NCBI GenBank assembly: GCA_964537755.1 | Contig: CAZIAQ010000002.1 | Span: forward strand, 43,567-107,566 | Origin: an uncultured Cytophagales bacterium | GTDB lineage: Bacteria; Bacteroidota; Bacteroidia; Cytophagales; Bernardetiaceae | Direction of reading: 5' to 3' | Length of the DNA stretch: 64,000 bases | Shown: positions 1 through 64,000 of the stretch, piece by piece | Layout of the letters: the number at the start of each line of letters is the position of its first letter | Position numbering within the stretch: the first letter of the stretch is position 1 | The notes under the pieces: model-generated | The model's input: only the letters and a program-made list of their open reading frames with translations | Databases searched by the model: none | What the model was told of the DNA's origin: nothing | Program-made: the position numbers and the translations under genes

Positions 1-238
1 CCCCGTGTCCAATAAAGCAATCGGCACCAATCGTAACGAGTTCACAAACAAAGCTATGTGATTGGATTTTGGTACGCGCCCCAATGACAACACCTTTCTG
101 TATCTCCACAAAAGGGCCCACAAAACAGCCATCACCAATCGTACACTCGTAGAGATTAGCGGGCCGGACGACCTTCACGCCCTCCCCAAACTGCACCGCC
201 CGGATGGCGGCATCAAAATACTTCGGTTCAGGCATGAG
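1..238 (-). CDS. Hexapeptide-repeat sugar N-acetyltransferase (WbpD/PglD-like); N-terminal part, gene continues past window start
   Basis: Manual minus-strand translation from ATG at 238..236 gives MPEPKYFDAAIRAVQFGEGVKVVRPANLYECTIGDGCFVGPFVEIQKGVVIGARTKIQSHSFVCELVTIGADCFIGHG, an imperfect hexapeptide (left-handed beta-helix) pattern. Start overlaps the stop of the upstream dehydrogenase by 11 nt. Not in the supplied ORF track because it is truncated. Confidence 0.5.
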
Positions 239-1250
239 GCAGGGCGTTTTGTTGCATCGAGCGGTAAATCTTGTCGATGATCTCTACCGTTTTGAGCCCT
301 TCAAAGGCATTGGTCGAAATCATTTGTCCCTCGTTGAGGACAGCGACAACGTTTTGATACACCTCTCCGTGGTTGGACATCGACCCCTGATACTGGCCGT
401 AGTTGTTGGCCGTGTTGCCTTCGGGGAGGTTTTCAAACACAAAACCTTCGATGTTTTGGTACTCGAGTTCGTTGAGGTATTGCCCACCGATCTTGACCGT
501 ACCTTTTTCGCCGAAGATGGTCAGGGAGCCTTCCATGTTTTTGCCGTAGCTATTGACGGTGTAGTTGATCGTCCCGATGGCTCCGTTGTGGAACTCAACA
601 ATGACCACGCCCGTATCCTCAAACTCAATGATTCCCTGGTGGGCGTAGTTGTTTTTGAAGGCTTGTACGCGCTTGACATCCCCGATGATCCAATACAGCA
701 AATCGACAAAGTGGCTAAACTGGGTGTAGAGCGTACCGCCATCCAGGGCTTGCGTACCTTTCCAGGAGTCTTTGTAGTAGTCAAAGTTTCGGTTCCAGAA
801 GCAGCTCAACTGCACACTGAATATTTTGCCGAAGCGTCCGGCCTCAATGGCTTCCTTGACGGCAGCTACGGGCGGGTTGAATCGGTTTTGTTTGATGGCA
901 AAGAGGCGGCGGTTGGCGCGTTCGGCGGCTTTTATCATCTCGCCGCAGTCATAGACACTGATGGCCATGGGCTTTTCGCACAGGACGTGAAAGCCTGCGT
1001 TGAGGGCAGCGATGCTGTGTTGGGCGTGAAGTCCGTTGGGTGAACAAATCGAGACCACATCGACATCCGTACTTTGGAGCATCTCTTGATGATCGTAGAA
1101 GGCCGTTGCGCCATACGTTTCGGCTAGGGCATCGGCGCGTTCCTGGACAACATCACAGACGGCCACCAGTTTTCCGTATTTGTGGATGTGCTGGGCGTGC
1201 CGCTGGGCAATGCGACCGCAACCAATGAGGGCAAACGAGATGGTTTTCAT
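228..1250 (-). CDS. Gfo/Idh/MocA-family NAD(P)-dependent oxidoreductase (WbpB-like sugar-nucleotide dehydrogenase)
   Basis: 340-aa ORF. N-terminal Rossmann motif IGCGRIAQRH. Overall family resemblance. LPS-sugar context (acetyltransferase downstream, amidotransferase upstream). Confidence 0.75.
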   Translation of the reverse strand: MKTISFALIGCGRIAQRHAQHIHKYGKLVAVCDVVQERADALAETYGATAFYDHQEMLQSTDVDVVSICSPNGLHAQHSIAALNAGFHVLCEKPMAISVYDCGEMIKAAERANRRLFAIKQNRFNPPVAAVKEAIEAGRFGKIFSVQLSCFWNRNFDYYKDSWKGTQALDGGTLYTQFSHFVDLLYWIIGDVKRVQAFKNNYAHQGIIEFEDTGVVIVEFHNGAIGTINYTVNSYGKNMEGSLTIFGEKGTVKIGGQYLNELEYQNIEGFVFENLPEGNTANNYGQYQGSMSNHGEVYQNVVAVLNEGQMISTNAFEGLKTVEIIDKIYRSMQQNALPHA

Positions 1251-1286
1251 GGAGATTTAGAGAAATTAAGGTGATACATTGGGGCA

Positions 1287-2420
1287 TCATTTGGTGTACA
1301 GTCCGGCTTTGCGTAAGCGATTGACGATGTCCTTGATTTGCATGACACGGGTTTTGTTGTTGGGGTAGTCCATGTGATTTTTTGGGGGTTCATCCATGAT
1401 CTGGGCAAAGGCTTCGGGCGTAAGCCCAAACTTTTTTTGGACAAACTCCTTATCCGACTCCATCAGTTCGTTGTTGTAGTCGGGGTGTTCGAGCTTTTGG
1501 AGGGCCTCCTCTCGGCTGACTTGCCCCGATCGGATCAGATCGGAGAGATGCCCGATGCGCTTATCAATGTTGAACTTTTGGGGCAAGACATATCCTTGAT
1601 AAAAGCGGGTATAGACCGATTCGTAGTGCTTGCCGCCGTAGTCGATCCAACCCAGTTCATCCTGGATCAGTCGCTTGACTTCGTCCTTGTTGTAGTCGAT
1701 ATAATTGAGGATCGAAATGACACGAATGCGCTTGATGAACGTCCAATAAAAGAGGTCTAAGAAGGTGTAATGGGGATAGTCCTTGAGGGGGGTATTCTCA
1801 AACCGCTGATGCACCGAACGGATATACCGCCAATCTGAATGCCCATAAGCCCAATCTTCAACGGCCATAGATTCGGTGGCAAAGTTCATCCCGTTGATGA
1901 TATACCGGATGCCGTGCTTGTTGGCTTCCCTAAACAGCAAAGCGTTGATGGCATGATCGGTGGGTACTTCTCCGTCGGGGGTGGAGGACTTGAGAAAGCT
2001 CAACTGAAGGTGCTTAAACTCCTCCCAATCAATGACATGGGTGAGCAAGTCAATGCCCATCCGCTGGATGGTGCGTTCGATGTTACCCACGGCGAGTTCG
2101 GAGTTCCAGCCGTTATCGAAGTGGACAGCCAGGGGGTTAAGCCCGAGTTTTTTCTTCGTTAGGTAAGCGACATACGTGCTATCTACGCCACCACTAACGC
2201 CAATCAAACAGTCGTATCCTTCTTTGGTGCGGCTGCCCTTGATTTGCTTGACGATCTCCTGGAGTTTAGCCTCGGCTTCTTCACCCCGAAACACACGGGA
2301 TGCCAAAAGATTATCGTAGCGGTGGCAATGGTTACAAACGCCTTTTTCGTCAAAGACAATTTTGGGGTCTGTCGTATCCATGATACAGCGCGTGCAACGC
2401 TGGTAGGCTCTTTGGGTCAT
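1287..2420 (-). CDS. N-acetyl sugar amidotransferase (WbuX/PseA-like PP-loop enzyme)
   Basis: 377 aa. N-terminal CxxC...CxxC zinc-ribbon-like region (CTRC..CNHC). PP-loop SGGVDS motif. Typical of the LPS N-acetyl sugar amidotransferase family. Confidence 0.7.
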   Translation of the reverse strand: MTQRAYQRCTRCIMDTTDPKIVFDEKGVCNHCHRYDNLLASRVFRGEEAEAKLQEIVKQIKGSRTKEGYDCLIGVSGGVDSTYVAYLTKKKLGLNPLAVHFDNGWNSELAVGNIERTIQRMGIDLLTHVIDWEEFKHLQLSFLKSSTPDGEVPTDHAINALLFREANKHGIRYIINGMNFATESMAVEDWAYGHSDWRYIRSVHQRFENTPLKDYPHYTFLDLFYWTFIKRIRVISILNYIDYNKDEVKRLIQDELGWIDYGGKHYESVYTRFYQGYVLPQKFNIDKRIGHLSDLIRSGQVSREEALQKLEHPDYNNELMESDKEFVQKKFGLTPEAFAQIMDEPPKNHMDYPNNKTRVMQIKDIVNRLRKAGLYTK

Positions 2421-2459
2421 GCTTGATGCTGGGTATTGTACGGCAAAACTACAATTCTT

Positions 2460-3296
2460 TTATTCTTTTGCCTCCAAAAACGAATAAAGATCATCGAGTT
2501 TGGGCGAAAGGACAATTTCAGTACGGCGGTTGAGGGCGCGTCCCTGGGTATCTTTGTTATCTGCTATGGGAAAAAACTCCCCCCTTCCAGCGGGTAGGAG
2601 CCGCTCGGGGGCTACCTGGTAGCTCTCCGTGAGCAGGCGCACGATGGAGGTTGCCCGAACGACGCTCAGGTCCCAGTTGTCGGCAAAGCGTTTGGTACGA
2701 ATCGGGACGCTATCGGTGTGGCCTTCTACCATGATTTCGATCTCGGGGTTGCGGTTGAGTTCTTCGGCGAGTTTTTGGAGGGCTTCTTTGCCTTTTTTGT
2801 CCACCTCGGCACTCCCCGAAAGGAAAAGCAGCTTATCGGACATGGAGACATACACTTTTCCGTTCTTGATCTCTAAGGAGAGTTCGTCGTCGGCAAAGCC
2901 TTTGAGGACATTTTGGAGCTTGGAGAGGAGTTCCTGGGAGGCTTTGCGTTGGTTCTCAATGATGGTTTGGAGTTCTTGTAGGCGTGCTTCGCGCTCTTGC
3001 AGGAGCATATCTTTATCGTTGAGGGCGGCGGCTTTTTGGCGGAGCTGCTCCGAGAGTTGCTCACTCGTGAGGCTGCTTTGTTTTTGTAGGTCGGCGTATT
3101 GTTTTTGTAGGTTGCGCAACTGTGCCCCGATACGCGCCGTATCCTCTCGGAGCAGGACTACTTGTGCCTCACAGGCACGTAAATCTCGGGTAAGTTGGTT
3201 GCGCTGGGCGACCTCGGCTTCATATTTTTTTTTGCTCTTAATGACCACACAGCCCGAAAGCAAACCCATGACTACCACTGCCCATATCCATCTCAT
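2460..3296 (-). CDS. OmpA/MotB-domain lipoprotein with long coiled-coil region
   Basis: Signal peptide plus lipobox (LLSGC). Glutamine- and leucine-rich coiled coil. C-terminal OmpA-like motif (EGHTDS...NRRTEI). Confidence 0.7.
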   Translation of the reverse strand: MRWIWAVVVMGLLSGCVVIKSKKKYEAEVAQRNQLTRDLRACEAQVVLLREDTARIGAQLRNLQKQYADLQKQSSLTSEQLSEQLRQKAAALNDKDMLLQEREARLQELQTIIENQRKASQELLSKLQNVLKGFADDELSLEIKNGKVYVSMSDKLLFLSGSAEVDKKGKEALQKLAEELNRNPEIEIMVEGHTDSVPIRTKRFADNWDLSVVRATSIVRLLTESYQVAPERLLPAGRGEFFPIADNKDTQGRALNRRTEIVLSPKLDDLYSFLEAKE

Positions 3297-3391
3297 AAAA
3301 AAAACATTGATTGGTAATGCCGCTCAAAGATAGGCACAAATCCTGTTCTAGTCCGTATATTTGTTCGCAAAAGTTATCTTTTACATCCCCG

Positions 3392-4174
3392 ATGGATCAA
3401 GAACCGCTTAGTTATACCCCTCGTATCGAGTTAATTTCAGAACGATACAAAATTCCAGCCTTAGGTAAAACCCGACGTATCGCCGTGATCTTACCCCACG
3501 ACTACGACCACAACACCGACCGACGCTACCCCGTCTTGTACCTCCAGGACGGACAAAACCTCTACGAAGAAGATGCCCCCTATGGCACCTGGGGCGTGGA
3601 TAAACACCTCGAACGCCTCGGCAGAAGCCAAAAAGACGGGGTCATTGTTGTGGCCATCGACCACGCCGAAAGCCGACGCATCAACGAGTTTAACCCCTTC
3701 GATCACCCCAAGTTTGGACATGGAGAAGGGCGAAAGTATCTCCAGTTTATCCTCGACGAACTCAAACCCCACATCGACAAACGCTACCGTACCTTCCCCG
3801 ACCGACGCAGTACAGGCATGGGTGGCAGCTCAATGGGAGGATTGATTACCGCTTATGCGGCCCTGCATCTGCCCGATGTTTTTAGTAAGTTTATGATTTT
3901 TTCGCCCTCCCTCTGGATTTCGCACGAGATTTTTCAGCAAGCCCGCGATTTTATCCCCCAAGAACCCATGCGCATTTATCTCTACGGTGGAGGAGATGAG
4001 AGCCTGCGCCTGATCCCGAACATCGAACGCTTTGCCTTCTCGATCAAGCAACAGCTACCCGATGAATCTCTCCTGCGCGTCAAGATGTCCGTCAATTCGG
4101 AGGGCAAGCACCAGGAACACTACTGGGGACTGGAGTTTCCGCACGCCCTGACCTGGCTTTTCTTTAACGAATAA
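3392..4174 (+). CDS. Putative esterase (alpha/beta hydrolase, enterochelin-esterase-like family)
   Basis: GxSxG nucleophile elbow (GGSSMGG). Family-like RYPVLYLQDGQN motif. Start chosen at internal Met MDQEPL to avoid overlap with the divergent upstream gene. The ORF track starts at 3311. Confidence 0.6.
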   Translation: MDQEPLSYTPRIELISERYKIPALGKTRRIAVILPHDYDHNTDRRYPVLYLQDGQNLYEEDAPYGTWGVDKHLERLGRSQKDGVIVVAIDHAESRRINEFNPFDHPKFGHGEGRKYLQFILDELKPHIDKRYRTFPDRRSTGMGGSSMGGLITAYAALHLPDVFSKFMIFSPSLWISHEIFQQARDFIPQEPMRIYLYGGGDESLRLIPNIERFAFSIKQQLPDESLLRVKMSVNSEGKHQEHYWGLEFPHALTWLFFNE

Positions 4175-4179
4175 AACGC

Positions 4180-4219
4180 AAAAACCCTGGCAGTAGTCCG
4201 GATAAGAACTCTGCCAGGG
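4180..4219 (-). terminator. Rho-independent terminator for gltA (hairpin ccctggcag/ctgccaggg followed by T-run on minus strand)
   Basis: Perfect 9-bp inverted repeat at 4185-4193 and 4211-4219. AAAAA at 4180-4184 reads as U-run on the minus strand. Lies between convergent genes. Confidence 0.45.
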
Positions 4220-4248
4220 TGATAATTTAGCGCGTCTTCTCCTTATGC

Positions 4249-5541
4249 CTATCGCTGCTCAATAGGCGTATAGCTACGCAGCGTAGCTCCGGTGTAGATT
4301 TGTCGGGGTCGTCCGATGGGCTGCTTGCTTTCTTTCATTTCCTTCCATTGGGCGATCCAGCCGGGCATACGTCCGAGGGCAAACATGACCGTAAACATAT
4401 CGGTCGGGATGCCCAGGGCGCGGTAGATGATACCGGAATAAAAATCGACGTTGGGGTAGAGTTTGCGCTCAATGAAGTAGTCTTCGCTGAGAGCGGCTTG
4501 CTCTAGCTCGCGGGCAATATCGAGGAGTTGATCGCTTTTACCCATCTTATCCAGGACTTCGTCGCAGTACTTTTTGATGATATTGGCACGCGGGTCAAAG
4601 TTTTTATAGACGCGGTGTCCAAAGCCCATCAGGCGCACGTCCGAGTTTTTGTCTTTGGCTTTGTCAAGGAAGTTACGGACATTTCCGCCTTCGGCTTGGA
4701 TGCGCTCGAGCATGTTGAGGACTGCCTGGTTGGCACCTCCGTGTAGGGGACCACCCAAAGCACTGATGGCAGAGGCTACGCCAGAGTAGAGGTTAGCCAA
4801 AGCTGATCCAACGATACGAATCGTAGAGGTAGAGCAGTTTTGCTCATGGTCGGCGTGCAAGATGAGGAGCTTATCGAGGGCGGCGACCTGTACCGGATCT
4901 ACCTCGTACTCGTCGGTGGGCAAGCCAAACATCATTTTGAGGAAACGCGCCACGTAGTCCTTGCTGTTGTCGGGGTACATGTAGGGATGCCCCATTTCGT
5001 TTTTGTAGGCCCAGGCAGCAATCGTAGGTACTTTGGCCAGCAGACGGATGATCGTCAGTTCGACTTCTTCGGCCGGACGATAAGGGTCTAAGGAGTTGGG
5101 ATAAAAAGCCGTCAGGGCCGAAACCATCGTAGCCAGAATGCCCATCGGATGAGCCGCCGCAGGAAAAGCCTCGAATATCTTCCGCATATCCTCGTGGATG
5201 AGCGTGTGTTCGGTAACGGCGTTGTTGAAGTTGAGCAGTTCCGTCTCGGTGGGCAACTTACCGTAGATAAGCAAATAAGAGATCTCCAAAAAGTTGGATT
5301 TTTCGGTGAGTTCTTCAATCGAATATCCCCTGTAGTTGAGAATCCCTTTTTCGCCGTCCAGGAACGTGATCTCGCTGGTGGTAGCCCCTGTGTTTTTGTA
5401 GCCAGGATCGAGGGTAATCAGTCCGCTTTGATCGCGGAGTTTGCTAATATCAATGGCTTCTTCTTGCTCTGTGCCAACGACTACGGGTAGTTCATACGTT
5501 TTTCCTTTGTAGTGCAATTCGGCAGTCAATTGATCGGACAT
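4249..5541 (-). CDS. gltA: Citrate synthase
   Basis: 430 aa. Signature GFGHRVYKNFDPRA plus overall citrate synthase conservation. Confidence 0.9.
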   Translation of the reverse strand: MSDQLTAELHYKGKTYELPVVVGTEQEEAIDISKLRDQSGLITLDPGYKNTGATTSEITFLDGEKGILNYRGYSIEELTEKSNFLEISYLLIYGKLPTETELLNFNNAVTEHTLIHEDMRKIFEAFPAAAHPMGILATMVSALTAFYPNSLDPYRPAEEVELTIIRLLAKVPTIAAWAYKNEMGHPYMYPDNSKDYVARFLKMMFGLPTDEYEVDPVQVAALDKLLILHADHEQNCSTSTIRIVGSALANLYSGVASAISALGGPLHGGANQAVLNMLERIQAEGGNVRNFLDKAKDKNSDVRLMGFGHRVYKNFDPRANIIKKYCDEVLDKMGKSDQLLDIARELEQAALSEDYFIERKLYPNVDFYSGIIYRALGIPTDMFTVMFALGRMPGWIAQWKEMKESKQPIGRPRQIYTGATLRSYTPIEQR

Positions 5542-5674
5542 GGGTATAGGTGATTTAAGTTGCGTTAAAATAAAAAATGAGCCGTCTGAATGAACGTATA
5601 ACGGAAACGAAATTTACTATAAAAATCTGATTTTCCCCAATATTGTTAGACTTCTAGCGAAAATTTGCTAAGAA

Positions 5675-7162
5675 TTAAGTATCCGGAATGGCTCGCTTTT
5701 TCTCCCCTTGCCAAACCACCCCCACAAAAATCCCCAGAATACCCAAACGAAACACCTGATCTACCCAAAACTGTGCAAAGGCTACCCCAAAAGCCACCGC
5801 CGACAGCACCGCCGCCAGCCCCAAATAACCCATCACGGCCCCCACCGGATACGGAATCGGATAAAAACGCTGTCCCCATAGATAACACACCAAAGCCATC
5901 GTCAAATAACAAGCAAAGGTAGCAATGGCACTCCCCAGGTAGCCCAGGTGAGGAATCAGTAATACGTTGAGGAGCAGCGTAACGCCCATGCCTATCAAGC
6001 TAATCCAGGTACCGTAGTACGTCCGATCGGTTACCTTAAACCACACCGAGAGGTTGTAGTACATCCCCAAAAAAGTATTGGCAAACAACAAAAAAGGAAC
6101 CACCACCAAGCCCTGGGCATAAGCCGGCTGCCGCAAAAACACCACCTGCAAAAGCCTTAACTCCGCACTCACCAGCACGATCATGCCCGCACAGGCGATC
6201 ACGAAGTAGCGCATCAGCCGAGCAAAGGTCTGGGGAGAATCCCGCTCGGCCGCCTGCGCAAAAAAGAACGGCTCCGCCGCATACTTGAACGCCTGCACAG
6301 CCAGCGTAATAAAAATGGACAGCTTGTAACAACCCGAATACACCCCAACAGCATCCAGGGTACTCAAGCCGGCATAAAAGCCCTCCGGCAGCAGGTATTT
6401 GAGGAGGCTACGGTCGGCTACCTCGTTGATCGTATAGGCGATACCCGTGAAGATCAGCGGATAAGCGTAGCGCCACATCGGCGAAAACTTCGCCCAACTC
6501 CATCGCCAATAAAACCCCCGAAAGTGAGGCAACAGCCAGACCAGCAGCAGCCCATTGGCGATCAAGTTCGACAAAAAGACATACCCCAAGCCCAAGTCCG
6601 CCACATACAGGGGCGACAAAAAAGCCCAACGCTCGCTCGTGATCGCCTTCGGTAAGAGATACAAAAAACCGATGTTGAGCAAGACCGTCAGCAAGATTTG
6701 ACCCAGCTTCAAGAACGCGAAACGACGCGCCTTGCCCTCCAGGCGTAAACGCGCAAAGGGAAGCATGGCCAGGGTATCAAAAACCAAGATGCAGCCAAAC
6801 CAACGCACAAACATCCCCTTTTCCGGATAGCCCATCCAGGCAGAGATCCCGTCGGCGGCATACCATAAGATCACAAAAAATATCCCCGAACTGACGATGA
6901 GCCGCGTCAAGATCAGCGAAAACGTCTCCCGTAGGTCTTGCTTTTTGTGGGCCACAAACTGAAAAAAGGTCGTCTCCATGCCATAGACGAACAAAATCTG
7001 GAGCAGCGCCGCATGGGCATAAAAATCCGAGACGATACCGTAGGCTTCGGTCGAGAATACGCCCGTATGGAAAGGTACCAAAAGGTAATTGAGCAGCCGT
7101 CCCACGACACTGCTCAAGCCGTAATAGGCGGTTTGGGAGGCTAGTTTTTTGAGGAGGCTCAC
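5675..7162 (-). CDS. Polysaccharide biosynthesis protein / oligosaccharide flippase (Wzx/MOP family)
   Basis: 495 aa, about 14 predicted TM helices. N-terminus MSLLKKLASQTAYYGLSSVVGRLLNYLLVP is typical of the flippase family. Confidence 0.6.
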   Translation of the reverse strand: MSLLKKLASQTAYYGLSSVVGRLLNYLLVPFHTGVFSTEAYGIVSDFYAHAALLQILFVYGMETTFFQFVAHKKQDLRETFSLILTRLIVSSGIFFVILWYAADGISAWMGYPEKGMFVRWFGCILVFDTLAMLPFARLRLEGKARRFAFLKLGQILLTVLLNIGFLYLLPKAITSERWAFLSPLYVADLGLGYVFLSNLIANGLLLVWLLPHFRGFYWRWSWAKFSPMWRYAYPLIFTGIAYTINEVADRSLLKYLLPEGFYAGLSTLDAVGVYSGCYKLSIFITLAVQAFKYAAEPFFFAQAAERDSPQTFARLMRYFVIACAGMIVLVSAELRLLQVVFLRQPAYAQGLVVVPFLLFANTFLGMYYNLSVWFKVTDRTYYGTWISLIGMGVTLLLNVLLIPHLGYLGSAIATFACYLTMALVCYLWGQRFYPIPYPVGAVMGYLGLAAVLSAVAFGVAFAQFWVDQVFRLGILGIFVGVVWQGEKKRAIPDT

Positions 7163-7758
7163 GGCACCACCTGGGCAAAGACCTCTTGCAAAGACGCAAA
7201 CGAACTACGGAGCAGGTGTCGGGCTTCGGTATGGGTGGCCCAACGAAGTTCGGTGATGCCCTCATCGCCCTGGGGAGCCATCTGGCTATCGTCGAGGCAT
7301 TGCATCAAATACCAGGTCGTGGGTTTGAGCATCAGCTGCCCACCCGCCTGATAGATATGCCAGCTTTGGGTGAGCAGATGAACAATATGTGCGCGTACAC
7401 CGCACTCCTCCTGCACCTCTCGAAGGGCTGCCTCGGATTGGCTTTCGCCTGGGTCGATCTTGCCCTTGGGCAAGTCCCAATGCCCGTTGCGACGCATCAG
7501 CAAAAAGTGATCGTCTTTTTGGACAACCCCTCCCGCTGCCGGCACCTCCACAAAATGCGCCCGAAAGCCATCAAAGATCACTTGTGGGGTTGGATGCACA
7601 AAGACCACAGATTTGATCTCTTTCATGCCCCCCATACGGGTACGCTCGAAGGTATCCCATACGTCGGCTACGCGCTCAATCGCCTGTGTGAGCGTGCCTT
7701 TGGCTCGCCTGGGATAATCGAGAAACTCAAAAACGGTATCGTACAAGAAAATTTTCAT
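7159..7758 (-). CDS. NUDIX hydrolase
   Basis: Nudix box GKIDPGESQSEAALREVQEECGV. 4-nt overlap with the flippase gene. Confidence 0.75.
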   Translation of the reverse strand: MKIFLYDTVFEFLDYPRRAKGTLTQAIERVADVWDTFERTRMGGMKEIKSVVFVHPTPQVIFDGFRAHFVEVPAAGGVVQKDDHFLLMRRNGHWDLPKGKIDPGESQSEAALREVQEECGVRAHIVHLLTQSWHIYQAGGQLMLKPTTWYLMQCLDDSQMAPQGDEGITELRWATHTEARHLLRSSFASLQEVFAQVVP

Positions 7759-8732
7759 CAGTGGTCTCTTTGGGATAATTGGTGGAGTAAGTGGTGTAAG
7801 GCTTCCTTACGGGCTTTGGCTACGGGGATGCGATCCAGGATACCGAAGGCCTCGCGAAAGTAGCCCTGCATGGCCGCCGTGGCTTGCTCCCTAACCCCGA
7901 GGCGGTCGTAGATTTCCCGAACGGCTTGTATTTTTTGTGCCGGCGTGGGGTAGTCTGCCTGGAGGGCCGCCAGCGTGGGGGCATCGGCAAGGCTTTGGGC
8001 AGTCAGGCGAAGGTAAGTTTTTTTGTTTTCCAGAATATCTCCCCCCACTTGTTTGCCAAATTTTTGGGGATCGGCATAGACATCCAAGAGGTCATCCTGG
8101 ATCTGAAAACCAATACCGGCGGCCACGCCCAGGGCATCCAGTTGGTGGCAGGTATCGGTCTGGGCATCGGCCAGAATGCCGCCCAGGCGCAAGGCAAAGC
8201 CCAATAAGACAGCCGTTTTGAGGCGGATCATCTGGATATACTCATCCAGGCTTACCGCGTCGCGCTCCTCAAAGGACATATCGTATTGCTGCCCTTCACA
8301 GACCTCCGTAGCGCAGCGGTTGAAGCGCAGCAGCACCTCCCGCAGTTGGTGATCGGGGACATCCAGGAGGAGGTCATAGGCTTTGACGAGCATCACGTCG
8401 CCCGAGAGCAGGGCCGTGTTGGTGTCCCATTTTTCGTGGGCCGTGGGCTGTCCGCGCCGCAGGGGGGCTTTATCCATGATGTCGTCGTGGAGGAGCGTAA
8501 AGTTGTGGAAGACCTCCGTGGCTAGGGCAGGGCGCAGGATGGTTTGGGGGTCATCCTTAAAGAGTTGATAACTCATCAGGCAGAGCAGGGGGCGCATTCG
8601 CTTACCACCCAGGCGCAGGATGTAGTCGATGGGAGCGTAGAGGTCTTCGGGGGGCTTGGTGTAGGTGAGCGATGCTAAGGCTTGCTGAAGCAAATCGTGG
8701 GGCATGGGCGGGTAAGGTGAGGTGTTCAGCAA
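7758..8732 (-). CDS. Polyprenyl diphosphate synthase (trans-isoprenyl diphosphate synthase family)
   Basis: First aspartate-rich motif LLHDDIMD and second motif FQIQDDLLD. 324 aa. Confidence 0.8.
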   Translation of the reverse strand: MLNTSPYPPMPHDLLQQALASLTYTKPPEDLYAPIDYILRLGGKRMRPLLCLMSYQLFKDDPQTILRPALATEVFHNFTLLHDDIMDKAPLRRGQPTAHEKWDTNTALLSGDVMLVKAYDLLLDVPDHQLREVLLRFNRCATEVCEGQQYDMSFEERDAVSLDEYIQMIRLKTAVLLGFALRLGGILADAQTDTCHQLDALGVAAGIGFQIQDDLLDVYADPQKFGKQVGGDILENKKTYLRLTAQSLADAPTLAALQADYPTPAQKIQAVREIYDRLGVREQATAAMQGYFREAFGILDRIPVAKARKEALHHLLHQLSQRDH

Positions 8733-8771
8733 AATTTCAAAAAATAATCCGTTTCAGCAATTTTTGGATCG

Positions 8772-9626
8772 CTAATCCTGAAGCAGGTAGGGTATCTCGT
8801 TTTGTTGGACGTAGTACAGCACCAGTGCCACCGCTAGGGCAAAGAAAAACAAAGTTGAGAAAATCAGGATCATAAACAAAGCCTTCAAGCCCGCCCACAC
8901 ACGATAACGAGGAGCAAAAAACTGGATGTATGCCCAGATGCTGTGTCCCATGTAAAGCACAAAATAGACCTGCGAAACGAAGGTAAAATGAAGCCAGCCC
9001 AGCAACGCAAACGGTAGCAGTAGCACATAAAACCACAACGTATGACCAATCAGATAGCAGTTGAGGACAAAGTGCATGGCGTAGTTGTAAGCATGACGAT
9101 AAAAAAACAGCCGCGTAAAGACACTCAAAATGGGTATGGACAAGAGCATAATCAGCGAAAAATACTGATTAAAGGTCAAGGTGATGAGCTGGACGGCCAT
9201 CTCTCTAAACTTAGCAGATTCCAGGGCAAGCTGCTGCATTTTTTCTTTTTCTCTCCCCTGGGCTGCCTCCAGTTCCTTTTCGAACTCAACAGACACGGGG
9301 GATTGGGAAAAATCAAATATCTCATCGTAAGGGATAAAAAGATGAATAAAAGCCGCAATGGCACTCACGAGCAGCAAGTATTTGATCGGATTGAAATAGC
9401 GTTTGCGGTGGCCGGCGATATAGGCTCGGATGGCGTGTCCCGGGCGCAGGGTCAGTTGTAAGAAGGTATGCGGAATGCCCCGATCAAGGTTGATTAAGTG
9501 GGTGATCTCGTAGGCCAGATAGCGCATTCCGATAGGCTGCACACGGCGGCTTTGTCCGCACTGATGGCAGTAGCGGCCTGCCAGTGGCGTATCGCAGTTT
9601 AGGCAATGCGTAGGTGTATCCGGCAT
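8772..9626 (-). CDS. DUF3667-family membrane protein with N-terminal zinc ribbon
   Basis: N-terminus CLNCDTPLAGRYCHQCGQ followed by several TM helices. Confidence 0.5.
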   Translation of the reverse strand: MPDTPTHCLNCDTPLAGRYCHQCGQSRRVQPIGMRYLAYEITHLINLDRGIPHTFLQLTLRPGHAIRAYIAGHRKRYFNPIKYLLLVSAIAAFIHLFIPYDEIFDFSQSPVSVEFEKELEAAQGREKEKMQQLALESAKFREMAVQLITLTFNQYFSLIMLLSIPILSVFTRLFFYRHAYNYAMHFVLNCYLIGHTLWFYVLLLPFALLGWLHFTFVSQVYFVLYMGHSIWAYIQFFAPRYRVWAGLKALFMILIFSTLFFFALAVALVLYYVQQNEIPYLLQD

Positions 9627-9754
9627 GGGCGTTGCGTAGGGATGAAAACCAACAAAAGCCTAGCACTTTTCTTGCCAGCCCAAACAAAAGCCTTGCAACT
9701 TTACTTCTACCTTTCCGTAATACCCAAGTATTGTCTTGAACGAACGCAACACTT

Positions 9755-11881
9755 ATGCCGCTAAAAACGCTCAAATTTGGAATCATCGGACTGATTATCG
9801 TCCTTTTTAGTACACAAGCCGCCCACCTCAACACCAACGAACCAGAAGACCTCAAAAACAGCATTCTCTTTCGTTCCATTTATCAACTCGTTCAGGGTTA
9901 TCACTACGAGCCCAAAGCCATCGACGACGAGCTTTCGGCGGCCGCCTACCAAACCTACCTCAACAACCTGGACTACAACAAGCGGTTTTTCCTCCAATCC
10001 GACATCGCCGCGCTTTCCACGTACACGTACCTGATCGACGATCAGTTTGCCGAAGGCCGGGATGAGTTCTTGCAGCAATCGCTCCAACGCTTCCAGGCAA
10101 GCCTAACAGCCGTCGCCGAGCTTTCCGAAAAACTTCTCAACAAACCTTTCGATTTTGATAAAAAAGAGTTTTTCGCCTTCGATCCCGACCAACTCGACTA
10201 TCCCGCCAACGAAAAAGAACGCCAGGAACGCTGGCGCAAATACTTCAAATACCAAACCCTAACCCGCCTCTCGGCCAAACTCGACCGCCAGGAAGATGGC
10301 ACCGCCGACGACAAAAAATCATTCAAAGCCCTCGAAGCAGAAGCCCGACAAGAAGTCAAAAAATCCCACGAGGAGTTCTTGCAACGGATGCAAAAACTCA
10401 AAGAAACCGATTGGCTCTCCATGTACGTCAATGCCTTCACGACCCAGTACGACCCACACACCAACTACATGCCCCCGCGCACCAAAGAAAATTTTGACAT
10501 CGGTATGTCCGGACGCCTCGAAGGCATCGGAGCAACCCTCTACGAAAAAGAAGGCTACATCACCGTAGCCAGCATCGTGGCCGGCAGCCCTTGCTGGAAA
10601 CAAGGCGACCTTGAAGTAGGCGACCGCATCACGAAAGTAGCCCAGGGAGACGGCAAGCCTGTCAGCATCCTGGAGGCACGTGTCGATGATGCCGTCAAGC
10701 TCATCCGAGGCAAGAAAGGCACCGAAGTACGCCTGACCGTCTTGAAAGCCGACAACACCGAAAAAATCATCCCCATCATTCGTGATGTCGTTATCATTGA
10801 AGCTACCTATGCCAAATCCGCCCTGTTGGGCCCCCAAAAGAACATCGGCTACATCAAACTACCTAAGTTTTACGCAGACTTCACCCAAAGCGGCGGACGT
10901 AACTCCTCGAGCGATATGCGCCAGGAAACCGAAAAACTCAAAGCAGCCGGCATCGAAGGACTTATCATCGACTTACGCGACAACAGCGGCGGATCGCTCA
11001 ACGATGTAGTCGATATTGTGGGCTTGTACATCGACAAAGGGCCCGTCGTGCAGGTCAAATCAAGAAATGCACAGCCCGAAGCCGTCCACGACAAAACGTC
11101 AGGGGTCGTTTATGATGGCCCTCTCGTCGTGCTGGTCAATGCTTACAGTGCCTCGGCTTCGGAGATCCTGGCCGCTGCCCTCCAGGACTACGGCCGCGCC
11201 GTCATCGTCGGGACAGATTCGGCAACTTTTGGTAAAGGAACCGTACAACGTTTCTACGACTTAGATCAAATGGTGCATCCCAGCTACGATGCCGTCAAGC
11301 CTCTGGGTGCCGTCAAGATGACCTTCCAAAAGTTTTATCGCGTCAATGGCGGAACCACCCAACGCCAGGGCGTACAACCCGACATCGTCCTGCCCAATGC
11401 CCTCTCCCTGGTGCGCAGCAGCGAGCGCGACGAAGCCACAGCCCTAAGCTGGGACGAGATCAAGCCCGCCAAGTACACCCCCATTAAGCCTGCCCTGCCC
11501 ATCGCGCAACTGCGCAGGGAGAGCCTTAGCCGGCTAGCCCAGCAGCCCGAGATGGACAAAATCAAAGCCCACGCCCAGTGGCTCAAAACACGACGTGAGC
11601 AAACCCAATATGCCCTCCATCTCGACACCTACCAAGCAGAGAAAAAAGCCGCCGAGCAGACCTCCAAGACCTTTGCCGTCTTTGAGGAACCCATCCCAGA
11701 GATGCAAATTCATGCCCTCCCCGTCGATGCAAGCGATATGGCCACCGACTCCACCAAGAGCAGCCTCTGGGAGCAGTGGCAAAAGACCGTCGCCAAAGAT
11801 TTTTACTTGTACGAGACCACCCGCATCCTCTCCGACCTCCAGGCGCAAAGACCGTCCATCGTAGATCGAAAAAAACCTTAA
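9755..11881 (+). CDS. Carboxy-terminal processing protease (S41 family, tail-specific protease)
   Basis: Signal peptide. PDZ region. S41 catalytic region NSGGSLNDVV and SASASEILAAALQDYGRAVIVG. Confidence 0.8.
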   Translation: MPLKTLKFGIIGLIIVLFSTQAAHLNTNEPEDLKNSILFRSIYQLVQGYHYEPKAIDDELSAAAYQTYLNNLDYNKRFFLQSDIAALSTYTYLIDDQFAEGRDEFLQQSLQRFQASLTAVAELSEKLLNKPFDFDKKEFFAFDPDQLDYPANEKERQERWRKYFKYQTLTRLSAKLDRQEDGTADDKKSFKALEAEARQEVKKSHEEFLQRMQKLKETDWLSMYVNAFTTQYDPHTNYMPPRTKENFDIGMSGRLEGIGATLYEKEGYITVASIVAGSPCWKQGDLEVGDRITKVAQGDGKPVSILEARVDDAVKLIRGKKGTEVRLTVLKADNTEKIIPIIRDVVIIEATYAKSALLGPQKNIGYIKLPKFYADFTQSGGRNSSSDMRQETEKLKAAGIEGLIIDLRDNSGGSLNDVVDIVGLYIDKGPVVQVKSRNAQPEAVHDKTSGVVYDGPLVVLVNAYSASASEILAAALQDYGRAVIVGTDSATFGKGTVQRFYDLDQMVHPSYDAVKPLGAVKMTFQKFYRVNGGTTQRQGVQPDIVLPNALSLVRSSERDEATALSWDEIKPAKYTPIKPALPIAQLRRESLSRLAQQPEMDKIKAHAQWLKTRREQTQYALHLDTYQAEKKAAEQTSKTFAVFEEPIPEMQIHALPVDASDMATDSTKSSLWEQWQKTVAKDFYLYETTRILSDLQAQRPSIVDRKKP

Positions 11882-11925
11882 ACCAGTACCGACATTTTTC
11901 GGTAGATTTTTGCTAACTTTCCCGC

Positions 11926-14900
11926 ATGGGCGAATTAAGAAACGTGTTTATTTCTTACGGACGTCGGGAAAGCAAAGCCTTTGCCAAGCGGTTGTACGAG
12001 CGATTGTGTCCGGGAGGGTATCAGGTTTGGTTCGATCAAAATGACATTCCCTTAGCTGTTGATTTTCAGGATGAGATAGATCAAGGTATCGCTCAAGCCG
12101 ATAACTTCATCTATATCATCGCCCCGCATTCGGTCAATTCTCCCTACTGCGCCAAGGAGATAGAACTAGCCCTACGCCTCCAAAAGCGGATCATCCCGAT
12201 TTTGCACATCGAAGGTTTTGGACAGGAGGTCTGGCAGGAACGCTATCCCGAAGGCAGCCAAGACGACTGGATCGCCTTTCAGGCAACGGGACGGCATAGT
12301 AGCTTTCAGGAGATGCACCCCGAAATTGGCAAGCGCAACTGGGTCTATATGCGAGAGCAGTGCTTGCCCGGAACCGATACTTACCCGCCCATCGACGATT
12401 TCGATCAAGCCTTTGAGGGATTGGTAGCCGTCCTGGACAAACACAAAGACTACGTCCGGCAACATACCCAACTCTTGCAGCAGACCCTTGATTGGGAACG
12501 CCAACAAAAACAAAGTGCGCTCCTCCTGGTAGGGCAAGAACGCCAGGCGGCAGAAGCCTGGATCCTCCGCGACTTTAGCCCCGAGCAACCTCCTGTTTTG
12601 CCCACCGACCTGCACGCGCTCTACATCAGCGAAGCCCGAAAGAACGCCGAAAACCGAATGACCGATGTCTTCCTGACTTGCTCCATGGAAGACCGACGCA
12701 TCCGAGATCGACTCATCCTGGCCCTGGCCCGGCATTGCATCACCACCTGGACACCCGACCGAGACATCGCCCCAGGGCAAACGATGCAGGAAGCCATCCG
12801 AGAGGGCATCGAAAAGGCCGACAACCTCCTCTTTTTCATCGACCCCCACACCCTACAAAATCCCCAGTGCATCGACGAACTCAACTACGCCCGCAGCCTC
12901 AATAAGCGCATCATTCCCATCAAGATTGCCCAACCCAACCAGGAAATCCCCCAAAGCATCCGATACCTCAACTGCATCGACTTCACCGATAACACCGAAG
13001 AGATACACTTTGACGATGACTTCTACCAACTCCTCCAACAACTCCAACACGAGAAAAGCTACCACGAGCGACACAAAATGCTCCTCGTTCAGGCCATCAA
13101 ATGGCAAAACCAAAGCCAAAACCCCAGCATCCTCCTCCGAGGGCATAACCTCCAACGCGCCCAAGCCTGGCTCAAACTCGGCATCCAGCGCAAAACTTAC
13201 CCACCCAACCCACTCCACCAGCAGTTCATTGAGGAAAGTGCCGCCCAAACGGGCAACCTACAAAACATAGACATCTTCATTTCCTACTCCCGCACCGATA
13301 GCGACTTTGCCCGACAGCTCAACGAACGCCTACAAGCCAGCGGAAAAACCACCTGGTTCGATCAAGAAAACATCGAAGAGGGGGTAGCCGACTTCGGCCA
13401 AGAAATCCGAAAAGGTATTGAGCAGTCCGATAACTTCCTCTTTATCATCTCCCCAGATGCCATCGCCTCACCTTATTGCCAGGACGAAACCGAATACGCC
13501 CGCAGTCTCGGCAAACGCATCCTGACCATCCGTTGGCGGCCCCTACATGAGCAGCAACAACTCCCTCCCGCCCTGGCAACCATCCAATGGATCACGCTCC
13601 AGAATGGCTTCGATGCCATGTTCAATCTCCTGATCCGTGCCTTAGAAGTCGATCGTGCCTACGTCATGGCACACAACCGATGGCAGCGCAAAGCCCTCGA
13701 GTGGAGCGGAGGCAACATCACGCTCACCCCCGAGACACCCACCAACGACAGCCTACTCTTGCGCGGCGAAGAACTCAACAACGCCGAAGCCTGGCTCAAG
13801 GAAAGCACCCAAAAGCAGCCCCCCCCTACGACGCTCCAGCAGCAACTCATCCAGGAAAGCCTCCAGGAGAGCCAACGCGACCACAAACGGAGGCAACGCC
13901 TACTCGATCTTAGTATCTTTACCTTTGCTGTTATCATCGCGGGAGGTGTCCTGGCGGTTGTCCAATGGGTAACGGCACTACAAAGCGGCAGCCGGCTAGC
14001 AGCTTATGACCTGATATTCAAGGCAGAGACCATCCTATCCGATGATCCCGAACACGCCCTTCAGCTCGCCAAGACGGCTTATGAAGTCGAAGAAAAAAAA
14101 CATCCCCGCATCTTGAAAGCCTTTTTTGAGATGAGCCAGACGTACCTACAAATCACCCAGGAGGTCAATCAAACCCTGGTTAATCACTTGCCCCACCAGC
14201 ATCCCGTCCTCAACGTGTATCTCGATAACAGCTACGAGCAAAGCCGCTTGCTCACCCGAGATGCCAGCGGTGGTTTGCACCTCTGGAGCCACACCGGAAA
14301 CTATATCCGCACCCTTGTTACACCGCGTCCGCGTCCTTTTTTTAGCCTTGCTGGCAAGAGTACCATTGAGCAGCTTAACATCTTGTATAGCCACCACGTC
14401 AAGGGAGAAGTGCTAGCTGCCGTCTATGAAGACCAGTACGTAATCGCGTACCAGCCCGGCAAGCAACAAATTACCCTTTGGGATGGCAATGGATTACTGA
14501 TTTTTGAAAAGAAAGTAGCGCAAGGTGTCCTACGGGTCGGCTTTGCTTCATCCCTCGATCAAGAATTACAAGTTTTTTGGATAGTCTCCAATTCTCAAGA
14601 CCCCGATGCCGACACCCAAATCTTCTTCGCTGACCGCTCGGGGCAAGTGATCTATGAAGAAAAAGCCTATGAGTCCGTACAGACCGATACGCTCTTCTCA
14701 ACGGCTAGTTATGAACGCAACTCCACGGAAGGTTTGAAAGCCAGTTTTCGTGCCGATGGAAAAAGTATCGACTTGACTTACCCCTGGGAAGATAAAGAGG
14801 AAGTACCAGAAGAGCGGTTTGAGATGTTGGGGCTGCCCGATTTTTGGGGCAATCGTATGCTGCTCCTGGGGCAGGATGGTCTTTTGATCTGGACACCCTA

Positions 14901-16056
14901 CTATTACTTCGCCGATCGCCTAAAAGACATCGCGCCTTTGGATGCCTCCGAAAAAGTGGCTTATGATATTGCCAGCTTAGAGGAATCCTTTCAGGTACCA
15001 GCCGAAGCCGCGTATCAGTTGGCGAAATTGAGTTTGTTTTTGTTGTTTTTTTACTTGTCGGTCATTGCCCTGACGCTACTATACCGGTTGTTTTTGGGGC
15101 GTGAGTATTTGCGTATTGTCGTGTATGCGATCTCGGCTTTGGTGATTGTGGTGTGCTGGAGCCAGTTTTTGGTGTACCGAGACTTCTTTGCGTCTTTGCC
15201 CTTTGCCTACGGTTTATTTTTGTCGGGGGGGATGGGCTATTACTTGTATAGGTCTGCTGATATAGATGCGTTCAAGCGGCTTTTTGGCTGGATAGCGATG
15301 GTGATGCTGGTAGCGGTATCCCTGCTGGGGTTGTACTTTACCTATCCCGAATATAGCTCTCCCTCCGCCCAGACGGTACGTAGGCAGGTGCTTTCGTTGA
15401 TTCTTTTTTTGGGTTTGGCGAAGGTGAGTATTTTTGCGGTGGCATTTTATGGACTTCAACGATTTTACAACAAAAAATACAATCACCTAGCCGATTGGTG
15501 TACGAGCTGGCTGTTTGTGTTGAGTGTTTTTCTGACGGCGGCTTACTTTTATGGCCCAAGTAATGTCCAGGAAAAAGACACCATTCTGGCTGTTTTCTTC
15601 CTGGCCTGGATGCCGCTCTTGTACGTCTTTCGGCTCAATGCGCATCAGTTTGTGCTGGCTCGCCTGGATGGTCGCCGCTCGAGTCGTCGGCTGCTGCGGT
15701 TTTCTACCTGGGGTTTTGTGGGGGTGTTGGTGCTATTGACGGGTGGGTTATTTGTGGATGGGCTAGTTTTTCTTTCACTCTTTTGGTTTGGCTTGTATCT
15801 CTTGATCCTCTACGTGGCTAGTTTTGTGATCGCGATTGTCCAAAAAGACAGGTTTAGTTTGTGGGGCAATATTGGCTCCTCTATTGGCATCTTTGTCCTG
15901 GTTATGCTTTGGGGAACGGAGGCATTGGATCGAAACCAGTTAATTAGGGTGTTTCCGTGGTTGCTCTTGGGGGTGGCAGGGCTTGGTTTGGGTATTTGGC
16001 AGTACAACAAATATCGCCGCAACATCTTGGCCCAACGCGCTGTTGTGGAGGCATGA
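11926..16056 (+). CDS. Membrane protein with three tandem N-terminal TIR domains, a single TM anchor, a 340-aa middle domain and a C-terminal region of about 10 TM helices
   Basis: Three copies of the TIR hallmark: (V/I)F(I/L)SY.R.D...FA..L start, then YCAKEIEL / QCIDELNY / YCQDETEY. Each TIR is followed by an LLRG..L..A..WL helical module. TM segment LSIFTFAVIIAGGVLAVV, then a polytopic C-terminus. Confidence 0.8.
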   Translation: MGELRNVFISYGRRESKAFAKRLYERLCPGGYQVWFDQNDIPLAVDFQDEIDQGIAQADNFIYIIAPHSVNSPYCAKEIELALRLQKRIIPILHIEGFGQEVWQERYPEGSQDDWIAFQATGRHSSFQEMHPEIGKRNWVYMREQCLPGTDTYPPIDDFDQAFEGLVAVLDKHKDYVRQHTQLLQQTLDWERQQKQSALLLVGQERQAAEAWILRDFSPEQPPVLPTDLHALYISEARKNAENRMTDVFLTCSMEDRRIRDRLILALARHCITTWTPDRDIAPGQTMQEAIREGIEKADNLLFFIDPHTLQNPQCIDELNYARSLNKRIIPIKIAQPNQEIPQSIRYLNCIDFTDNTEEIHFDDDFYQLLQQLQHEKSYHERHKMLLVQAIKWQNQSQNPSILLRGHNLQRAQAWLKLGIQRKTYPPNPLHQQFIEESAAQTGNLQNIDIFISYSRTDSDFARQLNERLQASGKTTWFDQENIEEGVADFGQEIRKGIEQSDNFLFIISPDAIASPYCQDETEYARSLGKRILTIRWRPLHEQQQLPPALATIQWITLQNGFDAMFNLLIRALEVDRAYVMAHNRWQRKALEWSGGNITLTPETPTNDSLLLRGEELNNAEAWLKESTQKQPPPTTLQQQLIQESLQESQRDHKRRQRLLDLSIFTFAVIIAGGVLAVVQWVTALQSGSRLAAYDLIFKAETILSDDPEHALQLAKTAYEVEEKKHPRILKAFFEMSQTYLQITQEVNQTLVNHLPHQHPVLNVYLDNSYEQSRLLTRDASGGLHLWSHTGNYIRTLVTPRPRPFFSLAGKSTIEQLNILYSHHVKGEVLAAVYEDQYVIAYQPGKQQITLWDGNGLLIFEKKVAQGVLRVGFASSLDQELQVFWIVSNSQDPDADTQIFFADRSGQVIYEEKAYESVQTDTLFSTASYERNSTEGLKASFRADGKSIDLTYPWEDKEEVPEERFEMLGLPDFWGNRMLLLGQDGLLIWTPYYYFADRLKDIAPLDASEKVAYDIASLEESFQVPAEAAYQLAKLSLFLLFFYLSVIALTLLYRLFLGREYLRIVVYAISALVIVVCWSQFLVYRDFFASLPFAYGLFLSGGMGYYLYRSADIDAFKRLFGWIAMVMLVAVSLLGLYFTYPEYSSPSAQTVRRQVLSLILFLGLAKVSIFAVAFYGLQRFYNKKYNHLADWCTSWLFVLSVFLTAAYFYGPSNVQEKDTILAVFFLAWMPLLYVFRLNAHQFVLARLDGRRSSRRLLRFSTWGFVGVLVLLTGGLFVDGLVFLSLFWFGLYLLILYVASFVIAIVQKDRFSLWGNIGSSIGIFVLVMLWGTEALDRNQLIRVFPWLLLGVAGLGLGIWQYNKYRRNILAQRAVVEA

Positions 16057-17087
16057 TGCGTTATACGAACGAGTTTTTGGATACCCAACGCCAGGCAACC
16101 GACCCCCAGGCGGAGGCACTGGTACGCGCTGCTCTGGCACAAGACCCCAAGGGGTTTTGGCGGTTTCTCACGGATTGGGAAAGCGAAAGCATCCCGGAGG
16201 CTTTTACCGATCTGGTAACCGAACACTGCCCTGGTTATGCTGCCCCCCCTGCGGGGATGAGTGCGGAGGAGATCGCCCAAAGTGAGCTTTTTTTTGAGCA
16301 ATATTCGGAGGCGATTTTTTTGCTGCTCGGGGCATATTCCTTGCCTTACTGCTATGCCGCCGAAGCGGGTGTGCAGGTCTTGTACCAAACCCAACGCCTG
16401 AGCAAAGAACCCCTCAAACGCCTACAAGAGACTGGACTTTTTGTCTTCAATATCCTGGAAACCAATAGCTTATCCAACGGCAAAGCCTGGCTCTCCATCC
16501 TACGGGTGCGCCTCATGCACGCTGCCGTGCGCGTGAAGGTTTGGGAAAGCGGCCGCTGGGATACCGCCCGTTGGGGACAGCCCATCAACCAGGAAGACTT
16601 AGCCGGAACGCTCTTTGCCTTTTCGCTGATCGTAATTTTGGGGCTACGCAAGCTAGGCTACCGCATTTCAGCACAAGAGGCCATGGTGTATTTCAGGCGT
16701 TGGCACCTGATCGGAGAACGCCTCGGCGTAGCCCCCGAGATGCGCCCCGATGCACCTACGGCGGCCTTTGCCCTGGCCAAACGCATCGAAAAGCGCCACC
16801 TGCGTCCCTCACAGGCGGGCAAATCGCTCAACGATGCCCTGATTCACGAAACGGAGAAATCCACCGAGGGACAGCTCCCCCGAGGCTTTGTCCCGGCCCT
16901 GATGCGCTATCTACTCGGGCAGCCTATCGCCCGCTGCCTGGGCTTACCCGAAAGCGGTTGGGCTGACCCCCTGATCCAACTCAACCTACTGCGGCAGCGG
17001 CATTTGGTCTTGCCTACGCGCCCTACGCCTACGGAGGTGCATACCACCTACCGCGCCACCAAAGCACGGCTTTTGGCGATTGCTTAG
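16053..17087 (+). CDS. MpaB/DUF2236-family putative oxygenase
   Basis: ATGA overlap with the stop of the TIR gene. Start MMRYTNEF. RVRLMHAAVR motif typical of the DUF2236/MpaB/Lcp family. Confidence 0.5.
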   Translation: MMRYTNEFLDTQRQATDPQAEALVRAALAQDPKGFWRFLTDWESESIPEAFTDLVTEHCPGYAAPPAGMSAEEIAQSELFFEQYSEAIFLLLGAYSLPYCYAAEAGVQVLYQTQRLSKEPLKRLQETGLFVFNILETNSLSNGKAWLSILRVRLMHAAVRVKVWESGRWDTARWGQPINQEDLAGTLFAFSLIVILGLRKLGYRISAQEAMVYFRRWHLIGERLGVAPEMRPDAPTAAFALAKRIEKRHLRPSQAGKSLNDALIHETEKSTEGQLPRGFVPALMRYLLGQPIARCLGLPESGWADPLIQLNLLRQRHLVLPTRPTPTEVHTTYRATKARLLAIA

Positions 17088-17106
17088 CAGAATGCGATCT
17101 TTGCGT

Positions 17107-17421
17107 ATGTTTATCTTTGTCTATATCACCAACCCTTCGGAGGAAGTAGCCGAGCAGATCGCCCGTAGCCTCCTCCAACAACGCCTCATCGCTTGTGCCA
17201 ACCTCCTGCCCATCAAGAGCATGTACCACTGGGAGGGAAACATCGAAAATAGCCAGGAGGTCGTCCTGATCGCCAAGACTACCGAAGATCACTATCCGAG
17301 CATCTGCCGTTGGATAGCCGAACAGCATCCCTATCAAGTGCCTTGCGTGGCTCGCTTGCCCGTCGAACTCAACACACCCTTTGGACAATGGATACAAGCC
17401 CAGACCCACCAAACCACGTAG
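17107..17421 (+). CDS. cutA: Divalent-cation tolerance protein CutA
   Basis: About 104 aa, MFIFVYITNPSEEVAEQIARSLLQQRLIACANLLP. CutA1 family fold signature. Confidence 0.75.
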   Translation: MFIFVYITNPSEEVAEQIARSLLQQRLIACANLLPIKSMYHWEGNIENSQEVVLIAKTTEDHYPSICRWIAEQHPYQVPCVARLPVELNTPFGQWIQAQTHQTT

Positions 17422-18107
17422 CCTCCGGTGCGTTGTCTCCCCTGGAGGTCGCCTTATCGCACTTCCTGGAGGACTACCTGACGGATCATAAGCGGGAACT
17501 GTTTGCGGAGAAAATCGCCTGGCGAACCGGCTACGTGCGCGTCGTTTTGGAGGACTTGTACCACTCCCACAACGTAAGTGCCATCCTGCGCTCCTGCGAG
17601 TGCTTCGGGGTGCAGTACATCCACGCGCTCACCGACGGAGACCACAACGCCCAGCATTTTCATCCGAAGGTCATGCGCGGGGCTGCTAAGTGGCTCTCCG
17701 TTCAGACCCACACGAGCTACACCGACTGCCGCCAGGCATTGCGCCAGAGCGGCATCCGTACCGTGGCACTCTCGCCGCACGCCACCCAGACCCTGGATGC
17801 GATTGATCTTAGCCAGCCGGTAGCTCTCGTCTTTGGCCGCGAGTGGGAAGGGCTTTCCGATCACATCACCACCGACGAGACGGTTAAGATTCCGATGTAC
17901 GGCTTCACAGAAAGTTTTAATATCTCCGTTGCTGTGGCCCTATGCCTCCATGCCCTGGTGCCGCGCCTGCACCAACAGCCACCCCAGACATGGCAACTCT
18001 CCACGGACGAACAAGCACGGGTACACCTCCAATGGCTCCGCCAGGCGATTCAGCATAGCGGCCCGCTGGAGGCGCACTTTCGTAGCCGGTGGGCTATACG
18101 GTCATGA
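17388..18107 (+). CDS. SpoU/TrmH-family RNA 2'-O-methyltransferase
   Basis: SPOUT motifs (ALVFGREWEGLS, ESFNISVAVALCL). Start is approximate; it overlaps the cutA 3' end. Confidence 0.7.
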   Translation: MDTSPDPPNHVASGALSPLEVALSHFLEDYLTDHKRELFAEKIAWRTGYVRVVLEDLYHSHNVSAILRSCECFGVQYIHALTDGDHNAQHFHPKVMRGAAKWLSVQTHTSYTDCRQALRQSGIRTVALSPHATQTLDAIDLSQPVALVFGREWEGLSDHITTDETVKIPMYGFTESFNISVAVALCLHALVPRLHQQPPQTWQLSTDEQARVHLQWLRQAIQHSGPLEAHFRSRWAIRS

Positions 18108-18657
18108 TTTCTTTTTCTTTGGCCGCAAAAAGCTCGTCGATTTTTTTGGTGTAGTCGTTGGTCAGTTGTTGTACCTGCTCCTCGGCCCGCTTGATGGCAT
18201 CCTCGGCTACGCCGTCTTTTTGGAGGTCGCGGAGGCCTTCGTTGGCTTCTTTGCGGGCGTTTCGGACACCGATCTTGCCGTTTTCGGCTTCCTCGCGGGC
18301 TTTCTTGACAAACTCCCTGCGGCGTTCTTCGGAGAGTGGCGGGACACTAATCCGGATCACATTACCGTCGTTCTGGGGGTTGAAGCCCAGGTTGGCGTTC
18401 GTGATGGCTTTTTCGATCTCCGTGAGCATGGCTTTTTCCCAGGGCTTGACCATGAGCGTCCGGGCATCGGGTGTGGTGATGCCGGCGGTTTGTTGGAGGG
18501 GCGTAAAAGTACCGTAGTAGTTTACGCTGACGCTCTCGAGCATGATGGGGTTGGCTCGTCCGGCTCGGATTTTGGCAAAGACTTTTTGGGTGTACTCGAT
18601 GGCACTTTCCATGCCCTCTCGGGCGGCATCTAAGTAAATTTGGATGTCTTCTTCCAT
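18094..18657 (-). CDS. frr: Ribosome recycling factor
   Basis: 187 aa. Full-length RRF conservation. Convergent 14-nt overlap with trmH. Confidence 0.9.
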   Translation of the reverse strand: MEEDIQIYLDAAREGMESAIEYTQKVFAKIRAGRANPIMLESVSVNYYGTFTPLQQTAGITTPDARTLMVKPWEKAMLTEIEKAITNANLGFNPQNDGNVIRISVPPLSEERRREFVKKAREEAENGKIGVRNARKEANEGLRDLQKDGVAEDAIKRAEEQVQQLTNDYTKKIDELFAAKEKEIMTV

Positions 18658-18689
18658 GACTGCTTACACAAAGTTAGATGGAAACAAAA

Positions 18690-19757
18690 TCAAGCGTTTC
18701 TGCCGATGCAGTTGAGGTCTTCAAAGGCTTGCACAAGGCGTTGGCAGAAGGATTCCTCACCGAGGCGAAGCCACTTGCGGGGGTCGTAATACTTTTTGTT
18801 GGGTTTGTCCGCTCCCTCGGGATTACCGATCTGGCTTTGGAGATAGGGTGATTTTTCCTCCATGTAGGTACGGATGCCCTCGCAAAAGGCCCACTGCATG
18901 TCGGTATCAATGTTCATCTTGACGGCACCATAGGTGATCGCCTCGCGGATTTGGTCGGGTTCGGAACCAGAACCTCCATGAAAAACAAAGTTGATGGGGT
19001 TGGGGCCCGTACCAAACCGCTCCTGAACGTAATCCTGGGAGTTTTTAAGGATCACGGGTTCAAGCCTGACGTTGCCGGGCTTATAGACCCCGTGTACGTT
19101 GCCGAAGGCGGCCGCAATCATGAAGCGATCGCTCACCGTTTTGAGTTGCTCGTAGGCGAAGGCCACCTCTCCGGGCTGGGTGTAGAGCTTGGCACTATCA
19201 ATGCTGGTGTTATCTACGCCGTCCTCTTCGCCACCCGTTACGCCGAGTTCCATTTCGAGGGTGATCCCGATGGCATCCAGGCGTTTGAAGTATTCCACAC
19301 AGGTAGCGACGTTTTCGCCCAGGGGTTCCTCCGAGAGGTCAAGCATGTGTGAGCTATACAAGGGCCGGCCGTAAGCCTGGTAGTGTTTTTCCTGGGCCGC
19401 TATAAGTCCGTCGATCCAGGGAAGGAGATTGCGGGCGGCGTGATCGGTATGCAAGATCACGGAGACCCCGTACAGCTCCGCAAGCTGATGTACATGCTGG
19501 GCCCCCGAGATGGCACCGGCAATGGCTGCCTGCTCATTGAGGTTGCTTAGCCCTTTGCCCGCAAAAAAATGCGCTCCGCCATTAGAAAACTGAACAATGA
19601 CGGGAGAATTGACTTTGCGGGCCGTTTCTAGCACAGCATTGACCGAGTTGGTACCCACAACATTGACCGCCGGCAGGGCGTAGTCGTTGGCGTTGGCATC
19701 ATTCAACAAATCCGATACCTCCTGACCATAGAGGACTCCTGAACGAAATTTTCCCAT
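18690..19757 (-). CDS. fbaA: Fructose-bisphosphate aldolase, class II
   Basis: 355 aa. Class II aldolase motifs (HTDHAA, HGGSG). Confidence 0.9.
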   Translation of the reverse strand: MGKFRSGVLYGQEVSDLLNDANANDYALPAVNVVGTNSVNAVLETARKVNSPVIVQFSNGGAHFFAGKGLSNLNEQAAIAGAISGAQHVHQLAELYGVSVILHTDHAARNLLPWIDGLIAAQEKHYQAYGRPLYSSHMLDLSEEPLGENVATCVEYFKRLDAIGITLEMELGVTGGEEDGVDNTSIDSAKLYTQPGEVAFAYEQLKTVSDRFMIAAAFGNVHGVYKPGNVRLEPVILKNSQDYVQERFGTGPNPINFVFHGGSGSEPDQIREAITYGAVKMNIDTDMQWAFCEGIRTYMEEKSPYLQSQIGNPEGADKPNKKYYDPRKWLRLGEESFCQRLVQAFEDLNCIGRNA

Positions 19758-19835
19758 AAAAAAGCGATTAGATTGGATGGATACGCAAAATAACGGCTTT
19801 TTGGCACAAAATCATAAAAGTATCACAAAAGGGCT

Positions 19836-21806
19836 TCATTTGGCCGGCGGCTCTTCTTGCCCGTTTTTGTTGTTGCGCTTGGATTTGCGCCTTTCGGCGA
19901 TGCGCTTCAAGAGGCTAGCCGTGATATTGAGGTAGTTAGCTTCGGTGATTAGCCCGGCCAGCTCACCTTTCACGATCACGGGGACGCATCCGATCTGGTG
20001 GCTGCCCATGACCTCCATTAGCTCCGTGATGTTGGCTTCGGGCTTGGTCGTGATGGGGTCTTTAATCATCAGGTCTCGGACGGTGTGCTGCCCTGCCGCC
20101 ACTTGCCCCTGGTGTAGGCGGGTGTAGTGGCGGAGGAGTTTGCGGGAGGAGAGCAAACCAACAAACTTACCTTCGGCATTCTCGACGGGAAGATAGCGGA
20201 TGCGCTGCCAGTTCATGATGTCAGAGGCAAAATCGGGGGTATCGTCTTCATTGACCGTAATCAAGTCGGTGTCCATGAACTCCTCCACCATCAGGGAGGA
20301 GGGCTCCCACTCGGCGATGTCGGCCACGGAGGCTAGCTCCCAGGTATGGACGGGGAGGTTTTCGCGCTGGCGGTTCATGATGGATGCCGTCAGGGCAACG
20401 GTAACCTCCTCTCGGCTGTTGCTTTTGATGAGCTTGGAGTAGGAGGAGAGAATCCATCGGGAGCCGGTGCAGATGGTTTCGTTGCGGGCTTCGATGATGT
20501 CGATGTACTTGGTGATGTCCTCGGAGGCTACGCCGGCTTTTTGGAGTCCGTGCTTGGCCAGGGGGATGAGTTCTTTGGCAATCAGCTCGGTGTCTTTGAT
20601 GTTTTTTCCACCGATCCAGGTAAAGGACGCGCCGAGTCCGCTTCGGGCCGCCTGATGAAAGTTGGATTTGGCATCGTCGAAGTCCATGACTTTGGTGATG
20701 TCGGGGTATTGGTCTTCAAAGCCATTCATTAAGCCAATCCAGAGGGCGGCATTGGCGATCTCATCGACGACGGAGGGGCCGGCGGGCAAGATGCGGTTTT
20801 CGATGCGCAGGTGTGGTTTTTCGTCTTTACCCTGCCCATAGCAAGCTCTGTTCCAGCGATATACGGTGGAGTTATGGATATTGAGTGCCGAGAGCCGTGG
20901 GGTTTTGCCTTCGGCTAGGCAACGCAGGGCATCCTCGTCGTCGTCAGACATGAGCAGCACCCGAAAGCGCATGATGTCCTCGCGGTAGAGATCCAGGATG
21001 GAGTTGCGGAGCCAACCACTGCCAAAGGTTACGCGGGGGCTACGCTCGCGGATGTGTTCGGAGGCAACGCGGGTATCGACCGACTGCCGAAAGAGGGCAA
21101 TACGGGTTTCGCTCCAGAGCCGCTTCCCGAAGAGCATCGGCGAGTTGCTGCACAAAGCCATCACGGGGGCAGCGATGGCCTGGGCGACGTTGTATTTGGA
21201 CACAAACTCGGAGGGACGCACCTGCAAATGCACCTGAAAACTGGTATTGCAGGCCTCCAACAAAGCCGAATCATGGAGGACGTTTAGCTCATCGAGGCCT
21301 TCGATGCGCAGCTCGTGTTCTTTGCCGCGCAGTTTGCGCAGCGATTCAATCAGGGCGTGGTAGCGATCCAGGGGGGTGAGGTTTTCCTTGACCAGGTCAA
21401 ACTTTCGGATCGTGGGCAGGATGCCTGTCAGGAGGTACTCAATGCCGAGTTCTTGGGTTACGCGCTGGAGTTCGGCCAGCAGCCCGTGTAGGTTGCTTTC
21501 CATTTGGGAGAAGCAGTTTCCCGTAAAAGGCAGCGGGTTGAGGTTGGCCTCGATATTAAAACGGGCGATCTCCGTGGTGAAGTTGGGATGATCGAGTTTA
21601 TTTAAGACCTCCATAGCCATGGGGGCGGGCTTGCCGTGGTCATCTACGAGGCATATCTCCTGCTCGGCCCCGATTTTGATGTTGTCGTTCTCGAAGGCAT
21701 CGTTGTCGAGCATCTGTTCCAGTGCCTGGATGTCGCGGAGTAGTCGGCGGGTGTAGGCATTGAGTTCGTGGTTGTTGCGTGCCAGACGCACGTTGAGGCT
21801 TCCCAT
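19836..21806 (-). CDS. Glutamate-cysteine ligase family 2 (carboxylate-amine ligase) fused to C-terminal tandem CBS domains
   Basis: N-terminal GCS2-like region. C-terminal pair of CBS motifs (HQIGCVPVIVKGELAGLIT). Start chosen at MGSLNVRL. The ORF track extends to 21890. Confidence 0.6.
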   Translation of the reverse strand: MGSLNVRLARNNHELNAYTRRLLRDIQALEQMLDNDAFENDNIKIGAEQEICLVDDHGKPAPMAMEVLNKLDHPNFTTEIARFNIEANLNPLPFTGNCFSQMESNLHGLLAELQRVTQELGIEYLLTGILPTIRKFDLVKENLTPLDRYHALIESLRKLRGKEHELRIEGLDELNVLHDSALLEACNTSFQVHLQVRPSEFVSKYNVAQAIAAPVMALCSNSPMLFGKRLWSETRIALFRQSVDTRVASEHIRERSPRVTFGSGWLRNSILDLYREDIMRFRVLLMSDDDEDALRCLAEGKTPRLSALNIHNSTVYRWNRACYGQGKDEKPHLRIENRILPAGPSVVDEIANAALWIGLMNGFEDQYPDITKVMDFDDAKSNFHQAARSGLGASFTWIGGKNIKDTELIAKELIPLAKHGLQKAGVASEDITKYIDIIEARNETICTGSRWILSSYSKLIKSNSREEVTVALTASIMNRQRENLPVHTWELASVADIAEWEPSSLMVEEFMDTDLITVNEDDTPDFASDIMNWQRIRYLPVENAEGKFVGLLSSRKLLRHYTRLHQGQVAAGQHTVRDLMIKDPITTKPEANITELMEVMGSHQIGCVPVIVKGELAGLITEANYLNITASLLKRIAERRKSKRNNKNGQEEPPAK

Positions 21807-21910
21807 AACAAAAAGATGATTTGCGTTTTGATGGGAAAAGATAAGGATAGATTTCGTAACCCAAAACAAAAAGCGAATAAAAATAGGCAAAATGTACTAA
21901 ATGCCGTCTT

Positions 21911-22804
21911 TTATAGGAGGTCTGCCTTTTTTGTGGGCCTGGTTACGGCATATACACCCAGGAAAATCAGCGAAGCCGCCCCAATTTTAGACCAGGTCAG
22001 GGTATCTGTTCCGAGCCAGATGGCAATGAAAGTAGTCAAGATGGGCTGCAAATAGATATAAAAACCCACCACACTCGGATTGACGAGCCGCAAAGCCCAG
22101 GCATTGAGCAAGTACGCCAAAAACGTCGTCGCCACCACCACAAAAGCCGCGCCTTGCCAGGCATAAGCCGGCACCGCACTGATCTCTAGCCCCGCCAACG
22201 ACTGCCCGCCCACAGGCACCACGCCCACGATGCCCAACAAAAACACCCATCGGATCACGGTTAGGGCATGGTACTTGACCAGCAGTGGCTTGACCAGCAC
22301 CAGATACAAGCCATACGAAGCCGCATTGGTCAAAATCAACAGATCGCCCATAGCCGTCTCTCGCCCAAACGAAACCCCGCCGCCACCGATGATCCAGAAC
22401 ACCCCGGCTGCCCCCAGGGCGATACCTAGCAGCTTGAGGCGCGTGAGGGGTTCTTTTAGGAGCAATGCCGAAGCCAACAAGACCATCACCGGCGAAAGGA
22501 TCATAATCACGGAGGCGTTGATGGGTGTGGTCAGGGATACCCCTTTGATGAAGCACAACTGGTTCAGGATCACCCCAAAAAAGCTACATAGCCCCAGCCG
22601 CACAAAATCTTTGCGGTCTCGGATCGGTTCCCGAATAAACCAAGCGTGAAAAAGGCTAAACAACAACGCTGCTCCCACCACCCGCATCACCACTAAGGCA
22701 AACGGCCCGATGGGGTCGGGCGTAACAAACTTGACAATATTATAGGTGGCAGCATAAATGAGCGATACTGCCCCCAGGGCGGCATGGGTCAAGAAGTTTT
22801 TCAT
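21911..22804 (-). CDS. EamA/DMT-family transporter
   Basis: About 10 TM helices. Two EamA-like halves. Confidence 0.65.
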   Translation of the reverse strand: MKNFLTHAALGAVSLIYAATYNIVKFVTPDPIGPFALVVMRVVGAALLFSLFHAWFIREPIRDRKDFVRLGLCSFFGVILNQLCFIKGVSLTTPINASVIMILSPVMVLLASALLLKEPLTRLKLLGIALGAAGVFWIIGGGGVSFGRETAMGDLLILTNAASYGLYLVLVKPLLVKYHALTVIRWVFLLGIVGVVPVGGQSLAGLEISAVPAYAWQGAAFVVVATTFLAYLLNAWALRLVNPSVVGFYIYLQPILTTFIAIWLGTDTLTWSKIGAASLIFLGVYAVTRPTKKADLL

Positions 22805-22843
22805 GCCGCGAAGGTACAACGGAGGCAGGACAAAAGACGGCAG

Positions 22844-23668
22844 CTAGGAGGAGGAGGAGGGCATCAAGCGTTGATCGCTTTCTCGACCCTGGTTCGTAGC
22901 GGATCGGTAGAGTTCGGTGCGCTCGCTTGGGTCGCGGTGTGCCAGGTCAAGCATCCCGAAGCCCTGCTCGGCAAAATCGCCCAAGCCTGCCAAGAAGACA
23001 AACTCCTGTACCCGCGCATCGGCGTGTAAGACCAGCGGGAAGGTATAGCCCCGCACTTCGTAGGCTCGTCCGGCGGCATGAATGGCATAGAGGCGGGCAA
23101 ACTTTTTGTCTCGGCTCCGCATCTTATCGAGGTAGGATTTGTCGGGAACCACCTGAAAACGGTAATAACTCGCCAACTCTTCGGAGGAATACCTACCCGA
23201 TTGCTCCATTCGCAAGATCGTCGTCTCGTACAAGTAGTCCGAAAAAACATCCTGGTCTGGCTCCAAAAACGCCCGCAACATCCCCACCTCGTGATGACGA
23301 CGCACCGGAACCAGCGGCGCAATGCACACATAACGCATCTGCTCCTGGAAGCGCGGCAACTGCTCCCGCTCTGCCCGGACAGGCTCGAGTTCTAAGGCAC
23401 CGATCTTCCATCGGGGACGCGAAAAAATCACATCCAACAAACGATCTACCGCCGTTACGGAATTACAGGCAAAAACCAACGTAACATAACGGGAACAGTA
23501 GTGCAGCCCCTTACGACTGATACGGGTCTGCCCTTTCAATCCCGAAAAATGATAATCAAATTTTTTGTCTGAAAAAATATGCTCAATCACTTCGGCAAAC
23601 AAATGCTGATGAAAAAAAGGAAGGGCAGCCCCACGGTTCTTCAACGAAAAAATAATGCGCGTTCTCAC
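22844..23668 (-). CDS. Cas6-like endoribonuclease (solitary; no CRISPR array in window)
   Basis: About 274 aa. C-terminal glycine-rich loop GLGDFAEQGFG (GxGxxxxxGxG), the Cas6 hallmark, preceded by ferredoxin-like regions. Confidence 0.5.
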   Translation of the reverse strand: MRTRIIFSLKNRGAALPFFHQHLFAEVIEHIFSDKKFDYHFSGLKGQTRISRKGLHYCSRYVTLVFACNSVTAVDRLLDVIFSRPRWKIGALELEPVRAEREQLPRFQEQMRYVCIAPLVPVRRHHEVGMLRAFLEPDQDVFSDYLYETTILRMEQSGRYSSEELASYYRFQVVPDKSYLDKMRSRDKKFARLYAIHAAGRAYEVRGYTFPLVLHADARVQEFVFLAGLGDFAEQGFGMLDLAHRDPSERTELYRSATNQGRESDQRLMPSSSS

Positions 23669-23999
23669 AGTTTTTTTGCTCTCTTTACTTCTGAAAAAAC
23701 TTTGTATGTAAAGAGTGTTTGTTTTTTTGAGGTAATTTTTTTATCCGGTTTTTTGTGAGCGACCCACGGACTATATCCAAACAAGCGTTTGAAACTTTGC
23801 TGGTCGTTTTTTCGATTATGATAAGCAAAGGGGCGGATACGGAGGTATCCAAACGAAATTTGGTCTATGCCAATTTTTACGGGTTCAAACAAACGTTTTA
23901 TTCTGAATAAATTTGCTCACAAAAAATTTTGTTCCGTCCTTTGTCCTATCATTTGTTCAACGGAACATCTTTTCACTCACTCAAAAAGCAATAATTGTC

Positions 24000-24296
24000 A
24001 TGGAAGATTTAATCAAAAAATTCATTTACACCGGTGTTGGTTTGGTTTCGATGACCACCGACAAGTTTCGCCAAACCATCGACCAGTTGGTGAGCGACGA
24101 AAAACTCTCCCGCGAAGAGGGCAAGGAAATCGTCGATAAGTTTTTTCAGTCCACCGAAACGCGCAAAGAAGAGTTCGAGCAGCAACTCAACCAGGTCATT
24201 GAGCGCGTCATCGCCCAGTTTAACTTTGCTCCCCGCTCCGAAATCGAAAAACTCGAAGCCCGCATCAAAGAGTTGGAAGCCGAGCAAAGCAAATAA
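24000..24296 (+). CDS. Phasin-family protein (paralog 1 of 3)
   Basis: MEDLIKKFIYTGVGLVSMTTDKF...EEGKEIVD resembles the PHA-granule phasin (PhaF/PhaI-like) N-terminus. Start chosen at the internal Met. Confidence 0.45.
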   Translation: MEDLIKKFIYTGVGLVSMTTDKFRQTIDQLVSDEKLSREEGKEIVDKFFQSTETRKEEFEQQLNQVIERVIAQFNFAPRSEIEKLEARIKELEAEQSK

Positions 24297-24348
24297 AGGC
24301 AAAGGGCATTTTTTTATTTTTAACACAAACTTTTAACTGCTTGTACCT

Positions 24349-24720
24349 ATGGAAACGATCAAAAATTTAATCTACACTGGCGTTGGACTGGTCTCCCTGA
24401 CCAGCGATAAGTTTACCCAACTCGTCGATGAGCTGGTGGACGAGAAAAAACTCTCCGTCGAAGAGGGCCGCAAGATCATGGATGACTTCGTCAAGACCAC
24501 CGGCGACAAAAAAGAAGACTTCGAGTCGCAGTTGAGCGGATTGGTAGAAAAACTGATGAAATCCCTCAACTTTGCCACGACCTCCGACGTAAACACCCTG
24601 GCAGAGCGCATCAAAGCCCTCGAAACTGCCCAAGGAGAGACCCCCGCGCCCACCAAGACGAAGACCTCTACCCGACGCACCAAAAAAACCTCCGAGACCG
24701 AAACCTCCGAAGAAGCATGA
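24349..24720 (+). CDS. Phasin-family protein (paralog 2 of 3)
   Basis: METIKNLIYTGVGLVSLTSDKF...EEGRKIMD. The C-terminal PTKTKTSTRRTKKTSETETSEE tail is low-complexity. Confidence 0.45.
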   Translation: METIKNLIYTGVGLVSLTSDKFTQLVDELVDEKKLSVEEGRKIMDDFVKTTGDKKEDFESQLSGLVEKLMKSLNFATTSDVNTLAERIKALETAQGETPAPTKTKTSTRRTKKTSETETSEEA

Positions 24721-25010
24721 AAACCCTAGCCACCGAAATCCTCCACATTGGACTCGGGGCGGCCTCCCTGAACGCCGACCGTCTCCTCAAGTTCATCGAC
24801 CGCATGAACTATGACCTCAAAGTGGCCGAAGAAGAAGGCAAAAAAATCGTCAGCCAATGGGAAACACAAACCCAGGAACGAAAAGCCGCCTTTGAAGGAC
24901 AACTCGAAGAACTCAGCCAGAAGGTCAAGCAGTCTATCGGTACGTTTGATAACCAAAAAACCGAAGACCTGACCCAACAGCTCGAAACCCTGCAAGCCGC
25001 CGAGGCCTAA
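24717..25010 (+). CDS. Phasin-family protein (paralog 3 of 3)
   Basis: MKTLATEILHIGLGAASLNADRL...EEGKKIVS. 4-nt overlap with paralog 2. Confidence 0.4.
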   Translation: MKTLATEILHIGLGAASLNADRLLKFIDRMNYDLKVAEEEGKKIVSQWETQTQERKAAFEGQLEELSQKVKQSIGTFDNQKTEDLTQQLETLQAAEA

Positions 25011-25062
25011 GACCGTGTATATCCGTACCTGCGGGTGCGGATAGGTAGTGTGATGTGATGTG

Positions 25063-25099
25063 AAAAACCTTCATTTCCTTTGGGATGAAGGTTTTTTTA
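25063..25099 (+). terminator. Rho-independent terminator after phasin cluster
   Basis: Stem aaccttcat (25066-25074), loop, atgaaggtt (25085-25093), then TTTTTT. Confidence 0.5.
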
Positions 25100-25129
25100 G
25101 TACTTTTGGGGCTAAATTCTCTTTTACCC

Positions 25130-26011
25130 ATGGATCAAAGACCCCCCCGGCGCACACGACGCGACAGCAAAAAACGCCCCCCGCAGTATAACCTCGACAA
25201 ACTCAACACCCCGCCGGCACGCCGCCCAAGCCGACCCGTTACGTTCAGGAAACGCAAAGAAGAACCCGCCCCCCTTCCACCCAAAGATACCCGCCTCAAC
25301 CGTTTCATTGCCAATGCCGGCATCTGCTCAAGACGCGAAGCCGATACCCATATCACCGCCGGACACGTCCAGATCAATGGCGTAGTGGTTACCGAACTCG
25401 GGCGAAGGGTAAAGCCCGACGATCAGGTGCGCTACAAAGGCAGGATCATCTCGGCCGAACGACCCGTGTATATCCTGCTCAACAAGCCCAAAGATTTCAT
25501 CACGACCACCAAAGACCCCCAGGGCAGACCTACGGTCATGGATTTGGTCAAGGATGCCGCCCCCCAACGCCTCTATCCCGTCGGACGGCTCGACCGCCAA
25601 ACCACCGGACTGCTCCTCTTGACCAACGACGGCGACCTCTCCAAAAAGCTCACCCACCCCTCCTACCAAGTCCCGAAAGTTTATCGCATCGAACTCGATA
25701 AGCCCATCGAAGCCGATCACTTCGATCAGCTCTCTCAGGGCATTACGCTCGAAGATGGCTTCATCAAGCCCGACGACTTAGCCGTGGTCTCCCCAGACGG
25801 ACTGGTACTGGGCATCGAAATCCATAGCGGCAAAAACCGCATCGTCCGACGGATGTTTGAACACTTTGGTTATCAGATCGAAAAGCTTGATCGCACCATC
25901 TATGCCGGCCTAACCAAAGCCGGACTCGGCCGAGGCAAGTGGCGTTTTTTGAAGGAGCAAGAGGTCGTTCGGCTCAAGTTTTTTAAAGCCAGCCACCCAA
26001 AACAGCGGTAG
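25130..26011 (+). CDS. rRNA pseudouridine synthase (RluB/RsuA family) with S4 domain
   Basis: S4 motif LNRFIANAGICSRREAD. Catalytic motif YPVGRLDRQTTGLLLLTNDG. Start moved to MDQRPP because the terminator hairpin lies in the 5' part of the track ORF. Confidence 0.8.
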   Translation: MDQRPPRRTRRDSKKRPPQYNLDKLNTPPARRPSRPVTFRKRKEEPAPLPPKDTRLNRFIANAGICSRREADTHITAGHVQINGVVVTELGRRVKPDDQVRYKGRIISAERPVYILLNKPKDFITTTKDPQGRPTVMDLVKDAAPQRLYPVGRLDRQTTGLLLLTNDGDLSKKLTHPSYQVPKVYRIELDKPIEADHFDQLSQGITLEDGFIKPDDLAVVSPDGLVLGIEIHSGKNRIVRRMFEHFGYQIEKLDRTIYAGLTKAGLGRGKWRFLKEQEVVRLKFFKASHPKQR

Positions 26012-26134
26012 GTATTTGACCATTTCCAGAAAAACTTGTATTTTTGCTAGACCATTCATTGACCATAACCCCCCTCTTGTTTCCGCTGTATGCCGCATCT
26101 CTACTGATTTTTACCTTTCATTCATCATCGGGTT

Positions 26135-27328
26135 ATGTTAAAAAAACGCTTCTTTACGATGCTGGTCGTGGCTGCCGTACTGGCACTCCTCCAGCCTGCA
26201 CACGCACAAACCGCCCCTGGTCTTCTGGGACAGGACTCCACGCGCCGCGTCATCACGACGGCTGTTCAATTTTTGCTCATTTCGCCGGATGCCCGCAGCG
26301 CAGGCATGGGTGATGTCGGGGTAGCCATTGATGGGGATGCCAATGCCACGCACTGGAACCCCTCCAAGCTGGCCTTCGCCGAGGACGAATGGGGCGTAGC
26401 GGTCTCGTTTTCGCCCTGGCTCCGCAACCTGGTCAATGATATGTCGCTCTCCTATTTGAGTGCCTACAAACGCCTCGACAAACGCCGCACCCTGGCTGCC
26501 TCCATGCGCTACTTCGATATGGGATCCTTGCAGTTTACGGATGCCATAGGCAATCCAATTCAGGATTTTATCCCCCGTGAGTTTGCCATTGATGGCACGT
26601 ATGCCTTCCAGCTCTCCGAGAAGATGAGCATGGCCGGAACGGCGCGTTTTATTCATTCCAACCTTGCTGGCAGCATCTCCAATGGCACCGTACAAGGCGG
26701 CGGCACACGCCCAGGCAACACGGTAGCCGTCGATTTCTCGATGTTCTACAAAACGCCCCTGAGCCTCGGTAGCACGGATGCCGACATGGCTTTTGGGTTC
26801 AATATCTCTAATATCGGTGCTAAAATTTCATACAACAACCCCGAGCAGCGCGATTATCTCCCCGCCAACCTGCGCCTCGGTACGGCCTTCAATGCCCGCT
26901 TCAACCCCCGTAACCGATTAACACTTGCGCTAGATTTCAATAAGTTGCTTGTCCCTACGCCGCCCATCCTCAACGCCGATGGTACGCTCCGTGCGGGTAA
27001 GGAGTATGACCGATCGCTGCTCAACAGCGTCTTTGGTTCCTTCACCGATGCCCCTGATGGCTTAGGCGAAGAACTGCAAGAAGTGATCCTGTCCTTCGGG
27101 ACAGAGTATTGGTACAATGACATCTTTGCAATTCGGGCTGGCTACTACTACGAAAGCCCCAACAAGGGCGACCGCAACTACTTCTCCGTAGGCTTAGGGC
27201 TACGCTACCAGATGTTTGGCTTTGATTTCGCCTATCTGGTTCCCAACCAACAAAACCATCCCCTGGCAGATACGCTGCGCTTTACGCTCTTGCTCAAACT
27301 GGACAAATCGAACCCAGATGCAGAGTAG
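26135..27328 (+). CDS. porV: Type IX secretion system outer-membrane protein PorV (LptO) family
   Basis: Signal peptide. Conserved N-terminal block VITTAVQFLLISPDARSAGMGDVGVAIDGDANATHWNP typical of PorV/PorQ beta-barrels. Confidence 0.55.
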   Translation: MLKKRFFTMLVVAAVLALLQPAHAQTAPGLLGQDSTRRVITTAVQFLLISPDARSAGMGDVGVAIDGDANATHWNPSKLAFAEDEWGVAVSFSPWLRNLVNDMSLSYLSAYKRLDKRRTLAASMRYFDMGSLQFTDAIGNPIQDFIPREFAIDGTYAFQLSEKMSMAGTARFIHSNLAGSISNGTVQGGGTRPGNTVAVDFSMFYKTPLSLGSTDADMAFGFNISNIGAKISYNNPEQRDYLPANLRLGTAFNARFNPRNRLTLALDFNKLLVPTPPILNADGTLRAGKEYDRSLLNSVFGSFTDAPDGLGEELQEVILSFGTEYWYNDIFAIRAGYYYESPNKGDRNYFSVGLGLRYQMFGFDFAYLVPNQQNHPLADTLRFTLLLKLDKSNPDAE

Positions 27329-27343
27329 GCGTAAGTTATTGAT

Positions 27344-28726
27344 TTACTTGCCGATACAGAATTTCGAGAAGATAGACCCCAGCACTTCGTCATTGGTAAC
27401 CTGGCCCGTGATAACGCCGAGATGATAGAGGGCATCCCGCAGATCCAGGGCAAGGAAGTCGCTCGTATCTCCCCGATCTAGCCCACGATCAACGGCTTGC
27501 AGGGCCGCCAGAGCAGACTGCAAAGCCTCGTAGTGGCGGAGGTTCGTGATGGGTTCCTGGCTGCCAGCATCGCCCCTGGCTACCGTGCGCAGAAGAAGGG
27601 CTTGTAGCTCCTCCAAATGCCGACGCTGCAAAGCCGAAATCCCTATATCCACGAAGGCACGAAGGGCTTCGGGTACTTGATGGGCCGTGCGGTCGATCTG
27701 GTTGGCGATCATCAAAAAAGGAACATCCAGTGCCTGGAGTTCTTGAACGACCTGTTTGGCATCGATAGCAGTAAATGTTTGGGCATCAAAAAGATAGAGA
27801 ATAAGTGCGGCTTTCTTCATCTGGGCTTGAGTGCGAGCTACACCGATTTGTTCGATACGGTCTTTGGTCTCTCGGAGACCTGCCGTATCCATGAAGCGAA
27901 AACGGATACCCCCGATGGTGAGCTGGTCTTCGATGACATCGCGGGTGGTGCCGGGGATGTCGGAGACGATGGCTTTTTCTTCATTGAGCAGGGCATTGAG
28001 GAGGGTTGATTTTCCGGCGTTGGGCTTGCCCACGATCACGGTCGGGACACCTGTCTTGATGGCATTTCCCCAGGCGAAAGAATCCAGGAGCTTGGCCACA
28101 AACCGCTGGGCATCCCCGATACGTCGGCGTAGCTCATCGCGGTTAGCAAACTGCACATCCTCCTCTCCGAAGTCCAACTCGAGTTCGATCAGGGCGCAAA
28201 AGTCGAGCAAATCCTGCCGTAGGGTCTGGAGCTGCTCCGAGAAGCCGCCACGCATCTGACGGAGGGCGATGGCGTGTTCGGCCGCCGACTCGGAGGCAAT
28301 CAAATCAGCGACGGCTTCGGCTTGCGCTAAATCAAAGCGACCGTTCAGGAAGGCCCGCTGCGTGAACTCACCAGCTTTGGCATAAGTAATCCCCTGACGA
28401 ACAAGCAGTTGTATCGTTTCCTGGACAATATAAGGGGAGCCATGCGTCGAGACCTCAAGGCTGTCTTCTTTGGTGAACGAACGCGGGGCCCGAAAGACCG
28501 TTACCAGTACTTCATCAATGATCCGTTCTCCATCGTGAATCGTTCCCAGATGCGCCGTATGGCTGGGTACCTGGGTGAGGTCTTTGCCCCGAAAGACCTG
28601 GTTGAAGAGCGCGATACAATTTTTGCCGCTCAGGCGCAAAACCGCGATAGCCGATGTACCTGGAGGTGTTGCCAGGGCAACAATGGGATGTTCCACCTTG
28701 TTTTTGGGTCGATGCGTGATCTCCAA
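27344..28726 (-). CDS. mnmE: tRNA modification GTPase MnmE
   Basis: G domain GKPNAGKSTLLNAL. C-terminal CIGK motif. 460 aa. Confidence 0.9.
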   Translation of the reverse strand: MEITHRPKNKVEHPIVALATPPGTSAIAVLRLSGKNCIALFNQVFRGKDLTQVPSHTAHLGTIHDGERIIDEVLVTVFRAPRSFTKEDSLEVSTHGSPYIVQETIQLLVRQGITYAKAGEFTQRAFLNGRFDLAQAEAVADLIASESAAEHAIALRQMRGGFSEQLQTLRQDLLDFCALIELELDFGEEDVQFANRDELRRRIGDAQRFVAKLLDSFAWGNAIKTGVPTVIVGKPNAGKSTLLNALLNEEKAIVSDIPGTTRDVIEDQLTIGGIRFRFMDTAGLRETKDRIEQIGVARTQAQMKKAALILYLFDAQTFTAIDAKQVVQELQALDVPFLMIANQIDRTAHQVPEALRAFVDIGISALQRRHLEELQALLLRTVARGDAGSQEPITNLRHYEALQSALAALQAVDRGLDRGDTSDFLALDLRDALYHLGVITGQVTNDEVLGSIFSKFCIGK

Positions 28727-28826
28727 AACAACTCCAGGGAGGGATGGTTCGTTTGGATGATTTATTTTTTATCCTTGCCCTGCTGCTGTATCTTTGGTTT
28801 TCTTTCGATCAAAAAAAGTAAAAACG

Positions 28827-30368
28827 ATGCCGATACCACTTTTGCGAACCCTATCTGCGTGCTTGATTTGGCTGGGGATGAGCAGCTGGGGTTATGCCCA
28901 ATCTCAGGGAGAGCAACTGCCATTCAAAGACCTGCGGGTGCGTTTGTCTTACGAACAGATGCCACTCCGCGACTTTGCGGATATGGGCTTAGTCGGTATT
29001 GGCGTGGATGCCTTTGGGCTGGTGCCGGCCCTGCCGCGTTTGTACCTCGGGCTGGGGTCTTACTCGGCGACGGTAGGGCAGTTTGGTGGGTTGTTTACTT
29101 TTGGGGGGCAGGTGGGCTACGCGCCGTTTTTGCATCCGAAGTGGCTGCTGGATGTCGGCTTTTTTTTGGGGGGTGGCGGTGGCGCGGCTGCCCCTGATGG
29201 CGACGGCATCGCGGTACGCCCCCATGTAGCCCTCGAGTATCGGGTGGGACAGGCTGGCATACGCGGCGAAATTGTTCATCACAACTTCCTGACAGGCAGT
29301 CTTTCGGGGACATACGCTGCCCTCGGGCTTAGCCTCAATACCCGATTTTTGTATGCTCCTACCAAATCGACGACCTGGCACACCCCAGCACCAGCTCAAC
29401 ACCGCCTAGCGGTGAGCTTCCTCAACTACCACCTGCGGGAGGGATCCGTCGTTCGCCCCGACTACGACTACGATCAGCTCGTGGGGCTGCTCGGGATTCA
29501 GTATGATTATTTTTTGGCCAAGCACCTCTACGCTACCCTTGAGCTATACGGTGCCGGCCTCGGCGGCATCGACGGCTACATGAGCTATCTCCTGGGAGCC
29601 GGACTGACAACCAACAGCCAAAACCGGCTTTCGGCCGAGCTGCGCGGGCTGGCCGGCAACAGCGGCGGCGGGGCCGTCCTGACAGGCGGCGGACTAACCC
29701 TACAAGCCGAGTTAGCCCTCAACTTAAACCTCTGGCAGGGCTACTTTTTGAGAGCCTCAGCCGGAGAAACATTTGCCCCTGACGGAAAACTCTCGGCCAG
29801 GCACTTTGAAGTAGGCTTCGGGATGCGCTCCTTCAACTACCTAGCCGTAAAGGCAAAACCTACCTTACTTATCCCTTCGGATAGCCTCAAAAGCGGACAA
29901 ACCGAAATCTACTTTGGGCATCAGCAGTACCTGGCCCCGCAGGGCATCACCGACAAAAACCAACTCCCCTACCGCGACATGGGGCTACTCGTCATGGGCG
30001 CACGTCGCTACCTTCGCTCCTGGTTGAGCCTGGCAGGACAGACCCGCTGGGCTTACCTCGGCGGCGACTACGGTGCTTATGCCGAAGGGCTACTCGGGCT
30101 GGGGCTACACAAACAGGTATTGCGCCAGCGCACCCTCGAAATCTCCCTCCCGCTCTACCTCGGGGCCGGCGGCGGTGGGGGTATTGATCGCGGATCGGGC
30201 ATACACCTCGAGTACGGACTGAGCCTGGCCTACGCCTACAACGACTGGAAACTGATCGGCGGTCTCTCCCAGATTAGCTCCCCCAACGGCAACTACCAAC
30301 CCTTGACCTGGCAGGTCGGATGCGCCTACTTGATGCCGACCCTGACCCGCATTTCTCAAAAACGCTAG
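28827..30368 (+). CDS. Glycine-rich outer-membrane beta-barrel protein, function unknown
   Basis: Signal peptide (MPIPLLRTLSACLIWLGMSSWGYAQ). Alternating-hydrophobic beta-strand character. C-terminal aromatic. Confidence 0.4.
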   Translation: MPIPLLRTLSACLIWLGMSSWGYAQSQGEQLPFKDLRVRLSYEQMPLRDFADMGLVGIGVDAFGLVPALPRLYLGLGSYSATVGQFGGLFTFGGQVGYAPFLHPKWLLDVGFFLGGGGGAAAPDGDGIAVRPHVALEYRVGQAGIRGEIVHHNFLTGSLSGTYAALGLSLNTRFLYAPTKSTTWHTPAPAQHRLAVSFLNYHLREGSVVRPDYDYDQLVGLLGIQYDYFLAKHLYATLELYGAGLGGIDGYMSYLLGAGLTTNSQNRLSAELRGLAGNSGGGAVLTGGGLTLQAELALNLNLWQGYFLRASAGETFAPDGKLSARHFEVGFGMRSFNYLAVKAKPTLLIPSDSLKSGQTEIYFGHQQYLAPQGITDKNQLPYRDMGLLVMGARRYLRSWLSLAGQTRWAYLGGDYGAYAEGLLGLGLHKQVLRQRTLEISLPLYLGAGGGGGIDRGSGIHLEYGLSLAYAYNDWKLIGGLSQISSPNGNYQPLTWQVGCAYLMPTLTRISQKR

Positions 30369-30479
30369 ATTTTCTGACATTCAAGCGGATGGTTTCATTA
30401 TTTTCCTTAACTTTCTTGCATAAAATTTGGTCAAATTATTGATTACCTACTCCTTTTAGGATATGACCACCCAAGCTCC

Positions 30480-32672
30480 ATGCAATTACCCGATGAGCCG
30501 ATAGACGACTTGCGCCTATACAAGAAAGCCTTTTTGGAGAAGCAAGCCATTGACGCTGCCATCACACAACTCCAGTCTGCCCTCCATTGGAAGGAAACCG
30601 ATACCACGGAGGGCTGGGGAGCGGGTGTTTTGGCGGTGGTCGCCGAACTGATGGACTTTGCCCAGGGGGTCATCTACGGCTACCACGCCGAACACAGTTC
30701 GTTTGAACCCTTTGCCTATCACACCGAAGCCGTGGAGGAGTGGATGCCCTATCGCAGCTACCGCAATCGGGCCGTGATGCGCTACCAAAAGGAACACCTC
30801 CTGCCTTTTCACACCAACGATGCCGCAGTTATTATTGGGTCTTTCCCGGGCTACACCCCACCCGAAGACCCCACGCAGCAACTTTCTTTGGTCAGTACTC
30901 CCCTGACCTACAACGGACAAATCCACGGCATCCTAGAAATCCTCTGCTCGAGGGAGATTGCCAAACGCGATCTCGAGTTGCTTGGGCGCATGGGACGTGC
31001 CATTGGGTCGCACCTGTACGGGTTGCTCAAAGAGCGACAGTCGCAGTTGGATGTACAACTCATCAACGAGAGCCGCCAAGACCTGGTGCATATCATCGAA
31101 AGCTCGCCTAGTGGGATGATTATTTTTTGGGAAGAAAACGGACGCATTGAGCGGGTCAATAGTGCCATCACCCAGATTTTGGGCTACGCAAAGGTAGAGT
31201 TGCGCTACAACCAATTTGAGCAGTTGGTTTTTCCCGAAGACTACCCCACAAGCGGCGGGCTACCCACCCATCCCGTTGAGTGGCGACTGCTGCACAAATC
31301 GGGGGAGGTCTGCTGGTGCCAAGTGAACTTCTCGAGGGTGCTACAACGCTCCCAACCCATGGTCATTGTGCAGGTACAAGACATCACCGAACGCAAAAAA
31401 GCCGAAGCCGAACTCGAAGCCAGCCGACAAAAGCTAGCCGAAGCCCAACGCCTGGCCCGTATGGGCAGTTGGGAGTGGGATATGGTCAATAACACCGTTA
31501 CCTGGTCGGATGAACTCTACCGCCTCTATGGCTACGACCCCAAAGAGTACCTCCCCGCCTACCACAACTCCTTCAAGCGGGTGCATCCCGAAGACCGCGA
31601 CCGCGTTAGGAGCACCATCCGGCAGGCAATCGAGAAAGGCGATGCCTTTGACTTCTTTCAGCGCATCGTACGGCAAGACGGACAAATACGCATCCTCCAC
31701 TCACGCGGAACCGTCTTGAAGGACAAGGGAGGAAAGCCCATCAAGATTTTTGGGACGGGACAAGACGTAACCGAAACCAAGGCCATGGAGCGCAAACTAC
31801 TCGAACAAGAACGCGCCCTCCAACAAAAACTCGAACGCCAGGTGCAAGAACGCACCCGAGAGCTGCAAGCCGAAAAAGAAAAACTCCAGCAGACCAACAA
31901 CGAAATCCTATCCAGCATGACCTATGCCCGAAGGATTCAGTTGGCGCTACTGCCCCAAAAGAAACAGATCAAAAAGCATCTCTCCGAATTTTTTATTTAC
32001 TACGTCCCCAAAGACATCGTCTCGGGTGATTTTTATTGGTTTGGTGTACAAAACAACCGACAAATTCTGGCCGTCGTCGATTGCACCGGACACGGCATCC
32101 CGGGCGCACTGATGAGCATGATCGGCAATGATCTCCTGAACGAAATCGTCTATCGCCGCGACATCACCGAACCCCAACAAATCCTCGAAGAACTCAACCA
32201 GGGCATCCGGCGCGCCCTACGCCAGTCCACGACCCGCAACCGCGACGGCATGGATGTCGCCCTCTGTACCATCGACTACGCGCAGCAACAGCTCTGTTTT
32301 GCCGGCGCACACAACCCACTGGTCTATGTGCAGGGAGGTGAACTCTTCTATATCAAGGGAGAACGCCGAGCCATCGGGGGTGTACAAAGCGACCAAAGCC
32401 CACCGTTTCGGCAGCACTGTATCTCCATTCGGGAAGAGACGATGTTTTATCTCTTTTCGGATGGCTACCAGGATCAGTTTGGTGGCCCTAAGGGCGCAAA
32501 ATTTATGAGCCGACGCTTTAGGCAACTGCTCCTAGAAATCGCAGCGCGCGATATGGATAATCAGGAGCTAGCCCTGGATCAGCGCATTGGCGAGTGGATG
32601 GGCAATAGCCACAAACAAATCGACGATATTTTGGTGATCGGTGTACGGATAAGCCCTGAAAACAAAGAATAA
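30480..32672 (+). CDS. GAF-PAS-PAS-PP2C (SpoIIE-type) serine/threonine phosphatase
   Basis: N-terminal GAF-like region. Two PAS/PAC blocks (WEWDMVNNTVTWSDELYRLYGY). Coiled coil. C-terminal PP2C block ARRIQLALLP...GDFYWF...DCTGHGIPGALMSMIGN. Confidence 0.7.
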   Translation: MQLPDEPIDDLRLYKKAFLEKQAIDAAITQLQSALHWKETDTTEGWGAGVLAVVAELMDFAQGVIYGYHAEHSSFEPFAYHTEAVEEWMPYRSYRNRAVMRYQKEHLLPFHTNDAAVIIGSFPGYTPPEDPTQQLSLVSTPLTYNGQIHGILEILCSREIAKRDLELLGRMGRAIGSHLYGLLKERQSQLDVQLINESRQDLVHIIESSPSGMIIFWEENGRIERVNSAITQILGYAKVELRYNQFEQLVFPEDYPTSGGLPTHPVEWRLLHKSGEVCWCQVNFSRVLQRSQPMVIVQVQDITERKKAEAELEASRQKLAEAQRLARMGSWEWDMVNNTVTWSDELYRLYGYDPKEYLPAYHNSFKRVHPEDRDRVRSTIRQAIEKGDAFDFFQRIVRQDGQIRILHSRGTVLKDKGGKPIKIFGTGQDVTETKAMERKLLEQERALQQKLERQVQERTRELQAEKEKLQQTNNEILSSMTYARRIQLALLPQKKQIKKHLSEFFIYYVPKDIVSGDFYWFGVQNNRQILAVVDCTGHGIPGALMSMIGNDLLNEIVYRRDITEPQQILEELNQGIRRALRQSTTRNRDGMDVALCTIDYAQQQLCFAGAHNPLVYVQGGELFYIKGERRAIGGVQSDQSPPFRQHCISIREETMFYLFSDGYQDQFGGPKGAKFMSRRFRQLLLEIAARDMDNQELALDQRIGEWMGNSHKQIDDILVIGVRISPENKE

Positions 32673-32755
32673 ACAAAAAAAAATTACGTAAGCCTTCTAT
32701 GATGACCAATCATTCATACTTTTTTCCTAATTTACAAGCAAATTTTATTTAACTA

Positions 32756-33514
32756 TTGGCTCCTATCACTATTGCCATCGTAAACCAAAAAGGCGGCACC
32801 GGCAAAACAACCACAGCCGTAAACCTGGGCAGTGCCTTAGCACAGATGGGGAAGCGCGTCTTGCTCATCGACCTGGACACCCAGGGAAGCCTGACCTATT
32901 ACCTTGGACTGACCAACTACCCGCATACGCTTTCGGAGGTGCTCAAAGGAGAACGTTCTCTATCTAACGTGATCTTACGCCAGGAAAACATGGACATCGC
33001 CCCCACCGGCGTAGAACTAGCCGACACCGAACTCACCCTGACCGGAAACGCCCGCAGGGAGTACATCTTAAAGGAAATCATCGCCGAGCAAGCCTCGGAC
33101 TACGATTTTGTGCTGATTGATAGCTCCCCGGCCTTGTCCGTCCTGACGGTCAATGCCCTGGTAGCGGCTCAATACACCTTGATCCCGATGCTCCTCGAGG
33201 TTTTGAGTGTCCAGGGCCTAGGCCTGGTGATCCGAACGATGGATCGCGTGCGGGGTAGCCTTAATCCTACCTTAAAAACAATCGGGGTCTTGCCCGTCAT
33301 GGTACGCCCCGAGAAGCAAGTGAGCCATGAAGTGTATGCCTACCTACAACAGCATTTGGGCATCCGCTTGCTCAAAACCTACATCCCCGATGATGCTTGC
33401 GCCATCGAGGCTCCTTCTTTCGGGAAAAGTATCCTGGCATACAGCCCCGAAAGCCCAAGCGCGAAGGCGTATCACGTCCTGGCAATGGAGGTGATGACTT
33501 TAACCATCTTTTGA
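32756..33514 (+). CDS. ParA/MinD-family ATPase
   Basis: Deviant Walker A KGGTGKTT. 252 aa. Immediately upstream of the chemoreceptor gene. Confidence 0.75.
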   Translation: MAPITIAIVNQKGGTGKTTTAVNLGSALAQMGKRVLLIDLDTQGSLTYYLGLTNYPHTLSEVLKGERSLSNVILRQENMDIAPTGVELADTELTLTGNARREYILKEIIAEQASDYDFVLIDSSPALSVLTVNALVAAQYTLIPMLLEVLSVQGLGLVIRTMDRVRGSLNPTLKTIGVLPVMVRPEKQVSHEVYAYLQQHLGIRLLKTYIPDDACAIEAPSFGKSILAYSPESPSAKAYHVLAMEVMTLTIF

Positions 33515-33576
33515 TGGAACGGCAAAGAAATTGCAGACCTAAACAAAAACAATAAAAGAAATAACCCACAAGCACT

Positions 33577-36500
33577 ATGGCACTTGGAGACAACCTCAAC
33601 AAAGATAGTCTGATCCCGCAGGAGAGCCACGCCACCGGCAACGAATGCCAGCAGCTCAAAGCCGCCTTGCACGCCCTTGTGCCTAGCCTCGAGCTAGATA
33701 TGCAAGGACAAATCCTGACCGCCAACGCCCCTTTTGTCCGTTGGCTGGGATTTACCGCCGACGAACTCAAAGGCAAGTCCGAACGCGCCCTACACACCGA
33801 AGCCTTCCGCCAAAACGGACGACACGCCAACGTGTGGGAATCGCTCCGAGGCGGAAAACCCTTTTCGGGAAACTTTGAGTTGATCGACAAAGAAGGACGC
33901 ACCATCACGGCCCAGATCGCCTATACCCCTCTGCTGGATGCCTCGGATCGCCCCTACAAAATCCTCCAACTGATCCAGCCCCTCCAAGACCAGCCCAGCA
34001 TCTCGTCGGACAGCCAGGAAGAGATCGAAAACCAAAAGACCCTCATCCATACCGTGCCAGGGGTCTTGTATCGCTTCGTGGCCCGGCACACGAGCGAGTA
34101 TCTCTTTCGCTACCTTAGCCCGCAGATGGCAGATATTTACGGCGTTCCAGCCGAGGAAGCCCTACAGGATTTCTCCAAAGTGCTGGCGGTGATTCATCCC
34201 GACGACCTACCCGGCGTACAGGCAGCTATCACAGAGGCCGTAGCCAAGCAAGGCTTCTTCGATTATGAGTACCGCATCTTTGTCAAAGACAAAATTCGTT
34301 GGATACGCGCCCAATCACGGGTCGAATACGTAAACGCCGATGAGGTAGAGTTTGTCGGAATTTTTAGGGACGTAACGATCCGCAAAACCGCCCAACTCAA
34401 AGCCGAAACCAACGAGGCAGCCTTCCAGCGCGTCCTGGATACCGTCCCGGGGGTGATCTACCGAGCCAAGCTCAACGCCCAAGGGCTGCCCTATTTCACC
34501 TATCTAAGCCCCTATGCTGAGCAGGTGTTTGGCTATACACCCGCAGAGGTGATGACCAACCCCGAGATGTACTGGAGCTTGATTTATCAGGATGACAAAT
34601 CTGATTTTGAAGCCAAAATGCGCCAATCCATCGCCCAACGAAGTGGCGTAGCGATGGAGTTTCGGATCACGAAGAAAAACGGCGATGTGATCTGGGTCAA
34701 GCTAGACTCCAGCGTCGATCAGGCATCGGAGGAGTACGAGTCTTACGGTATCATCCGAGATGTTACGCCGCGCATCCAAGCCCAGCAGGCGCTCAAAGCC
34801 CAGCAGCAAGATAGCCAGGAGTTGATCGCTACCGTTCCCGGGATCATCTATCGCTTTGAAGTATCCGACGAAGGAACTTCACGGATTACGTTCATCAGCG
34901 AGCAGGTACGGGAGGTCTATGAAGTCGAACCCGAAGCCGCCCTCCAAGATGCCAACACCATGTTTGGCTTGGTTTATCCCGAAGACCTACCCTTGATCCA
35001 GGAGCGGATCACACATTCGATCCAAACCAAGGCACTTTACGACGTAGAGTTCAGGATAAAGACCGCCCAAACACAAACCGAAAAATGGATTCGGGTACAA
35101 TCCAGGGTTGTGCGTCAGCAGGATGGCATCACGGAGTTTGTGGGCTTCCTGCGGGATGTGAGTACACGCCGCCGGATCCAGAACCGCGTAGCAGAAAGCG
35201 AAGAACGCTTCAACCTAGCCTTGCAGGGCAGCAACGACGGCGTATGGGATTGGAACATGCGCACGAACGATATTTTCTTCTCCGATCGCTGGAAAGCCAT
35301 GTTGGGCTATGCCCCGCAAGATATTGCAGATAACTTCGCGCAGTTTCAGGCTTTGGTGCATCCAGAGGACTTCCCCCAGGTAGAAAACGCCCTCAATGGC
35401 TACCTTGCCGGACAGTTGCCCGAGTACGATGTCTCGTTCAGGATGCAACACCAGGACGGCAGCTACCGCTGGATTCGGGCGCGTGGCAAAGCCCTATTCG
35501 ATCCGACGGGCAAGCCCTACCGCATGGCTGGTTCTCACTCCGACATCACCGACATCCGCAACAAACAAATCGCCCTTGAGGAGGCAACGGCTTACCAACG
35601 CGCCGTCCTTGAAAGCGCGGGCTTTGCCGTCGTCTCTACCGATGCCGATGGGGTCATTAACATTTTCAATGAAGCCGCCGAGCGCGACCTGGGCTATACC
35701 GCCGAGGAGATGATCGGTAAGCAAACGCCTGCCTTGATCCATGACCCCGAGGAGGTCGTTGCCCGTACCCACGAACTCAACCAGGAGATGGGACTTGATC
35801 TAAGCCCTGGATTCGAGACCTTTGTTTATCGCACCCGCACGACGGGAAAACCAGACATCCGCGAGTGGCATTACGTCCGCAAAGACGGCAGCAAATACCC
35901 CATCGTGCTTTCGGTAACCGCCGTCCGCAATGCCGCTGGAGAAGTTCTGGGCTACCTCGATATCAGCGAAGACATCAGCGAGCGCAAAGCCAAAGAAAAT
36001 GCCCTCCGCGAAAGCGAGCAACGCTTCAACACCTTCTTTGACCAGTCGATTGACTTGCTCTGTATTGCTGGCTTCGATGGCTACTTCAAGTTCTTGAACC
36101 AAAACTGGATGAACCTCCTGGGCTACACCAAGGACGAACTCAAAGCCCAGCCCTTCATTGAATTTGTTCACCCAGACGACGTAGCCGCTACCCTCCAGGA
36201 GGCCGGCAAACTCGCCGATGGGGCGACGGTTATCTCCTTCGAGAACCGCTACCGCAAAAAAGACGGTAGTTATGTGTGGCTCCAATGGAACTCGGCTCCC
36301 GTCTATGAAAAAGAACTCATCTACGCCAACGTCCGCGACATCACGGAAGAAAAAGCCCGCGAAATCCGCTTCAATCGGCAGAATGACATCCTAAACCGTC
36401 TGCCCATCAATAAAGATGTTCAAGCAGGTAACCGAGACGAAGCCATTCGGGTAATCCTGAGGTCGGTTGCCGAAGGGGTACATGTCGAACGGGCAAGTTT

Positions 36501-39500
36501 TTGGCACTACAACGCCGATCAAAGTTTCATTACGTGTCAGCAACTCTACCAACGCAGCCAACAGCAGTTCTCCAACGACCCTTTGGTGCTGCATCAAAAA
36601 GATTTCCCGTCTTATTTTGCAGCCTTGAAGCGGGGTACGCTTATCGTAGCATCAGAGGCACAAACAGACCCCGACACGCGGGAGTTCACCGAAGGCTACT
36701 TTAAGCCGAATCAAATACAATCTTTGCTCGATGTGCCGGTGCGCTTCAAAGGGGAGATCATGGGTGTTTTGTGCATCGAACACGTAGGATCAACAGCCTA
36801 TCACTGGACAAGCGATGACCAAAAGTTTCTTCGTGCCATACCGGAGATCATCACCTCCGTCATGGAAGCCGAAGAACGCCAACGTCTCGAAGCCGAAATT
36901 CGAGCCAATGCTGCCTTCAACCGCAAACTCTTTGAGGTCTCCAACTACGGGCTGCTCGTCCTTGAAGGGGGGAGTTTTACCAGTGCCAATGCCGCTGCCA
37001 TCGCACTCTTTGGCGGAGAAAAGGCCACAGAGCAAGACATCATCGGCAAAACACCCATCGACTTCTCCCCGACTACCCAACCCGACGGCAGCGACAGTGA
37101 AGCCACCCCCCTGAGGCACATCCAACGCGCCATCGACGAAGGCAGTACACTCTTTGAGTGGCAGCACCTACGAACGGACGGCACGCTATGGGATGCCGAG
37201 ATCAGCCTTATCAGTTTTGACCTGAACGAACGCACCCTGATTCGGGTCTCGATGCGCGATATTACCGAAGAAAAAGCCGCCCGAGAGAAGATCAAAGCCC
37301 AGCAAAAAGAACTCGATGATTACGTCTCGGCCATCAATACCTCCACGATACGTATTGACTTCGATGCCCAACGCCGCGTCATCACGATCAATGACAACTT
37401 TGCCGAGCTGTTTGGCTACACCGAAACCGAAGTTCTGGGCAAAACCCATGACTTCTATGTGGCTAAGGATCAAATCCGAGAGGGTAAATACGATCAGTTA
37501 TGGGACGAGATTGGCAGAGGTGTTTCTTTTGTTCGAGATGCCAAGCGGCTCTCCAAAGCAGGAAAAGAAGTTTGGCTACGGGCTAGTTATATCCCGATAC
37601 TCAATCAGCAGGGGCATCTCGAGCGCGTTACCTGTCTCTGCAACGACATCACCGAACAAAAACAATTTGAACTCGAAGCCAGCCGCCTCCAAGGCGAACT
37701 CGAAGCCCGAATGAAGATCATCGACAAGGTGGCTCTGGTTACTGAAACGGACATCTACGGAACGATCACTTTTGCCAACGAAAAGTTTACGGAGGTCTCC
37801 GGCTACACCAACACCGAAGCCGTAGGCAAACCCCATAACATTGTCCGCCATCCCGATAACCCCAAAGGCATCTACAAGGAGATGTGGGATACGATCAAGG
37901 CCGGTAAGCTCTTCCAAAAGACCATCAGAAACCGCCGCAAAGACGGTACAGATTACTGGGTCGATGCCTCCATTGCCCCCATCCTGAACGAAAAAGGTGA
38001 GATTGTCAAGTATCTGGGCTTCCGTATCGACATCACCGCACAAAAACAACGAGAACTGGAGCTACAACGCCTCCAAAACGAACTCGAGGTACGTCTGAAG
38101 GTCATCAGCAAGGTGGCTCTTCTGAGTGAATCCGACTTGCAAGGGCGCATCACGTATGCCAACGATAAGTTTTGTGAAGTCGCCCAATACACCGAAGCCG
38201 AACTCATCGGTAAGCCGCATAGCATCATCCGCCATCCCGAGACACCCAAAACCATCTTCAAAGAGATGTGGGAAACCATCCAGGCAGGAAACATCTTCCA
38301 GGGAACCTACCGCAACCGCGCCAAAGATGGACGCACCTATTGGGTCGATGCTACGATTGCCCCCGTCCGAGACGAAAACGGCGACATCTACAAGTATCTC
38401 GGCTTCCGCATCGACATCACGGATCGCATCGAACAAACCGCCCGCATAGAAGCCCAAAACTTTGCCATCGGCAAATCCAACGGTACAATCGAACTCTCAC
38501 CCGAAGGGCAAATCCTGGACGCAAACAAAACCTACCTTGACTTTGTGGGCTACACCCGAGATGAACTGATCGGCAAGCACCATAGCTTCCTTTGCAAGCC
38601 CGAGGAGGTCGCCTCACCGAGCTACAAAGAAATGTGGCAAACCCTTCGAGAGGGAAAGACCCTCTTTGGCGACTACCGAAGGATCACGAAGGATAAGCGA
38701 GAGGTTTTCATCCAGGAATCGTTTAGCCCGATCTATGACCAAAGCGGCAACCTGTCCAGCATCCTGACCCTTGCCGTCGATGTAACCCAGCGCAAGCGAC
38801 GCAACGCCGAAAACCGAGGCAAACTTGAGGGGATCAATAGCACCAACATCGTCATAGAGTACGACTTTGAAGGCCGGCTCCTGACCGCCAACGAAAACTT
38901 CCTCCAAACCAGCGGCTATACCCTCGAAGAGGTCATCGGCAAGCCTCACAGTTTCTTCTGCGATCAAAACCACATCAACAGCAGCACCTACCAAGACCTC
39001 TGGAAAAAACTCCGACAAGGAGAAGCCGTTTTTGATACCTACCCCCGTATCGGCAAGGCCGGACAACGCATCTGGCTCGAGGGTAGCTACACCCCCATCA
39101 CGGATGACGACGGACGACTGCTCAAGATCGTCAAGTTTGCTCAGGATGCCACCGAACGCCGCACCCGTAACGCCGAAAACCGAGGCAAGCTCCAGGGCAT
39201 CAACCGGACTAACCTCGTCGTGGAGTTTGATCGAGAGGGGGTTGTCATCTCGGCCAATAACCGATTCCTGGAAGCGATGGGGTACCAGCGTGAGGAATTC
39301 ATCGGGAAGGCACATGCCATGTTCTGTGATGAAGTCTATCGCAACAGCCGCGAGTACCGCGAGTTCTGGGATGACCTCCGCAGTGGTAAGGCACTCTTTG
39401 GGACATACCCGCGCCTAAACAAAGCAGGCAAGCGCATCTGGCTCGAAGGCAACTACACCCCGATCACGGACGGTGAAGGCAACTTCTTGAAAGTTGTCAA

Positions 39501-40881
39501 GTACGCCCGAAACGTAACCGACCTTCGGCAGTCTTCCATGGCTTTGAGCAACTTCGTAGATGCCCTCTCCCAGGGTAACTTCGATGCCGAAATCCAACTC
39601 GAAGGCGTAAGCATTGAAGGAGACATCGGGAAGATGATCGGCAACGCCATCAACCTCCGCGATAACCTCCGAAGCATTATCACCGAAATCAAGCGCGTCG
39701 TGGAGGCTGCTGGTAAGGAGGGTAAGCTCGACGAACGCCTCAACATCGAAGGCGCAAGGGGTTCCTGGAAACTCTTAGCTGACTCGGTAAACGAACTGCT
39801 CCGCTCCATCTCCGAACCCATCCTGGACATCAAGCGGGTCATCCAGTCGCTCTCCGAAGGAGACCTAACGACCTCCTTCAACTACGCCGCCACCGGGCAG
39901 CTTCAAGCCATGGGACAGGCGATGAACAACGCCATCCAGAGCCTGAACGTGATCCTGAAAGACCTCGAAAGCAGTGCCGTTACGTTAGGGCAATCCTCTC
40001 ACCTACTCGAGCAGCGATTTGAGGGCATGGAAAAAGATGCCCAAAGCGTCGTCAAGACCATCGTCAATATCAACGACGGGATGCACCAGCAGGTACAACA
40101 AACCGATCAGGCAACCCAACTCGTCGAGAAGGTCATCAAGAGTGCCGACGAAACAGGACAGCAGGCGGGTATCATCCGAGGAGCCGCCGAAAAAGGGATG
40201 CAGCGTTGCGACGACGGGATGAAAATCATCCGACAACTGGTACAAGAGATGAGCCAGATCGACCTGACCGCCAACCGCACCAGCTCTTCCATCAGCACGC
40301 TCTCCGATCGCTCCGATGAAATCTCCCGTGCCTTGAGTGTCATCACCGACATTGCTGCCCAAACCAACCTCCTGGCCCTCAATGCTGCCATCGAAGCAGC
40401 CCGAGCCGGAGATGCCGGACGTGGCTTTGCCGTCGTTGCCGAAGAGATACGAAAGCTAGCCGAGGATTCCCGACGATCCGCTACGGACATCGAGCGGGTC
40501 ATCAAGGATGTATCCAAAGACATCAACACCGCCGCCGATTCTATCAATCGGATGAAAAACAGCGTAGAAAACGGCAACCGAGCCACCAAAGAAGCCCGAG
40601 AGGTCTTTGAGAACATCTCCGATTCTAGCCGCGAAACCCTGGATTTGTCCCGCAGTGTCTCCGAAGCCACCAGCGGTCAAAAGGAGATCATCACGCAGGT
40701 AGCCAGCAACATCCAACGCATCGTGCAGGTCTCTCACCAGACTGCCAAAGGAACAGAGGATGCCACCAAGTCATCCGAAACGCTTCAAAGTTCGGTCGAT
40801 GAGGTTGCCACTGTCAGTAAGGAACTCGCCAAGCTCTCCGGTACGCTCAAAACAGGGGTTAGCCGCTTCAAACTTGTCTAA
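33577..40881 (+). CDS. Giant soluble methyl-accepting chemotaxis protein with about 14 PAS/PAC domains, a GAF domain, HAMP and MCP signalling domain
   Basis: 2434 aa. Many repeats of the PAS/PAC pattern (W..D..R..A..). C-terminal MCP signalling core [34 protein letters not shown]. No obvious N-terminal TM helices. Confidence 0.85.
37669..38410 (+). repeat. Tandem duplicated PAS module pair inside the MCP gene (two units of about 370 nt)
   Basis: Protein blocks [40 protein letters not shown]... and [39 protein letters not shown]... are co-linear and roughly 60-65% identical. Confidence 0.6.
38790..39520 (+). repeat. Second tandem duplicated PAS module pair inside the MCP gene
   Basis: [43 protein letters not shown]... 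versus [43 protein letters not shown]..., co-linear through ...[14 protein letters not shown] / [14 protein letters not shown]. Confidence 0.6.
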
Positions 40882-40893
40882 TCCCCTCACCTG

Positions 40894-41376
40894 ATGCAAG
40901 AGCAACTACAGACAGCCACACTCCTCAACGATACACGGGGGAGCAAAGAGATCGCCCAAATCATCGTCTTTCGGCTTGGGCAGGAGGAGTATGGCTTGTC
41001 CATCGAACAGATCAAGGAAGTCGTGGCTACGCCAAAGGTCGCCGCCGTCCCGATGTCCCCCGATTACATCGCCGGTATCGCCAATGTACGGGGCAACATC
41101 CTGGCTATCGTCGATTTAGAAAAAAAGTTTGACTTGCCCCACCCAGGCAGCGATGCCCTACCCCCTTACACACTCGTTGTGGAGAGCTGGGAACACAACA
41201 TGGGGCTGCTTGTTCGGCAGGTACCCAATACGCTAAGTATCCCCGAGGCTGACATCGACCGCTCCCCGCAAGTGATCGCGGAGCGCAACTACGTGGAGGG
41301 GATTGCCCGAGTGGGCGAAGATCGACTCATCATTTTGATTGATATTTTTAAGGTAATCTCAAAACAAGAACTATGA
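40894..41376 (+). CDS. cheW: Chemotaxis coupling protein CheW
   Basis: 160 aa CheW-like domain. ATGA overlap with the next gene. Confidence 0.8.
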   Translation: MQEQLQTATLLNDTRGSKEIAQIIVFRLGQEEYGLSIEQIKEVVATPKVAAVPMSPDYIAGIANVRGNILAIVDLEKKFDLPHPGSDALPPYTLVVESWEHNMGLLVRQVPNTLSIPEADIDRSPQVIAERNYVEGIARVGEDRLIILIDIFKVISKQEL

Positions 41377-41744
41377 CAACACGTGTCTTGATCGTGGACG
41401 ACTCGCTCTATATGCGAACCGTCATTAAGGAAGCCCTCGAGGAGAACAACTACCAGATCGTTGGGCAGGCCGCCGACGGTGAGAGTGCCATCGACTTGGC
41501 CCTGGAGCTACAGCCTGACCTCATCACGCTGGATAATATCTTGCCCGATATGCTGGGGCTGGACATCATCCGCACCCTCAAGGAGGAGAGCGTCAATGCC
41601 AGGATCATCATGATTAGTGCCGTTGGGCAGCAGTCGGTTATCAATGCCGGTATGGGCCTCGGAGCGGATCATTACATCGTCAAGCCTTTCTCCTCCGAGC
41701 AGCTCCTGGATGCCATTCAAGAGGTGATGACCAAAAACAAATAA
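41373..41744 (+). CDS. CheY-like single-domain response regulator
   Basis: Receiver domain. DD pair (LIVDDS), phospho-acceptor in LITLDN, conserved K in IVKPF. Confidence 0.75.
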   Translation: MTTRVLIVDDSLYMRTVIKEALEENNYQIVGQAADGESAIDLALELQPDLITLDNILPDMLGLDIIRTLKEESVNARIIMISAVGQQSVINAGMGLGADHYIVKPFSSEQLLDAIQEVMTKNK

Positions 41745-41750
41745 ACACCC

Positions 41751-42110
41751 ATGAGCCGTAACAGCGTCCTGATCGTCGAAGATTCTAAGTACATGCAAGA
41801 GGTGATCCGCAATGCCCTGGCAGGAAAATATACCGTCGTTGGCGTTACGGACAAAGCCGAGGAGGCCCTTACCCTTGCCCAAAGCCTACAGCCCGCTATC
41901 ATCACCCTCGATAACATCCTACCCGATGGCTTTGGAGGTGATGTCGTACAAGAACTCCGCGCCCGTGGATACAAAGGCAAGATACTCATGGTCAGTTCGT
42001 TGGCAAACCAAGCCATGATCCAACAAGAACTCCAACAGGGGGCTAACGGCTATCTGGCCAAGCCTTTCACCGAAGACGAACTCCTCAAAGCACTCCAAAA
42101 AATCCAGTAG
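41751..42110 (+). CDS. CheY-like single-domain response regulator (second copy)
   Basis: Receiver domain (LIVEDS, IITLDN, LAKPF). Confidence 0.7.
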   Translation: MSRNSVLIVEDSKYMQEVIRNALAGKYTVVGVTDKAEEALTLAQSLQPAIITLDNILPDGFGGDVVQELRARGYKGKILMVSSLANQAMIQQELQQGANGYLAKPFTEDELLKALQKIQ

Positions 42111-42112
42111 CC

Positions 42113-43894
42113 ATGAAAACCGAAGAACTCAAGGAACTTTTCATGGGCGAAGCCCTCAACCATCACGAAGAACTCAACCGGCTCTTCACCGAACTGGAGC
42201 AGGACTTGAGCAACTCAGGGCTGATCGACCACATCTTCCGACGGCTGCACACCCTCAAAGGCGATGCCGCTGGTATGGGGTTTCAGGACATCGCCGAGAT
42301 GGCCCACACAATGGAAGACCTCTTCGGGGAAATGAAAAAGCACGGCTGGATCATGGAAAAAGAGGACTTCAACCACCTCTTCCGCGCCCTCGATAAGCTC
42401 GGCGAACTCCTGGATGCCCTCAAAACCGGGCAAAAAGTATCCTACAAAGGGCTACGCGCCAAACTCAAGCTGCTCCTCGATAACGCCCAAGCCTCGCGTC
42501 AGGATGCCCCCCTAGCCCAACCTGAACGCCCACCCGCCCCACCGGCGCCACAAGCGGATACGCCCCTACCTACACCTACACCTACACCCGCCGCGACAAG
42601 CAACGAAGACGAAGCGGACGACTCAACCAAAAAAGCCTCCAAGATCACCTTTGCCGAAGCCATCCAGGTACCGGTCAAGAAACTCGACGACCTAATGAAA
42701 CTCGTCGGTGAACTGGCCATCGAAAAAGACCGCATCGCCAACGACCGCAGCCAGGGGCAATCGCGCCTCAACACCTTTGATCGCCTCAACCGGATTACTT
42801 CCGATTTGCAGTACTCCGTCATGGGAGCGCGTCTGGTGCGGGTAGAACTCTTGTTTCAGAAGTTTCACCGCATTGTCCGAGATGTAGCCCACACCGAAGG
42901 CAAAGAAGTCGAACTGATCCTGAAAGGAACAGACATCGAAATTGATCGAAACGTACTCCAGACGATCTCCGACTCGATGATACATCTGGTCAGAAATGCC
43001 GTCAGTCATGGCTTAGAAGAACCCCACGAACGCCAGCGCGTAGGCAAGCCCACCAAAGGCACTATTCGACTGGAAGCCAATAACTTAAAAGACAGTGTCG
43101 TCATTCAGGTAGCTGATGACGGACGTGGCATAGACCCCGAGCGCGTGCGCCAAAAGGCCATCGAACGCGGGTTGTTTAGCGAAAGCATGGCCCAAAAACT
43201 AACCGAAAAAGAAGTCATCGACCTGATCTTTGAACCCAACTTTTCGCTCAAAGAAAAGGTAACGGCTGTTTCGGGGCGCGGCGTGGGCATGGATGTTGTC
43301 CGTAATGCCATTGACCAGATCGGTGGGAGCATCCAGATCCGTACCGCCCTGGGTGTCGGGACAAGTTTTGCCTTGCGCTTGCCCGCTTCGATGGCGGTCA
43401 AGAACGCCCTGCTTTTTGTTCTCAATGAAGCCGAGTTTGCCATTCCGCTTGCCTTCACCGAAGCCGTCATTGCCGTTCCCAAATCGCGGATTCATCGTGT
43501 GGGGCAAGGCTTGATGACGACACATCAGGAAAAGACCATTTCGGTTATTTTTCTTAGAGATGTCTTTGCTGTTCAGCGTTTGGAGGACCTCTACCAGGCG
43601 CGTCGCTTGCAGCAGAGCTTTTCCGAACACGCCGAGGACGACCTGCTGAACATGATTATTGTTCAGGCAGATAACCGCTCGGTAGGACTGGTCGTTGATC
43701 GCTTGCTCCAACAAAAAGAGATCATCGAAAAACCCCTCGTAAAGCCTCTGGAAAGCATCTATTTTTTTAGTGGCGCCACCATTTTGGGCAACGGCAACGT
43801 ATGCCTCATCTTGGATATTCCCAATCTCATCAAGATTTTGTTCAGAACCTCTGGCTTGCTCACCCACCAGGAAACCCTAGCATCAAGCCACTAA
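42113..43894 (+). CDS. cheA: Chemotaxis histidine kinase CheA
   Basis: Hpt motif HTLKGDAAGMGF. Pro/Thr/Ala-rich linker. HATPase_c G-boxes (DDGRGID, GRGVGMDVV). C-terminal CheW-like domain. Confidence 0.85.
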   Translation: MKTEELKELFMGEALNHHEELNRLFTELEQDLSNSGLIDHIFRRLHTLKGDAAGMGFQDIAEMAHTMEDLFGEMKKHGWIMEKEDFNHLFRALDKLGELLDALKTGQKVSYKGLRAKLKLLLDNAQASRQDAPLAQPERPPAPPAPQADTPLPTPTPTPAATSNEDEADDSTKKASKITFAEAIQVPVKKLDDLMKLVGELAIEKDRIANDRSQGQSRLNTFDRLNRITSDLQYSVMGARLVRVELLFQKFHRIVRDVAHTEGKEVELILKGTDIEIDRNVLQTISDSMIHLVRNAVSHGLEEPHERQRVGKPTKGTIRLEANNLKDSVVIQVADDGRGIDPERVRQKAIERGLFSESMAQKLTEKEVIDLIFEPNFSLKEKVTAVSGRGVGMDVVRNAIDQIGGSIQIRTALGVGTSFALRLPASMAVKNALLFVLNEAEFAIPLAFTEAVIAVPKSRIHRVGQGLMTTHQEKTISVIFLRDVFAVQRLEDLYQARRLQQSFSEHAEDDLLNMIIVQADNRSVGLVVDRLLQQKEIIEKPLVKPLESIYFFSGATILGNGNVCLILDIPNLIKILFRTSGLLTHQETLASSH

Positions 43895-43910
43895 ACTTAC
43901 CCAGCCGGAA

Positions 43911-44549
43911 ATGAGCGATCACACCCTACTTGCAACGAGTATTACCCAGATGGCACTAGCACACGCGGCCAGTGCGTTCGGCAAAATGATTAAAGAAGAG
44001 GTCATTGTGCATCACTTTACGGTACAGCCCAAGACCTGGCCCGCTGTGGACGGTGAGTTTTTTGTCTTGCGTACCGACATCAAGGGCGACTTTGCGGGCG
44101 AGGTCTATTTGGTCGTCAGCCCGACGGACGAACCCCGTATCTCCGAGCTGCTCTTGCCTGGAAGCCTGGTAGGCCAACCCGAAATGCGAGAAGCCATCCT
44201 GCTCGAGGTCGATAACATCCTGACGGCGGCCATGGTAACGAAATACTCCGAAATCCTGCAAAAACAGATCATCGGTGATGTCCCCGAAGCCCAAACCTAT
44301 CAGCCCGAACGCCTGGTGGCTTACTTTGATGCCCAGCACCAACAGCCGAACTACGTGTTTACCTTTGCTGCCGAGCTAATTACGCTCCAAAGCCAGCTCA
44401 AGTTGTACATCGTCGGTTTTTTTGATGAGCGGTTTGTGCAGGATGTCCAGGAAGCGATCACCCATCCTCCACGCAAAAAAAATGAAGCCGCAGAGACCTA
44501 TATCTCCAAGACCACTAAGGGGCTTTTCCGTAAAATTTTGCCCTGGTAA
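43911..44549 (+). CDS. Putative CheC/CheX-like CheY-P phosphatase
   Basis: Contains E-x2-N-x22-P (LEVDN...22 residues...P), which is the CheC/CheX/FliY active-site consensus. Follows cheA directly. Confidence 0.4.
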   Translation: MSDHTLLATSITQMALAHAASAFGKMIKEEVIVHHFTVQPKTWPAVDGEFFVLRTDIKGDFAGEVYLVVSPTDEPRISELLLPGSLVGQPEMREAILLEVDNILTAAMVTKYSEILQKQIIGDVPEAQTYQPERLVAYFDAQHQQPNYVFTFAAELITLQSQLKLYIVGFFDERFVQDVQEAITHPPRKKNEAAETYISKTTKGLFRKILPW

Positions 44550-44569
44550 GTAAGCGGGATTGATTATCT

Positions 44570-45404
44570 TTGTTCTTGATGACCATTAAGACCGATATAT
44601 TTTTGGGCGATTGCCGAGAGATACTACAACAGTTACCCGACCAAAGCGTAGATCTCATCTTTACATCGCCTCCTTATGCCGACCAAAGAAAAAATAGCTA
44701 TGGTGGCATTCATCCCGATCAATACGTGGACTGGTTTCTGCCTATTGGGGGGGAGTTGCACCGTATCCTCAAGCCTACAGGTACGTTTGTCCTGAATATC
44801 AAGGAGAAAGTAGTCAATGGTGAACGCAGTACCTATGTACTAGAGTTGATCCTATCCTTGCGCCAGCAGGGCTGGCTTTGGACGGAGGAGTTTGTGTGGC
44901 ACAAAAAAAATTCTTATCCAGGCAAGTGGTCGAACCGCTTCAGAGATAGCTGGGAGCGTTTGCTCCAGTTCAACAAAGAGAAAAAATTCAACATGTACCA
45001 GGATGCCGTCAAAGTACCGATTGGAGACTGGGCAAAGGGGCGTTTGAAAAATCTAAGCCAGACGGATAAAGTACGCGATACAGCCAAAAATGGCAGTGGT
45101 TTTGGAAAGAAGATCGCCAACTGGGTAGGAAAAGACACCGTTTATCCCAATAACGTGATCCACCTGGCCACAGAATGCCAAAACAAAAACCATCCAGCCG
45201 CCTTCCCAGAAGCACTCCCTCCCTGAGTGGTTCATCAAACTGTTCACACAAGCAGGCGATACCGTACTTGATCCCTTTGCCGGATCAGGAACAACCCTTC
45301 GGGTTGCGCAAAAGATGGGGCGGCACAGCATCGGCATCGAAATCACGGAGGACTACCATCAGATGATGGTCAAGGAAATTGAACCACAGATGCAGCTATT
45401 CTGA
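44570..45404 (+). pseudogene. Beta-class DNA methyltransferase (N4-C/N6-A type) interrupted by a +1 frameshift near 45221-45226
   Basis: Motif IV FTSPPY near the N-terminus. After the in-frame TGA at 45224-45226 the +1 frame continues EWFIKLFTQAGDTVLDPFAGSGTTLRVAQKMGRHSIGIE (motif I FxGxG). Junction ...AFPEALPP*/EWF at ccctccctgag is consistent with a 1-nt insertion. Confidence 0.6.
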
Positions 45405-45467
45405 CAGCTATCCAATAAGTAAAATCCTAAAAAGCGAACAAACACCTCCCCCCAAAAAATCCACACT

Positions 45468-46976
45468 TTATCGCTGCCTTGCTTTTTTCTCAAAAAAGAC
45501 ATAGCCACCTCGGGTGTAGAGATAACGGATGCGCTCATCTTGCGGCGGTCTGCGGTTTAGGCGAGCGATCAGATACACGTCCGGAGGACCTTCGGGAGAG
45601 AGCAGCCAATCTTGTCGGGATTTTTTGTCCGTGCCTACATAAGCAGGCAAAGCAGGCATCTGTCCATAAAAAAAATGCGTGTAGGTCTTGAAGCCAACGG
45701 GGATGAAATACGCTCCCGAGTGCTGCTCACAAAAAGCCACTGCCGGCCCCTGCGTGTAAGCCAATATGCGCGGCATAAACACAGCCAAAGTTACTTGAAA
45801 CCAGCACAAAAAACCCACACTTGCCACCACCAACGACCGTCCACGGCCTAGCCAAACCAGCAAGAGTGCCAAGCCCACACCCAACCCCAGCCCTTGCCAC
45901 GGCAACCAAACAATACCCTGACCAGGCAAGGCCAACAAAAACGCATCCTTGACCTCCAACCAAGCCAACAACGGCCCCAGATACAGCCCTGCCCACGGCA
46001 CCACCACCACCACCACAACCATCGCCCCACCCAGCAACCCAAACAATACGCGCCGAGCAAGCGGCAAAACCGGTTCTTTATCCCAAGCCTGGGCAGCCCA
46101 GTAGGTGAGCGGAAAATAACACAAGGACGAGTAGTGAATGATCTTCGTTTGTACCAAAGAAAACACCACAAAGACCACCCAAAAAAGCCCCCACCAATAT
46201 CCCGAACGCCGCCACAAGTAAGGCCAGGCCCATACCACCGCCGGAAAAACGCCCACCCCCAACACCACCGCATGATACCCCAAAAAACCCCTATGCCCAG
46301 CCACAGGACGGCTCAACAACTCCCACTGGTACACCAAAAAAGCCCATCCAAAAGCCCGATCCGTTTGCCAAAAATACACCGCCGCTACGCCTGCACTGAG
46401 CAGTAGCGCGTAAGCCGCCCAGCGGGTATCGCCCCGACGATAACAAAACCCGACTACGCCCACAAAAACCACCCAAGCCGCAAAACCTTTCGTCAGGACA
46501 GCCAACCCGAGGCATCCCCCCACGGCATACCAGCGTCGCGGGTGGGTTTGCATCGTGTACAAAGCCCCAACGATGAACAGATTAAACACCGGATCAATCA
46601 ATCCCACCCGAAAGTAAAATTGCGGCAGCCAAGAAGCCGCATAAAAGCAAGCCCAGTAAGTCCCGATACGCGGGCCGCCCCAACGGTAAAGCAACCAAAG
46701 CGTCAGCAACCCACAAAGGGCATTGGGTAGCCGAGCAGCAGCGGCATGGGTGTCCCAGAGGTACATGACCAGGGCCTGGCACCAAAAAAACAAGGGCGGT
46801 TTTTCGTAGAAAGGCAGGAAGCCAATCGTTACCTGGCCAAAGTCTCGGCGCAGGAGCATCTCGCGGGCCGCCGCCGCAAAGTTGATCTCGTCCCAATCCA
46901 GGAGGGCAAAGTCCAGGGGATAACACCAACAGACCGCCGCCACCGCCCAAAGCCACCAAAAAGGCTTGACTTTCAT
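45468..46976 (-). CDS. GT39/GT83-family (ArnT/PMT-like) membrane glycosyltransferase
   Basis: N-terminal pattern DE(I)NF..AAREM.......GFLPFYEKPPLFFW, characteristic of ArnT-like lipid/protein glycosyltransferases. About 12 TM helices. Confidence 0.6.
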   Translation of the reverse strand: MKVKPFWWLWAVAAVCWCYPLDFALLDWDEINFAAAAREMLLRRDFGQVTIGFLPFYEKPPLFFWCQALVMYLWDTHAAAARLPNALCGLLTLWLLYRWGGPRIGTYWACFYAASWLPQFYFRVGLIDPVFNLFIVGALYTMQTHPRRWYAVGGCLGLAVLTKGFAAWVVFVGVVGFCYRRGDTRWAAYALLLSAGVAAVYFWQTDRAFGWAFLVYQWELLSRPVAGHRGFLGYHAVVLGVGVFPAVVWAWPYLWRRSGYWWGLFWVVFVVFSLVQTKIIHYSSLCYFPLTYWAAQAWDKEPVLPLARRVLFGLLGGAMVVVVVVVPWAGLYLGPLLAWLEVKDAFLLALPGQGIVWLPWQGLGLGVGLALLLVWLGRGRSLVVASVGFLCWFQVTLAVFMPRILAYTQGPAVAFCEQHSGAYFIPVGFKTYTHFFYGQMPALPAYVGTDKKSRQDWLLSPEGPPDVYLIARLNRRPPQDERIRYLYTRGGYVFFEKKARQR

Positions 46977-47947
46977 AGCTTCAAGAGCCGCACCATCAAG
47001 AGGAGATCAATCAGAATCAAGCCCAGGGCAAGGTAGAGGAGGTAGTAGTATTTGTTGGCCGAGGCATCGAGTTGGCGCACGTCGCGGGTCTGTCCTTCGA
47101 TCTGGGCAATGGTCTGGATCAGACGGGAGATGTCGTTTCGGGTATCGCTGACTTCAAAATACTTGCCGTCGGTGATGCGGGAGAGTTCTTGCAGGTCGTC
47201 CGAGTTGAGGCGGGTGATGACTTCATTGCCCTGGGCATCGCGCTTGAAGCCGTTGTTGGCGGGAATTTTTCCGCCCGTCGCTGTCCCGATCCCGAGAGTA
47301 AAGAGCCTGATACCGGCTTGCTTGATTTCCTGGGCCACCTCTTGGGCTTCCTTACCGAAGTCCTCCCCATCACTGATGAGTAAGATGATCTTGGCACTGG
47401 GTCGGCCGCCGCTGTTTTGGTCTTCGGTGTGCTTCTCCAGGGCCATGCGTAAGGGCGGGCCGAAGTCGGTGCCACTTTTGGGGACGAGGTTGGTATTGAG
47501 GGTCTCGAGGAAGAGCGAAAAGGCCCGTTGGTCGTAGGTGAGCGGGCATTGTACGAAGGCTTCGGAGGAAAAAATAATCAAGCCTAAGCGATCCGAAGCA
47601 AAGGCATCGGATAGCTTTTTGAGTTCAAACTTGACCCGATCCAGCCGCGAGGGGGCGATGTCCTGGGCATTCATGGAGCCAGAGAGATCAAGAGCAATAT
47701 AAATATCCTTGCCTACGGCAGCAATCTCTCGTTTGATTTTTCCGAAGGAAGGCCCCAAAAAGGCCAACAAAAGCAGCAAAAAATAACTTAGCCGCAGGGC
47801 AGCCTTGATCCAGACGCGGTAGGGCTTGACCCCCAAAACCCGCGCCGAGCGATCCAGGCGCAAGACAAACAGGAGATACAACACACCAAAAACTACCATC
47901 AGGAGCGTCTCTTGCCCGCCCCAGCTACGATACCATGTCCATTCCAT
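46973..47947 (-). CDS. vWA-domain membrane protein (BatA-like)
   Basis: N-terminal TM helices. vWA MIDAS motif DLSGSM. 4-nt overlap with the downstream glycosyltransferase. Confidence 0.6.
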   Translation of the reverse strand: MEWTWYRSWGGQETLLMVVFGVLYLLFVLRLDRSARVLGVKPYRVWIKAALRLSYFLLLLLAFLGPSFGKIKREIAAVGKDIYIALDLSGSMNAQDIAPSRLDRVKFELKKLSDAFASDRLGLIIFSSEAFVQCPLTYDQRAFSLFLETLNTNLVPKSGTDFGPPLRMALEKHTEDQNSGGRPSAKIILLISDGEDFGKEAQEVAQEIKQAGIRLFTLGIGTATGGKIPANNGFKRDAQGNEVITRLNSDDLQELSRITDGKYFEVSDTRNDISRLIQTIAQIEGQTRDVRQLDASANKYYYLLYLALGLILIDLLLMVRLLKL

Positions 47948-47968
47948 CTCACAAAGTTACAAAAACGG

Positions 47969-48880
47969 TCAGTCCTGCCCCTGTACAAGCCGCACAAAAA
48001 TCTCATGGATACGGGGCATCTGTTCCTGAAAGGCCCAGACGGTAGTTTGGGCGATGCTGGCCGCGATCAAATCCTGTCCCGTATGTTGGGCATCCTGGAT
48101 GCGCACCTGGGTACGGTAGCGGCCATCTTCGGGCTGGATACCCAGAATATCAAAGGCTGGCGTTTGATCGAAAACAAGCGGGGCATCGGTGAGCAACTCG
48201 TAAATGAAGGGGCGGTAGCGGGCCTTGATCTCGGCTTTGGTACCCTCCAGGATCAGTTCGCCTTGATGGATCAGTACCAGGGCCTGGCAGAGTTCTTCGA
48301 CGGATTCCATCCGGTGGGTAGAAAACAAGATGGTATGTCCGCGATCCCGAAACTCTAAGATGACCTCCTGAATCAAGTCTGCATTGACCGGGTCGAAGCC
48401 CGAAAAAGGCTCGTCGAGGATAATCAACTCGGGTTCGTGGAGTACCGTACTGATAAACTGAACTTTTTGTTGCATCCCCTTCGAGAGGTCGCTCACACTT
48501 TTTTTCCACCACCCGTGCATCGCAAAGCGATCGTTCCAGTAGCGGAGCTTGTCCTTGACGGCGGCCGCCGAAAGTCCTTTGAGCTGCCCCAGGTACATGA
48601 GCTGCTCCCCGACTTTCATTTTTTTGTAGAGTCCCCGCTCTTCGGGCAGATAGCCAATACGGGCGATGTGCTTAGGAGCAAGTGGCTGGTTATCAAAGAG
48701 TATTGTTCCGCTATCGGCTTGTATGATCTGATTGATGATCCGCAAAAGCGTCGTTTTGCCGGCACCATTGGGGCCCAACAGACCAAAGATCGTACCGCGA
48801 GGGATAGCAAAGGTGATGCCTTTGAGTGCCTGATGACTGTGATAGGCTTTGGTCAGTTGCTGAATTTCTAAGATGCTCAA
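47969..48880 (-). CDS. ABC transporter ATP-binding protein
   Basis: Walker A GPNGAGKTT, ABC signature, Walker B ILDEP. Probable TTG start giving MSILEIQQLTKAY. The ORF track extends further upstream without a Met. Confidence 0.75.
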   Translation of the reverse strand: MSILEIQQLTKAYHSHQALKGITFAIPRGTIFGLLGPNGAGKTTLLRIINQIIQADSGTILFDNQPLAPKHIARIGYLPEERGLYKKMKVGEQLMYLGQLKGLSAAAVKDKLRYWNDRFAMHGWWKKSVSDLSKGMQQKVQFISTVLHEPELIILDEPFSGFDPVNADLIQEVILEFRDRGHTILFSTHRMESVEELCQALVLIHQGELILEGTKAEIKARYRPFIYELLTDAPLVFDQTPAFDILGIQPEDGRYRTQVRIQDAQHTGQDLIAASIAQTTVWAFQEQMPRIHEIFVRLVQGQD

Positions 48881-49008
48881 AATTTGGTATTTTTGTGGAT
48901 GACGGGCTTTGTCAAAGGCTGGGGTACAAGGCCGGGCTATTTTTTCGTTGGAAAAATAGCAAAAAAGTGCCAAACAGGCTATTTTTACTCGGTACAAAAC
49001 GCAAAAAT

Positions 49009-50199
49009 ATGAATTTCCTATCTTTCTTACTGGTGGTAACGTTGTCTTTGTTCTCGTTTTCTGGGGGGCATCCACCGGAGGAGCGGGTCGAAAAATCAGC
49101 TGATGGGCGCTTTACGATTGGTTATCAAGACCATCCACTGCTGTTTGGTTATCCGCATCGGTATTCGAGTTCACATTTTATCCTGCAAGCAGGGGCGCGG
49201 CTGGCCTCCAACTCACCGGATTTTTACCAGACACAACACCTGCTGGGCGAGCGCATCACACGGGCTAAGATCGTCGGGCTAGAAACAGAGGTAGGATCGC
49301 GATACATCGAAACGCACTTTTCTTTTGCCCAACTCTCCATCAAACAAAAACTTATCCCCGTAGATGCCCAGCTACAGCCCGTTCCGCTCGGCAAAGACGG
49401 CACGTACTACCGCATCGAGTACGAAATCACCAACAACGCCGACCGTCGCATACCCGTTGGGCTAAGCCTGATGCTCGATGCCAAAATCGAAGACAAAGAC
49501 AACTGCGTAGCCACCGGCGACGGGCAGTTGGTGATGCTCGACGAAGTATTTGCTTATCCGGCCATCCCCCGAAAAGTCGTCTTTCATCACGACCACACCA
49601 ACCCCACAGCAGCGCAGGCCATCGTCCTTACCCAGGAAACCGAAGATAGCCACCCCATGGATGCCCTCTGTGTGGGGCAGTGGGCCTACCTAAGCAACAT
49701 CTTTAGGCTCGATACCAGCGAAGGGGTCATGCAATACACCGACGATAGTGCTGTCTTGATGGAATGGAAACCCTCCGACCTCCCCCCCAAACAAACCCGT
49801 CGCTACGTCGTGCATCTGGGCGGCCCCAGCGGTAAAGCCCTCAATGCACAGGCGCATACCCCCAAGAAAACACAAAGCCTCGAGGTTTTCTTTGAGGTCA
49901 ATAGTGCCAATGTCAGCGAAGAAAGCAAAAAAGAAATCGAAAACTTCATTAAAGCCAACCATTATGCCGGACTTTCTGCGTTCTTAGAGGGCTACGCCGA
50001 TGCGACGGGCGATGTACAACAAAATCTACATCTAGCCGCTGATCGTATTGATGCCGTTTCTTTTGTCTTGCAGATGCTCGGACTGAAATACGATCATATC
50101 CTGACCAAAGCCCACGGAGAGTTTTTTGCCAATGAAGCAGATACCCGGCCCAGCACCACCACCAAAGATCGGAAAGTACGCATCACAATATGGCGTTAA
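49009..50199 (+). CDS. Secreted protein with C-terminal OmpA-like domain
   Basis: Signal peptide MNFLSFLLVVTLSLFSFS. C-terminal LEGYADATGD...ADRIDAV OmpA_C-like block. Confidence 0.55.
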   Translation: MNFLSFLLVVTLSLFSFSGGHPPEERVEKSADGRFTIGYQDHPLLFGYPHRYSSSHFILQAGARLASNSPDFYQTQHLLGERITRAKIVGLETEVGSRYIETHFSFAQLSIKQKLIPVDAQLQPVPLGKDGTYYRIEYEITNNADRRIPVGLSLMLDAKIEDKDNCVATGDGQLVMLDEVFAYPAIPRKVVFHHDHTNPTAAQAIVLTQETEDSHPMDALCVGQWAYLSNIFRLDTSEGVMQYTDDSAVLMEWKPSDLPPKQTRRYVVHLGGPSGKALNAQAHTPKKTQSLEVFFEVNSANVSEESKKEIENFIKANHYAGLSAFLEGYADATGDVQQNLHLAADRIDAVSFVLQMLGLKYDHILTKAHGEFFANEADTRPSTTTKDRKVRITIWR

Positions 50200-50233
50200 T
50201 TTTGATGCTAGTTTTATCAAACATCCATGACCT

Positions 50234-50902
50234 ATGAAATATCACCTGTACACTTTTCTCCTCCTGATCGCTTGTCTTGCTTTACCTTGCCTGAACGCCT
50301 ACGCCCAAGATGACGAACCCGATGGATGGGCAAACGATCCCCTAAAAAAACCCAAAATCTGGCAGACCCTCAAAGAAGATCCCACCGATGCCGCCGCCTG
50401 GGAAGCCTACATGGGATCTCCCGTGAGCAAACTCTCCGACAAAGACCTCGGACGCTATGCCAGTTGGAAACAACAACTGATGCTCCAACGCCTCACCGAA
50501 AACGAAGCCATCGTAGGACTGGTGATCTCCGATCAGATGATGGATGACTTTTTTATTGACGAACAGGCCTTTACCGAGTTTGATCGCCTCATCAAAGAGA
50601 CCCTAGCCTCATCCGAACCAGGTATCACCCGAGCCGACCTGGCAGGTGTAGAAGCCATCATCATGACCGAACGCGAAGACCTTTCCTATCTCAAGCGAAA
50701 CATCAAACAAAACTTTGCCATCATCGAAGATGTCTATCAGGAAATATTTGCCGAATACAAAGTAGAATATGAGTTTTATCAAGACAAATATCCCGACGGC
50801 AGCTATAGCCAAACCAAATGGATCGAAGACCATGAAATCAAACTCAAGCAACTTCGTGATGACCAAATCAAAAAGTTGCAGAGCCGATACAAAGTAGATT
50901 AG
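50234..50902 (+). CDS. Hypothetical secreted protein
   Basis: Signal peptide with AYAQ cleavage region. Acidic helical protein. No recognised motif. Confidence 0.35.
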   Translation: MKYHLYTFLLLIACLALPCLNAYAQDDEPDGWANDPLKKPKIWQTLKEDPTDAAAWEAYMGSPVSKLSDKDLGRYASWKQQLMLQRLTENEAIVGLVISDQMMDDFFIDEQAFTEFDRLIKETLASSEPGITRADLAGVEAIIMTEREDLSYLKRNIKQNFAIIEDVYQEIFAEYKVEYEFYQDKYPDGSYSQTKWIEDHEIKLKQLRDDQIKKLQSRYKVD

Positions 50903-51759
50903 ATAATCATCTTCCCGATCGGGACAACCAGGATGCCCTCGGCACCGGCCGTGCGAAGAGCGGCTATTTTTTCCCAAAAAACATCCTCCTCAATCACCGA
51001 GTGCACCGAATACCAGCCTTTGGTTGCCAGGGGCATCACCGTGGGGCTTTTGAGACCCGGCAAAATGGACAAAATCGTATCCAGTTGATCCTCCGGAGCA
51101 TTGAGTAAGATGTACTTCCGCCCCTCCGCCCGACGAACCGACTGAATCCTAAACCGAAGCTGATCCAAGATCGCCTGACGCTCGGCACTCAAGCCGTTTC
51201 CGGCAATCAAGACAGCCTCGGACTTAAAGATGGTCTGTACTTCTTTGAGTCCGTTGCTCAACAGGGTGCTACCCGAACTCACGATGTCGCACACAGCATC
51301 TGCCAGCCCAATGCTCGGCGCAATTTCTACCGATCCGTTGATAAAGTGCAGCTTAGCCGTAATGCCCTGCGCCTCGAGGTAGCTCCCCAGCAGATGCGGG
51401 TAGGAGGTAGCGATCTTTTTGCCGGATAGGTCTGCGATGCCGTGGTAGGTCGCCCCGCGTGGAACGGCGATGGAGAGCCGGCACTTCGAGAAGCCCAGGC
51501 GTTCGAGTATCTGTACGGACTGTTGTTTTTCTACGACGACGTTTTCGCCCAGGATACCCACATCGGCTACGCCGTCCTGGACGTAGGCAGGGATGTCGTC
51601 GTCCCGCAAAAACAAAATCTCAATCGGAAAATTATGCGCCACTGCCTTGAGTTTTCCTTTTCCTTGCTGAAACTGAATGCCGCATTCGCGTAGGAGTGCA
51701 TCTGATCCTTCACTCAGCCGCCCGGACTTCTGGACGGCTATCCGTAGTTTGTCGGACAT
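50899..51759 (-). CDS. hisG: ATP phosphoribosyltransferase (long form)
   Basis: 286 aa. HisG conservation including the C-terminal regulatory domain. Confidence 0.85.
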   Translation of the reverse strand: MSDKLRIAVQKSGRLSEGSDALLRECGIQFQQGKGKLKAVAHNFPIEILFLRDDDIPAYVQDGVADVGILGENVVVEKQQSVQILERLGFSKCRLSIAVPRGATYHGIADLSGKKIATSYPHLLGSYLEAQGITAKLHFINGSVEIAPSIGLADAVCDIVSSGSTLLSNGLKEVQTIFKSEAVLIAGNGLSAERQAILDQLRFRIQSVRRAEGRKYILLNAPEDQLDTILSILPGLKSPTVMPLATKGWYSVHSVIEEDVFWEKIAALRTAGAEGILVVPIGKMII

Positions 51760-51807
51760 ATCGCTTTGTTGATTTGTTGGTTTGATGACCGGTGAAGGCG
51801 CAAAGAT

Positions 51808-51845
51808 AAAAAAAAGAAACGCTCCCCCGGGCAGAGAAGCGTTCG
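51808..51845 (-). terminator. Possible rho-independent terminator downstream of folP
   Basis: Hairpin aacgct(51818-51823)...agcgtt(51838-51843) with an A-run at 51809-51815 (a U-run on the minus strand). Confidence 0.35.
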
Positions 51846-51949
51846 TTAAGCGGTAGTAAGTTGTAACCTTAGTTATCAGAATTTCGACAAAGATACTTGA
51901 CTTTTCGAGAGCAAAACATCAATCTTTCTGATGGTCAGATAACTAAAAT

Positions 51950-52798
51950 CTATGCCTTTCCCCGAAAGGCAACCCAAAGTTGGACAGCCTCCCGAGCCGC
52001 TTTTACGTCATGGACACGCAAGATATGCGCCCCTTGCTCCAACGCAAGCGTATGCAGGACTGTGCTGCCGTTGAGGGCCTGCTCGGCCGTGATATGGAGC
52101 ATCTTGTAAATCATCGACTTGCGAGAAAGCCCCACCAAAAGAGGACAGCCCAGCAGGTGCAGCTCGGGGAGTTGGCGCAGGAGTTGGAAGTTTTGGGGGA
52201 TATTTTTGGCGAAGCCAAAGCCCGGATCCAGGATCACGTCGGATACGCCCAGGCGACGAAGTTGTACCAGACGAGCCTGTAACTCCTCGATGATGTCCAG
52301 GAGCAAATCCTCGTACTGGTTGAGGGTCATCATCGTTTGGGGTGTCCCACGTAGGTGCATCAGCACATAAGGGACGCGCAGACGGGCTACGGTCTGGAAC
52401 ATCTGCGGGTCTAGGCTACCCCCCGATACGTCGTTTATCAGCACGGCTCCTTCCCCGACGGCTACCTCGGCCACCGAAGCCCGAAAGGTATCCACGGAGA
52501 TATGCGCCTCCGGAAAGGCTTGTACCAATGCCTGTATCGCCTCGCGCACCCGCCGCTGCTCCTCCGCTACGGGTACGGGGCTAGCCCCTGGGCGGGTGGA
52601 GTAGCCTCCTACGTCCAGGAAGTCGGCACCTTCGTTGAGCATCTGCTCGGCACGCCGTAGAAGTGCCTCGGTTTGGGACACTCGGCTGCCAGCAAAAAAA
52701 GAATCGGGGGTAAGGTTGAGAATACCCATCACCTTGGGCCTATCCAGAGACATCAGGGAGCCGCCCAGGCGCAGGCTAAAGGCAGACGGGCTGGTCAT
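51950..52798 (-). CDS. folP: Dihydropteroate synthase
   Basis: Pterin-binding motifs MGILNLTPDSFF and DFLDVGGYSTRPGA. Start overlaps the upstream stop as TGATG. Confidence 0.85.
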   Translation of the reverse strand: MTSPSAFSLRLGGSLMSLDRPKVMGILNLTPDSFFAGSRVSQTEALLRRAEQMLNEGADFLDVGGYSTRPGASPVPVAEEQRRVREAIQALVQAFPEAHISVDTFRASVAEVAVGEGAVLINDVSGGSLDPQMFQTVARLRVPYVLMHLRGTPQTMMTLNQYEDLLLDIIEELQARLVQLRRLGVSDVILDPGFGFAKNIPQNFQLLRQLPELHLLGCPLLVGLSRKSMIYKMLHITAEQALNGSTVLHTLALEQGAHILRVHDVKAAREAVQLWVAFRGKA

Positions 52799-53235
52799 CA
52801 GAAGGGCAGGTCATCCGCGCTGGTGGGCGGGGGCGGAGGCGGGGGCGGGGGTGCGCTGCTTGTTGTTGCGGGCGCGAACGCAGGGCTACTGCTCTCTCCG
52901 GCCGCTGCTTGCAGCGCAAAGACTTTAAGGGAGTTAAACCAACGCATGGGTTCTGACGGCGAGCGTTGCCAACTGCGCCCTTCGATGGCTACGCGGGCCA
53001 GCACCTGGTCGCCTTCCTTGTAGCTATCCAGGAGATCGCATTTGTCCTGGACGAGCTGTAGCAGGATTTCTTGGGGATAACGATCCTCCTCCACGTGCAA
53101 GACAAACTCCCGTTTTTGGAAGCGTTCGGAGACTACCTGCGTATCAAATTTCTTGATGATTTTTCCGGTAATATCAATGGTAGGCATACAGAGAGAATGT
53201 TTTTTTTGAACAAAGGTACAATTTTTTGTGGGCAT
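52798..53235 (-). CDS. DUF3127-family protein with C-terminal polyproline tail
   Basis: Core MPTIDITGKIIKKFDTQVVSERFQKREFVLH resembles DUF3127. Tail APPPPPPPPPTSADDLPF. ATG overlaps the stop of the upstream TIR gene (TGATG). Confidence 0.5.
   Translation of the reverse strand: MPTKNCTFVQKKHSLCMPTIDITGKIIKKFDTQVVSERFQKREFVLHVEEDRYPQEILLQLVQDKCDLLDSYKEGDQVLARVAIEGRSWQRSPSEPMRWFNSLKVFALQAAAGESSSPAFAPATTSSAPPPPPPPPPTSADDLPF
52822..52853. repeat. Imperfect G5C-type hexanucleotide simple repeat encoding the polyproline tract
   Basis: ggtgggcgggggcggaggcgggggcgggggtg; encodes PPPPPPPPP on the minus strand. Confidence 0.6.
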
Positions 53236-55709
53236 CACTCCACGGTAGCTTCCTTAAACTCCTTTTCGATCAACTCGCGCAGGCGTTGCTTGACTGCCGG
53301 ACGAATGACCCCAATGGCAGCCATATCATCGACCGCCCGCTGGAGGTCTTTTTGGGCTTGCTCGAGTTTCTTTCGGAGTTCCTGGAACTTTTCGATCTCG
53401 CGTTGCTCCTGGGCCGAGAGCCTGCTTTTGGCCTGCCGTTCTACCTGTACGCGCTCCCTGACCGCCTGCTGGCGTTGGGAGATGGCGATGCCTGCTTTTT
53501 GGAGGGCGGCTTCGGCATTGGCTCGGGCCGTTTCTACTTCGATTAGGGCATTTTGGAGGCTGATTTCGGCTTCGAGAGATTTCTGGAGGGCGCGTTCGGT
53601 CTCTTCGGTTTTGAGGCGGGCTAGCTTTTCGGCTTCTTCGGCTATGGCTAGGGCGGCACTGGCCTCCGTGGTACGCTTGTAGGCAATGCTGCCAAAGACA
53701 ATGGCCACCAAAAGGGCTACACTGATGATAACCAGGGAGATGTTCTGCCGTCGGACGCGCTTCTGGGCCTCCCGTACACGGGCGCGTTCGAGGTCGAGGA
53801 GGCGACGCTCCTGGGCTTCCTCCTGCTGGCGCGTCCATTCGATGACCTCTTCGCTTTTGGCAATGAAGGATTCCTGGAGGGGGGTGGGGGCGGGTTTTTT
53901 GTTGCGGCGTTTGGCATCTTCGAGCCACTCCTTGGCAATCGTGAACTCACTGCCGCGCAAGAGAAAGTCTTCATTTTGTCCGTTTTGGCTCCACTGGCGG
54001 GCCTCCTGCTCCCATCGGGTGTGGCTACGGACATGATCGCTGTCGGCATCGAGTTGGCGGATGAGCTGACTGAAAGCGTCGTGGAAGTCCATCTTGTCGC
54101 GCTCAAAATCAATTTGCGTGGTTTGGCGCAGGCGGTCAGGCATCTGCCAGGGTGGTACTTCGTCGTAAATCAGGGTGATGATGCGCTTGCCCAGGGTTTG
54201 GGCGTGGGCGAGTTCGGCTTGGGTGTCGGTGTTTTCGACGGATTTTTTGGAGAGGATAAAAACGACGTTATCGGATTCGAGGATAGCCTGCTCTACCTCC
54301 TGACGGAAGCCCTCGGAGGAGTTGGTGTTGATGGTTTCTTGATCGAACCAGGTGTTTTTGCCGTGGATTTGTAGTTCTTCGTTGAGCCGTCGGACAAAAT
54401 CGCCTTCGTTGGAGGCATAGCAAAGAAAAACATCGGTGCGGATTTGTCCTGTCTTGAGGAGGCTTTCCTGGATGAAATCTCGGTGGAGTTGGGTGGGCTT
54501 ATGGTCGGCTCTGCGTTCGCCGATGTCGAGCCAGGCTTGGGCTTCTTGGAGGGATTGCCCCTGGAGCAAGATGCTATCGTTGCGGTTTTGTTGTTCCCAC
54601 TTGAGGGCGCGGGCTAGGAGTATTTTGTGTTGGTGGTAGTAGGTTTGGTCTTTTCTGATTTCCTGGATCAGGTCTCGGATGTCGATCTGGAAATGCTCTT
54701 CGTTTTCGTTGTCCGTGAAATCGACGCGCTTGAGGGAGCGCACCGAGCGGGGGATTTGGTAATCGTCCACAAACTCCACGAGCAGGGGGATGATACGCTT
54801 TTGGTTCTTGATCGCTGTTTTGAGTTCTTTGAGGCACTCGACAGAAACGACGGACTCGGTGGAAAGAAAAAAGATGAAGTTATCCGAATGCAGGATACCC
54901 GTCTTGGCGGCATCGCGGGCGCGTTGTCCGGTTTTGATGTCGGCTTCTGTCCAGGTCGTGATGCTTTTGCGGTGCAGGGCGGCCGTGATCTGCTCCCGTA
55001 GCCGGCGGTCGGCGGGCGGGGAGGAGATAAAGACATCGGCCATGAGGTTTTCGGCGTTCTTTCGGGATTCGCAGATGTACTCGCATTGTAGGTCGGTGGG
55101 TAGGCAGGGGGTTTGCTCTTTGCGAAAATCCGTCAGGAGCCATTTGAGGGCTTGTTCACGGTCGTCTCCGGCAAGTAAAAACTGGGGGCGACGTTGGTTT
55201 TGGTTCCAGCGGATGGCTTCATTGAGGATATAGGTATGCCAGGCGACGTACTCCTGGTTGCTCTGGAGAACAGCTTTGAGTGCATCAAATGCTCTGGCAA
55301 AGTCGTCGATGTCCTCCCACTGTTCAAGGGGAAGATTGGGATCATACTGCTGCCTAAAGTACAGCCAGTTGAGCTTCGAGATCGTGGGGTGCATCTGATC
55401 CCAGTCTTCTTTTTGCTGGGGTTCGATGTGCAAAATCGGGATGATGCGCTTACCCAGCCGGATGGCTTGCAGAATTTCTTTGAGGCAATAAACAGAGCGT
55501 AGGGCGTGCGGGGCGATGATAAAGATGAAGTTGTGGGCCTCCTGAATGCCCTGGTCGATTTGGGTCTGGAAATCTACCGCCAGCGGGATGTCATTCTGAT
55601 CGAACCACACGGCATAATCCTCTGCCCTTAGCCAGTCGTGGATTTTGGTAGCGAAGGCTTTGCTTTCCGCGCGACCATAGGAGATAAAAACATCTTTGAA
55701 ATCCGACAT
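53235..55709 (-). CDS. Membrane-anchored protein with three tandem TIR domains and a C-terminal coiled coil (paralog of 11926-16056)
   Basis: N-terminus VFISYGRAESKAFATKI...VWFDQNDIPLAVDFQ...YCLKEILQ is nearly co-linear with the other TIR gene. Second and third TIRs follow (ECLKELKT, TQAELAHA). Then a TM segment ISLVIISVALLVAIVFG and an Ala/Glu/Gln-rich coiled coil. Confidence 0.8.
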   Translation of the reverse strand: MSDFKDVFISYGRAESKAFATKIHDWLRAEDYAVWFDQNDIPLAVDFQTQIDQGIQEAHNFIFIIAPHALRSVYCLKEILQAIRLGKRIIPILHIEPQQKEDWDQMHPTISKLNWLYFRQQYDPNLPLEQWEDIDDFARAFDALKAVLQSNQEYVAWHTYILNEAIRWNQNQRRPQFLLAGDDREQALKWLLTDFRKEQTPCLPTDLQCEYICESRKNAENLMADVFISSPPADRRLREQITAALHRKSITTWTEADIKTGQRARDAAKTGILHSDNFIFFLSTESVVSVECLKELKTAIKNQKRIIPLLVEFVDDYQIPRSVRSLKRVDFTDNENEEHFQIDIRDLIQEIRKDQTYYHQHKILLARALKWEQQNRNDSILLQGQSLQEAQAWLDIGERRADHKPTQLHRDFIQESLLKTGQIRTDVFLCYASNEGDFVRRLNEELQIHGKNTWFDQETINTNSSEGFRQEVEQAILESDNVVFILSKKSVENTDTQAELAHAQTLGKRIITLIYDEVPPWQMPDRLRQTTQIDFERDKMDFHDAFSQLIRQLDADSDHVRSHTRWEQEARQWSQNGQNEDFLLRGSEFTIAKEWLEDAKRRNKKPAPTPLQESFIAKSEEVIEWTRQQEEAQERRLLDLERARVREAQKRVRRQNISLVIISVALLVAIVFGSIAYKRTTEASAALAIAEEAEKLARLKTEETERALQKSLEAEISLQNALIEVETARANAEAALQKAGIAISQRQQAVRERVQVERQAKSRLSAQEQREIEKFQELRKKLEQAQKDLQRAVDDMAAIGVIRPAVKQRLRELIEKEFKEATVE

Positions 55710-55816
55710 AAAGCCTTACTTTTGTCTGAAGATCAAAATTATTAAATTTTTTTGAATTTACGCCACGATCATTTTTCTTTGTCTGCTTCAACAAAAAAAT
55801 AGAGACGGCCCACTTT

Positions 55817-57337
55817 TTGTTTTTTACATTCGTTATGTTACCATCCGCACATCCGATGCACCCCCTGCTGCTGCGCTTCCGTGAGCCTGATACGGAGGAG
55901 CAGTACGCTTGGTTTGCACTGCCCTCCGACCTACGGATGCTCCGCACGGCGGCACTTTTGGGGGCGATCATTTACGGGTCTTTTGCCGGGCTAGATTTTT
56001 TTCTGCACGCCAACGACTTTGCTGCCCTGGCATGGGTGCGCCTGGCTGTCGTTGCACCGTTTTTGTTGGGCGTTTGGGCCTGGACTTACCTCCAAAAGAA
56101 CGCGACACCGAAGGTCTTGCAGTGGGTAGCTTTTTCGAGCCTGTTGGTAGCGGCGGCGGGCAACTTCATCTTAGCCAATATTGCCGAGTTGGCGCATTTT
56201 TATTTGGTCAGCATCACGACCATCGTGTTGTTTTTGGGCTATACCATTACGGGCATCCGCTTTGAGCGGCTGCTTTGGTTTGGCGTGGGGATTCTGGCGG
56301 CTTTTCAGTTTTATGGCTTGCAGGTGATGCACGTGGATTTGCTTGAGCTGGGCTACGAAGACATTATCTTGTTTTGTGTCAATGCCGTAGGTGTGCTGGC
56401 CAGCTATGTCATTGAGCGCAGCCGGCGCTTTCAGTTCCTGGGGCAACTGCTCGTAGAAGAACAAAAAAACGAAATCGAACAACAAAACGAGGAAATCCGC
56501 CAACAAAACGAAGAAATCAACACCCAAAAAGAAGACCTCGAAGAGAAGCATCACCTCCTCGATCAGCGCAACCGACAGGTCATGTCCAGCATCACTTACG
56601 CCAAGCGCATCCAACGCGCCCTCTTGCCCGAACATGCCCGCATAGGAGAACATTTCCCAATGTTTTTTGCTTTTTTTAGACCTAAGGATGTCGTATCGGG
56701 TGATTTTTATTGGTTTGCTGTTCAGAAAAACTACCAATTCCTCGTCCTGGCCGACTGTACCGGGCATGGCGTTCCGGGCGGCTTCATGACCATGATCGGT
56801 AACATGCTCCTCCAACAGATCATCGCCGACAACCACTGCTGGGAAACCGATCAAATCCTACACCAACTCGACCAACGCCTAGCCCAGACACTCCACCGCA
56901 AATCCGTTGATAACAAAAAGGTATCCGATGGGATGGATATGGCCATCTGTCGCGTCGATCAAAGCCAGAGCCGCCTGCAGTTTGCCGGAGCCAGACAGCC
57001 CTTATGGCGCGTGCGCCAAGGGCAAATCGACACCTACAAGGGCGACCGTGTGCCTATCGGGAGCTGGGGCGATAAAGCCAAGCATTTCACGGCACAAGAG
57101 ATTGACATACAGCCCGGGGACACCTTCTACATGACCTCCGACGGTATGCCCGATCAGTTTGGCGGCGGAGCCATTCCCACCAAATACACCGCCAAACGCC
57201 TGCGCCAACTCGTTACAAAAATTGCGGATCAGGAAGCTGCCACTCAGGAAACCATCTTATCCGAGACCTTCGACGACTGGCGCGGCAAAGAAAAGCAACT
57301 CGACGACGTACTCATCCTTGGGTTTAGACCCAGGTAA
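55817..57337 (+). CDS. 7TM-receptor domain fused to PP2C (SpoIIE-type) phosphatase
   Basis: Seven N-terminal TM helices. Coiled coil (QQNEEIRQQNEEI). C-terminal PP2C block AKRIQRALLP...GDFYWF...DCTGHGVPGGFMTMIGN...DGMPDQFGG. Confidence 0.65.
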   Translation: MFFTFVMLPSAHPMHPLLLRFREPDTEEQYAWFALPSDLRMLRTAALLGAIIYGSFAGLDFFLHANDFAALAWVRLAVVAPFLLGVWAWTYLQKNATPKVLQWVAFSSLLVAAAGNFILANIAELAHFYLVSITTIVLFLGYTITGIRFERLLWFGVGILAAFQFYGLQVMHVDLLELGYEDIILFCVNAVGVLASYVIERSRRFQFLGQLLVEEQKNEIEQQNEEIRQQNEEINTQKEDLEEKHHLLDQRNRQVMSSITYAKRIQRALLPEHARIGEHFPMFFAFFRPKDVVSGDFYWFAVQKNYQFLVLADCTGHGVPGGFMTMIGNMLLQQIIADNHCWETDQILHQLDQRLAQTLHRKSVDNKKVSDGMDMAICRVDQSQSRLQFAGARQPLWRVRQGQIDTYKGDRVPIGSWGDKAKHFTAQEIDIQPGDTFYMTSDGMPDQFGGGAIPTKYTAKRLRQLVTKIADQEAATQETILSETFDDWRGKEKQLDDVLILGFRPR

Positions 57338-57905
57338 CCTTCTCCGAAATCGGGCTGCGCGGGCTGGCTTCGGGTAGGCTCGCCGGATAACCCAAATAGA
57401 AAAAGCCCAGCAGGCGGTCTTTTTCGCCTAAACCAAAATATTCTTTGGCGGCTGCATAATACGTAATCCCACCACTCCCCCAGTATCCACCTAAGCCATA
57501 AGCTGTTGCACTCAAATAGATATTTTGCACGGCACAAGCGACGGCTTCGATCTCTTCGATCTCGGGGACGCGCTCACGGGGGTCGCGCTGCATCGCGATA
57601 GCGATGATATGGGAGGCTTTGAGGGGTTTTTGGAGGAGCTTTTGGTAGGTCTTTTCGCTAAATTTTTCTGCCGGCGTGTGGGTTTTGTAAATCTCCGCCT
57701 GGGCTTGGGCGAGTTGCTCCCGTGCAGTTCCCGCAAAGACAAAGAAACGCCAGGGTTCGGTTTTTTTGTGGGTAGGCGCACGATGGGCGTTCTCCAAAAT
57801 CTGTTCAACGATAGCATCGGGGATCACCTGATCCGTGAACTGGTCAGGAAATACCGAACGTCGGCTATGAATCAAGTCGTTAATGAGGGCGGGATCAAAA
57901 GTCAT
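57324..57905 (-). CDS. Nitroreductase-family protein
   Basis: N-terminus MTFDPALINDLIHSRRSVFP (RRS motif) and C-terminal flavin-binding region typical of the NADH/FMN nitroreductase fold. Confidence 0.6.
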   Translation of the reverse strand: MTFDPALINDLIHSRRSVFPDQFTDQVIPDAIVEQILENAHRAPTHKKTEPWRFFVFAGTAREQLAQAQAEIYKTHTPAEKFSEKTYQKLLQKPLKASHIIAIAMQRDPRERVPEIEEIEAVACAVQNIYLSATAYGLGGYWGSGGITYYAAAKEYFGLGEKDRLLGFFYLGYPASLPEASPRSPISEKVTWV

Positions 57906-58046
57906 ATGCGGTTTTTGAATGTAAAGATACGCCAAAAAGATTTTATTTTTGTGGATTATCATCCGCCAAAAGTCTGGTGTTTGCTTAGCGGCTGAATACT
58001 TAAAAAAATTTATTACCTTGTCGGCCCAAAAAAATAATTTTTTTGT

Positions 58047-60266
58047 ATGCCACGTTCGCTTTCTGCTCGTCTGGCCGCCTGGCTGATGCTCTTGCTTGTC
58101 GGGGCTGCTTTTTTTGGCTTGACCCAAAAGCTGCCCCGTCAGTCGGTGGGTTATCCCCTCCAAAAAGACCGCCTGGAGATGCACTTTCAGCGGCTTGCTT
58201 CTTCGACACCGGCACACCTGACCCGATGGCTCGATAGCCTCGGGCTAGACTTTCAGGACACGCTCTACCAGCAGGTGCAGCAAGAGGAGAAGCAAGGCTA
58301 TCTTTCCCTCGAGGCGAGCCATCAGGTGTGGCTCCGTATGCCGGGGCAGGACAGCAGCCGGACGCTACTCGTGGTAGCTCCTCTGCGGCAACCCTTACCG
58401 GCTTCAGAGGCTTTGCAGGCCGCCGCGATGCTCGAAGCGGTATCCGTGCTGGCGGGTTCATCCGAATATCGCCCGCCTGTGGATGTCGTCTTTTTTTGGG
58501 GAAATAAACCCGAACTAGCCGTAGATCAAGGGCTTGACCTGACCCATCAACTTTCAATGCCCGGGCGCGGGACACGCGGAAAACCCGTGTTGTTGAGTAA
58601 GTCGGTACTGCCTCACGGTATGGCCGTTGCGGATGCCGTCCTGGCTACGGGGCTGCCTTTGCGCAAAAGCTGGCTGCTGGCCCTGGAGGGCGATCTGGCG
58701 CAAGGGACGGCCATGGATGTCCCCGAGAACGTCTCGCTACCGCTGCTGGAAGCCCAAACCCAGACCCTGCTAGATGTGGTCTTAAACTTTCGAGAGCAAG
58801 CGAAGGCTTCGGAAGATGCCGTAGCGGGCTACTTTGTCGTGCCGCTGATCGGGCAGGTAGCCTATACGCACCTCGAGGCTCGGATCGTCTTCTTGACCCT
58901 GGCTGGTGTGTGGGTTTGCCTGTTGCTGTTGGGCTTATGGCGCGGGGCGATCTCTTTGGGTTCGTACCTCTGGAGTGTGTGCGTGATTCCGGTCTTGATC
59001 GGGACGGCGGCGACGGGTACGTTTTTGCTTTGGCAGATGACCCTGGCCTGGCACCCGGCTTTTGTTTGGTGGGGGGAGTCGCTGCGGGGTATCCCGATGC
59101 AGTCGGTATTTTTGTTGAGCCTTACGCTGCTCATGCTAGGTGGGTTTTGGCTTATGTACGGTTTTTTTGCGGGCTTCTTGCGGGCCATTGACCTGGGGGC
59201 TGCCGCCCTGACCTGGGCGATATTGGGCTGCGGTCTGGTTGTTTTTGGTGTTCCTTTTGGATCGGCCTTGCCAGCGGCGATGGACTTATCGGGCTTTGCT
59301 TTGTTCGATACAGCGGCTCTGCACTTCTGGTTGATTCCGATGTTCTGGGGCTTGTTGAGTTGGGTATATGTGCTGCTGCGCGGTCGCCAAACCTCGGACT
59401 ACAACCCCGCCGATACCCTCATCCTGACCTTGTTCTTTTTGCCTGCCGGCTGGTATTTGGGCGAACTTTGGCTGCCCCTGGCCACCATCGAAGGCTTGCT
59501 TTTTGCTGACAAAACCCTCCTCTGGTGCAGTGCCTTAGGCTTGTGGCTGGCTTTGTTTTTGCCACAGTGGCGCGTCCTGGCTGGTGGTTTGCGCTGGACA
59601 ATGCCCCTGCTCGTGCTTGTTACGGGACTAGGGCTGTTGCTCTACGGACACATCGGAAGTGCGTTCAGCAAACACCACAAACGTCCCAACAGTGCCTTTT
59701 TTGCGATCAACCTAAGCAGCGACCAGGCCTTCTGGGGCAGCACCGACCCCAGCACGGATACCTATACGCGGCAGTTCTTCGGCAATGCCCCCGACATCAG
59801 CCCGATGCCCGACATCTTCCCCTGGGCAAACCAACGCTTCCTCACTGCCCGCGACAGTATGCGCTACCTGCCCGCACCCCAGATCGACCTCCTAACCGAC
59901 ACCCTGGGCCAGACCGACTCCCTGCGCTACCTCACCCTGCGTTATACGCCCTCCCAACGCCAGCCCGACGAACTCCGCCTTTACATTCGGGGTGGCCAAA
60001 GGCTCAACTTTGGAGCGGCCGCCCTCCAGACCGACTCGCTTTACGTCCGTTATCGCCCCGCTGATACGCTCCTCTGGCAGGTCATTGCCTTGCCCCAGGA
60101 TACGGTACACCTTACCGCCCTCGAAATCAAGTCCGGACTAGAAGAAGTCTGGAACTATACCCGTATGCCGCGTCGCCTACATACGATGCCTCGCCCAGGT
60201 ATCCTGGGAGATGCCGTCCTTGTCCGAAAAGATTTTATCCTTGCGCCCAAACCCCCAAGACGATGA
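58047..60266 (+). CDS. Large polytopic membrane protein, function unknown
   Basis: N-terminal TM. Extracytoplasmic about 250-aa domain. Then about 10 TM helices and a C-terminal soluble domain. No motif recognised. Confidence 0.4.
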   Translation: MPRSLSARLAAWLMLLLVGAAFFGLTQKLPRQSVGYPLQKDRLEMHFQRLASSTPAHLTRWLDSLGLDFQDTLYQQVQQEEKQGYLSLEASHQVWLRMPGQDSSRTLLVVAPLRQPLPASEALQAAAMLEAVSVLAGSSEYRPPVDVVFFWGNKPELAVDQGLDLTHQLSMPGRGTRGKPVLLSKSVLPHGMAVADAVLATGLPLRKSWLLALEGDLAQGTAMDVPENVSLPLLEAQTQTLLDVVLNFREQAKASEDAVAGYFVVPLIGQVAYTHLEARIVFLTLAGVWVCLLLLGLWRGAISLGSYLWSVCVIPVLIGTAATGTFLLWQMTLAWHPAFVWWGESLRGIPMQSVFLLSLTLLMLGGFWLMYGFFAGFLRAIDLGAAALTWAILGCGLVVFGVPFGSALPAAMDLSGFALFDTAALHFWLIPMFWGLLSWVYVLLRGRQTSDYNPADTLILTLFFLPAGWYLGELWLPLATIEGLLFADKTLLWCSALGLWLALFLPQWRVLAGGLRWTMPLLVLVTGLGLLLYGHIGSAFSKHHKRPNSAFFAINLSSDQAFWGSTDPSTDTYTRQFFGNAPDISPMPDIFPWANQRFLTARDSMRYLPAPQIDLLTDTLGQTDSLRYLTLRYTPSQRQPDELRLYIRGGQRLNFGAAALQTDSLYVRYRPADTLLWQVIALPQDTVHLTALEIKSGLEEVWNYTRMPRRLHTMPRPGILGDAVLVRKDFILAPKPPRR

Positions 60267-60781
60267 ACACCACCTTGATTTTGCTCTCCCTGCTAGAGTT
60301 GGGGATTGCCTTGCTGCTCTCTGTTTTTGTGTTGTACCTCACCTTTTTGGTGATGCAACGCCTCATCGTGCGCCGCTATGACATCGAAAAAGACAACATC
60401 GCTTTTGCGGTGTTGGGGGCGGCAATGCTTTTTTCGGTCGGTAATATTTTGGAGGGGATTGTGGCACCGGTAAGCAGCACCATCCGGCAGCTACGCGATG
60501 TCCACGATCACGTGGCTACTATCGCCGGACAGGCATTTTTGTATATCTTGCTCTTCTTTGTCATCAGTTTTTTTATTGCCCTACTGATTAACTGGCTATC
60601 CATCCAGCTCTATATCAGCCTGACGCACTTTGACGAGTTTGAGGAGATTAGACAAAACAACATCGCCATCGGCATCCTGACGGGGGTCATCATGATCGTC
60701 ATCTCCATGTTCGTTAAGGAGGCCATCATCCAGGTCATGGAATCGCTGGTACCTTACCCCAGGCTACCAAACATCCGCTAA
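60263..60781 (+). CDS. Small membrane protein (DUF350-like)
   Basis: Four hydrophobic helices. ATGA overlap with the upstream gene. Confidence 0.35.
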   Translation: MNTTLILLSLLELGIALLLSVFVLYLTFLVMQRLIVRRYDIEKDNIAFAVLGAAMLFSVGNILEGIVAPVSSTIRQLRDVHDHVATIAGQAFLYILLFFVISFFIALLINWLSIQLYISLTHFDEFEEIRQNNIAIGILTGVIMIVISMFVKEAIIQVMESLVPYPRLPNIR

Positions 60782-60861
60782 TCTCCATTCACTACACACA
60801 CACACCACTTTGACTTACGCGCTACGCGCTTACCTCCTTTTGCTTTGATATTTTTTGCCCT

Positions 60862-61530
60862 ATGCAGAAATCTGATTTTCGGATTGTGCAGGCCAATGCC
60901 AATCACGTGCATTATGCCGAGTTGATTTGTGAAGAGATGGCCGAATCGGCCAAGATGCGCGGTACGGGTATTGCCCGTCGCCGGCCCGAGTACATCGCCG
61001 AGAAGATCACCGAAGGCAAGGCCGTCATTGCCCTGCACCACGACGGCACATGGGCCGGCTTCTGTTACATCGAGACATGGAGCCACGGACGCTATGTCGC
61101 CAACTCGGGCTTGATCGTCAATCCACAGTTCAGGAACTGCGGACTAGCCAAAGCCATCAAAAAAGCCATCTTTGATCTCTCCCGAAAGCTCTATCCCGAT
61201 GCCAAAATCTTCGGACTCACGACCGGCTTTGCCGTCATGAAGATCAACTCCGAGCTGGGTTACGAACCCGCTCCCTACTCCGAACTCACCCAAGATGATA
61301 ACTTTTGGAAAGGTTGTAGCAGTTGTATCAATTATGAAATCTTGCAAAGCAAAGAACGCAAGAACTGCCTCTGTACCGCCATGATCTGGGATCCCGAAGC
61401 CAAAGCCAAAGAGCAAAAACTCAAAATCGAACAAAAACAACTCGCCAAAGAACGCCTCAAGCGCATGAAAAAAAAGCGTAGCCTTCTGGGGCGTTTGTCC
61501 AAGATCTTTACCAAAAAAAGCAAAGCATGA
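60862..61530 (+). CDS. GNAT-family N-acetyltransferase heading the arginine biosynthesis cluster
   Basis: GNAT core (RNCGLAKAIKKAI). Position immediately before argG-argC-argD, as in Bacteroidota arg operons. Confidence 0.6.
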   Translation: MQKSDFRIVQANANHVHYAELICEEMAESAKMRGTGIARRRPEYIAEKITEGKAVIALHHDGTWAGFCYIETWSHGRYVANSGLIVNPQFRNCGLAKAIKKAIFDLSRKLYPDAKIFGLTTGFAVMKINSELGYEPAPYSELTQDDNFWKGCSSCINYEILQSKERKNCLCTAMIWDPEAKAKEQKLKIEQKQLAKERLKRMKKKRSLLGRLSKIFTKKSKA

Positions 61531-62726
61531 CCCAAGCAACCAACAACAAAGTCGTCCTGGCTTTTAGTGGTGGGCTGGATACCACCTTTTGTGCCATCTA
61601 CTTAGCCCGAGACCGCGGGCTGGAAGTCCATACCCTGACCGTCAATACGGGTGGCTTCTCCGATGCCGAATGCCAGCAGATCGCCCAAAAAGCCCAAGCC
61701 CTCGGCGTAGCCCAGCACACGACCATCGATGCAACACAGACCTACTACCAGGAGCAGTTGCGCTATCTGCTCTTTGGCAATGTCCTCAAAAACAGCACAT
61801 ATCCACTCTCGGTAAGTGCCGAGCGTATCTGCCAGGCCACCGCAGTAGCCCAGCACACACGCGCCCTGGGAGCGGCTTATATCGCTCATGGCAGCACGGG
61901 GGCAGGCAACGATCAGGTGCGCTTCGATATGATTTTTCATGTCCTGATCCCGCAGGTATCCATCCTCACCCCCATCCGCGACCTCCAACTAAGCCGCCAA
62001 GCCGAAATCGACTACCTCCAGCAGCACGGCATCTCCTACAATGCCCAAAAGGCCCGCTACTCCATCAATCAGGGTCTCTGGGGAACCTCCGTAGGTGGTG
62101 CCGAAACGCTCACCTCACACCTGCCCCTACCCGAGGAAGCCTGGCCTACGCCCATCACCAAAACCGACCCCGAAACAATCTCCTTAGAGTTTTTGAAAGG
62201 AGAACCCATCGCCCTCAACGGACAAACATGGTCGCCCGTAGCACTCATCCAAGAACTGCAAGCCATAGCACAGCCCTTCGGGATTGGACGAGACATCCAC
62301 GTAGGCGATACGATCATTGGCATCAAAGGGCGGGTAGGCTTTGAGGCCGCCGCCCCCATCTTGCTCATCAAGGCGCATCACGCCCTCGAAAAACACACAC
62401 TCACCAAGTGGCAACTCCAATGGAAAGACCAACTGGGCGCATTCTACGGCAACTTTCTCCACGAAGGGCTGTACCACGATCCCGTGATGCGCGACTTAGA
62501 GGCTTTTCTCGACAGCAGCCAAGCCCGTGTGAGCGGAACGGTTCATTTGCGGCTATACCCACATCGTTTTGAGGTTTTGGGCATCGAAAGTCCCTTTGAT
62601 TTGATGTCGGATCGCTTCGGGAGCTACGGCGAAATGAACAAGAGCTGGACGGGGGAGGATGTCAAAGGATTTTCTAAAATTTTTGGTAACCAAATCGCGA
62701 TATGGCAACAAATTCATCAGGCATGA
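61527..62726 (+). CDS. argG: Argininosuccinate synthase
   Basis: PP-loop AFSGGLDTT. Full-length ArgG conservation. Confidence 0.9.
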   Translation: MTQATNNKVVLAFSGGLDTTFCAIYLARDRGLEVHTLTVNTGGFSDAECQQIAQKAQALGVAQHTTIDATQTYYQEQLRYLLFGNVLKNSTYPLSVSAERICQATAVAQHTRALGAAYIAHGSTGAGNDQVRFDMIFHVLIPQVSILTPIRDLQLSRQAEIDYLQQHGISYNAQKARYSINQGLWGTSVGGAETLTSHLPLPEEAWPTPITKTDPETISLEFLKGEPIALNGQTWSPVALIQELQAIAQPFGIGRDIHVGDTIIGIKGRVGFEAAAPILLIKAHHALEKHTLTKWQLQWKDQLGAFYGNFLHEGLYHDPVMRDLEAFLDSSQARVSGTVHLRLYPHRFEVLGIESPFDLMSDRFGSYGEMNKSWTGEDVKGFSKIFGNQIAIWQQIHQA

Positions 62727-63685
62727 CTCGGGTAGGCATTGCAGGTGGGGCCGGCTATACGGGCGGCGAGCTACTCCGTTTGTTGGTCTGGCATCCGGGG
62801 GTGGAGATCGTTTTTGTGCATAGCAAAAGCCAGGCTGGGCGGCCCGTCGCGGCGGTGCATCAAGACCTCTTCGGCGATTGTACGCTCGAGTTCACCGATA
62901 CGCTGTCGGCGCAAATCGACGTACTTTTTTTGTGCCTCGGGCATGGCGACTCCAAAGACTTCCTGGAGCAGCATCCACAGCCCGATCAGGTCAAGATCAT
63001 CGACCTTAGCCAGGATTTTCGCCTCGAGCGAGACACACATTCGTTTGTCTATGGCTTGCCCGAGCTCAACTTAACTGCCTTGCGTGAGGCCCAAAAGATC
63101 GCTAACCCGGGCTGCTTTGCTACCGCCATACAGCTAGCACTCCTACCCCTTGCCCAGGCGCAAAGGCTCGAGGGCGACATACACATACAAGCCACCACAG
63201 GCTCGACGGGAGCCGGACAAAGCCCTTCCCCAACGACGCATTTCAGTTGGCGAAGCAACAACCTATCCGTCTATAAAGCCTTCACCCATCAGCATCTCCA
63301 CGAGATCGAGGAGTCTCTCGGAGGGCTACAAGCCGAGCTACCACCGCTGCACTTTATCCCGCAGCGCGGCAACTTCAGCCGTGGGATTCTGGCGACGGTT
63401 TCCCTGCGTAGCACCCATTCGCTTTCCCAAAACCAGCAACTGTACCGCGATTATTACGCCGAGCATCCCTTCACCTGGCTTGTCCCCCACGAACTTGCCC
63501 TCAAACAAGTCGTTAATACCAACAAATGCTTTATTCAGTTGATTCAATCGGGGGAGCAACTACTCATCGTCTCGGCGCTTGATAACCTCATCAAGGGTGC
63601 CAGCGGACAGGCGGTTCAAAACATGAACCTTGCCTGTGGCTACGATCAGACGCTAGGGCTGCACCTCAAACCCATCGGCTTATGA
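62723..63685 (+). CDS. argC: N-acetyl-gamma-glutamyl-phosphate reductase
   Basis: RVGIAGGAGYTGGELLRLL NAD-binding N-terminus. Catalytic Cys in GCFATAIQLAL. ATGA overlap with argG. Confidence 0.85.
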   Translation: MTRVGIAGGAGYTGGELLRLLVWHPGVEIVFVHSKSQAGRPVAAVHQDLFGDCTLEFTDTLSAQIDVLFLCLGHGDSKDFLEQHPQPDQVKIIDLSQDFRLERDTHSFVYGLPELNLTALREAQKIANPGCFATAIQLALLPLAQAQRLEGDIHIQATTGSTGAGQSPSPTTHFSWRSNNLSVYKAFTHQHLHEIEESLGGLQAELPPLHFIPQRGNFSRGILATVSLRSTHSLSQNQQLYRDYYAEHPFTWLVPHELALKQVVNTNKCFIQLIQSGEQLLIVSALDNLIKGASGQAVQNMNLACGYDQTLGLHLKPIGL

Positions 63686-64000
63686 AAACCTATAACGTCT
63701 ATCCCGTCTATCCCATCGAAGTCGTCTCCGGCAAGGGTGCTTACGTCTATGACAACCACGGCACAGAGTACCTGGATTTTTATGGCGGTCATGCCGTCAT
63801 TTCGATTGGGCATGGACATCCACGCTACGTCCAAGCCATCTGCGAACAGGTGGCCCGGCTCGGGTTTTACTCCAACGCCGTGGAGCTACCCCTCCAGCGG
63901 CAGCTAGCCCAACGCCTGGGGGAGGTCTCCCACAAAAACGACTACCAACTGTTTTTGTGTAGTTCGGGGGCCGAAGCCAACGAAAATGCCCTCAAGCTGG
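63682..64000 (+). CDS. argD: Acetylornithine/succinylornithine aminotransferase (class III PLP), 5' part; continues beyond window
   Basis: N-terminal YPIEVVSGKGAYVYDNHGTEYLDFYGGHAVISIGHGHP motif of class-III aminotransferases. ATGA overlap with argC. Confidence 0.8.
   Translation, partial: MKTYNVYPVYPIEVVSGKGAYVYDNHGTEYLDFYGGHAVISIGHGHPRYVQAICEQVARLGFYSNAVELPLQRQLAQRLGEVSHKNDYQLFLCSSGAEANENALKL

Follow-up and report, generated by a model that had tools for sequence, protein, structure and literature searches.

A ParA-associated chemosensory operon with a giant soluble multi-PAS receptor and without linked methylation genes in a Cytophagales bacterium

What can a chemosensory operon do when it is built around a giant soluble receptor and has no methylation genes beside it? 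This question is raised by a locus from a Bernardetiaceae MAG (Cytophagales). The window analyzed here is the whole 64-kb stretch of this MAG that is visible, and the gene absences reported below for this locus refer to it. According to ORF and Pfam analyses, seven ORFs at positions 32756–44549 of the plus strand form one operon with intergenic gaps of −4 to 62 bp (Table 1). The genes abut or overlap and encode a ParA/Soj-like ATPase, MCP, CheW, CheY1, CheY2, CheA and a CheC-fold phosphatase, in this order. The first-pass annotation had proposed the same gene content and order, and all seven ORFs were confirmed at its coordinates on the plus strand. Its assignment of the host to Bacteroidota agrees with the Bernardetiaceae source, as database proteins with 100% identity carry the label Bernardetiaceae bacterium, and with the presence of the T9SS gene porV in the window. 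A methylase gene directly 3' of the operon is frameshifted, which points to sequence errors or to decay in the MAG. The reading favored here, with rather more confidence than doubt, is a functional, derived Cytophagales pathway, in which a ParA-positioned, methylation-independent cytoplasmic array would sense energy or redox state and the CheY output would steer gliding.

Table 1. Features of the operon and of its upstream neighbor, with coordinates in the window.
Feature	Coordinates	Strand	Evidence
PAS-PP2C gene: GAF-like N-terminus, two PAS, PP2C (SpoIIE, SiaA-like) phosphatase	30480..32672	+	Pfam PAS_3, SpoIIE
ParA/Soj-type P-loop ATPase, 252 aa	32756..33514	+	AAA_31 E = 8e-50, CbiA
MCP, 2434 aa, soluble	33577..40881	+	PAS families, GAF, HAMP_2, MCPsignal by Pfam
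MCP N-terminal peptide, 14 aa, candidate ParA-interacting (ParB-like)	33577..33618	+	MALGxN conservation
MCP GAF domain, aa 953–1094 (Pfam match 953–1088)	36433..36858	+	Pfam GAF E = 9e-12
Two tandem Aer-type PAS, aa 1384–1488 and 1512–1616, predicted FAD binders	37726..38424	+	Aer similarity
MCP HAMP domain, aa 2061–2124	39757..39948	+	Pfam HAMP_2 E = 1e-9
MCP signalling domain, aa 2125–2434, 44H-like	39949..40881	+	PF00015
CheW coupling protein, 160 aa	40894..41376	+	Pfam CheW E = 6e-31
CheY1, 123 aa, single-domain receiver	41373..41744	+	Response_reg E = 1.5e-27
CheY2, 119 aa, single-domain receiver	41751..42110	+	Response_reg E = 1.7e-23
CheA histidine kinase, 593 aa	42113..43894	+	Pfam Hpt, H-kinase_dim, HATPase_c, CheW
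CheC-fold CheY-P phosphatase candidate, 212 aa	43911..44549	+	Profile and AF2 fold match
Basic amphipathic C-terminal tail of the CheC-like protein (...YISKTTKGLFRKILPW)	44496..44546	+	Resembles MinD membrane-targeting sequence

The description of the MCP as a soluble multi-PAS receptor, made in the first-pass annotation, holds: it contains 14 PAS domains and one GAF domain, and no TM segment was found in it (maximal Kyte-Doolittle 19-residue mean of 1.35). Seven PAS domains are followed by the GAF domain, seven further PAS domains, a HAMP domain and a 44-heptad signalling domain. The PAS stretches were counted using TIGR00229, and a purpose-built HMM placed PAS 1–7 at aa 36–136, 168–267, 296–398, 428–530, 552–659, 683–802 and 824–924, and PAS 8–14 at aa ~1115–1230, 1255–1360, 1384–1488, 1512–1616, 1633–1738, 1755–1860 and 1877–1982. 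As for the signalling domain, the PF00015 match spans aa 2204–2385 (E = 2e-41), and the glycine hairpin, which had been set beforehand as a refutation test, is intact at aa 2266–2296 with its tip at approximately aa 2278. The distance from the tip to the C-terminus is 155 aa (22 heptads), and that from the end of HAMP (2124) to the tip is ~154 aa. The best PDB match of this domain is T. maritima TM1143 (2CH7), aligned end to end (8–310 versus 5–300); the 44H assignment is based on these arm lengths and this alignment. A C-terminal pentapeptide tail is absent from the MCP.

Two adjacent PAS domains give an indication of what is sensed. Residues 1384–1488 and 1512–1616 show 44% and 45% identity with residues 14–120 of E. 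coli Aer (E = 2e-30 and 6e-29, respectively) and 64% identity to one another, and they retain the PHNxVRHPD / PHSxIRHPE segment. This similarity suggests that at least two PAS domains most likely bind FAD and report redox or energy state. The receptor had earlier been regarded as a redox, light or small-molecule integrator; the redox part is favored by the Aer-type pair, while LOV-type blue-light sensing is unsupported because the MCP contains no NCRF-type cysteine motif (no match to NCRF or N[CA][RK][FIVL][LM], the LOV motif being GxNCRFLQ). NCBIfam YtvA and LOV matches to the MCP are below cutoff. E. coli Aer signals without adaptive methylation (PMC13232288), and neither receptor has methylation sites. 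Unlike the window MCP, a soluble 44H protein with 14 PAS domains and GAF, Aer is a membrane-anchored receptor of the 36H class with a single PAS domain, and its arrays also contain methylated receptors; no methylated partner receptor is seen in the operon of the window MCP.

The first gene of the operon encodes an ATPase with the deviant Walker A motif KGGTGKT; among solved structures, this ATPase is closest to T. thermophilus Soj (1WCV, E = 2e-46, versus 1e-19 for MinD). Besides the window, 22 other loci have the ParA gene next to the MCP gene; in the CheB-less clade, it lies directly upstream of the MCP gene in all seven members for which upstream DNA is at hand. The MCPs encoded directly after ParA have in common an N-terminal MALGxN..K peptide: MALGxN was found in 21 of 23 such MCPs versus 10 of 41 others (Fisher p = 2e-7, kinship ignored). 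The profile of this peptide gave no match in the PDB. The conservation of the peptide suggests that the ParA gene is probably tied functionally to the receptor through it. In R. sphaeroides, the ParA-like PpfA, encoded beside the soluble MCP TlpT, acts via the N-terminus of the MCP and positions the cytoplasmic array on the nucleoid (PMC3964821, PMC11407121). The window operon resembles R. sphaeroides CheOp3 in that a soluble MCP is located next to a ParA-type ATPase within a che operon; the comparison with PpfA and with V. cholerae ParC covers gene position and the MCP N-terminal peptide. By analogy, the ParA protein is a candidate positioning ATPase of the receptor array. R. sphaeroides differs in being flagellated, its cluster has CheR and CheB, split CheA3/CheA4 and no CheC, and TlpT (567 aa) has no PAS array, unlike the 2434-aa MCP of the window.

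CheA, the two CheYs and the CheC-like protein, all encoded downstream of the receptor, retain their catalytic residues. CheA contains P1 (H46), a Pro/Thr-rich linker, P3, P4 and P5, with no recognizable P2 domain. Its score with NCBIfam CheA_Halo was 387 bits versus 270 for the E. coli type, and its best PDB match is T. maritima CheA. CheY1 has the DD, D53, S82, K104 and aromatic Y residues and shows 87% identity to the orthologue in the closest relative (locus L002) and 62–72% to CheYs of more distant family relatives; this conserved receiver is likely the main output. A direct orthologue of CheY2 was found only in L002 (56% identity), and locus L036 likewise has two adjacent single-domain receivers. 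The possibility that CheY2 is a CheB remnant was rejected, with mean scores of 97 bits to CheYs versus 43 bits to CheB receivers. By sequence, CheY2 is a diverged, lineage-specific paralogue of CheY, and its role may be that of a phosphate sink or of a second output.

The last ORF alone gave no Pfam match. Its family profile matched T. maritima CheC (1XKR, E = 1e-14), and a Foldseek search with its AF2 model (pLDDT 89.8) returned 1XKR as the top hit (E = 1.4e-12, TM 0.67–0.69), followed by FliY, CheX and FliM. Site 2, with E99-x2-N102-x22-P125, is invariant in these residues in 38/38 sequences (alignment A2), with Ala at position −4 of the motif versus Asp/Ser in [DS]xxxExxN-x22-P, and its E..N is kept in all 79 full-length locus homologues. 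Site 1 is degenerate (S..Q), so the CheC-like protein has one active site, as in CheX. The fold and the catalytic ExxN-x22-P motif back the CheC/X-like label given to this protein earlier, and the model and motif make it a candidate CheY-P phosphatase. Its basic amphipathic C-terminal tail was found only in those members of the CheB-less clade in which the CheC-like gene comes after the MCP operon; the Flammeovirga tail is ...EDKKGFFKNIFG. In the AF2 model, a helix (201–209) follows a low-confidence linker. E. coli MinD ends with ...EEKKGFLKRLFGG, and the clade tails (...KKGFFKNIFG, ...KGLFRKILPW) and that of MinD (...KKGFLKRLFGG) are both basic and share [FL][FL]xx[IL][LF]. A hydrophobic-moment calculation gave no discrimination. 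The resemblance suggests that the tail probably tethers the phosphatase to the membrane; in MinD, the targeting sequence is carried by an ATPase, and in the window clade the similar tail belongs to the candidate phosphatase.

No CheR, CheB methylesterase or CheD was detected in the 64-kb window, either by tblastn with 153 Cytophagales queries or by Pfam scans of all large ORFs, and the earlier statement that CheR and CheB are missing is thereby borne out locally. The receptor itself strengthens this statement. The methylation consensus [ASTG][ASTG]xx[EQ][EQ]xx[ASTG][ASTG] has no match in the window MCP and was found in 0/11 MCPs of the CheB-less clade versus 60/67 in CheB-positive loci (p = 4e-9, kinship ignored), and the AAGT[QE][QE]VASS site conserved in relatives is altered in the window MCP. 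The absence of CheR and CheB is more than a matter of gene location: the methylation consensus is gone from the MCP as well. The MCP is a cytoplasmic 44H-class receptor without methylation consensus, and a methylation-independent pathway is the best reading of the sequence.

Since only 64 kb of the MAG are visible, other parts of the genome could contain cheR, cheB and genes for flagella or pili, and the operon could then serve conventional methylation-adapting chemotaxis. In locus L008, on the CheB-less side of the CheA tree, CheR and a receiver-less CheB are encoded 6 kb away, so that in this part of the tree cheR and cheB need not be linked to cheA. This explanation appears distinctly improbable given the altered site and the loss of the consensus from the window MCP and 10 other clade MCPs, the absence of CheD, and the position of the host family within Cytophagales; its cultured members are, to our knowledge, non-flagellated gliders. 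Pfam scans of large ORFs found no flagellar or pil genes in the 64-kb window. A Tfp-class system (multi-Hpt ChpA, PilG/H/I/J neighbors) was rejected in view of the single Hpt domain of CheA and the absence of pil genes from the window.

The favored derived, methylation-independent pathway can be placed among its relatives. At least 333 species genomes contain this CheA family, and almost all of them carry a Cytophagales or other Bacteroidota label. The usual locus in relatives is [ParA]-MCP (590–1401 aa)-CheW-[CheD]-CheY-CheB-CheA-CheC-like...CheR, and some, such as L033, carry the full CheA, CheW, CheY, CheB, CheR, CheC and CheD set. The CheB/R/D-less loci, window included, are located on one side of the CheA tree (NJ, midpoint-rooted, no support values). 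In the branch of the window, CheB, CheR and CheD are missing within 10 kb and the PAS arrays are expanded, with MCPs of 1313–2434 aa; this reduced architecture is maintained in Flammeovirga species, in Algivirga and in several MAG lineages. These comparisons indicate that the window operon is a derived, reduced branch of a Cytophagales-wide chemosensory operon family, not a one-off. The 44-heptad receptor, the CheC-type phosphatase and the CheD of relatives suggest F1-like ancestry, a label based on CheA/CheY affinities, 44H geometry and the CheC fold. As in the F1 class (Thermotoga, Bacillus, archaea), the receptor aligns with TM1143, the CheC fold is present, the CheA proteins of T. maritima and haloarchaea are the nearest to the window CheA, and relatives have CheD, CheB and CheR. 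The differences are that CheC has two active sites versus one in the window, and that ParA is added; of the full F1 complement, the window lacks CheB, CheR and CheD, and no flagellar genes occur in the visible DNA.

Such reduction might also be expected of a decaying, non-functional relic, with an over-extended PAS array and adaptation genes lost on the way to pseudogenisation. Three lost genes, the degenerate first CheC site and the frameshifted methylase gene immediately 3' of the operon are consistent with decay, which nevertheless seems very improbable: the 7305-nt MCP ORF runs without interruption, no catalytic or signalling residue has been lost, and the same architecture recurs in the lineages named above. 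In addition, the MCP is nearly collinear with its 2392-aa L002 orthologue, 10 of 13 PAS domains pairing in order with 58–85% identity, and the clade gained the amphipathic tail on the CheC-like protein. A functional pathway is the preferred reading here as well.

As for the output, a PAS-PP2C gene ends 83 bp upstream of the operon. It matches NCBIfam SiaA with 219 bits, below cutoff, and is possibly associated with the operon; such a gene is also located upstream in L002, and GAF-PAS proteins sit inside the operon of CheB-positive relatives. These neighbors would suit a pathway with the same signalling core and a non-motility output, in which CheY-P feeds a partner-switch/PP2C (SiaA-like) or another aggregation, biofilm or development regulator. 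So would the DUF6272-SiaC-CheR-CheB genes near the CheY-CheA-CheC genes of L008, and many hosts of the CheA family are not known as tactic. The position of the PP2C gene relative to the operon varies across relatives, however, and the operon has no response regulators other than single-domain CheYs, which come with a CheC-type phosphatase of their own. From what is known of Wsp, Che3 and similar systems, this combination marks fast motor control and not ACF systems, the outputs of which typically have effector domains. A non-motility output is therefore considered rather unlikely.

The CheY output would probably steer gliding. In Myxococcus xanthus, the cytoplasmic MCP FrzCD controls gliding reversals. 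FrzCD binds DNA directly via a basic N-terminal tail, with no ParA and no PAS array, and the Frz system retains both CheR (FrzF) and CheB (FrzG), its CheA being fused to CheY; apart from the Che core that both systems have, there is no sign that Frz and the window operon descend from a common ancestor. A point against a gliding output is that CheY-P has no known partner in T9SS gliding.

Gene content, domains, fold, motifs and their co-variation across relatives are compatible with the following scheme. The cytoplasmic receptor would integrate intracellular signals by its 14 PAS domains and GAF, with the Aer-type pair reporting redox or energy state, and would form cytoplasmic signalling arrays with CheW and CheA. 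The Soj-type ParA may position and partition these arrays along the nucleoid via the MALGxN..K peptide, as PpfA does with TlpT. CheA would phosphorylate CheY1, the conserved output, and CheY2, the fast-evolving paralogue, and the single-site CheC-like phosphatase, probably anchored at the membrane by its MinD-like tail, would reset the signal. With CheB, CheR and CheD missing from the locus and the methyl-accepting pairs mutated, this branch appears to have dispensed with methylation adaptation and to signal methylation-independently, like Aer. Most likely, the output would govern the direction or reversal of gliding in a filamentous bacterium that has a T9SS and no flagella. Against this mechanism, ~2000 residues of sensor domains per receptor would have to fit a 12-nm hexagonal lattice.

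We tentatively suggest, as a possibility more doubtful than the mechanism itself, that T9SS-type gliding in Cytophagales receives its long-missing sensory input from this operon family and that the branch of the window is a new chemosensory design. If so, the design would be a methylation-free cytoplasmic array built on a giant 14-PAS receptor, and a ParB-like N-terminal peptide would let ParA distribute this array over the nucleoids of a filamentous cell. A MinD-like helix would hold the phosphatase at the membrane, so that kinase and phosphatase would be spatially apart and CheY-P would be reset on the motor side.

The first-pass annotation had described a seven-gene chemosensory operon at 32756–44549, with overlapping or abutting genes in one orientation. 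All seven ORFs were found on the forward strand at exactly these coordinates, and the spacers between successive genes are 62, 12, −4, 6, 2 and 16 bp. A scan of the 30–46 kb region for sigma-70 promoters and intrinsic terminators, which omits Bacteroidota promoters, gave counts indistinguishable from those of shuffled sequences and is uninformative. Proteins 100% identical to the window CheA and to ORF7, the last gene of the operon, are labelled "MAG: Bernardetiaceae bacterium", and the family belongs to the Cytophagales (Bacteroidota). The presence of PorV in the window supports a T9SS-bearing Bacteroidota host.

Features of the chemosensory operon and PorV in the window (L numbers denote related CheA loci)
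Feature	Position	Strand	Evidence or remarks
PorV (type IX secretion)	26135–27328	+	
ParA/MinD-type P-loop ATPase	32756–33514	+	Pfam, NCBIfam
MCP, 2434 aa	33577–40881	+	14 PAS stretches (TIGR00229), GAF 953–1088, HAMP_2 2061–2124, MCPsignal 2204–2385 (Pfam, NCBIfam)
MALGxN..K peptide of the MCP	33577–33618	+	Also MCP starts in L001, L002, L005, L006, L009, L021, L042, L044 and others
CheW	40894–41376	+	Pfam, NCBIfam
CheY1, single-domain receiver	41373–41744	+	Pfam, NCBIfam
CheY2, single-domain receiver	41751–42110	+	Pfam, NCBIfam
CheA	42113–43894	+	Hpt, dimerisation, HATPase and CheW-like domains (Pfam, NCBIfam)
ORF7, CheC-like	43911–44549	+	Family profile and structure model
CheC-like C-terminal tail (aa 196–212)	44496–44546	+	Equivalents in L001, L005–L007, L009, L012, L017

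A gene for a SiaA-like SpoIIE/PP2C phosphatase with two PAS domains (30480–32672, +) lies just upstream of the operon, with the same placement in L002, the closest relative; a second SpoIIE/PP2C phosphatase is encoded at 55817–57337 (+). Four ORFs of 222–739 aa have no Pfam match (28794–30368, 58047–60266, 50234–50902 and 60862–61530, all +), and the first of them is directly upstream of the PAS-PP2C gene. Elsewhere in the window, two large proteins of 1376 aa (11926–16056, +) and 824 aa (53235–55709, −) carry three TIR domains each (TIR_2/ThsB-like) and may be defence or NADase proteins. A search for a CRISPR array beside a Cas6-like gene (22844–23668, −) found none; the only repeat near it (23600–25150) is a 145-nt pair with 72% identity (24012–24156 and 24358–24502) in a 1.4-kb stretch without an ORF of at least 150 aa.

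The receptor proved to be soluble, as had been proposed: the maximum 19-residue Kyte–Doolittle mean is 1.35, and no membrane-spanning hydrophobic segment was detected. The proposed array of about 14 PAS domains and a GAF domain was also borne out, with 14 PAS stretches by TIGR00229 and a single GAF; PAS positions were set by a self-trained HMM. The glycine hairpin of the signalling domain, which closer alignment was to test, is canonical. From the hairpin tip to the C-terminus there are 155 residues (22 heptads), the distance from the end of HAMP to the tip is the same, and the signalling domain aligns end to end with the Thermotoga maritima receptor TM1143; the MCP is therefore a 44-heptad (44H) receptor without a C-terminal tail. 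Most of the PAS domains are old and divergent (pairwise identity ≤39%), together with two younger pairs with 64% and 54% identity. The L002 receptor (2392 aa) is nearly collinear with that of the window, 10 of 13 PAS domains pairing in order at 58–85% identity. The 13-PAS array of Flammeovirga lacks such a one-to-one correspondence, so in the branch discussed below long arrays have more than one origin.

The first-pass annotation regarded this receptor as an integrator of redox, light or small-molecule signals. The redox part gained support: the PAS domains at 1384–1488 and 1512–1616 show 44% and 45% identity to the FAD-binding PAS of Escherichia coli Aer (E = 2e-30 and 6e-29), and both retain the PHNxVRHPD segment. 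LOV-type photosensing was ruled out, as the cysteine motif is absent. Besides this likeness of PAS sequence, Aer is the textbook receptor without adaptive methylation (PMC13232288). Given the Aer-like PAS pair, the missing LOV motif and the likewise methylation-free Aer, redox or energy sensing, probably FAD-based, is the best-supported input that can be predicted from the sequence. In several relatives the operon MCP has an N-terminal globin, forming a globin-coupled PAS MCP (L033, 4623–7574; L030, L057, L073, L074 and L081), another sign of oxygen/redox sensing in the operons of this CheA family.

As for ORF7, the single sequence has no Pfam match and only a sub-threshold NCBIfam match to CheC, so that its assignment called for a profile of the family and a modelled structure. 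Close homologues are few; a profile search gave 40, some annotated as CheC and three with PF04509, and an exhaustive profile search gave 1014 cluster representatives. A profile of 38 sequences matched T. maritima CheC with E = 1e-14. The AlphaFold model (mean pLDDT 89.8) matched CheC 1XKR best (E = 1.4e-12, TM 0.67–0.69), followed by FliY, CheX and FliM. Residues E99, N102 and P125 form an invariant ExxN-x22-P motif. All of 79 full-length homologues from related loci have E..N at the second site; only 15 have it at the first, where the window protein reads S..Q. The earlier label "CheC/X-like" is thus right, since the modelled fold is that of CheC and a single site is conserved, as in CheX.

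Homologues of the window CheA occur throughout the Cytophagales (44–71% identity), and a scan limited to a single genome for each species found at least 333 that encode a relative. Eighty CheA loci were examined with 10-kb flanks; two more, one of Flammeovirga kamogawensis and one of a metagenomic relative with 71% identity, were retrieved by exact look-up. According to a BLAST-based census and to the Pfam domains of a representative locus, L033 of Pseudochryseolinea flava, the common operon is [ParA]-MCP-CheW-[CheD]-CheY-CheB-CheA-CheC-like-[GAF-PAS protein]-CheR, with a soluble 44H MCP bearing globin or PAS sensors. This gene set is the same as that of F1-type systems, which agrees with the higher score of the window CheA on the haloarchaeal CheA model (387 bits) than on the E. 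coli one (270 bits); among solved structures it is nearest to T. maritima CheA. In Reichenbachiella (L019, L022, L023, L025 and L046) the same CheA family follows two or three transmembrane MCPs, with ParA flanked by the MCPs on one side and a long CheW (269–359 aa) on the other, and is therefore not confined to soluble receptors. The operon as a whole is present twice, as paralogues, in some genomes (L043/L047 in OZ245814.1; L060/L077 in Chryseolinea JTS-AC15), one pair lying only 13 kb apart.

The absence of CheR and CheB, claimed from the sequence alone, holds for the 64-kb window. Pfam scans of all its large ORFs revealed no CheR, CheB, CheD, flagellar or pilus protein, and in tblastn of the whole window with 153 CheB/CheR/CheD sequences of relatives the sole matches were the two receiver genes, aligned to the receiver domain of CheB alone. 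A gene for an N4/N6 DNA methyltransferase (44570–45400, +) begins 20 bp past the operon; its frame ends at 45226, with the DPFAGSGTT motif following in another frame, so that either the gene is a pseudogene or the assembly is wrong here. It was rejected as a CheR substitute, being a frameshifted DNA methylase that is not kept beside the operon in relatives.

The CheB methylesterase, CheR and CheD are all missing within 10 kb in the window and in ten MCP-bearing loci (L001–L007, L009, L012 and L017). In six more loci CheY-CheA-CheC is separated from any MCP; among them is L008, with unlinked CheR and CheB. In the CheA tree (neighbour-joining, midpoint-rooted, without support values) the root separates all these loci from the CheB-positive ones. 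The methylation consensus [ASTG][ASTG]xx[EQ][EQ]xx[ASTG][ASTG] was found in none of 11 MCPs of this reduced branch versus 60 of 67 in CheB-positive loci (Fisher p = 4e-9, phylogeny ignored); there the site is typically AAGT[QE][QE]VASS, from which the window MCP differs. Complete MCPs of the reduced branch are 1313–2434 aa long (median 2090, n = 7), with PAS arrays expanded to 7–14 domains, versus 590–1401 aa elsewhere (median 809, n = 57). Seven reduced-branch members have upstream DNA available, and in each of them ParA immediately precedes the MCP.

The CheC-like protein of MCP-linked members of the reduced branch ends in a basic amphipathic peptide (...TKGLFRKILPW in the window, ...EDKKGFFKNIFG in Flammeovirga). 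Such tails, of the forms ...KGLFRKILPW and ...KKGFFKNIFG, are absent from CheB-positive relatives and closely resemble the C-terminus of E. coli MinD, ...EEKKGFLKRLFGG (...KKGFLKRLFGG), which is a membrane-targeting helix. The hydrophobic moment of the CheC tail was not separable from background, and that of MinD's own tail is also low; since this measure does not discriminate, the case for an MTS-like tail is one of sequence pattern and of occurrence across the clade. The tail may tether the phosphatase at the membrane. The comparison shows that loss of CheB/CheR/CheD co-varies with loss of the methylation site, PAS expansion and gain of the CheC tail. Loss in the reduced branch would be the parsimonious direction with the root set by midpoint only, because all three genes belong to the ancestral Che core.

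The ParA protein has the deviant Walker A motif KGGTGKT and resembles Soj (E = 2e-46) far more than MinD (E = 4e-19). The N-terminus MALG[DNK]N..K was found in 21 of 23 MCPs encoded directly after ParA versus 10 of 41 other MCPs (p = 2e-7, phylogeny ignored), and the following ~50 residues are unrelated among the MCPs that share it. We take this peptide to resemble the ParA-stimulating N-terminal peptide of ParB/Spo0J; its profile gave no match among PDB sequences. In Rhodobacter sphaeroides, PpfA is encoded beside the soluble receptor TlpT; acting "in a ParB-like manner" through the N-terminus of TlpT, it places the array of the cytoplasm on the nucleoid (PMC3964821; PMC11407121). Here a ParA gene likewise adjoins a soluble MCP with a conserved N-terminal peptide, a likeness of gene arrangement. 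By analogy, the MCP, CheA and their partners would form cytoplasmic arrays positioned by ParA through this peptide.

Both CheY1 and CheY2 retain the acid pocket, the phospho-accepting Asp, the Ser/Thr, the Lys and the aromatic switch residue. CheY1 is highly conserved, with 87% identity to its L002 counterpart and 62–72% to CheYs from more distant members of the family. CheY2 has a direct orthologue in L002 only (56% identity); L036 also encodes two adjacent single-domain receivers. Its origin as a remnant of the CheB receiver was rejected, with a mean of 97 bits to CheYs versus 43 bits to CheBs. Judged by its sequence, CheY2 is a lineage-specific paralogue and might serve as a phosphate sink. 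Signalling would be methylation-independent, with reset by the CheC-like phosphatase and perhaps by CheY2 too.

The combination of single-domain CheYs with a dedicated phosphatase favours fast control of a motor. Gliding is the obvious candidate output in T9SS-bearing Cytophagales, no flagellar genes being visible in the 64 kb; we know of no CheY-P target in the T9SS gliding machinery. An output in an alternative cellular function is kept alive by the SiaA-like PAS-PP2C gene adjoining the operon, by GAF-PAS proteins within the operons of relatives and by a SiaC-CheR-CheB cluster in L008. In that locus DUF6272-SiaC-CheR-CheB, with a receiver-less CheB, lies 6 kb from CheY-CheA-CheC. Together with the PAS-PP2C gene, this cluster suggests that partner-switch modules and Che systems may be connected in the Cytophagales.

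To our knowledge, it is not known how Bacteroidota steer T9SS gliding. A 2026 review of the gliding mechanism gives no chemosensory control for Bacteroidota (PMC13104615). The literature search found no description of this Cytophagales operon family or of its reduced branch. The relatives already bear the label "CheA" in databases. The system is not a new class, because every component is of known kind; what is new is the combination. It represents a new variant with a soluble 44H receptor of 14 PAS domains and, as predicted features, signalling free of methylation, peptide-based ParA coupling and a phosphatase with an MTS-like tail. The sister branches with and without CheB, CheR and CheD provide a natural experiment inside one family. 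In culturable relatives, among them Flammeovirga, Algivirga and Bernardetia, it can be tested how a chemosensory pathway adapts without methylation, whether a receptor with ~2000 sensor-domain residues forms hexagonal arrays, and whether ParA positioning of cytoplasmic arrays may be general beyond Proteobacteria.

Follow-up and report, generated by a model that had tools for sequence, protein, structure and literature searches.

A very large, receptor-like family of bacterial membrane proteins with an ordered triad of TIR domains, seen from two paralogs in a Bernardetiaceae genome

Animal, plant and bacterial immunity all depend centrally on TIR domains, and the way in which the assembly of these domains is switched on is an active question. 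The window analysed here, a 64 kb stretch of DNA from a Bernardetiaceae MAG, carries two genes whose products each contain three such domains, one of them followed by a small DUF3127 gene and by folP. The locus raises the question of what kind of protein is encoded, whether the two paralogs work together, and whether the small gene is a dedicated partner of the TIR gene beside it. The gene at the centre of this study lies on the minus strand at 53235..55709, stop codon included, and the ORF list and Pfam confirmed that it encodes an 824-aa protein with three TIRs. The product is 100% identical to the NCBI entry 'MAG: TIR domain-containing protein [Bernardetiaceae bacterium]' and its N-terminus, MSDFKDVFISYGR, agrees with those of the orthologs.

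The cytoplasmic region is built from three TIR modules which alternate with three linker domains, all encoded on the minus strand. TIR module 1 (aa 5-125, 55335..55697; Pfam TIR_2 at aa 7-123) is the best conserved of the three and precedes linker domain 1 (aa 131-222, 55044..55319), a four-helix domain without a named family. TIR module 2 (aa 224-334, 54708..55040; Pfam TIR/TIR_2 stretches) is the most divergent TIR of its clade, with FISSPPAD in place of FISY, and is joined by linker domain 2 (aa 335-422, 54444..54707) to the membrane-proximal TIR module 3 (aa 425-538, 54096..54437), from which linker domain 3 (aa 539-625, 53835..54095) continues into a juxtamembrane helix. By profile score the protein belongs to the TIR superfamily, Pfam TIR_2 (PF13676) matching three stretches at 213.5 bits (cutoff 28).

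The single TM helix followed by an Ala/Glu/Gln-rich coiled coil, described earlier from the letters of the sequence, was recovered by the hydropathy scan (aa 657-675, 53685..53741, minus strand) and by AlphaFold2, whose full-length model (pLDDT 83.4, pTM 0.69) has one long helix at aa 610-798 and another at aa 804-823. The stalk (aa 679-798, 53316..53675, minus strand) gave weak, coiled-coil-type noise only in Pfam and is 37% identical to that of one ortholog (L004); it leads to a helix at the C-terminus (53238..53315, minus strand), seen in both the orthologs and the model, that is conserved and bears the motif GVIRPAVKQRL, in which G800, R803 and V806 are invariant among 11 orthologs. The coiled coil that follows the TM helix amounts to 148 aa. 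Because KRVRRQN precedes the TM helix, the N-terminus is placed in the cytoplasm, and the hydropathy scan and flanking charges together suggest that some 650 N-terminal residues are cytoplasmic whilst the stalk would stand outside.

The second gene (11926..16056, plus strand) encodes 1376 aa, in which a TIR-linker triad and a TM helix are followed by a ~350-aa outside domain, given no assignment by Pfam or by comparison with its Bernardetia counterpart, and a polytopic membrane domain. The earlier note had called the two genes paralogs from a likeness over the N-terminal ~120 residues. The paralogy was borne out by pairwise alignment but the extent proved too narrow: BLASTP aligned 744 aa at 40% identity (E 1e-170), far beyond what chance would give, and the similarity is therefore far wider than first described. 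The alignment spans the entire cytoplasmic region, linkers as well as TIRs; TIR1 is 63% identical between the two proteins and the remaining modules 37-47%. The two genes are true paralogs with a common ordered TIR triad.

Whether they form one system, for example a hetero-oligomer in which one protein senses and the other executes, is a separate matter. Both architectures occur together not just in the genome of the window but also in four or more further Bernardetiaceae genomes (OM2101, MNP-M8, Flexibacter sp. CG and bin ERR2094166_bin.133), a retention that agrees with non-redundant roles, and the two arrays of Bernardetia are 56% identical to each other, above the 47-50% found with their architecture-matched counterparts in the window. 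Against a joint system, the NJ tree is crude and of near-star topology. The genes lie 37 kb apart in the window and approximately 186 kb apart in Bernardetia OM2101, so the two paralogs are not linked, and several copies per genome are the rule for families of this type, as illustrated by Symploca sp. SIO2E9 with at least four loci (L055, L056, L075, L083) among the 80 sampled. Furthermore, the same presumed output array is found in both proteins and neither therefore looks like a dedicated effector. A joint system is considered to be quite improbable.

The two window genes fall into a very large family with a shared plan: a TIR and a four-helix linker of ~88 aa repeated three times, a TM helix, and a variable outside domain. 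Three TIRs and three linkers were present in 205 of the 249 relatives compared; the alternation of TIR and linker was strict in 246 of the 249 and the module order 1-2-3 was kept in 196 of the 249, both features being shared by the 824-aa protein. Its single TM helix likewise follows immediately on the last linker and precedes the C-terminal domain, and in nearly all three-module relatives the hydropathy scan placed this helix at aa 620-700. A profile of the linker, a domain absent from both Pfam and the PDB, retrieved 6,400 cluster representatives at E<=0.001. In a search of the literature on tandem and triple bacterial TIRs and on TIR-WD40-TM proteins, no description of the triple-TIR-linker-TM architecture was found.

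What follows the membrane helix in the relatives is mostly WD40, with coiled-coil, polytopic, dCache and CHASE2 forms in addition, of which dCache and CHASE2 are classical extracytoplasmic sensors. The modular family foreseen from the window alone is thus real, one and the same TIR array being placed before the TM helix and any of these domains. The suggestion that a constant TIR triad serves different output domains stands in part: the C-terminal domains do differ, but they are predicted to lie outside the membrane and look like sensors, and the TIRs are therefore the likely output. The family is multi-copy, and no partner gene is conserved across it.

The nearest solved relatives point to enzymatic TIRs. 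In a sequence search of the PDB the best matches were NADase TIRs of the SARM1/AbTir type (E 2e-6), the KEI of TIR1 aligning with the HKEI of SARM1, and SPARTA stands with SARM1 and AbTir, the NAD+-cleaving TIRs, among the nearest solved relatives by both sequence and fold. The flavodoxin-like TIR fold was recovered by Foldseek, which matched the 824-aa model to the TIR of Hydra TRR-2 (TM-score normalised to target length 0.85) and also to SARM1, AbTir and MyD88. Glu78 of TIR1 aligns with the catalytic Glu of SARM1 and is invariant (53/53 sequences), as is Glu499 of TIR3 at the same position (53/53), whilst Glu295 of TIR2 is kept in 52 of 53, the exception being P0005, which has Gln. Tyr11, Arg13 and Asp37 are also invariant and align with Y568, R570 and D594 of the SARM1 active-site region, the catalytic Glu of SARM1 being E642. 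All three TIRs therefore have the Glu expected of an NAD+-cleaving TIR and may be catalytically competent. However, a conserved Glu alone does not prove NADase activity: certain animal TIRs which carry it showed no such activity in vitro (bioRxiv 10.64898/2026.04.20.719644), and in the window clade TIR2 has lost its FISY motif.

The array could instead be a non-enzymatic scaffold, its TIRs and linkers acting solely as assembly surfaces in the manner of animal TLR/MyD88 and recruiting partner proteins in the cytoplasm with roles in the envelope, in gliding or in filaments. The TIR folds of the model do resemble those of TLRs as well as that of MyD88, and the three TIR positions are specialised, with TIR2 degenerating in the window clade. 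Against this, all three TIRs retain the catalytic-position Glu across phyla and it is the NADase TIRs that match best by sequence.

The genomic neighbourhood bears on both readings. In the window the 824-aa gene is surrounded by housekeeping genes (folP, hisG-like, PP2C phosphatase), and its orthologs sit among differing housekeeping genes rather than in obvious defence islands. Relatives of the Prc-like protease, hisG, the nitroreductase-like gene, the 58047 ORF, folP and the mpaB-like gene gave no matches in 86 related loci, the exceptions in this synteny search being a SpoIIE phosphatase and DUF3127 in L002/L003, and clustering of the downstream genes of 40 loci gave lineage-specific groups only. 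A tblastn search for SLATT, SLOG, SIR2 and Macro effector genes found none beside either window gene nor anywhere in the 64 kb, which tells against an NAD+-cleaving receptor, and such housekeeping neighbours, inherited with the genes, and the lack of a linked effector in Bernardetiaceae would suit a scaffold. Among the cyanobacterial relatives, on the other hand, 23 of 46 loci have a SLATT/DUF4231, LSDAT_prok SLOG or similar gene no more than 4 kb away, in many cases as part of one operon, and SLATT and SLOG proteins are responders to nucleotide-derived signals, a linkage that also speaks against a scaffold. We regard the scaffold as unlikely. The pairing of a TIR gene with an adjoining effector that defines Thoeris is thus seen in half of the cyanobacterial loci and not in the window, nor do curated models assign the 824-aa protein to a known system: NCBIfam Thoeris_type3_ThcB4 scored 50.9 bits against a cutoff of 220, the other Thoeris and retron TIR models of NCBIfam were likewise far under their cutoffs, and the ThsB models of PADLOC matched at domain level only.

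The remaining question is that of the small downstream gene. It had been proposed that each paralog is translationally coupled to a different small partner, the stop codon of the 824-aa gene sharing a base with the start of DUF3127 and the stop of DUF3127 with that of folP. In a stronger form of this reading the TIR gene, DUF3127 and folP would form one coupled operon, with DUF3127 as a dedicated partner. Both TGATG junctions are indeed in the sequence (53233-53237 and 52796-52800), DUF3127 also adjoins the TIR gene in a 72%-identical relative, and the folate genes folK and fhs flank another ortholog. However, the Pfam DUF3127 match (83.5 bits against 27) begins only at residue 23 of the ORF opened by the first of these ATGs, and in the 72%-identical relative DUF3127 starts with MPTVEITGK, 35 nt past the stop of the TIR gene and without an upstream extension. 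The start in the window is therefore assigned to the ATG at 53187, 47 nt past the TIR stop, and the ATG within the first TGATG is probably not that of DUF3127; the stop/start overlap is thus not conserved in the orthologs. From this start the gene encodes 129 aa (52798..53187, minus strand), and its stop shares one base with the ATG of folP (dihydropteroate synthase; 51950..52798, minus strand; Pfam Pterin_bind 2.4e-73), an overlap which is present in the window, but folP does not follow DUF3127 in L002.

DUF3127 also lies behind a putative promoter box of its own. A scan for sigma-70 promoters found none, as expected for Bacteroidota, and the TAnnTTTG motif was therefore tested instead, giving 47 occurrences in the window against 26.6 expected. 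A Bacteroidota -7-type box, TAATTTTG (55734..55741, minus strand), precedes the start codon of the 824-aa gene by 25 nt, and the spacer ahead of DUF3127 holds a comparably placed TAnnTTTG box, TACCTTTG (53211..53218, minus strand), which precedes the conserved start of that gene by 24 nt. DUF3127 follows the TIR gene in the window and in a single 72%-identical lineage (L002/L003), and is absent beside the 67% ortholog (L008), in Bernardetia, L004 and L007, and beside every more distant ortholog. The small partner proposed for the other paralog fares no better: the mpaB/Lcp-family oxygenase-like gene which overlaps its stop (ATGATG; 16053..17087, plus strand) is replaced by a ferredoxin-like gene downstream of the Bernardetia counterparts.

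The DUF3127 protein itself resembles an SSB. A match to PHROG 4932, 'single strand DNA binding protein', extends along the entire protein (E 4.8e-22), and like bacterial and phage SSBs it has a domain, a Pro-rich flexible linker and an acidic tip ending in LPF (...PPPPPPPPPTSADDLPF here, closing with ADDLPF, and ...AADDNLPF in the ortholog). It differs from them in its shorter, DUF3127-type domain; a search by sequence against solved SSB structures gave no significant match, ssDNA binding is only predicted, and literature searches on DUF3127 returned no description of the triple-TIR architecture. A coupled operon with DUF3127 as partner is largely refuted and now highly improbable; as judged from these sequence comparisons, DUF3127 is an independent SSB-like neighbour, and for this window a false lead has been removed.

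With moderate confidence, we infer that the 824-aa protein is a single-pass inner-membrane receptor which senses the envelope and uses its array of TIRs to cleave NAD+ or to produce a signal. Three non-equivalent TIR and linker modules form an ordered array, predicted to be cytoplasmic, from which a long helix would cross the membrane to a stalk of ~120 residues with its conserved tip. The outside part may respond to an event in the envelope or outside the cell and report it by way of the helix, altering the packing of the TIRs within and between chains and thereby switching on NAD+ cleavage, and the resulting NAD+ depletion or ADP-ribose-derived signal could lead to a response of the defence or cell-suicide type. 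The 1376-aa paralog combines this array with outside and membrane parts of a different kind.

A more speculative extension, which we offer tentatively, is a TLR-analogous class of bacterial receptors in which a probe outside the cytoplasm determines how three catalytically competent TIRs, fused in order and acting as a minimal pre-assembled oligomer, pack together. The probe would here be a coiled coil of ~18 nm, if fully helical, with its conserved tip, and WD40, Cache or CHASE2 in relatives. The two vertically inherited Bernardetiaceae paralogs might then serve envelope-damage or cell-cell signalling and suicide within filaments, rather than act as a mobile phage-defence module.

The family is very large, receptor-like and so far unstudied, and offers a natural example of three different TIRs arranged in one set order, anchored to the membrane and subject to a sensor domain on the outside. 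Should the array be active, Thoeris-like signalling would extend to surface-sensing receptors, and a compact system for the control of catalysis by TIR packing would be at hand.

Among known systems, Thoeris is approached most closely by the cyanobacterial members, whose SLATT and SLOG neighbours recall the TIR with SLATT of the experimentally validated type VII, which signals through cADPR, and the multi-TIR with SLOG effector of type III (bioRxiv 10.64898/2025.12.03.692087). The window proteins share with Thoeris the TIR domains with their catalytic Glu and the weak ThsB and ThcB4 model matches; they differ in their housekeeping surroundings without an adjoining effector, and in having three fused, position-specialised TIRs, a private linker, a membrane anchor and an extracytoplasmic domain. 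With SARM1 and AbTir the 824-aa protein has in common the fold and the conserved Glu, Asp, Tyr and Arg of the active-site region, but it is without ARM or SAM regulatory domains, its NADase activity is only predicted, and its TIRs are in tandem in one chain instead of being assembled from separate chains. The conflict systems of multicellular bacteria (Kaur, Burroughs, Iyer, Aravind, eLife 2020, PMC7159879) are alike in their TIR effectors, WD40/repeat sensors and SLATT partners and in their enrichment in filamentous cyanobacteria, Cytophagales and Thioploca; the window genes lack a STAND, vWA-MoxR or GTPase component, and the tandem TIR-linker-TM architecture is not described in the passages of that paper searched here. 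Compared with Toll-like receptors, the window proteins have three TIRs and not one, carry them at the N-terminus, in reversed polarity, and have no LRR ectodomain, and there is no evidence for shared descent of the whole architecture; what the two have in common is the plan of a sensor domain outside, a single membrane-crossing helix and TIR on the cytoplasmic side.

The 824-aa product of the gene at 53235..55709 (reverse strand) has an identical database counterpart in a Bernardetiaceae MAG (Bacteroidota, Cytophagales), recorded as 'TIR domain-containing protein'. Three TIR_2 stretches were recognised by Pfam (213.5 bits; cutoff 28) and one transmembrane helix was placed at residues 657-675 by a hydropathy scan. 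In an AlphaFold2 model built from 53 relatives (pLDDT 83.4, pTM 0.69) three repeats, each made of a TIR fold and then four helices, precede a continuous helix that runs from residue 610 through the membrane segment to residue 798, with a final helix at 804-823. The coiled coil of about 120 residues would, if fully helical, measure roughly 18 nm by simple arithmetic, and the C-terminal tip bears the motif GVIRPAV, with G800, R803 and V806 invariant.

The earlier note had paired this protein with the 1376-aa product of 11926..16056 (forward strand) as a triple-TIR paralog resembling it over the N-terminal 120 residues. The paralogy is borne out, as Pfam finds the same three TIRs in both, but the likeness is far longer than proposed, the two aligning over 744 residues with 40% of positions identical (E 1e-170). 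TIR1 is the most similar unit, at 63% identity, and the five remaining cytoplasmic units reach 37-47%; the transmembrane helix has 24%, the brief juxtamembrane stretch that aligns has none, and past the membrane the figure is about 10%. The outside domain of the 1376-aa paralog (about 350 aa; 13972..15030, forward strand) has no Pfam match, and since only its last 36 residues align with the Bernardetia counterpart it evolves very fast relative to the TIR array. A 2434-aa ORF (33577..40881, forward strand) lies between the paralogs. That the two form one working system strikes us as improbable; the support for it is that at least four other genomes also keep both and that, in Bernardetia, the arrays of the two paralogs share 56% identity, versus 47-50% with the window genes.

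A word-indexed search yielded 993 relatives among 8,000 scored candidates, drawn from filamentous cyanobacteria (Symploca, Moorena, Coleofasciculus, Calothrix, Nostoc and others), Cytophagales (Bernardetia, Flexithrix, Flammeovirgaceae), Gemmatimonadota and Thioploca. At least 583 encoding stretches were found in a scan of species-representative genomes, often several per genome; multi-copy genomes are ordinary in this census, and two copies are normal for the family. On one Cytophagales contig (CANGYA010000063.1) two members, L041 and L059, are neighbours, showing local tandem duplication.

Each TIR is followed by a linker domain of about 88 aa with the signature F..L..H..W..LL.G..A..W..P..L..I, and the six copies in the window align with one another. 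Neither Pfam (E<=10) nor a sequence search of the PDB gives a relative of the linker, and its profile matches 6,400 cluster representatives with E<=0.001 (3,177 with E<=1e-10) in a set of 1.84 billion proteins. Strict alternation of TIR and linker holds in 246 of 249 family proteins, and 205 of the 249 have three of each; the modules are positionally distinct and stand in the order 1-2-3 in 196. Enlargement of the array has mostly gone through duplication of module pairs (1-2-1-2-3 in 18 proteins, 1-2-3-2-3 in five, plus seven-module forms), with two-module steps seen in, for example, P0011, P0012, P0014, P0121 and P0122. Odd module numbers (3, 5, 7) are far commoner than even ones, which hints that module pairs may act as units.

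In nearly all three-module members a transmembrane helix follows the array at residues 620-700, and beyond it lies a variable domain, most commonly WD40 repeats, otherwise a coiled coil (as in the 824-aa protein), a polytopic membrane domain (as in the 1376-aa paralog), dCache (P0089), CHASE2 (P0014) or hemopexin/TPR. The proposal of a modular family was therefore right. The same proposal had these domains as outputs of a common TIR triad; they do vary, but an input role suits them better, the array being the output, because they are predicted to lie across the membrane from the TIRs and some are classical sensor domains. In two Bacteroidota loci (L029, L033) the gene directly downstream of the TIR receptor gene encodes a leucine-rich-repeat protein of 675 aa whose N-terminus is signal-like. 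Although the protein belongs to the well-known TIR superfamily, the databases checked annotate the tandem, ordered array of TIRs and linkers on a membrane receptor, and the linker itself, in generic terms only, and no description of either was found in the literature searched; the family is large, unstudied and suggestive as to mechanism.

The best PDB sequence matches were SARM1 TIR domains (E 2e-6), then AbTir, and fold matches comprised SARM1, AbTir, SPARTA, MyD88 and a Hydra Toll-related TIR. Glu78 aligns opposite the Glu of the SARM1 HKEI motif, which is the catalytic E642, and Tyr11, Arg13 and Asp37 pair with SARM1 Y568, R570 and D594. All four are invariant in the 53 relatives, as is Glu499 of TIR3, whilst Glu295 of TIR2 is kept in 52. 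On balance we lean towards a single-pass receptor in which an outside change switches on NAD+ cleavage by the TIRs. The ordered trio would lie in the cytoplasm, the long helix would transmit through the membrane, and the coiled coil with its conserved tip would probe the periplasm or outer envelope, so that an outside change might alter TIR packing and turn cleavage on. An array acting instead as a non-enzymatic scaffold is, beside these residues, an unlikely alternative to the predicted NAD+-cleaving receptor. The TIR2 position may be decaying in the window lineage, since its FISY motif is replaced by FISSPPAD in the window clade (54708..55040, reverse strand) and the 67% ortholog (P0005, locus L008) has Gln at the catalytic Glu position.

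Translational coupling of the TIR gene to a downstream DUF3127 gene had also been claimed. The TGATG at 53233-53237 is present, as is a second at the junction of the DUF3127 ORF with folP (52796-52800). However, the DUF3127 gene most likely starts at ATG 53187, 47 nt past the TIR stop, because the Pfam match covers the long ORF only from residue 23 onwards and because in L002/L003, at 72% identity the nearest relative whose flanking DNA is available, the gene starts with MPTVEITGK, 35 nt past the TIR stop and with no in-frame extension upstream. TAnnTTTG is the -7 promoter element of Bacteroidota; one such box (TACCTTTG, 53211..53218) lies in the spacer 24 nt 5' of ATG 53187 and another (TAATTTTG, 55734..55741) 25 nt 5' of the TIR ATG. 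The window holds 47 against 26.6 expected, a number reached in none of 100 shuffles. The adjacency is shallow: tblastn of DUF3127 against 86 loci matched only L002 and L003, and the gene downstream of orthologs is a convergent antiporter-like gene in L008, inositol monophosphatase in Bernardetia, fhs in L004 (with folK upstream) and MarC in L007. A truly coupled TIR-DUF3127-folP operon is thus very hard to credit.

The DUF3127 protein (52798..53187, reverse strand) is matched from end to end by PHROG 4932 'single strand DNA binding protein' (E 4.8e-22), and its Pro-rich flexible stretch ends in an acidic tip, ADDLPF (AADDNLPF in the ortholog), much as E. coli SSB has a flexible linker and the acidic tip DDDIPF. 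We conclude that it is an SSB-like neighbour with a predicted promoter of its own rather than a TIR partner. Nor does the partner claimed for the 1376-aa paralog persist: its mpaB-like gene overlaps it at ATGATG, yet in Bernardetia a 4Fe-4S ferredoxin-like gene follows instead. Divergent from the TIR gene is a membrane-associated SpoIIE/PP2C phosphatase gene (55817..57337, forward strand), an arrangement traced as far as the 72% relative (63% identity). Folate genes flank the TIR gene in two distant lineages, folP in the window (51950..52798) and folK and formate-tetrahydrofolate ligase in L004 (4281..4766, 7551..9218), which may be chance or a trace of former synteny.

A SLATT/DUF4231 gene (PF14015, E 2.7e-30), an LSDAT_prok SLOG gene (E 2.5e-67) or a recurrent 218-aa gene lies within 4 kb in 23 of 46 cyanobacterial loci, often directly downstream of the triple-TIR gene or overlapping it by 8 nt. 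Triple-TIR-TM-WD40 genes there are frequently operonic with SLATT (L024, L034, L036, L039, L051, L067, L043, L057, L048, L062, L081, L060, L082, L053) and SLOG genes (L082, L053, L032, L047, L028, L079, L063); the SLATT gene of L024 also encodes a GH19-like domain, as a fusion. The 218-aa gene, which has no Pfam match and encodes a GGDGPGGTGDMV motif, overlaps the triple-TIR stop by 8 nt and precedes a SLATT gene in Xenococcaceae (L048 6229..6885, L062 8172..8828), occurs also in L070, L027, L065 and L044, and may be an unrecognised SLOG-like sensor.

According to PMC7159879, a response to nucleotide-derived signals has been predicted or demonstrated for SLATT and SLOG proteins. Type VII Thoeris is a validated TIR and SLATT system using a cADPR signal, and type III combines several TIR proteins with a SLOG effector (bioRxiv 10.64898/2025.12.03.692087). 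By analogy, these parallels and the cyanobacterial neighbours support a putative signal-producing or NAD+-cleaving role for the family array. SLATT, SLOG or 218-aa-type genes were found in none of about 33 non-cyanobacterial loci and nowhere in the 64-kb window, where the TIR genes have housekeeping surroundings, and the Bernardetiaceae copies are therefore stand-alone. By gene content and model scores these copies fall outside Thoeris, whereas the gene content of the cyanobacterial triple-TIR loci with SLATT or SLOG resembles that of types VII and III.
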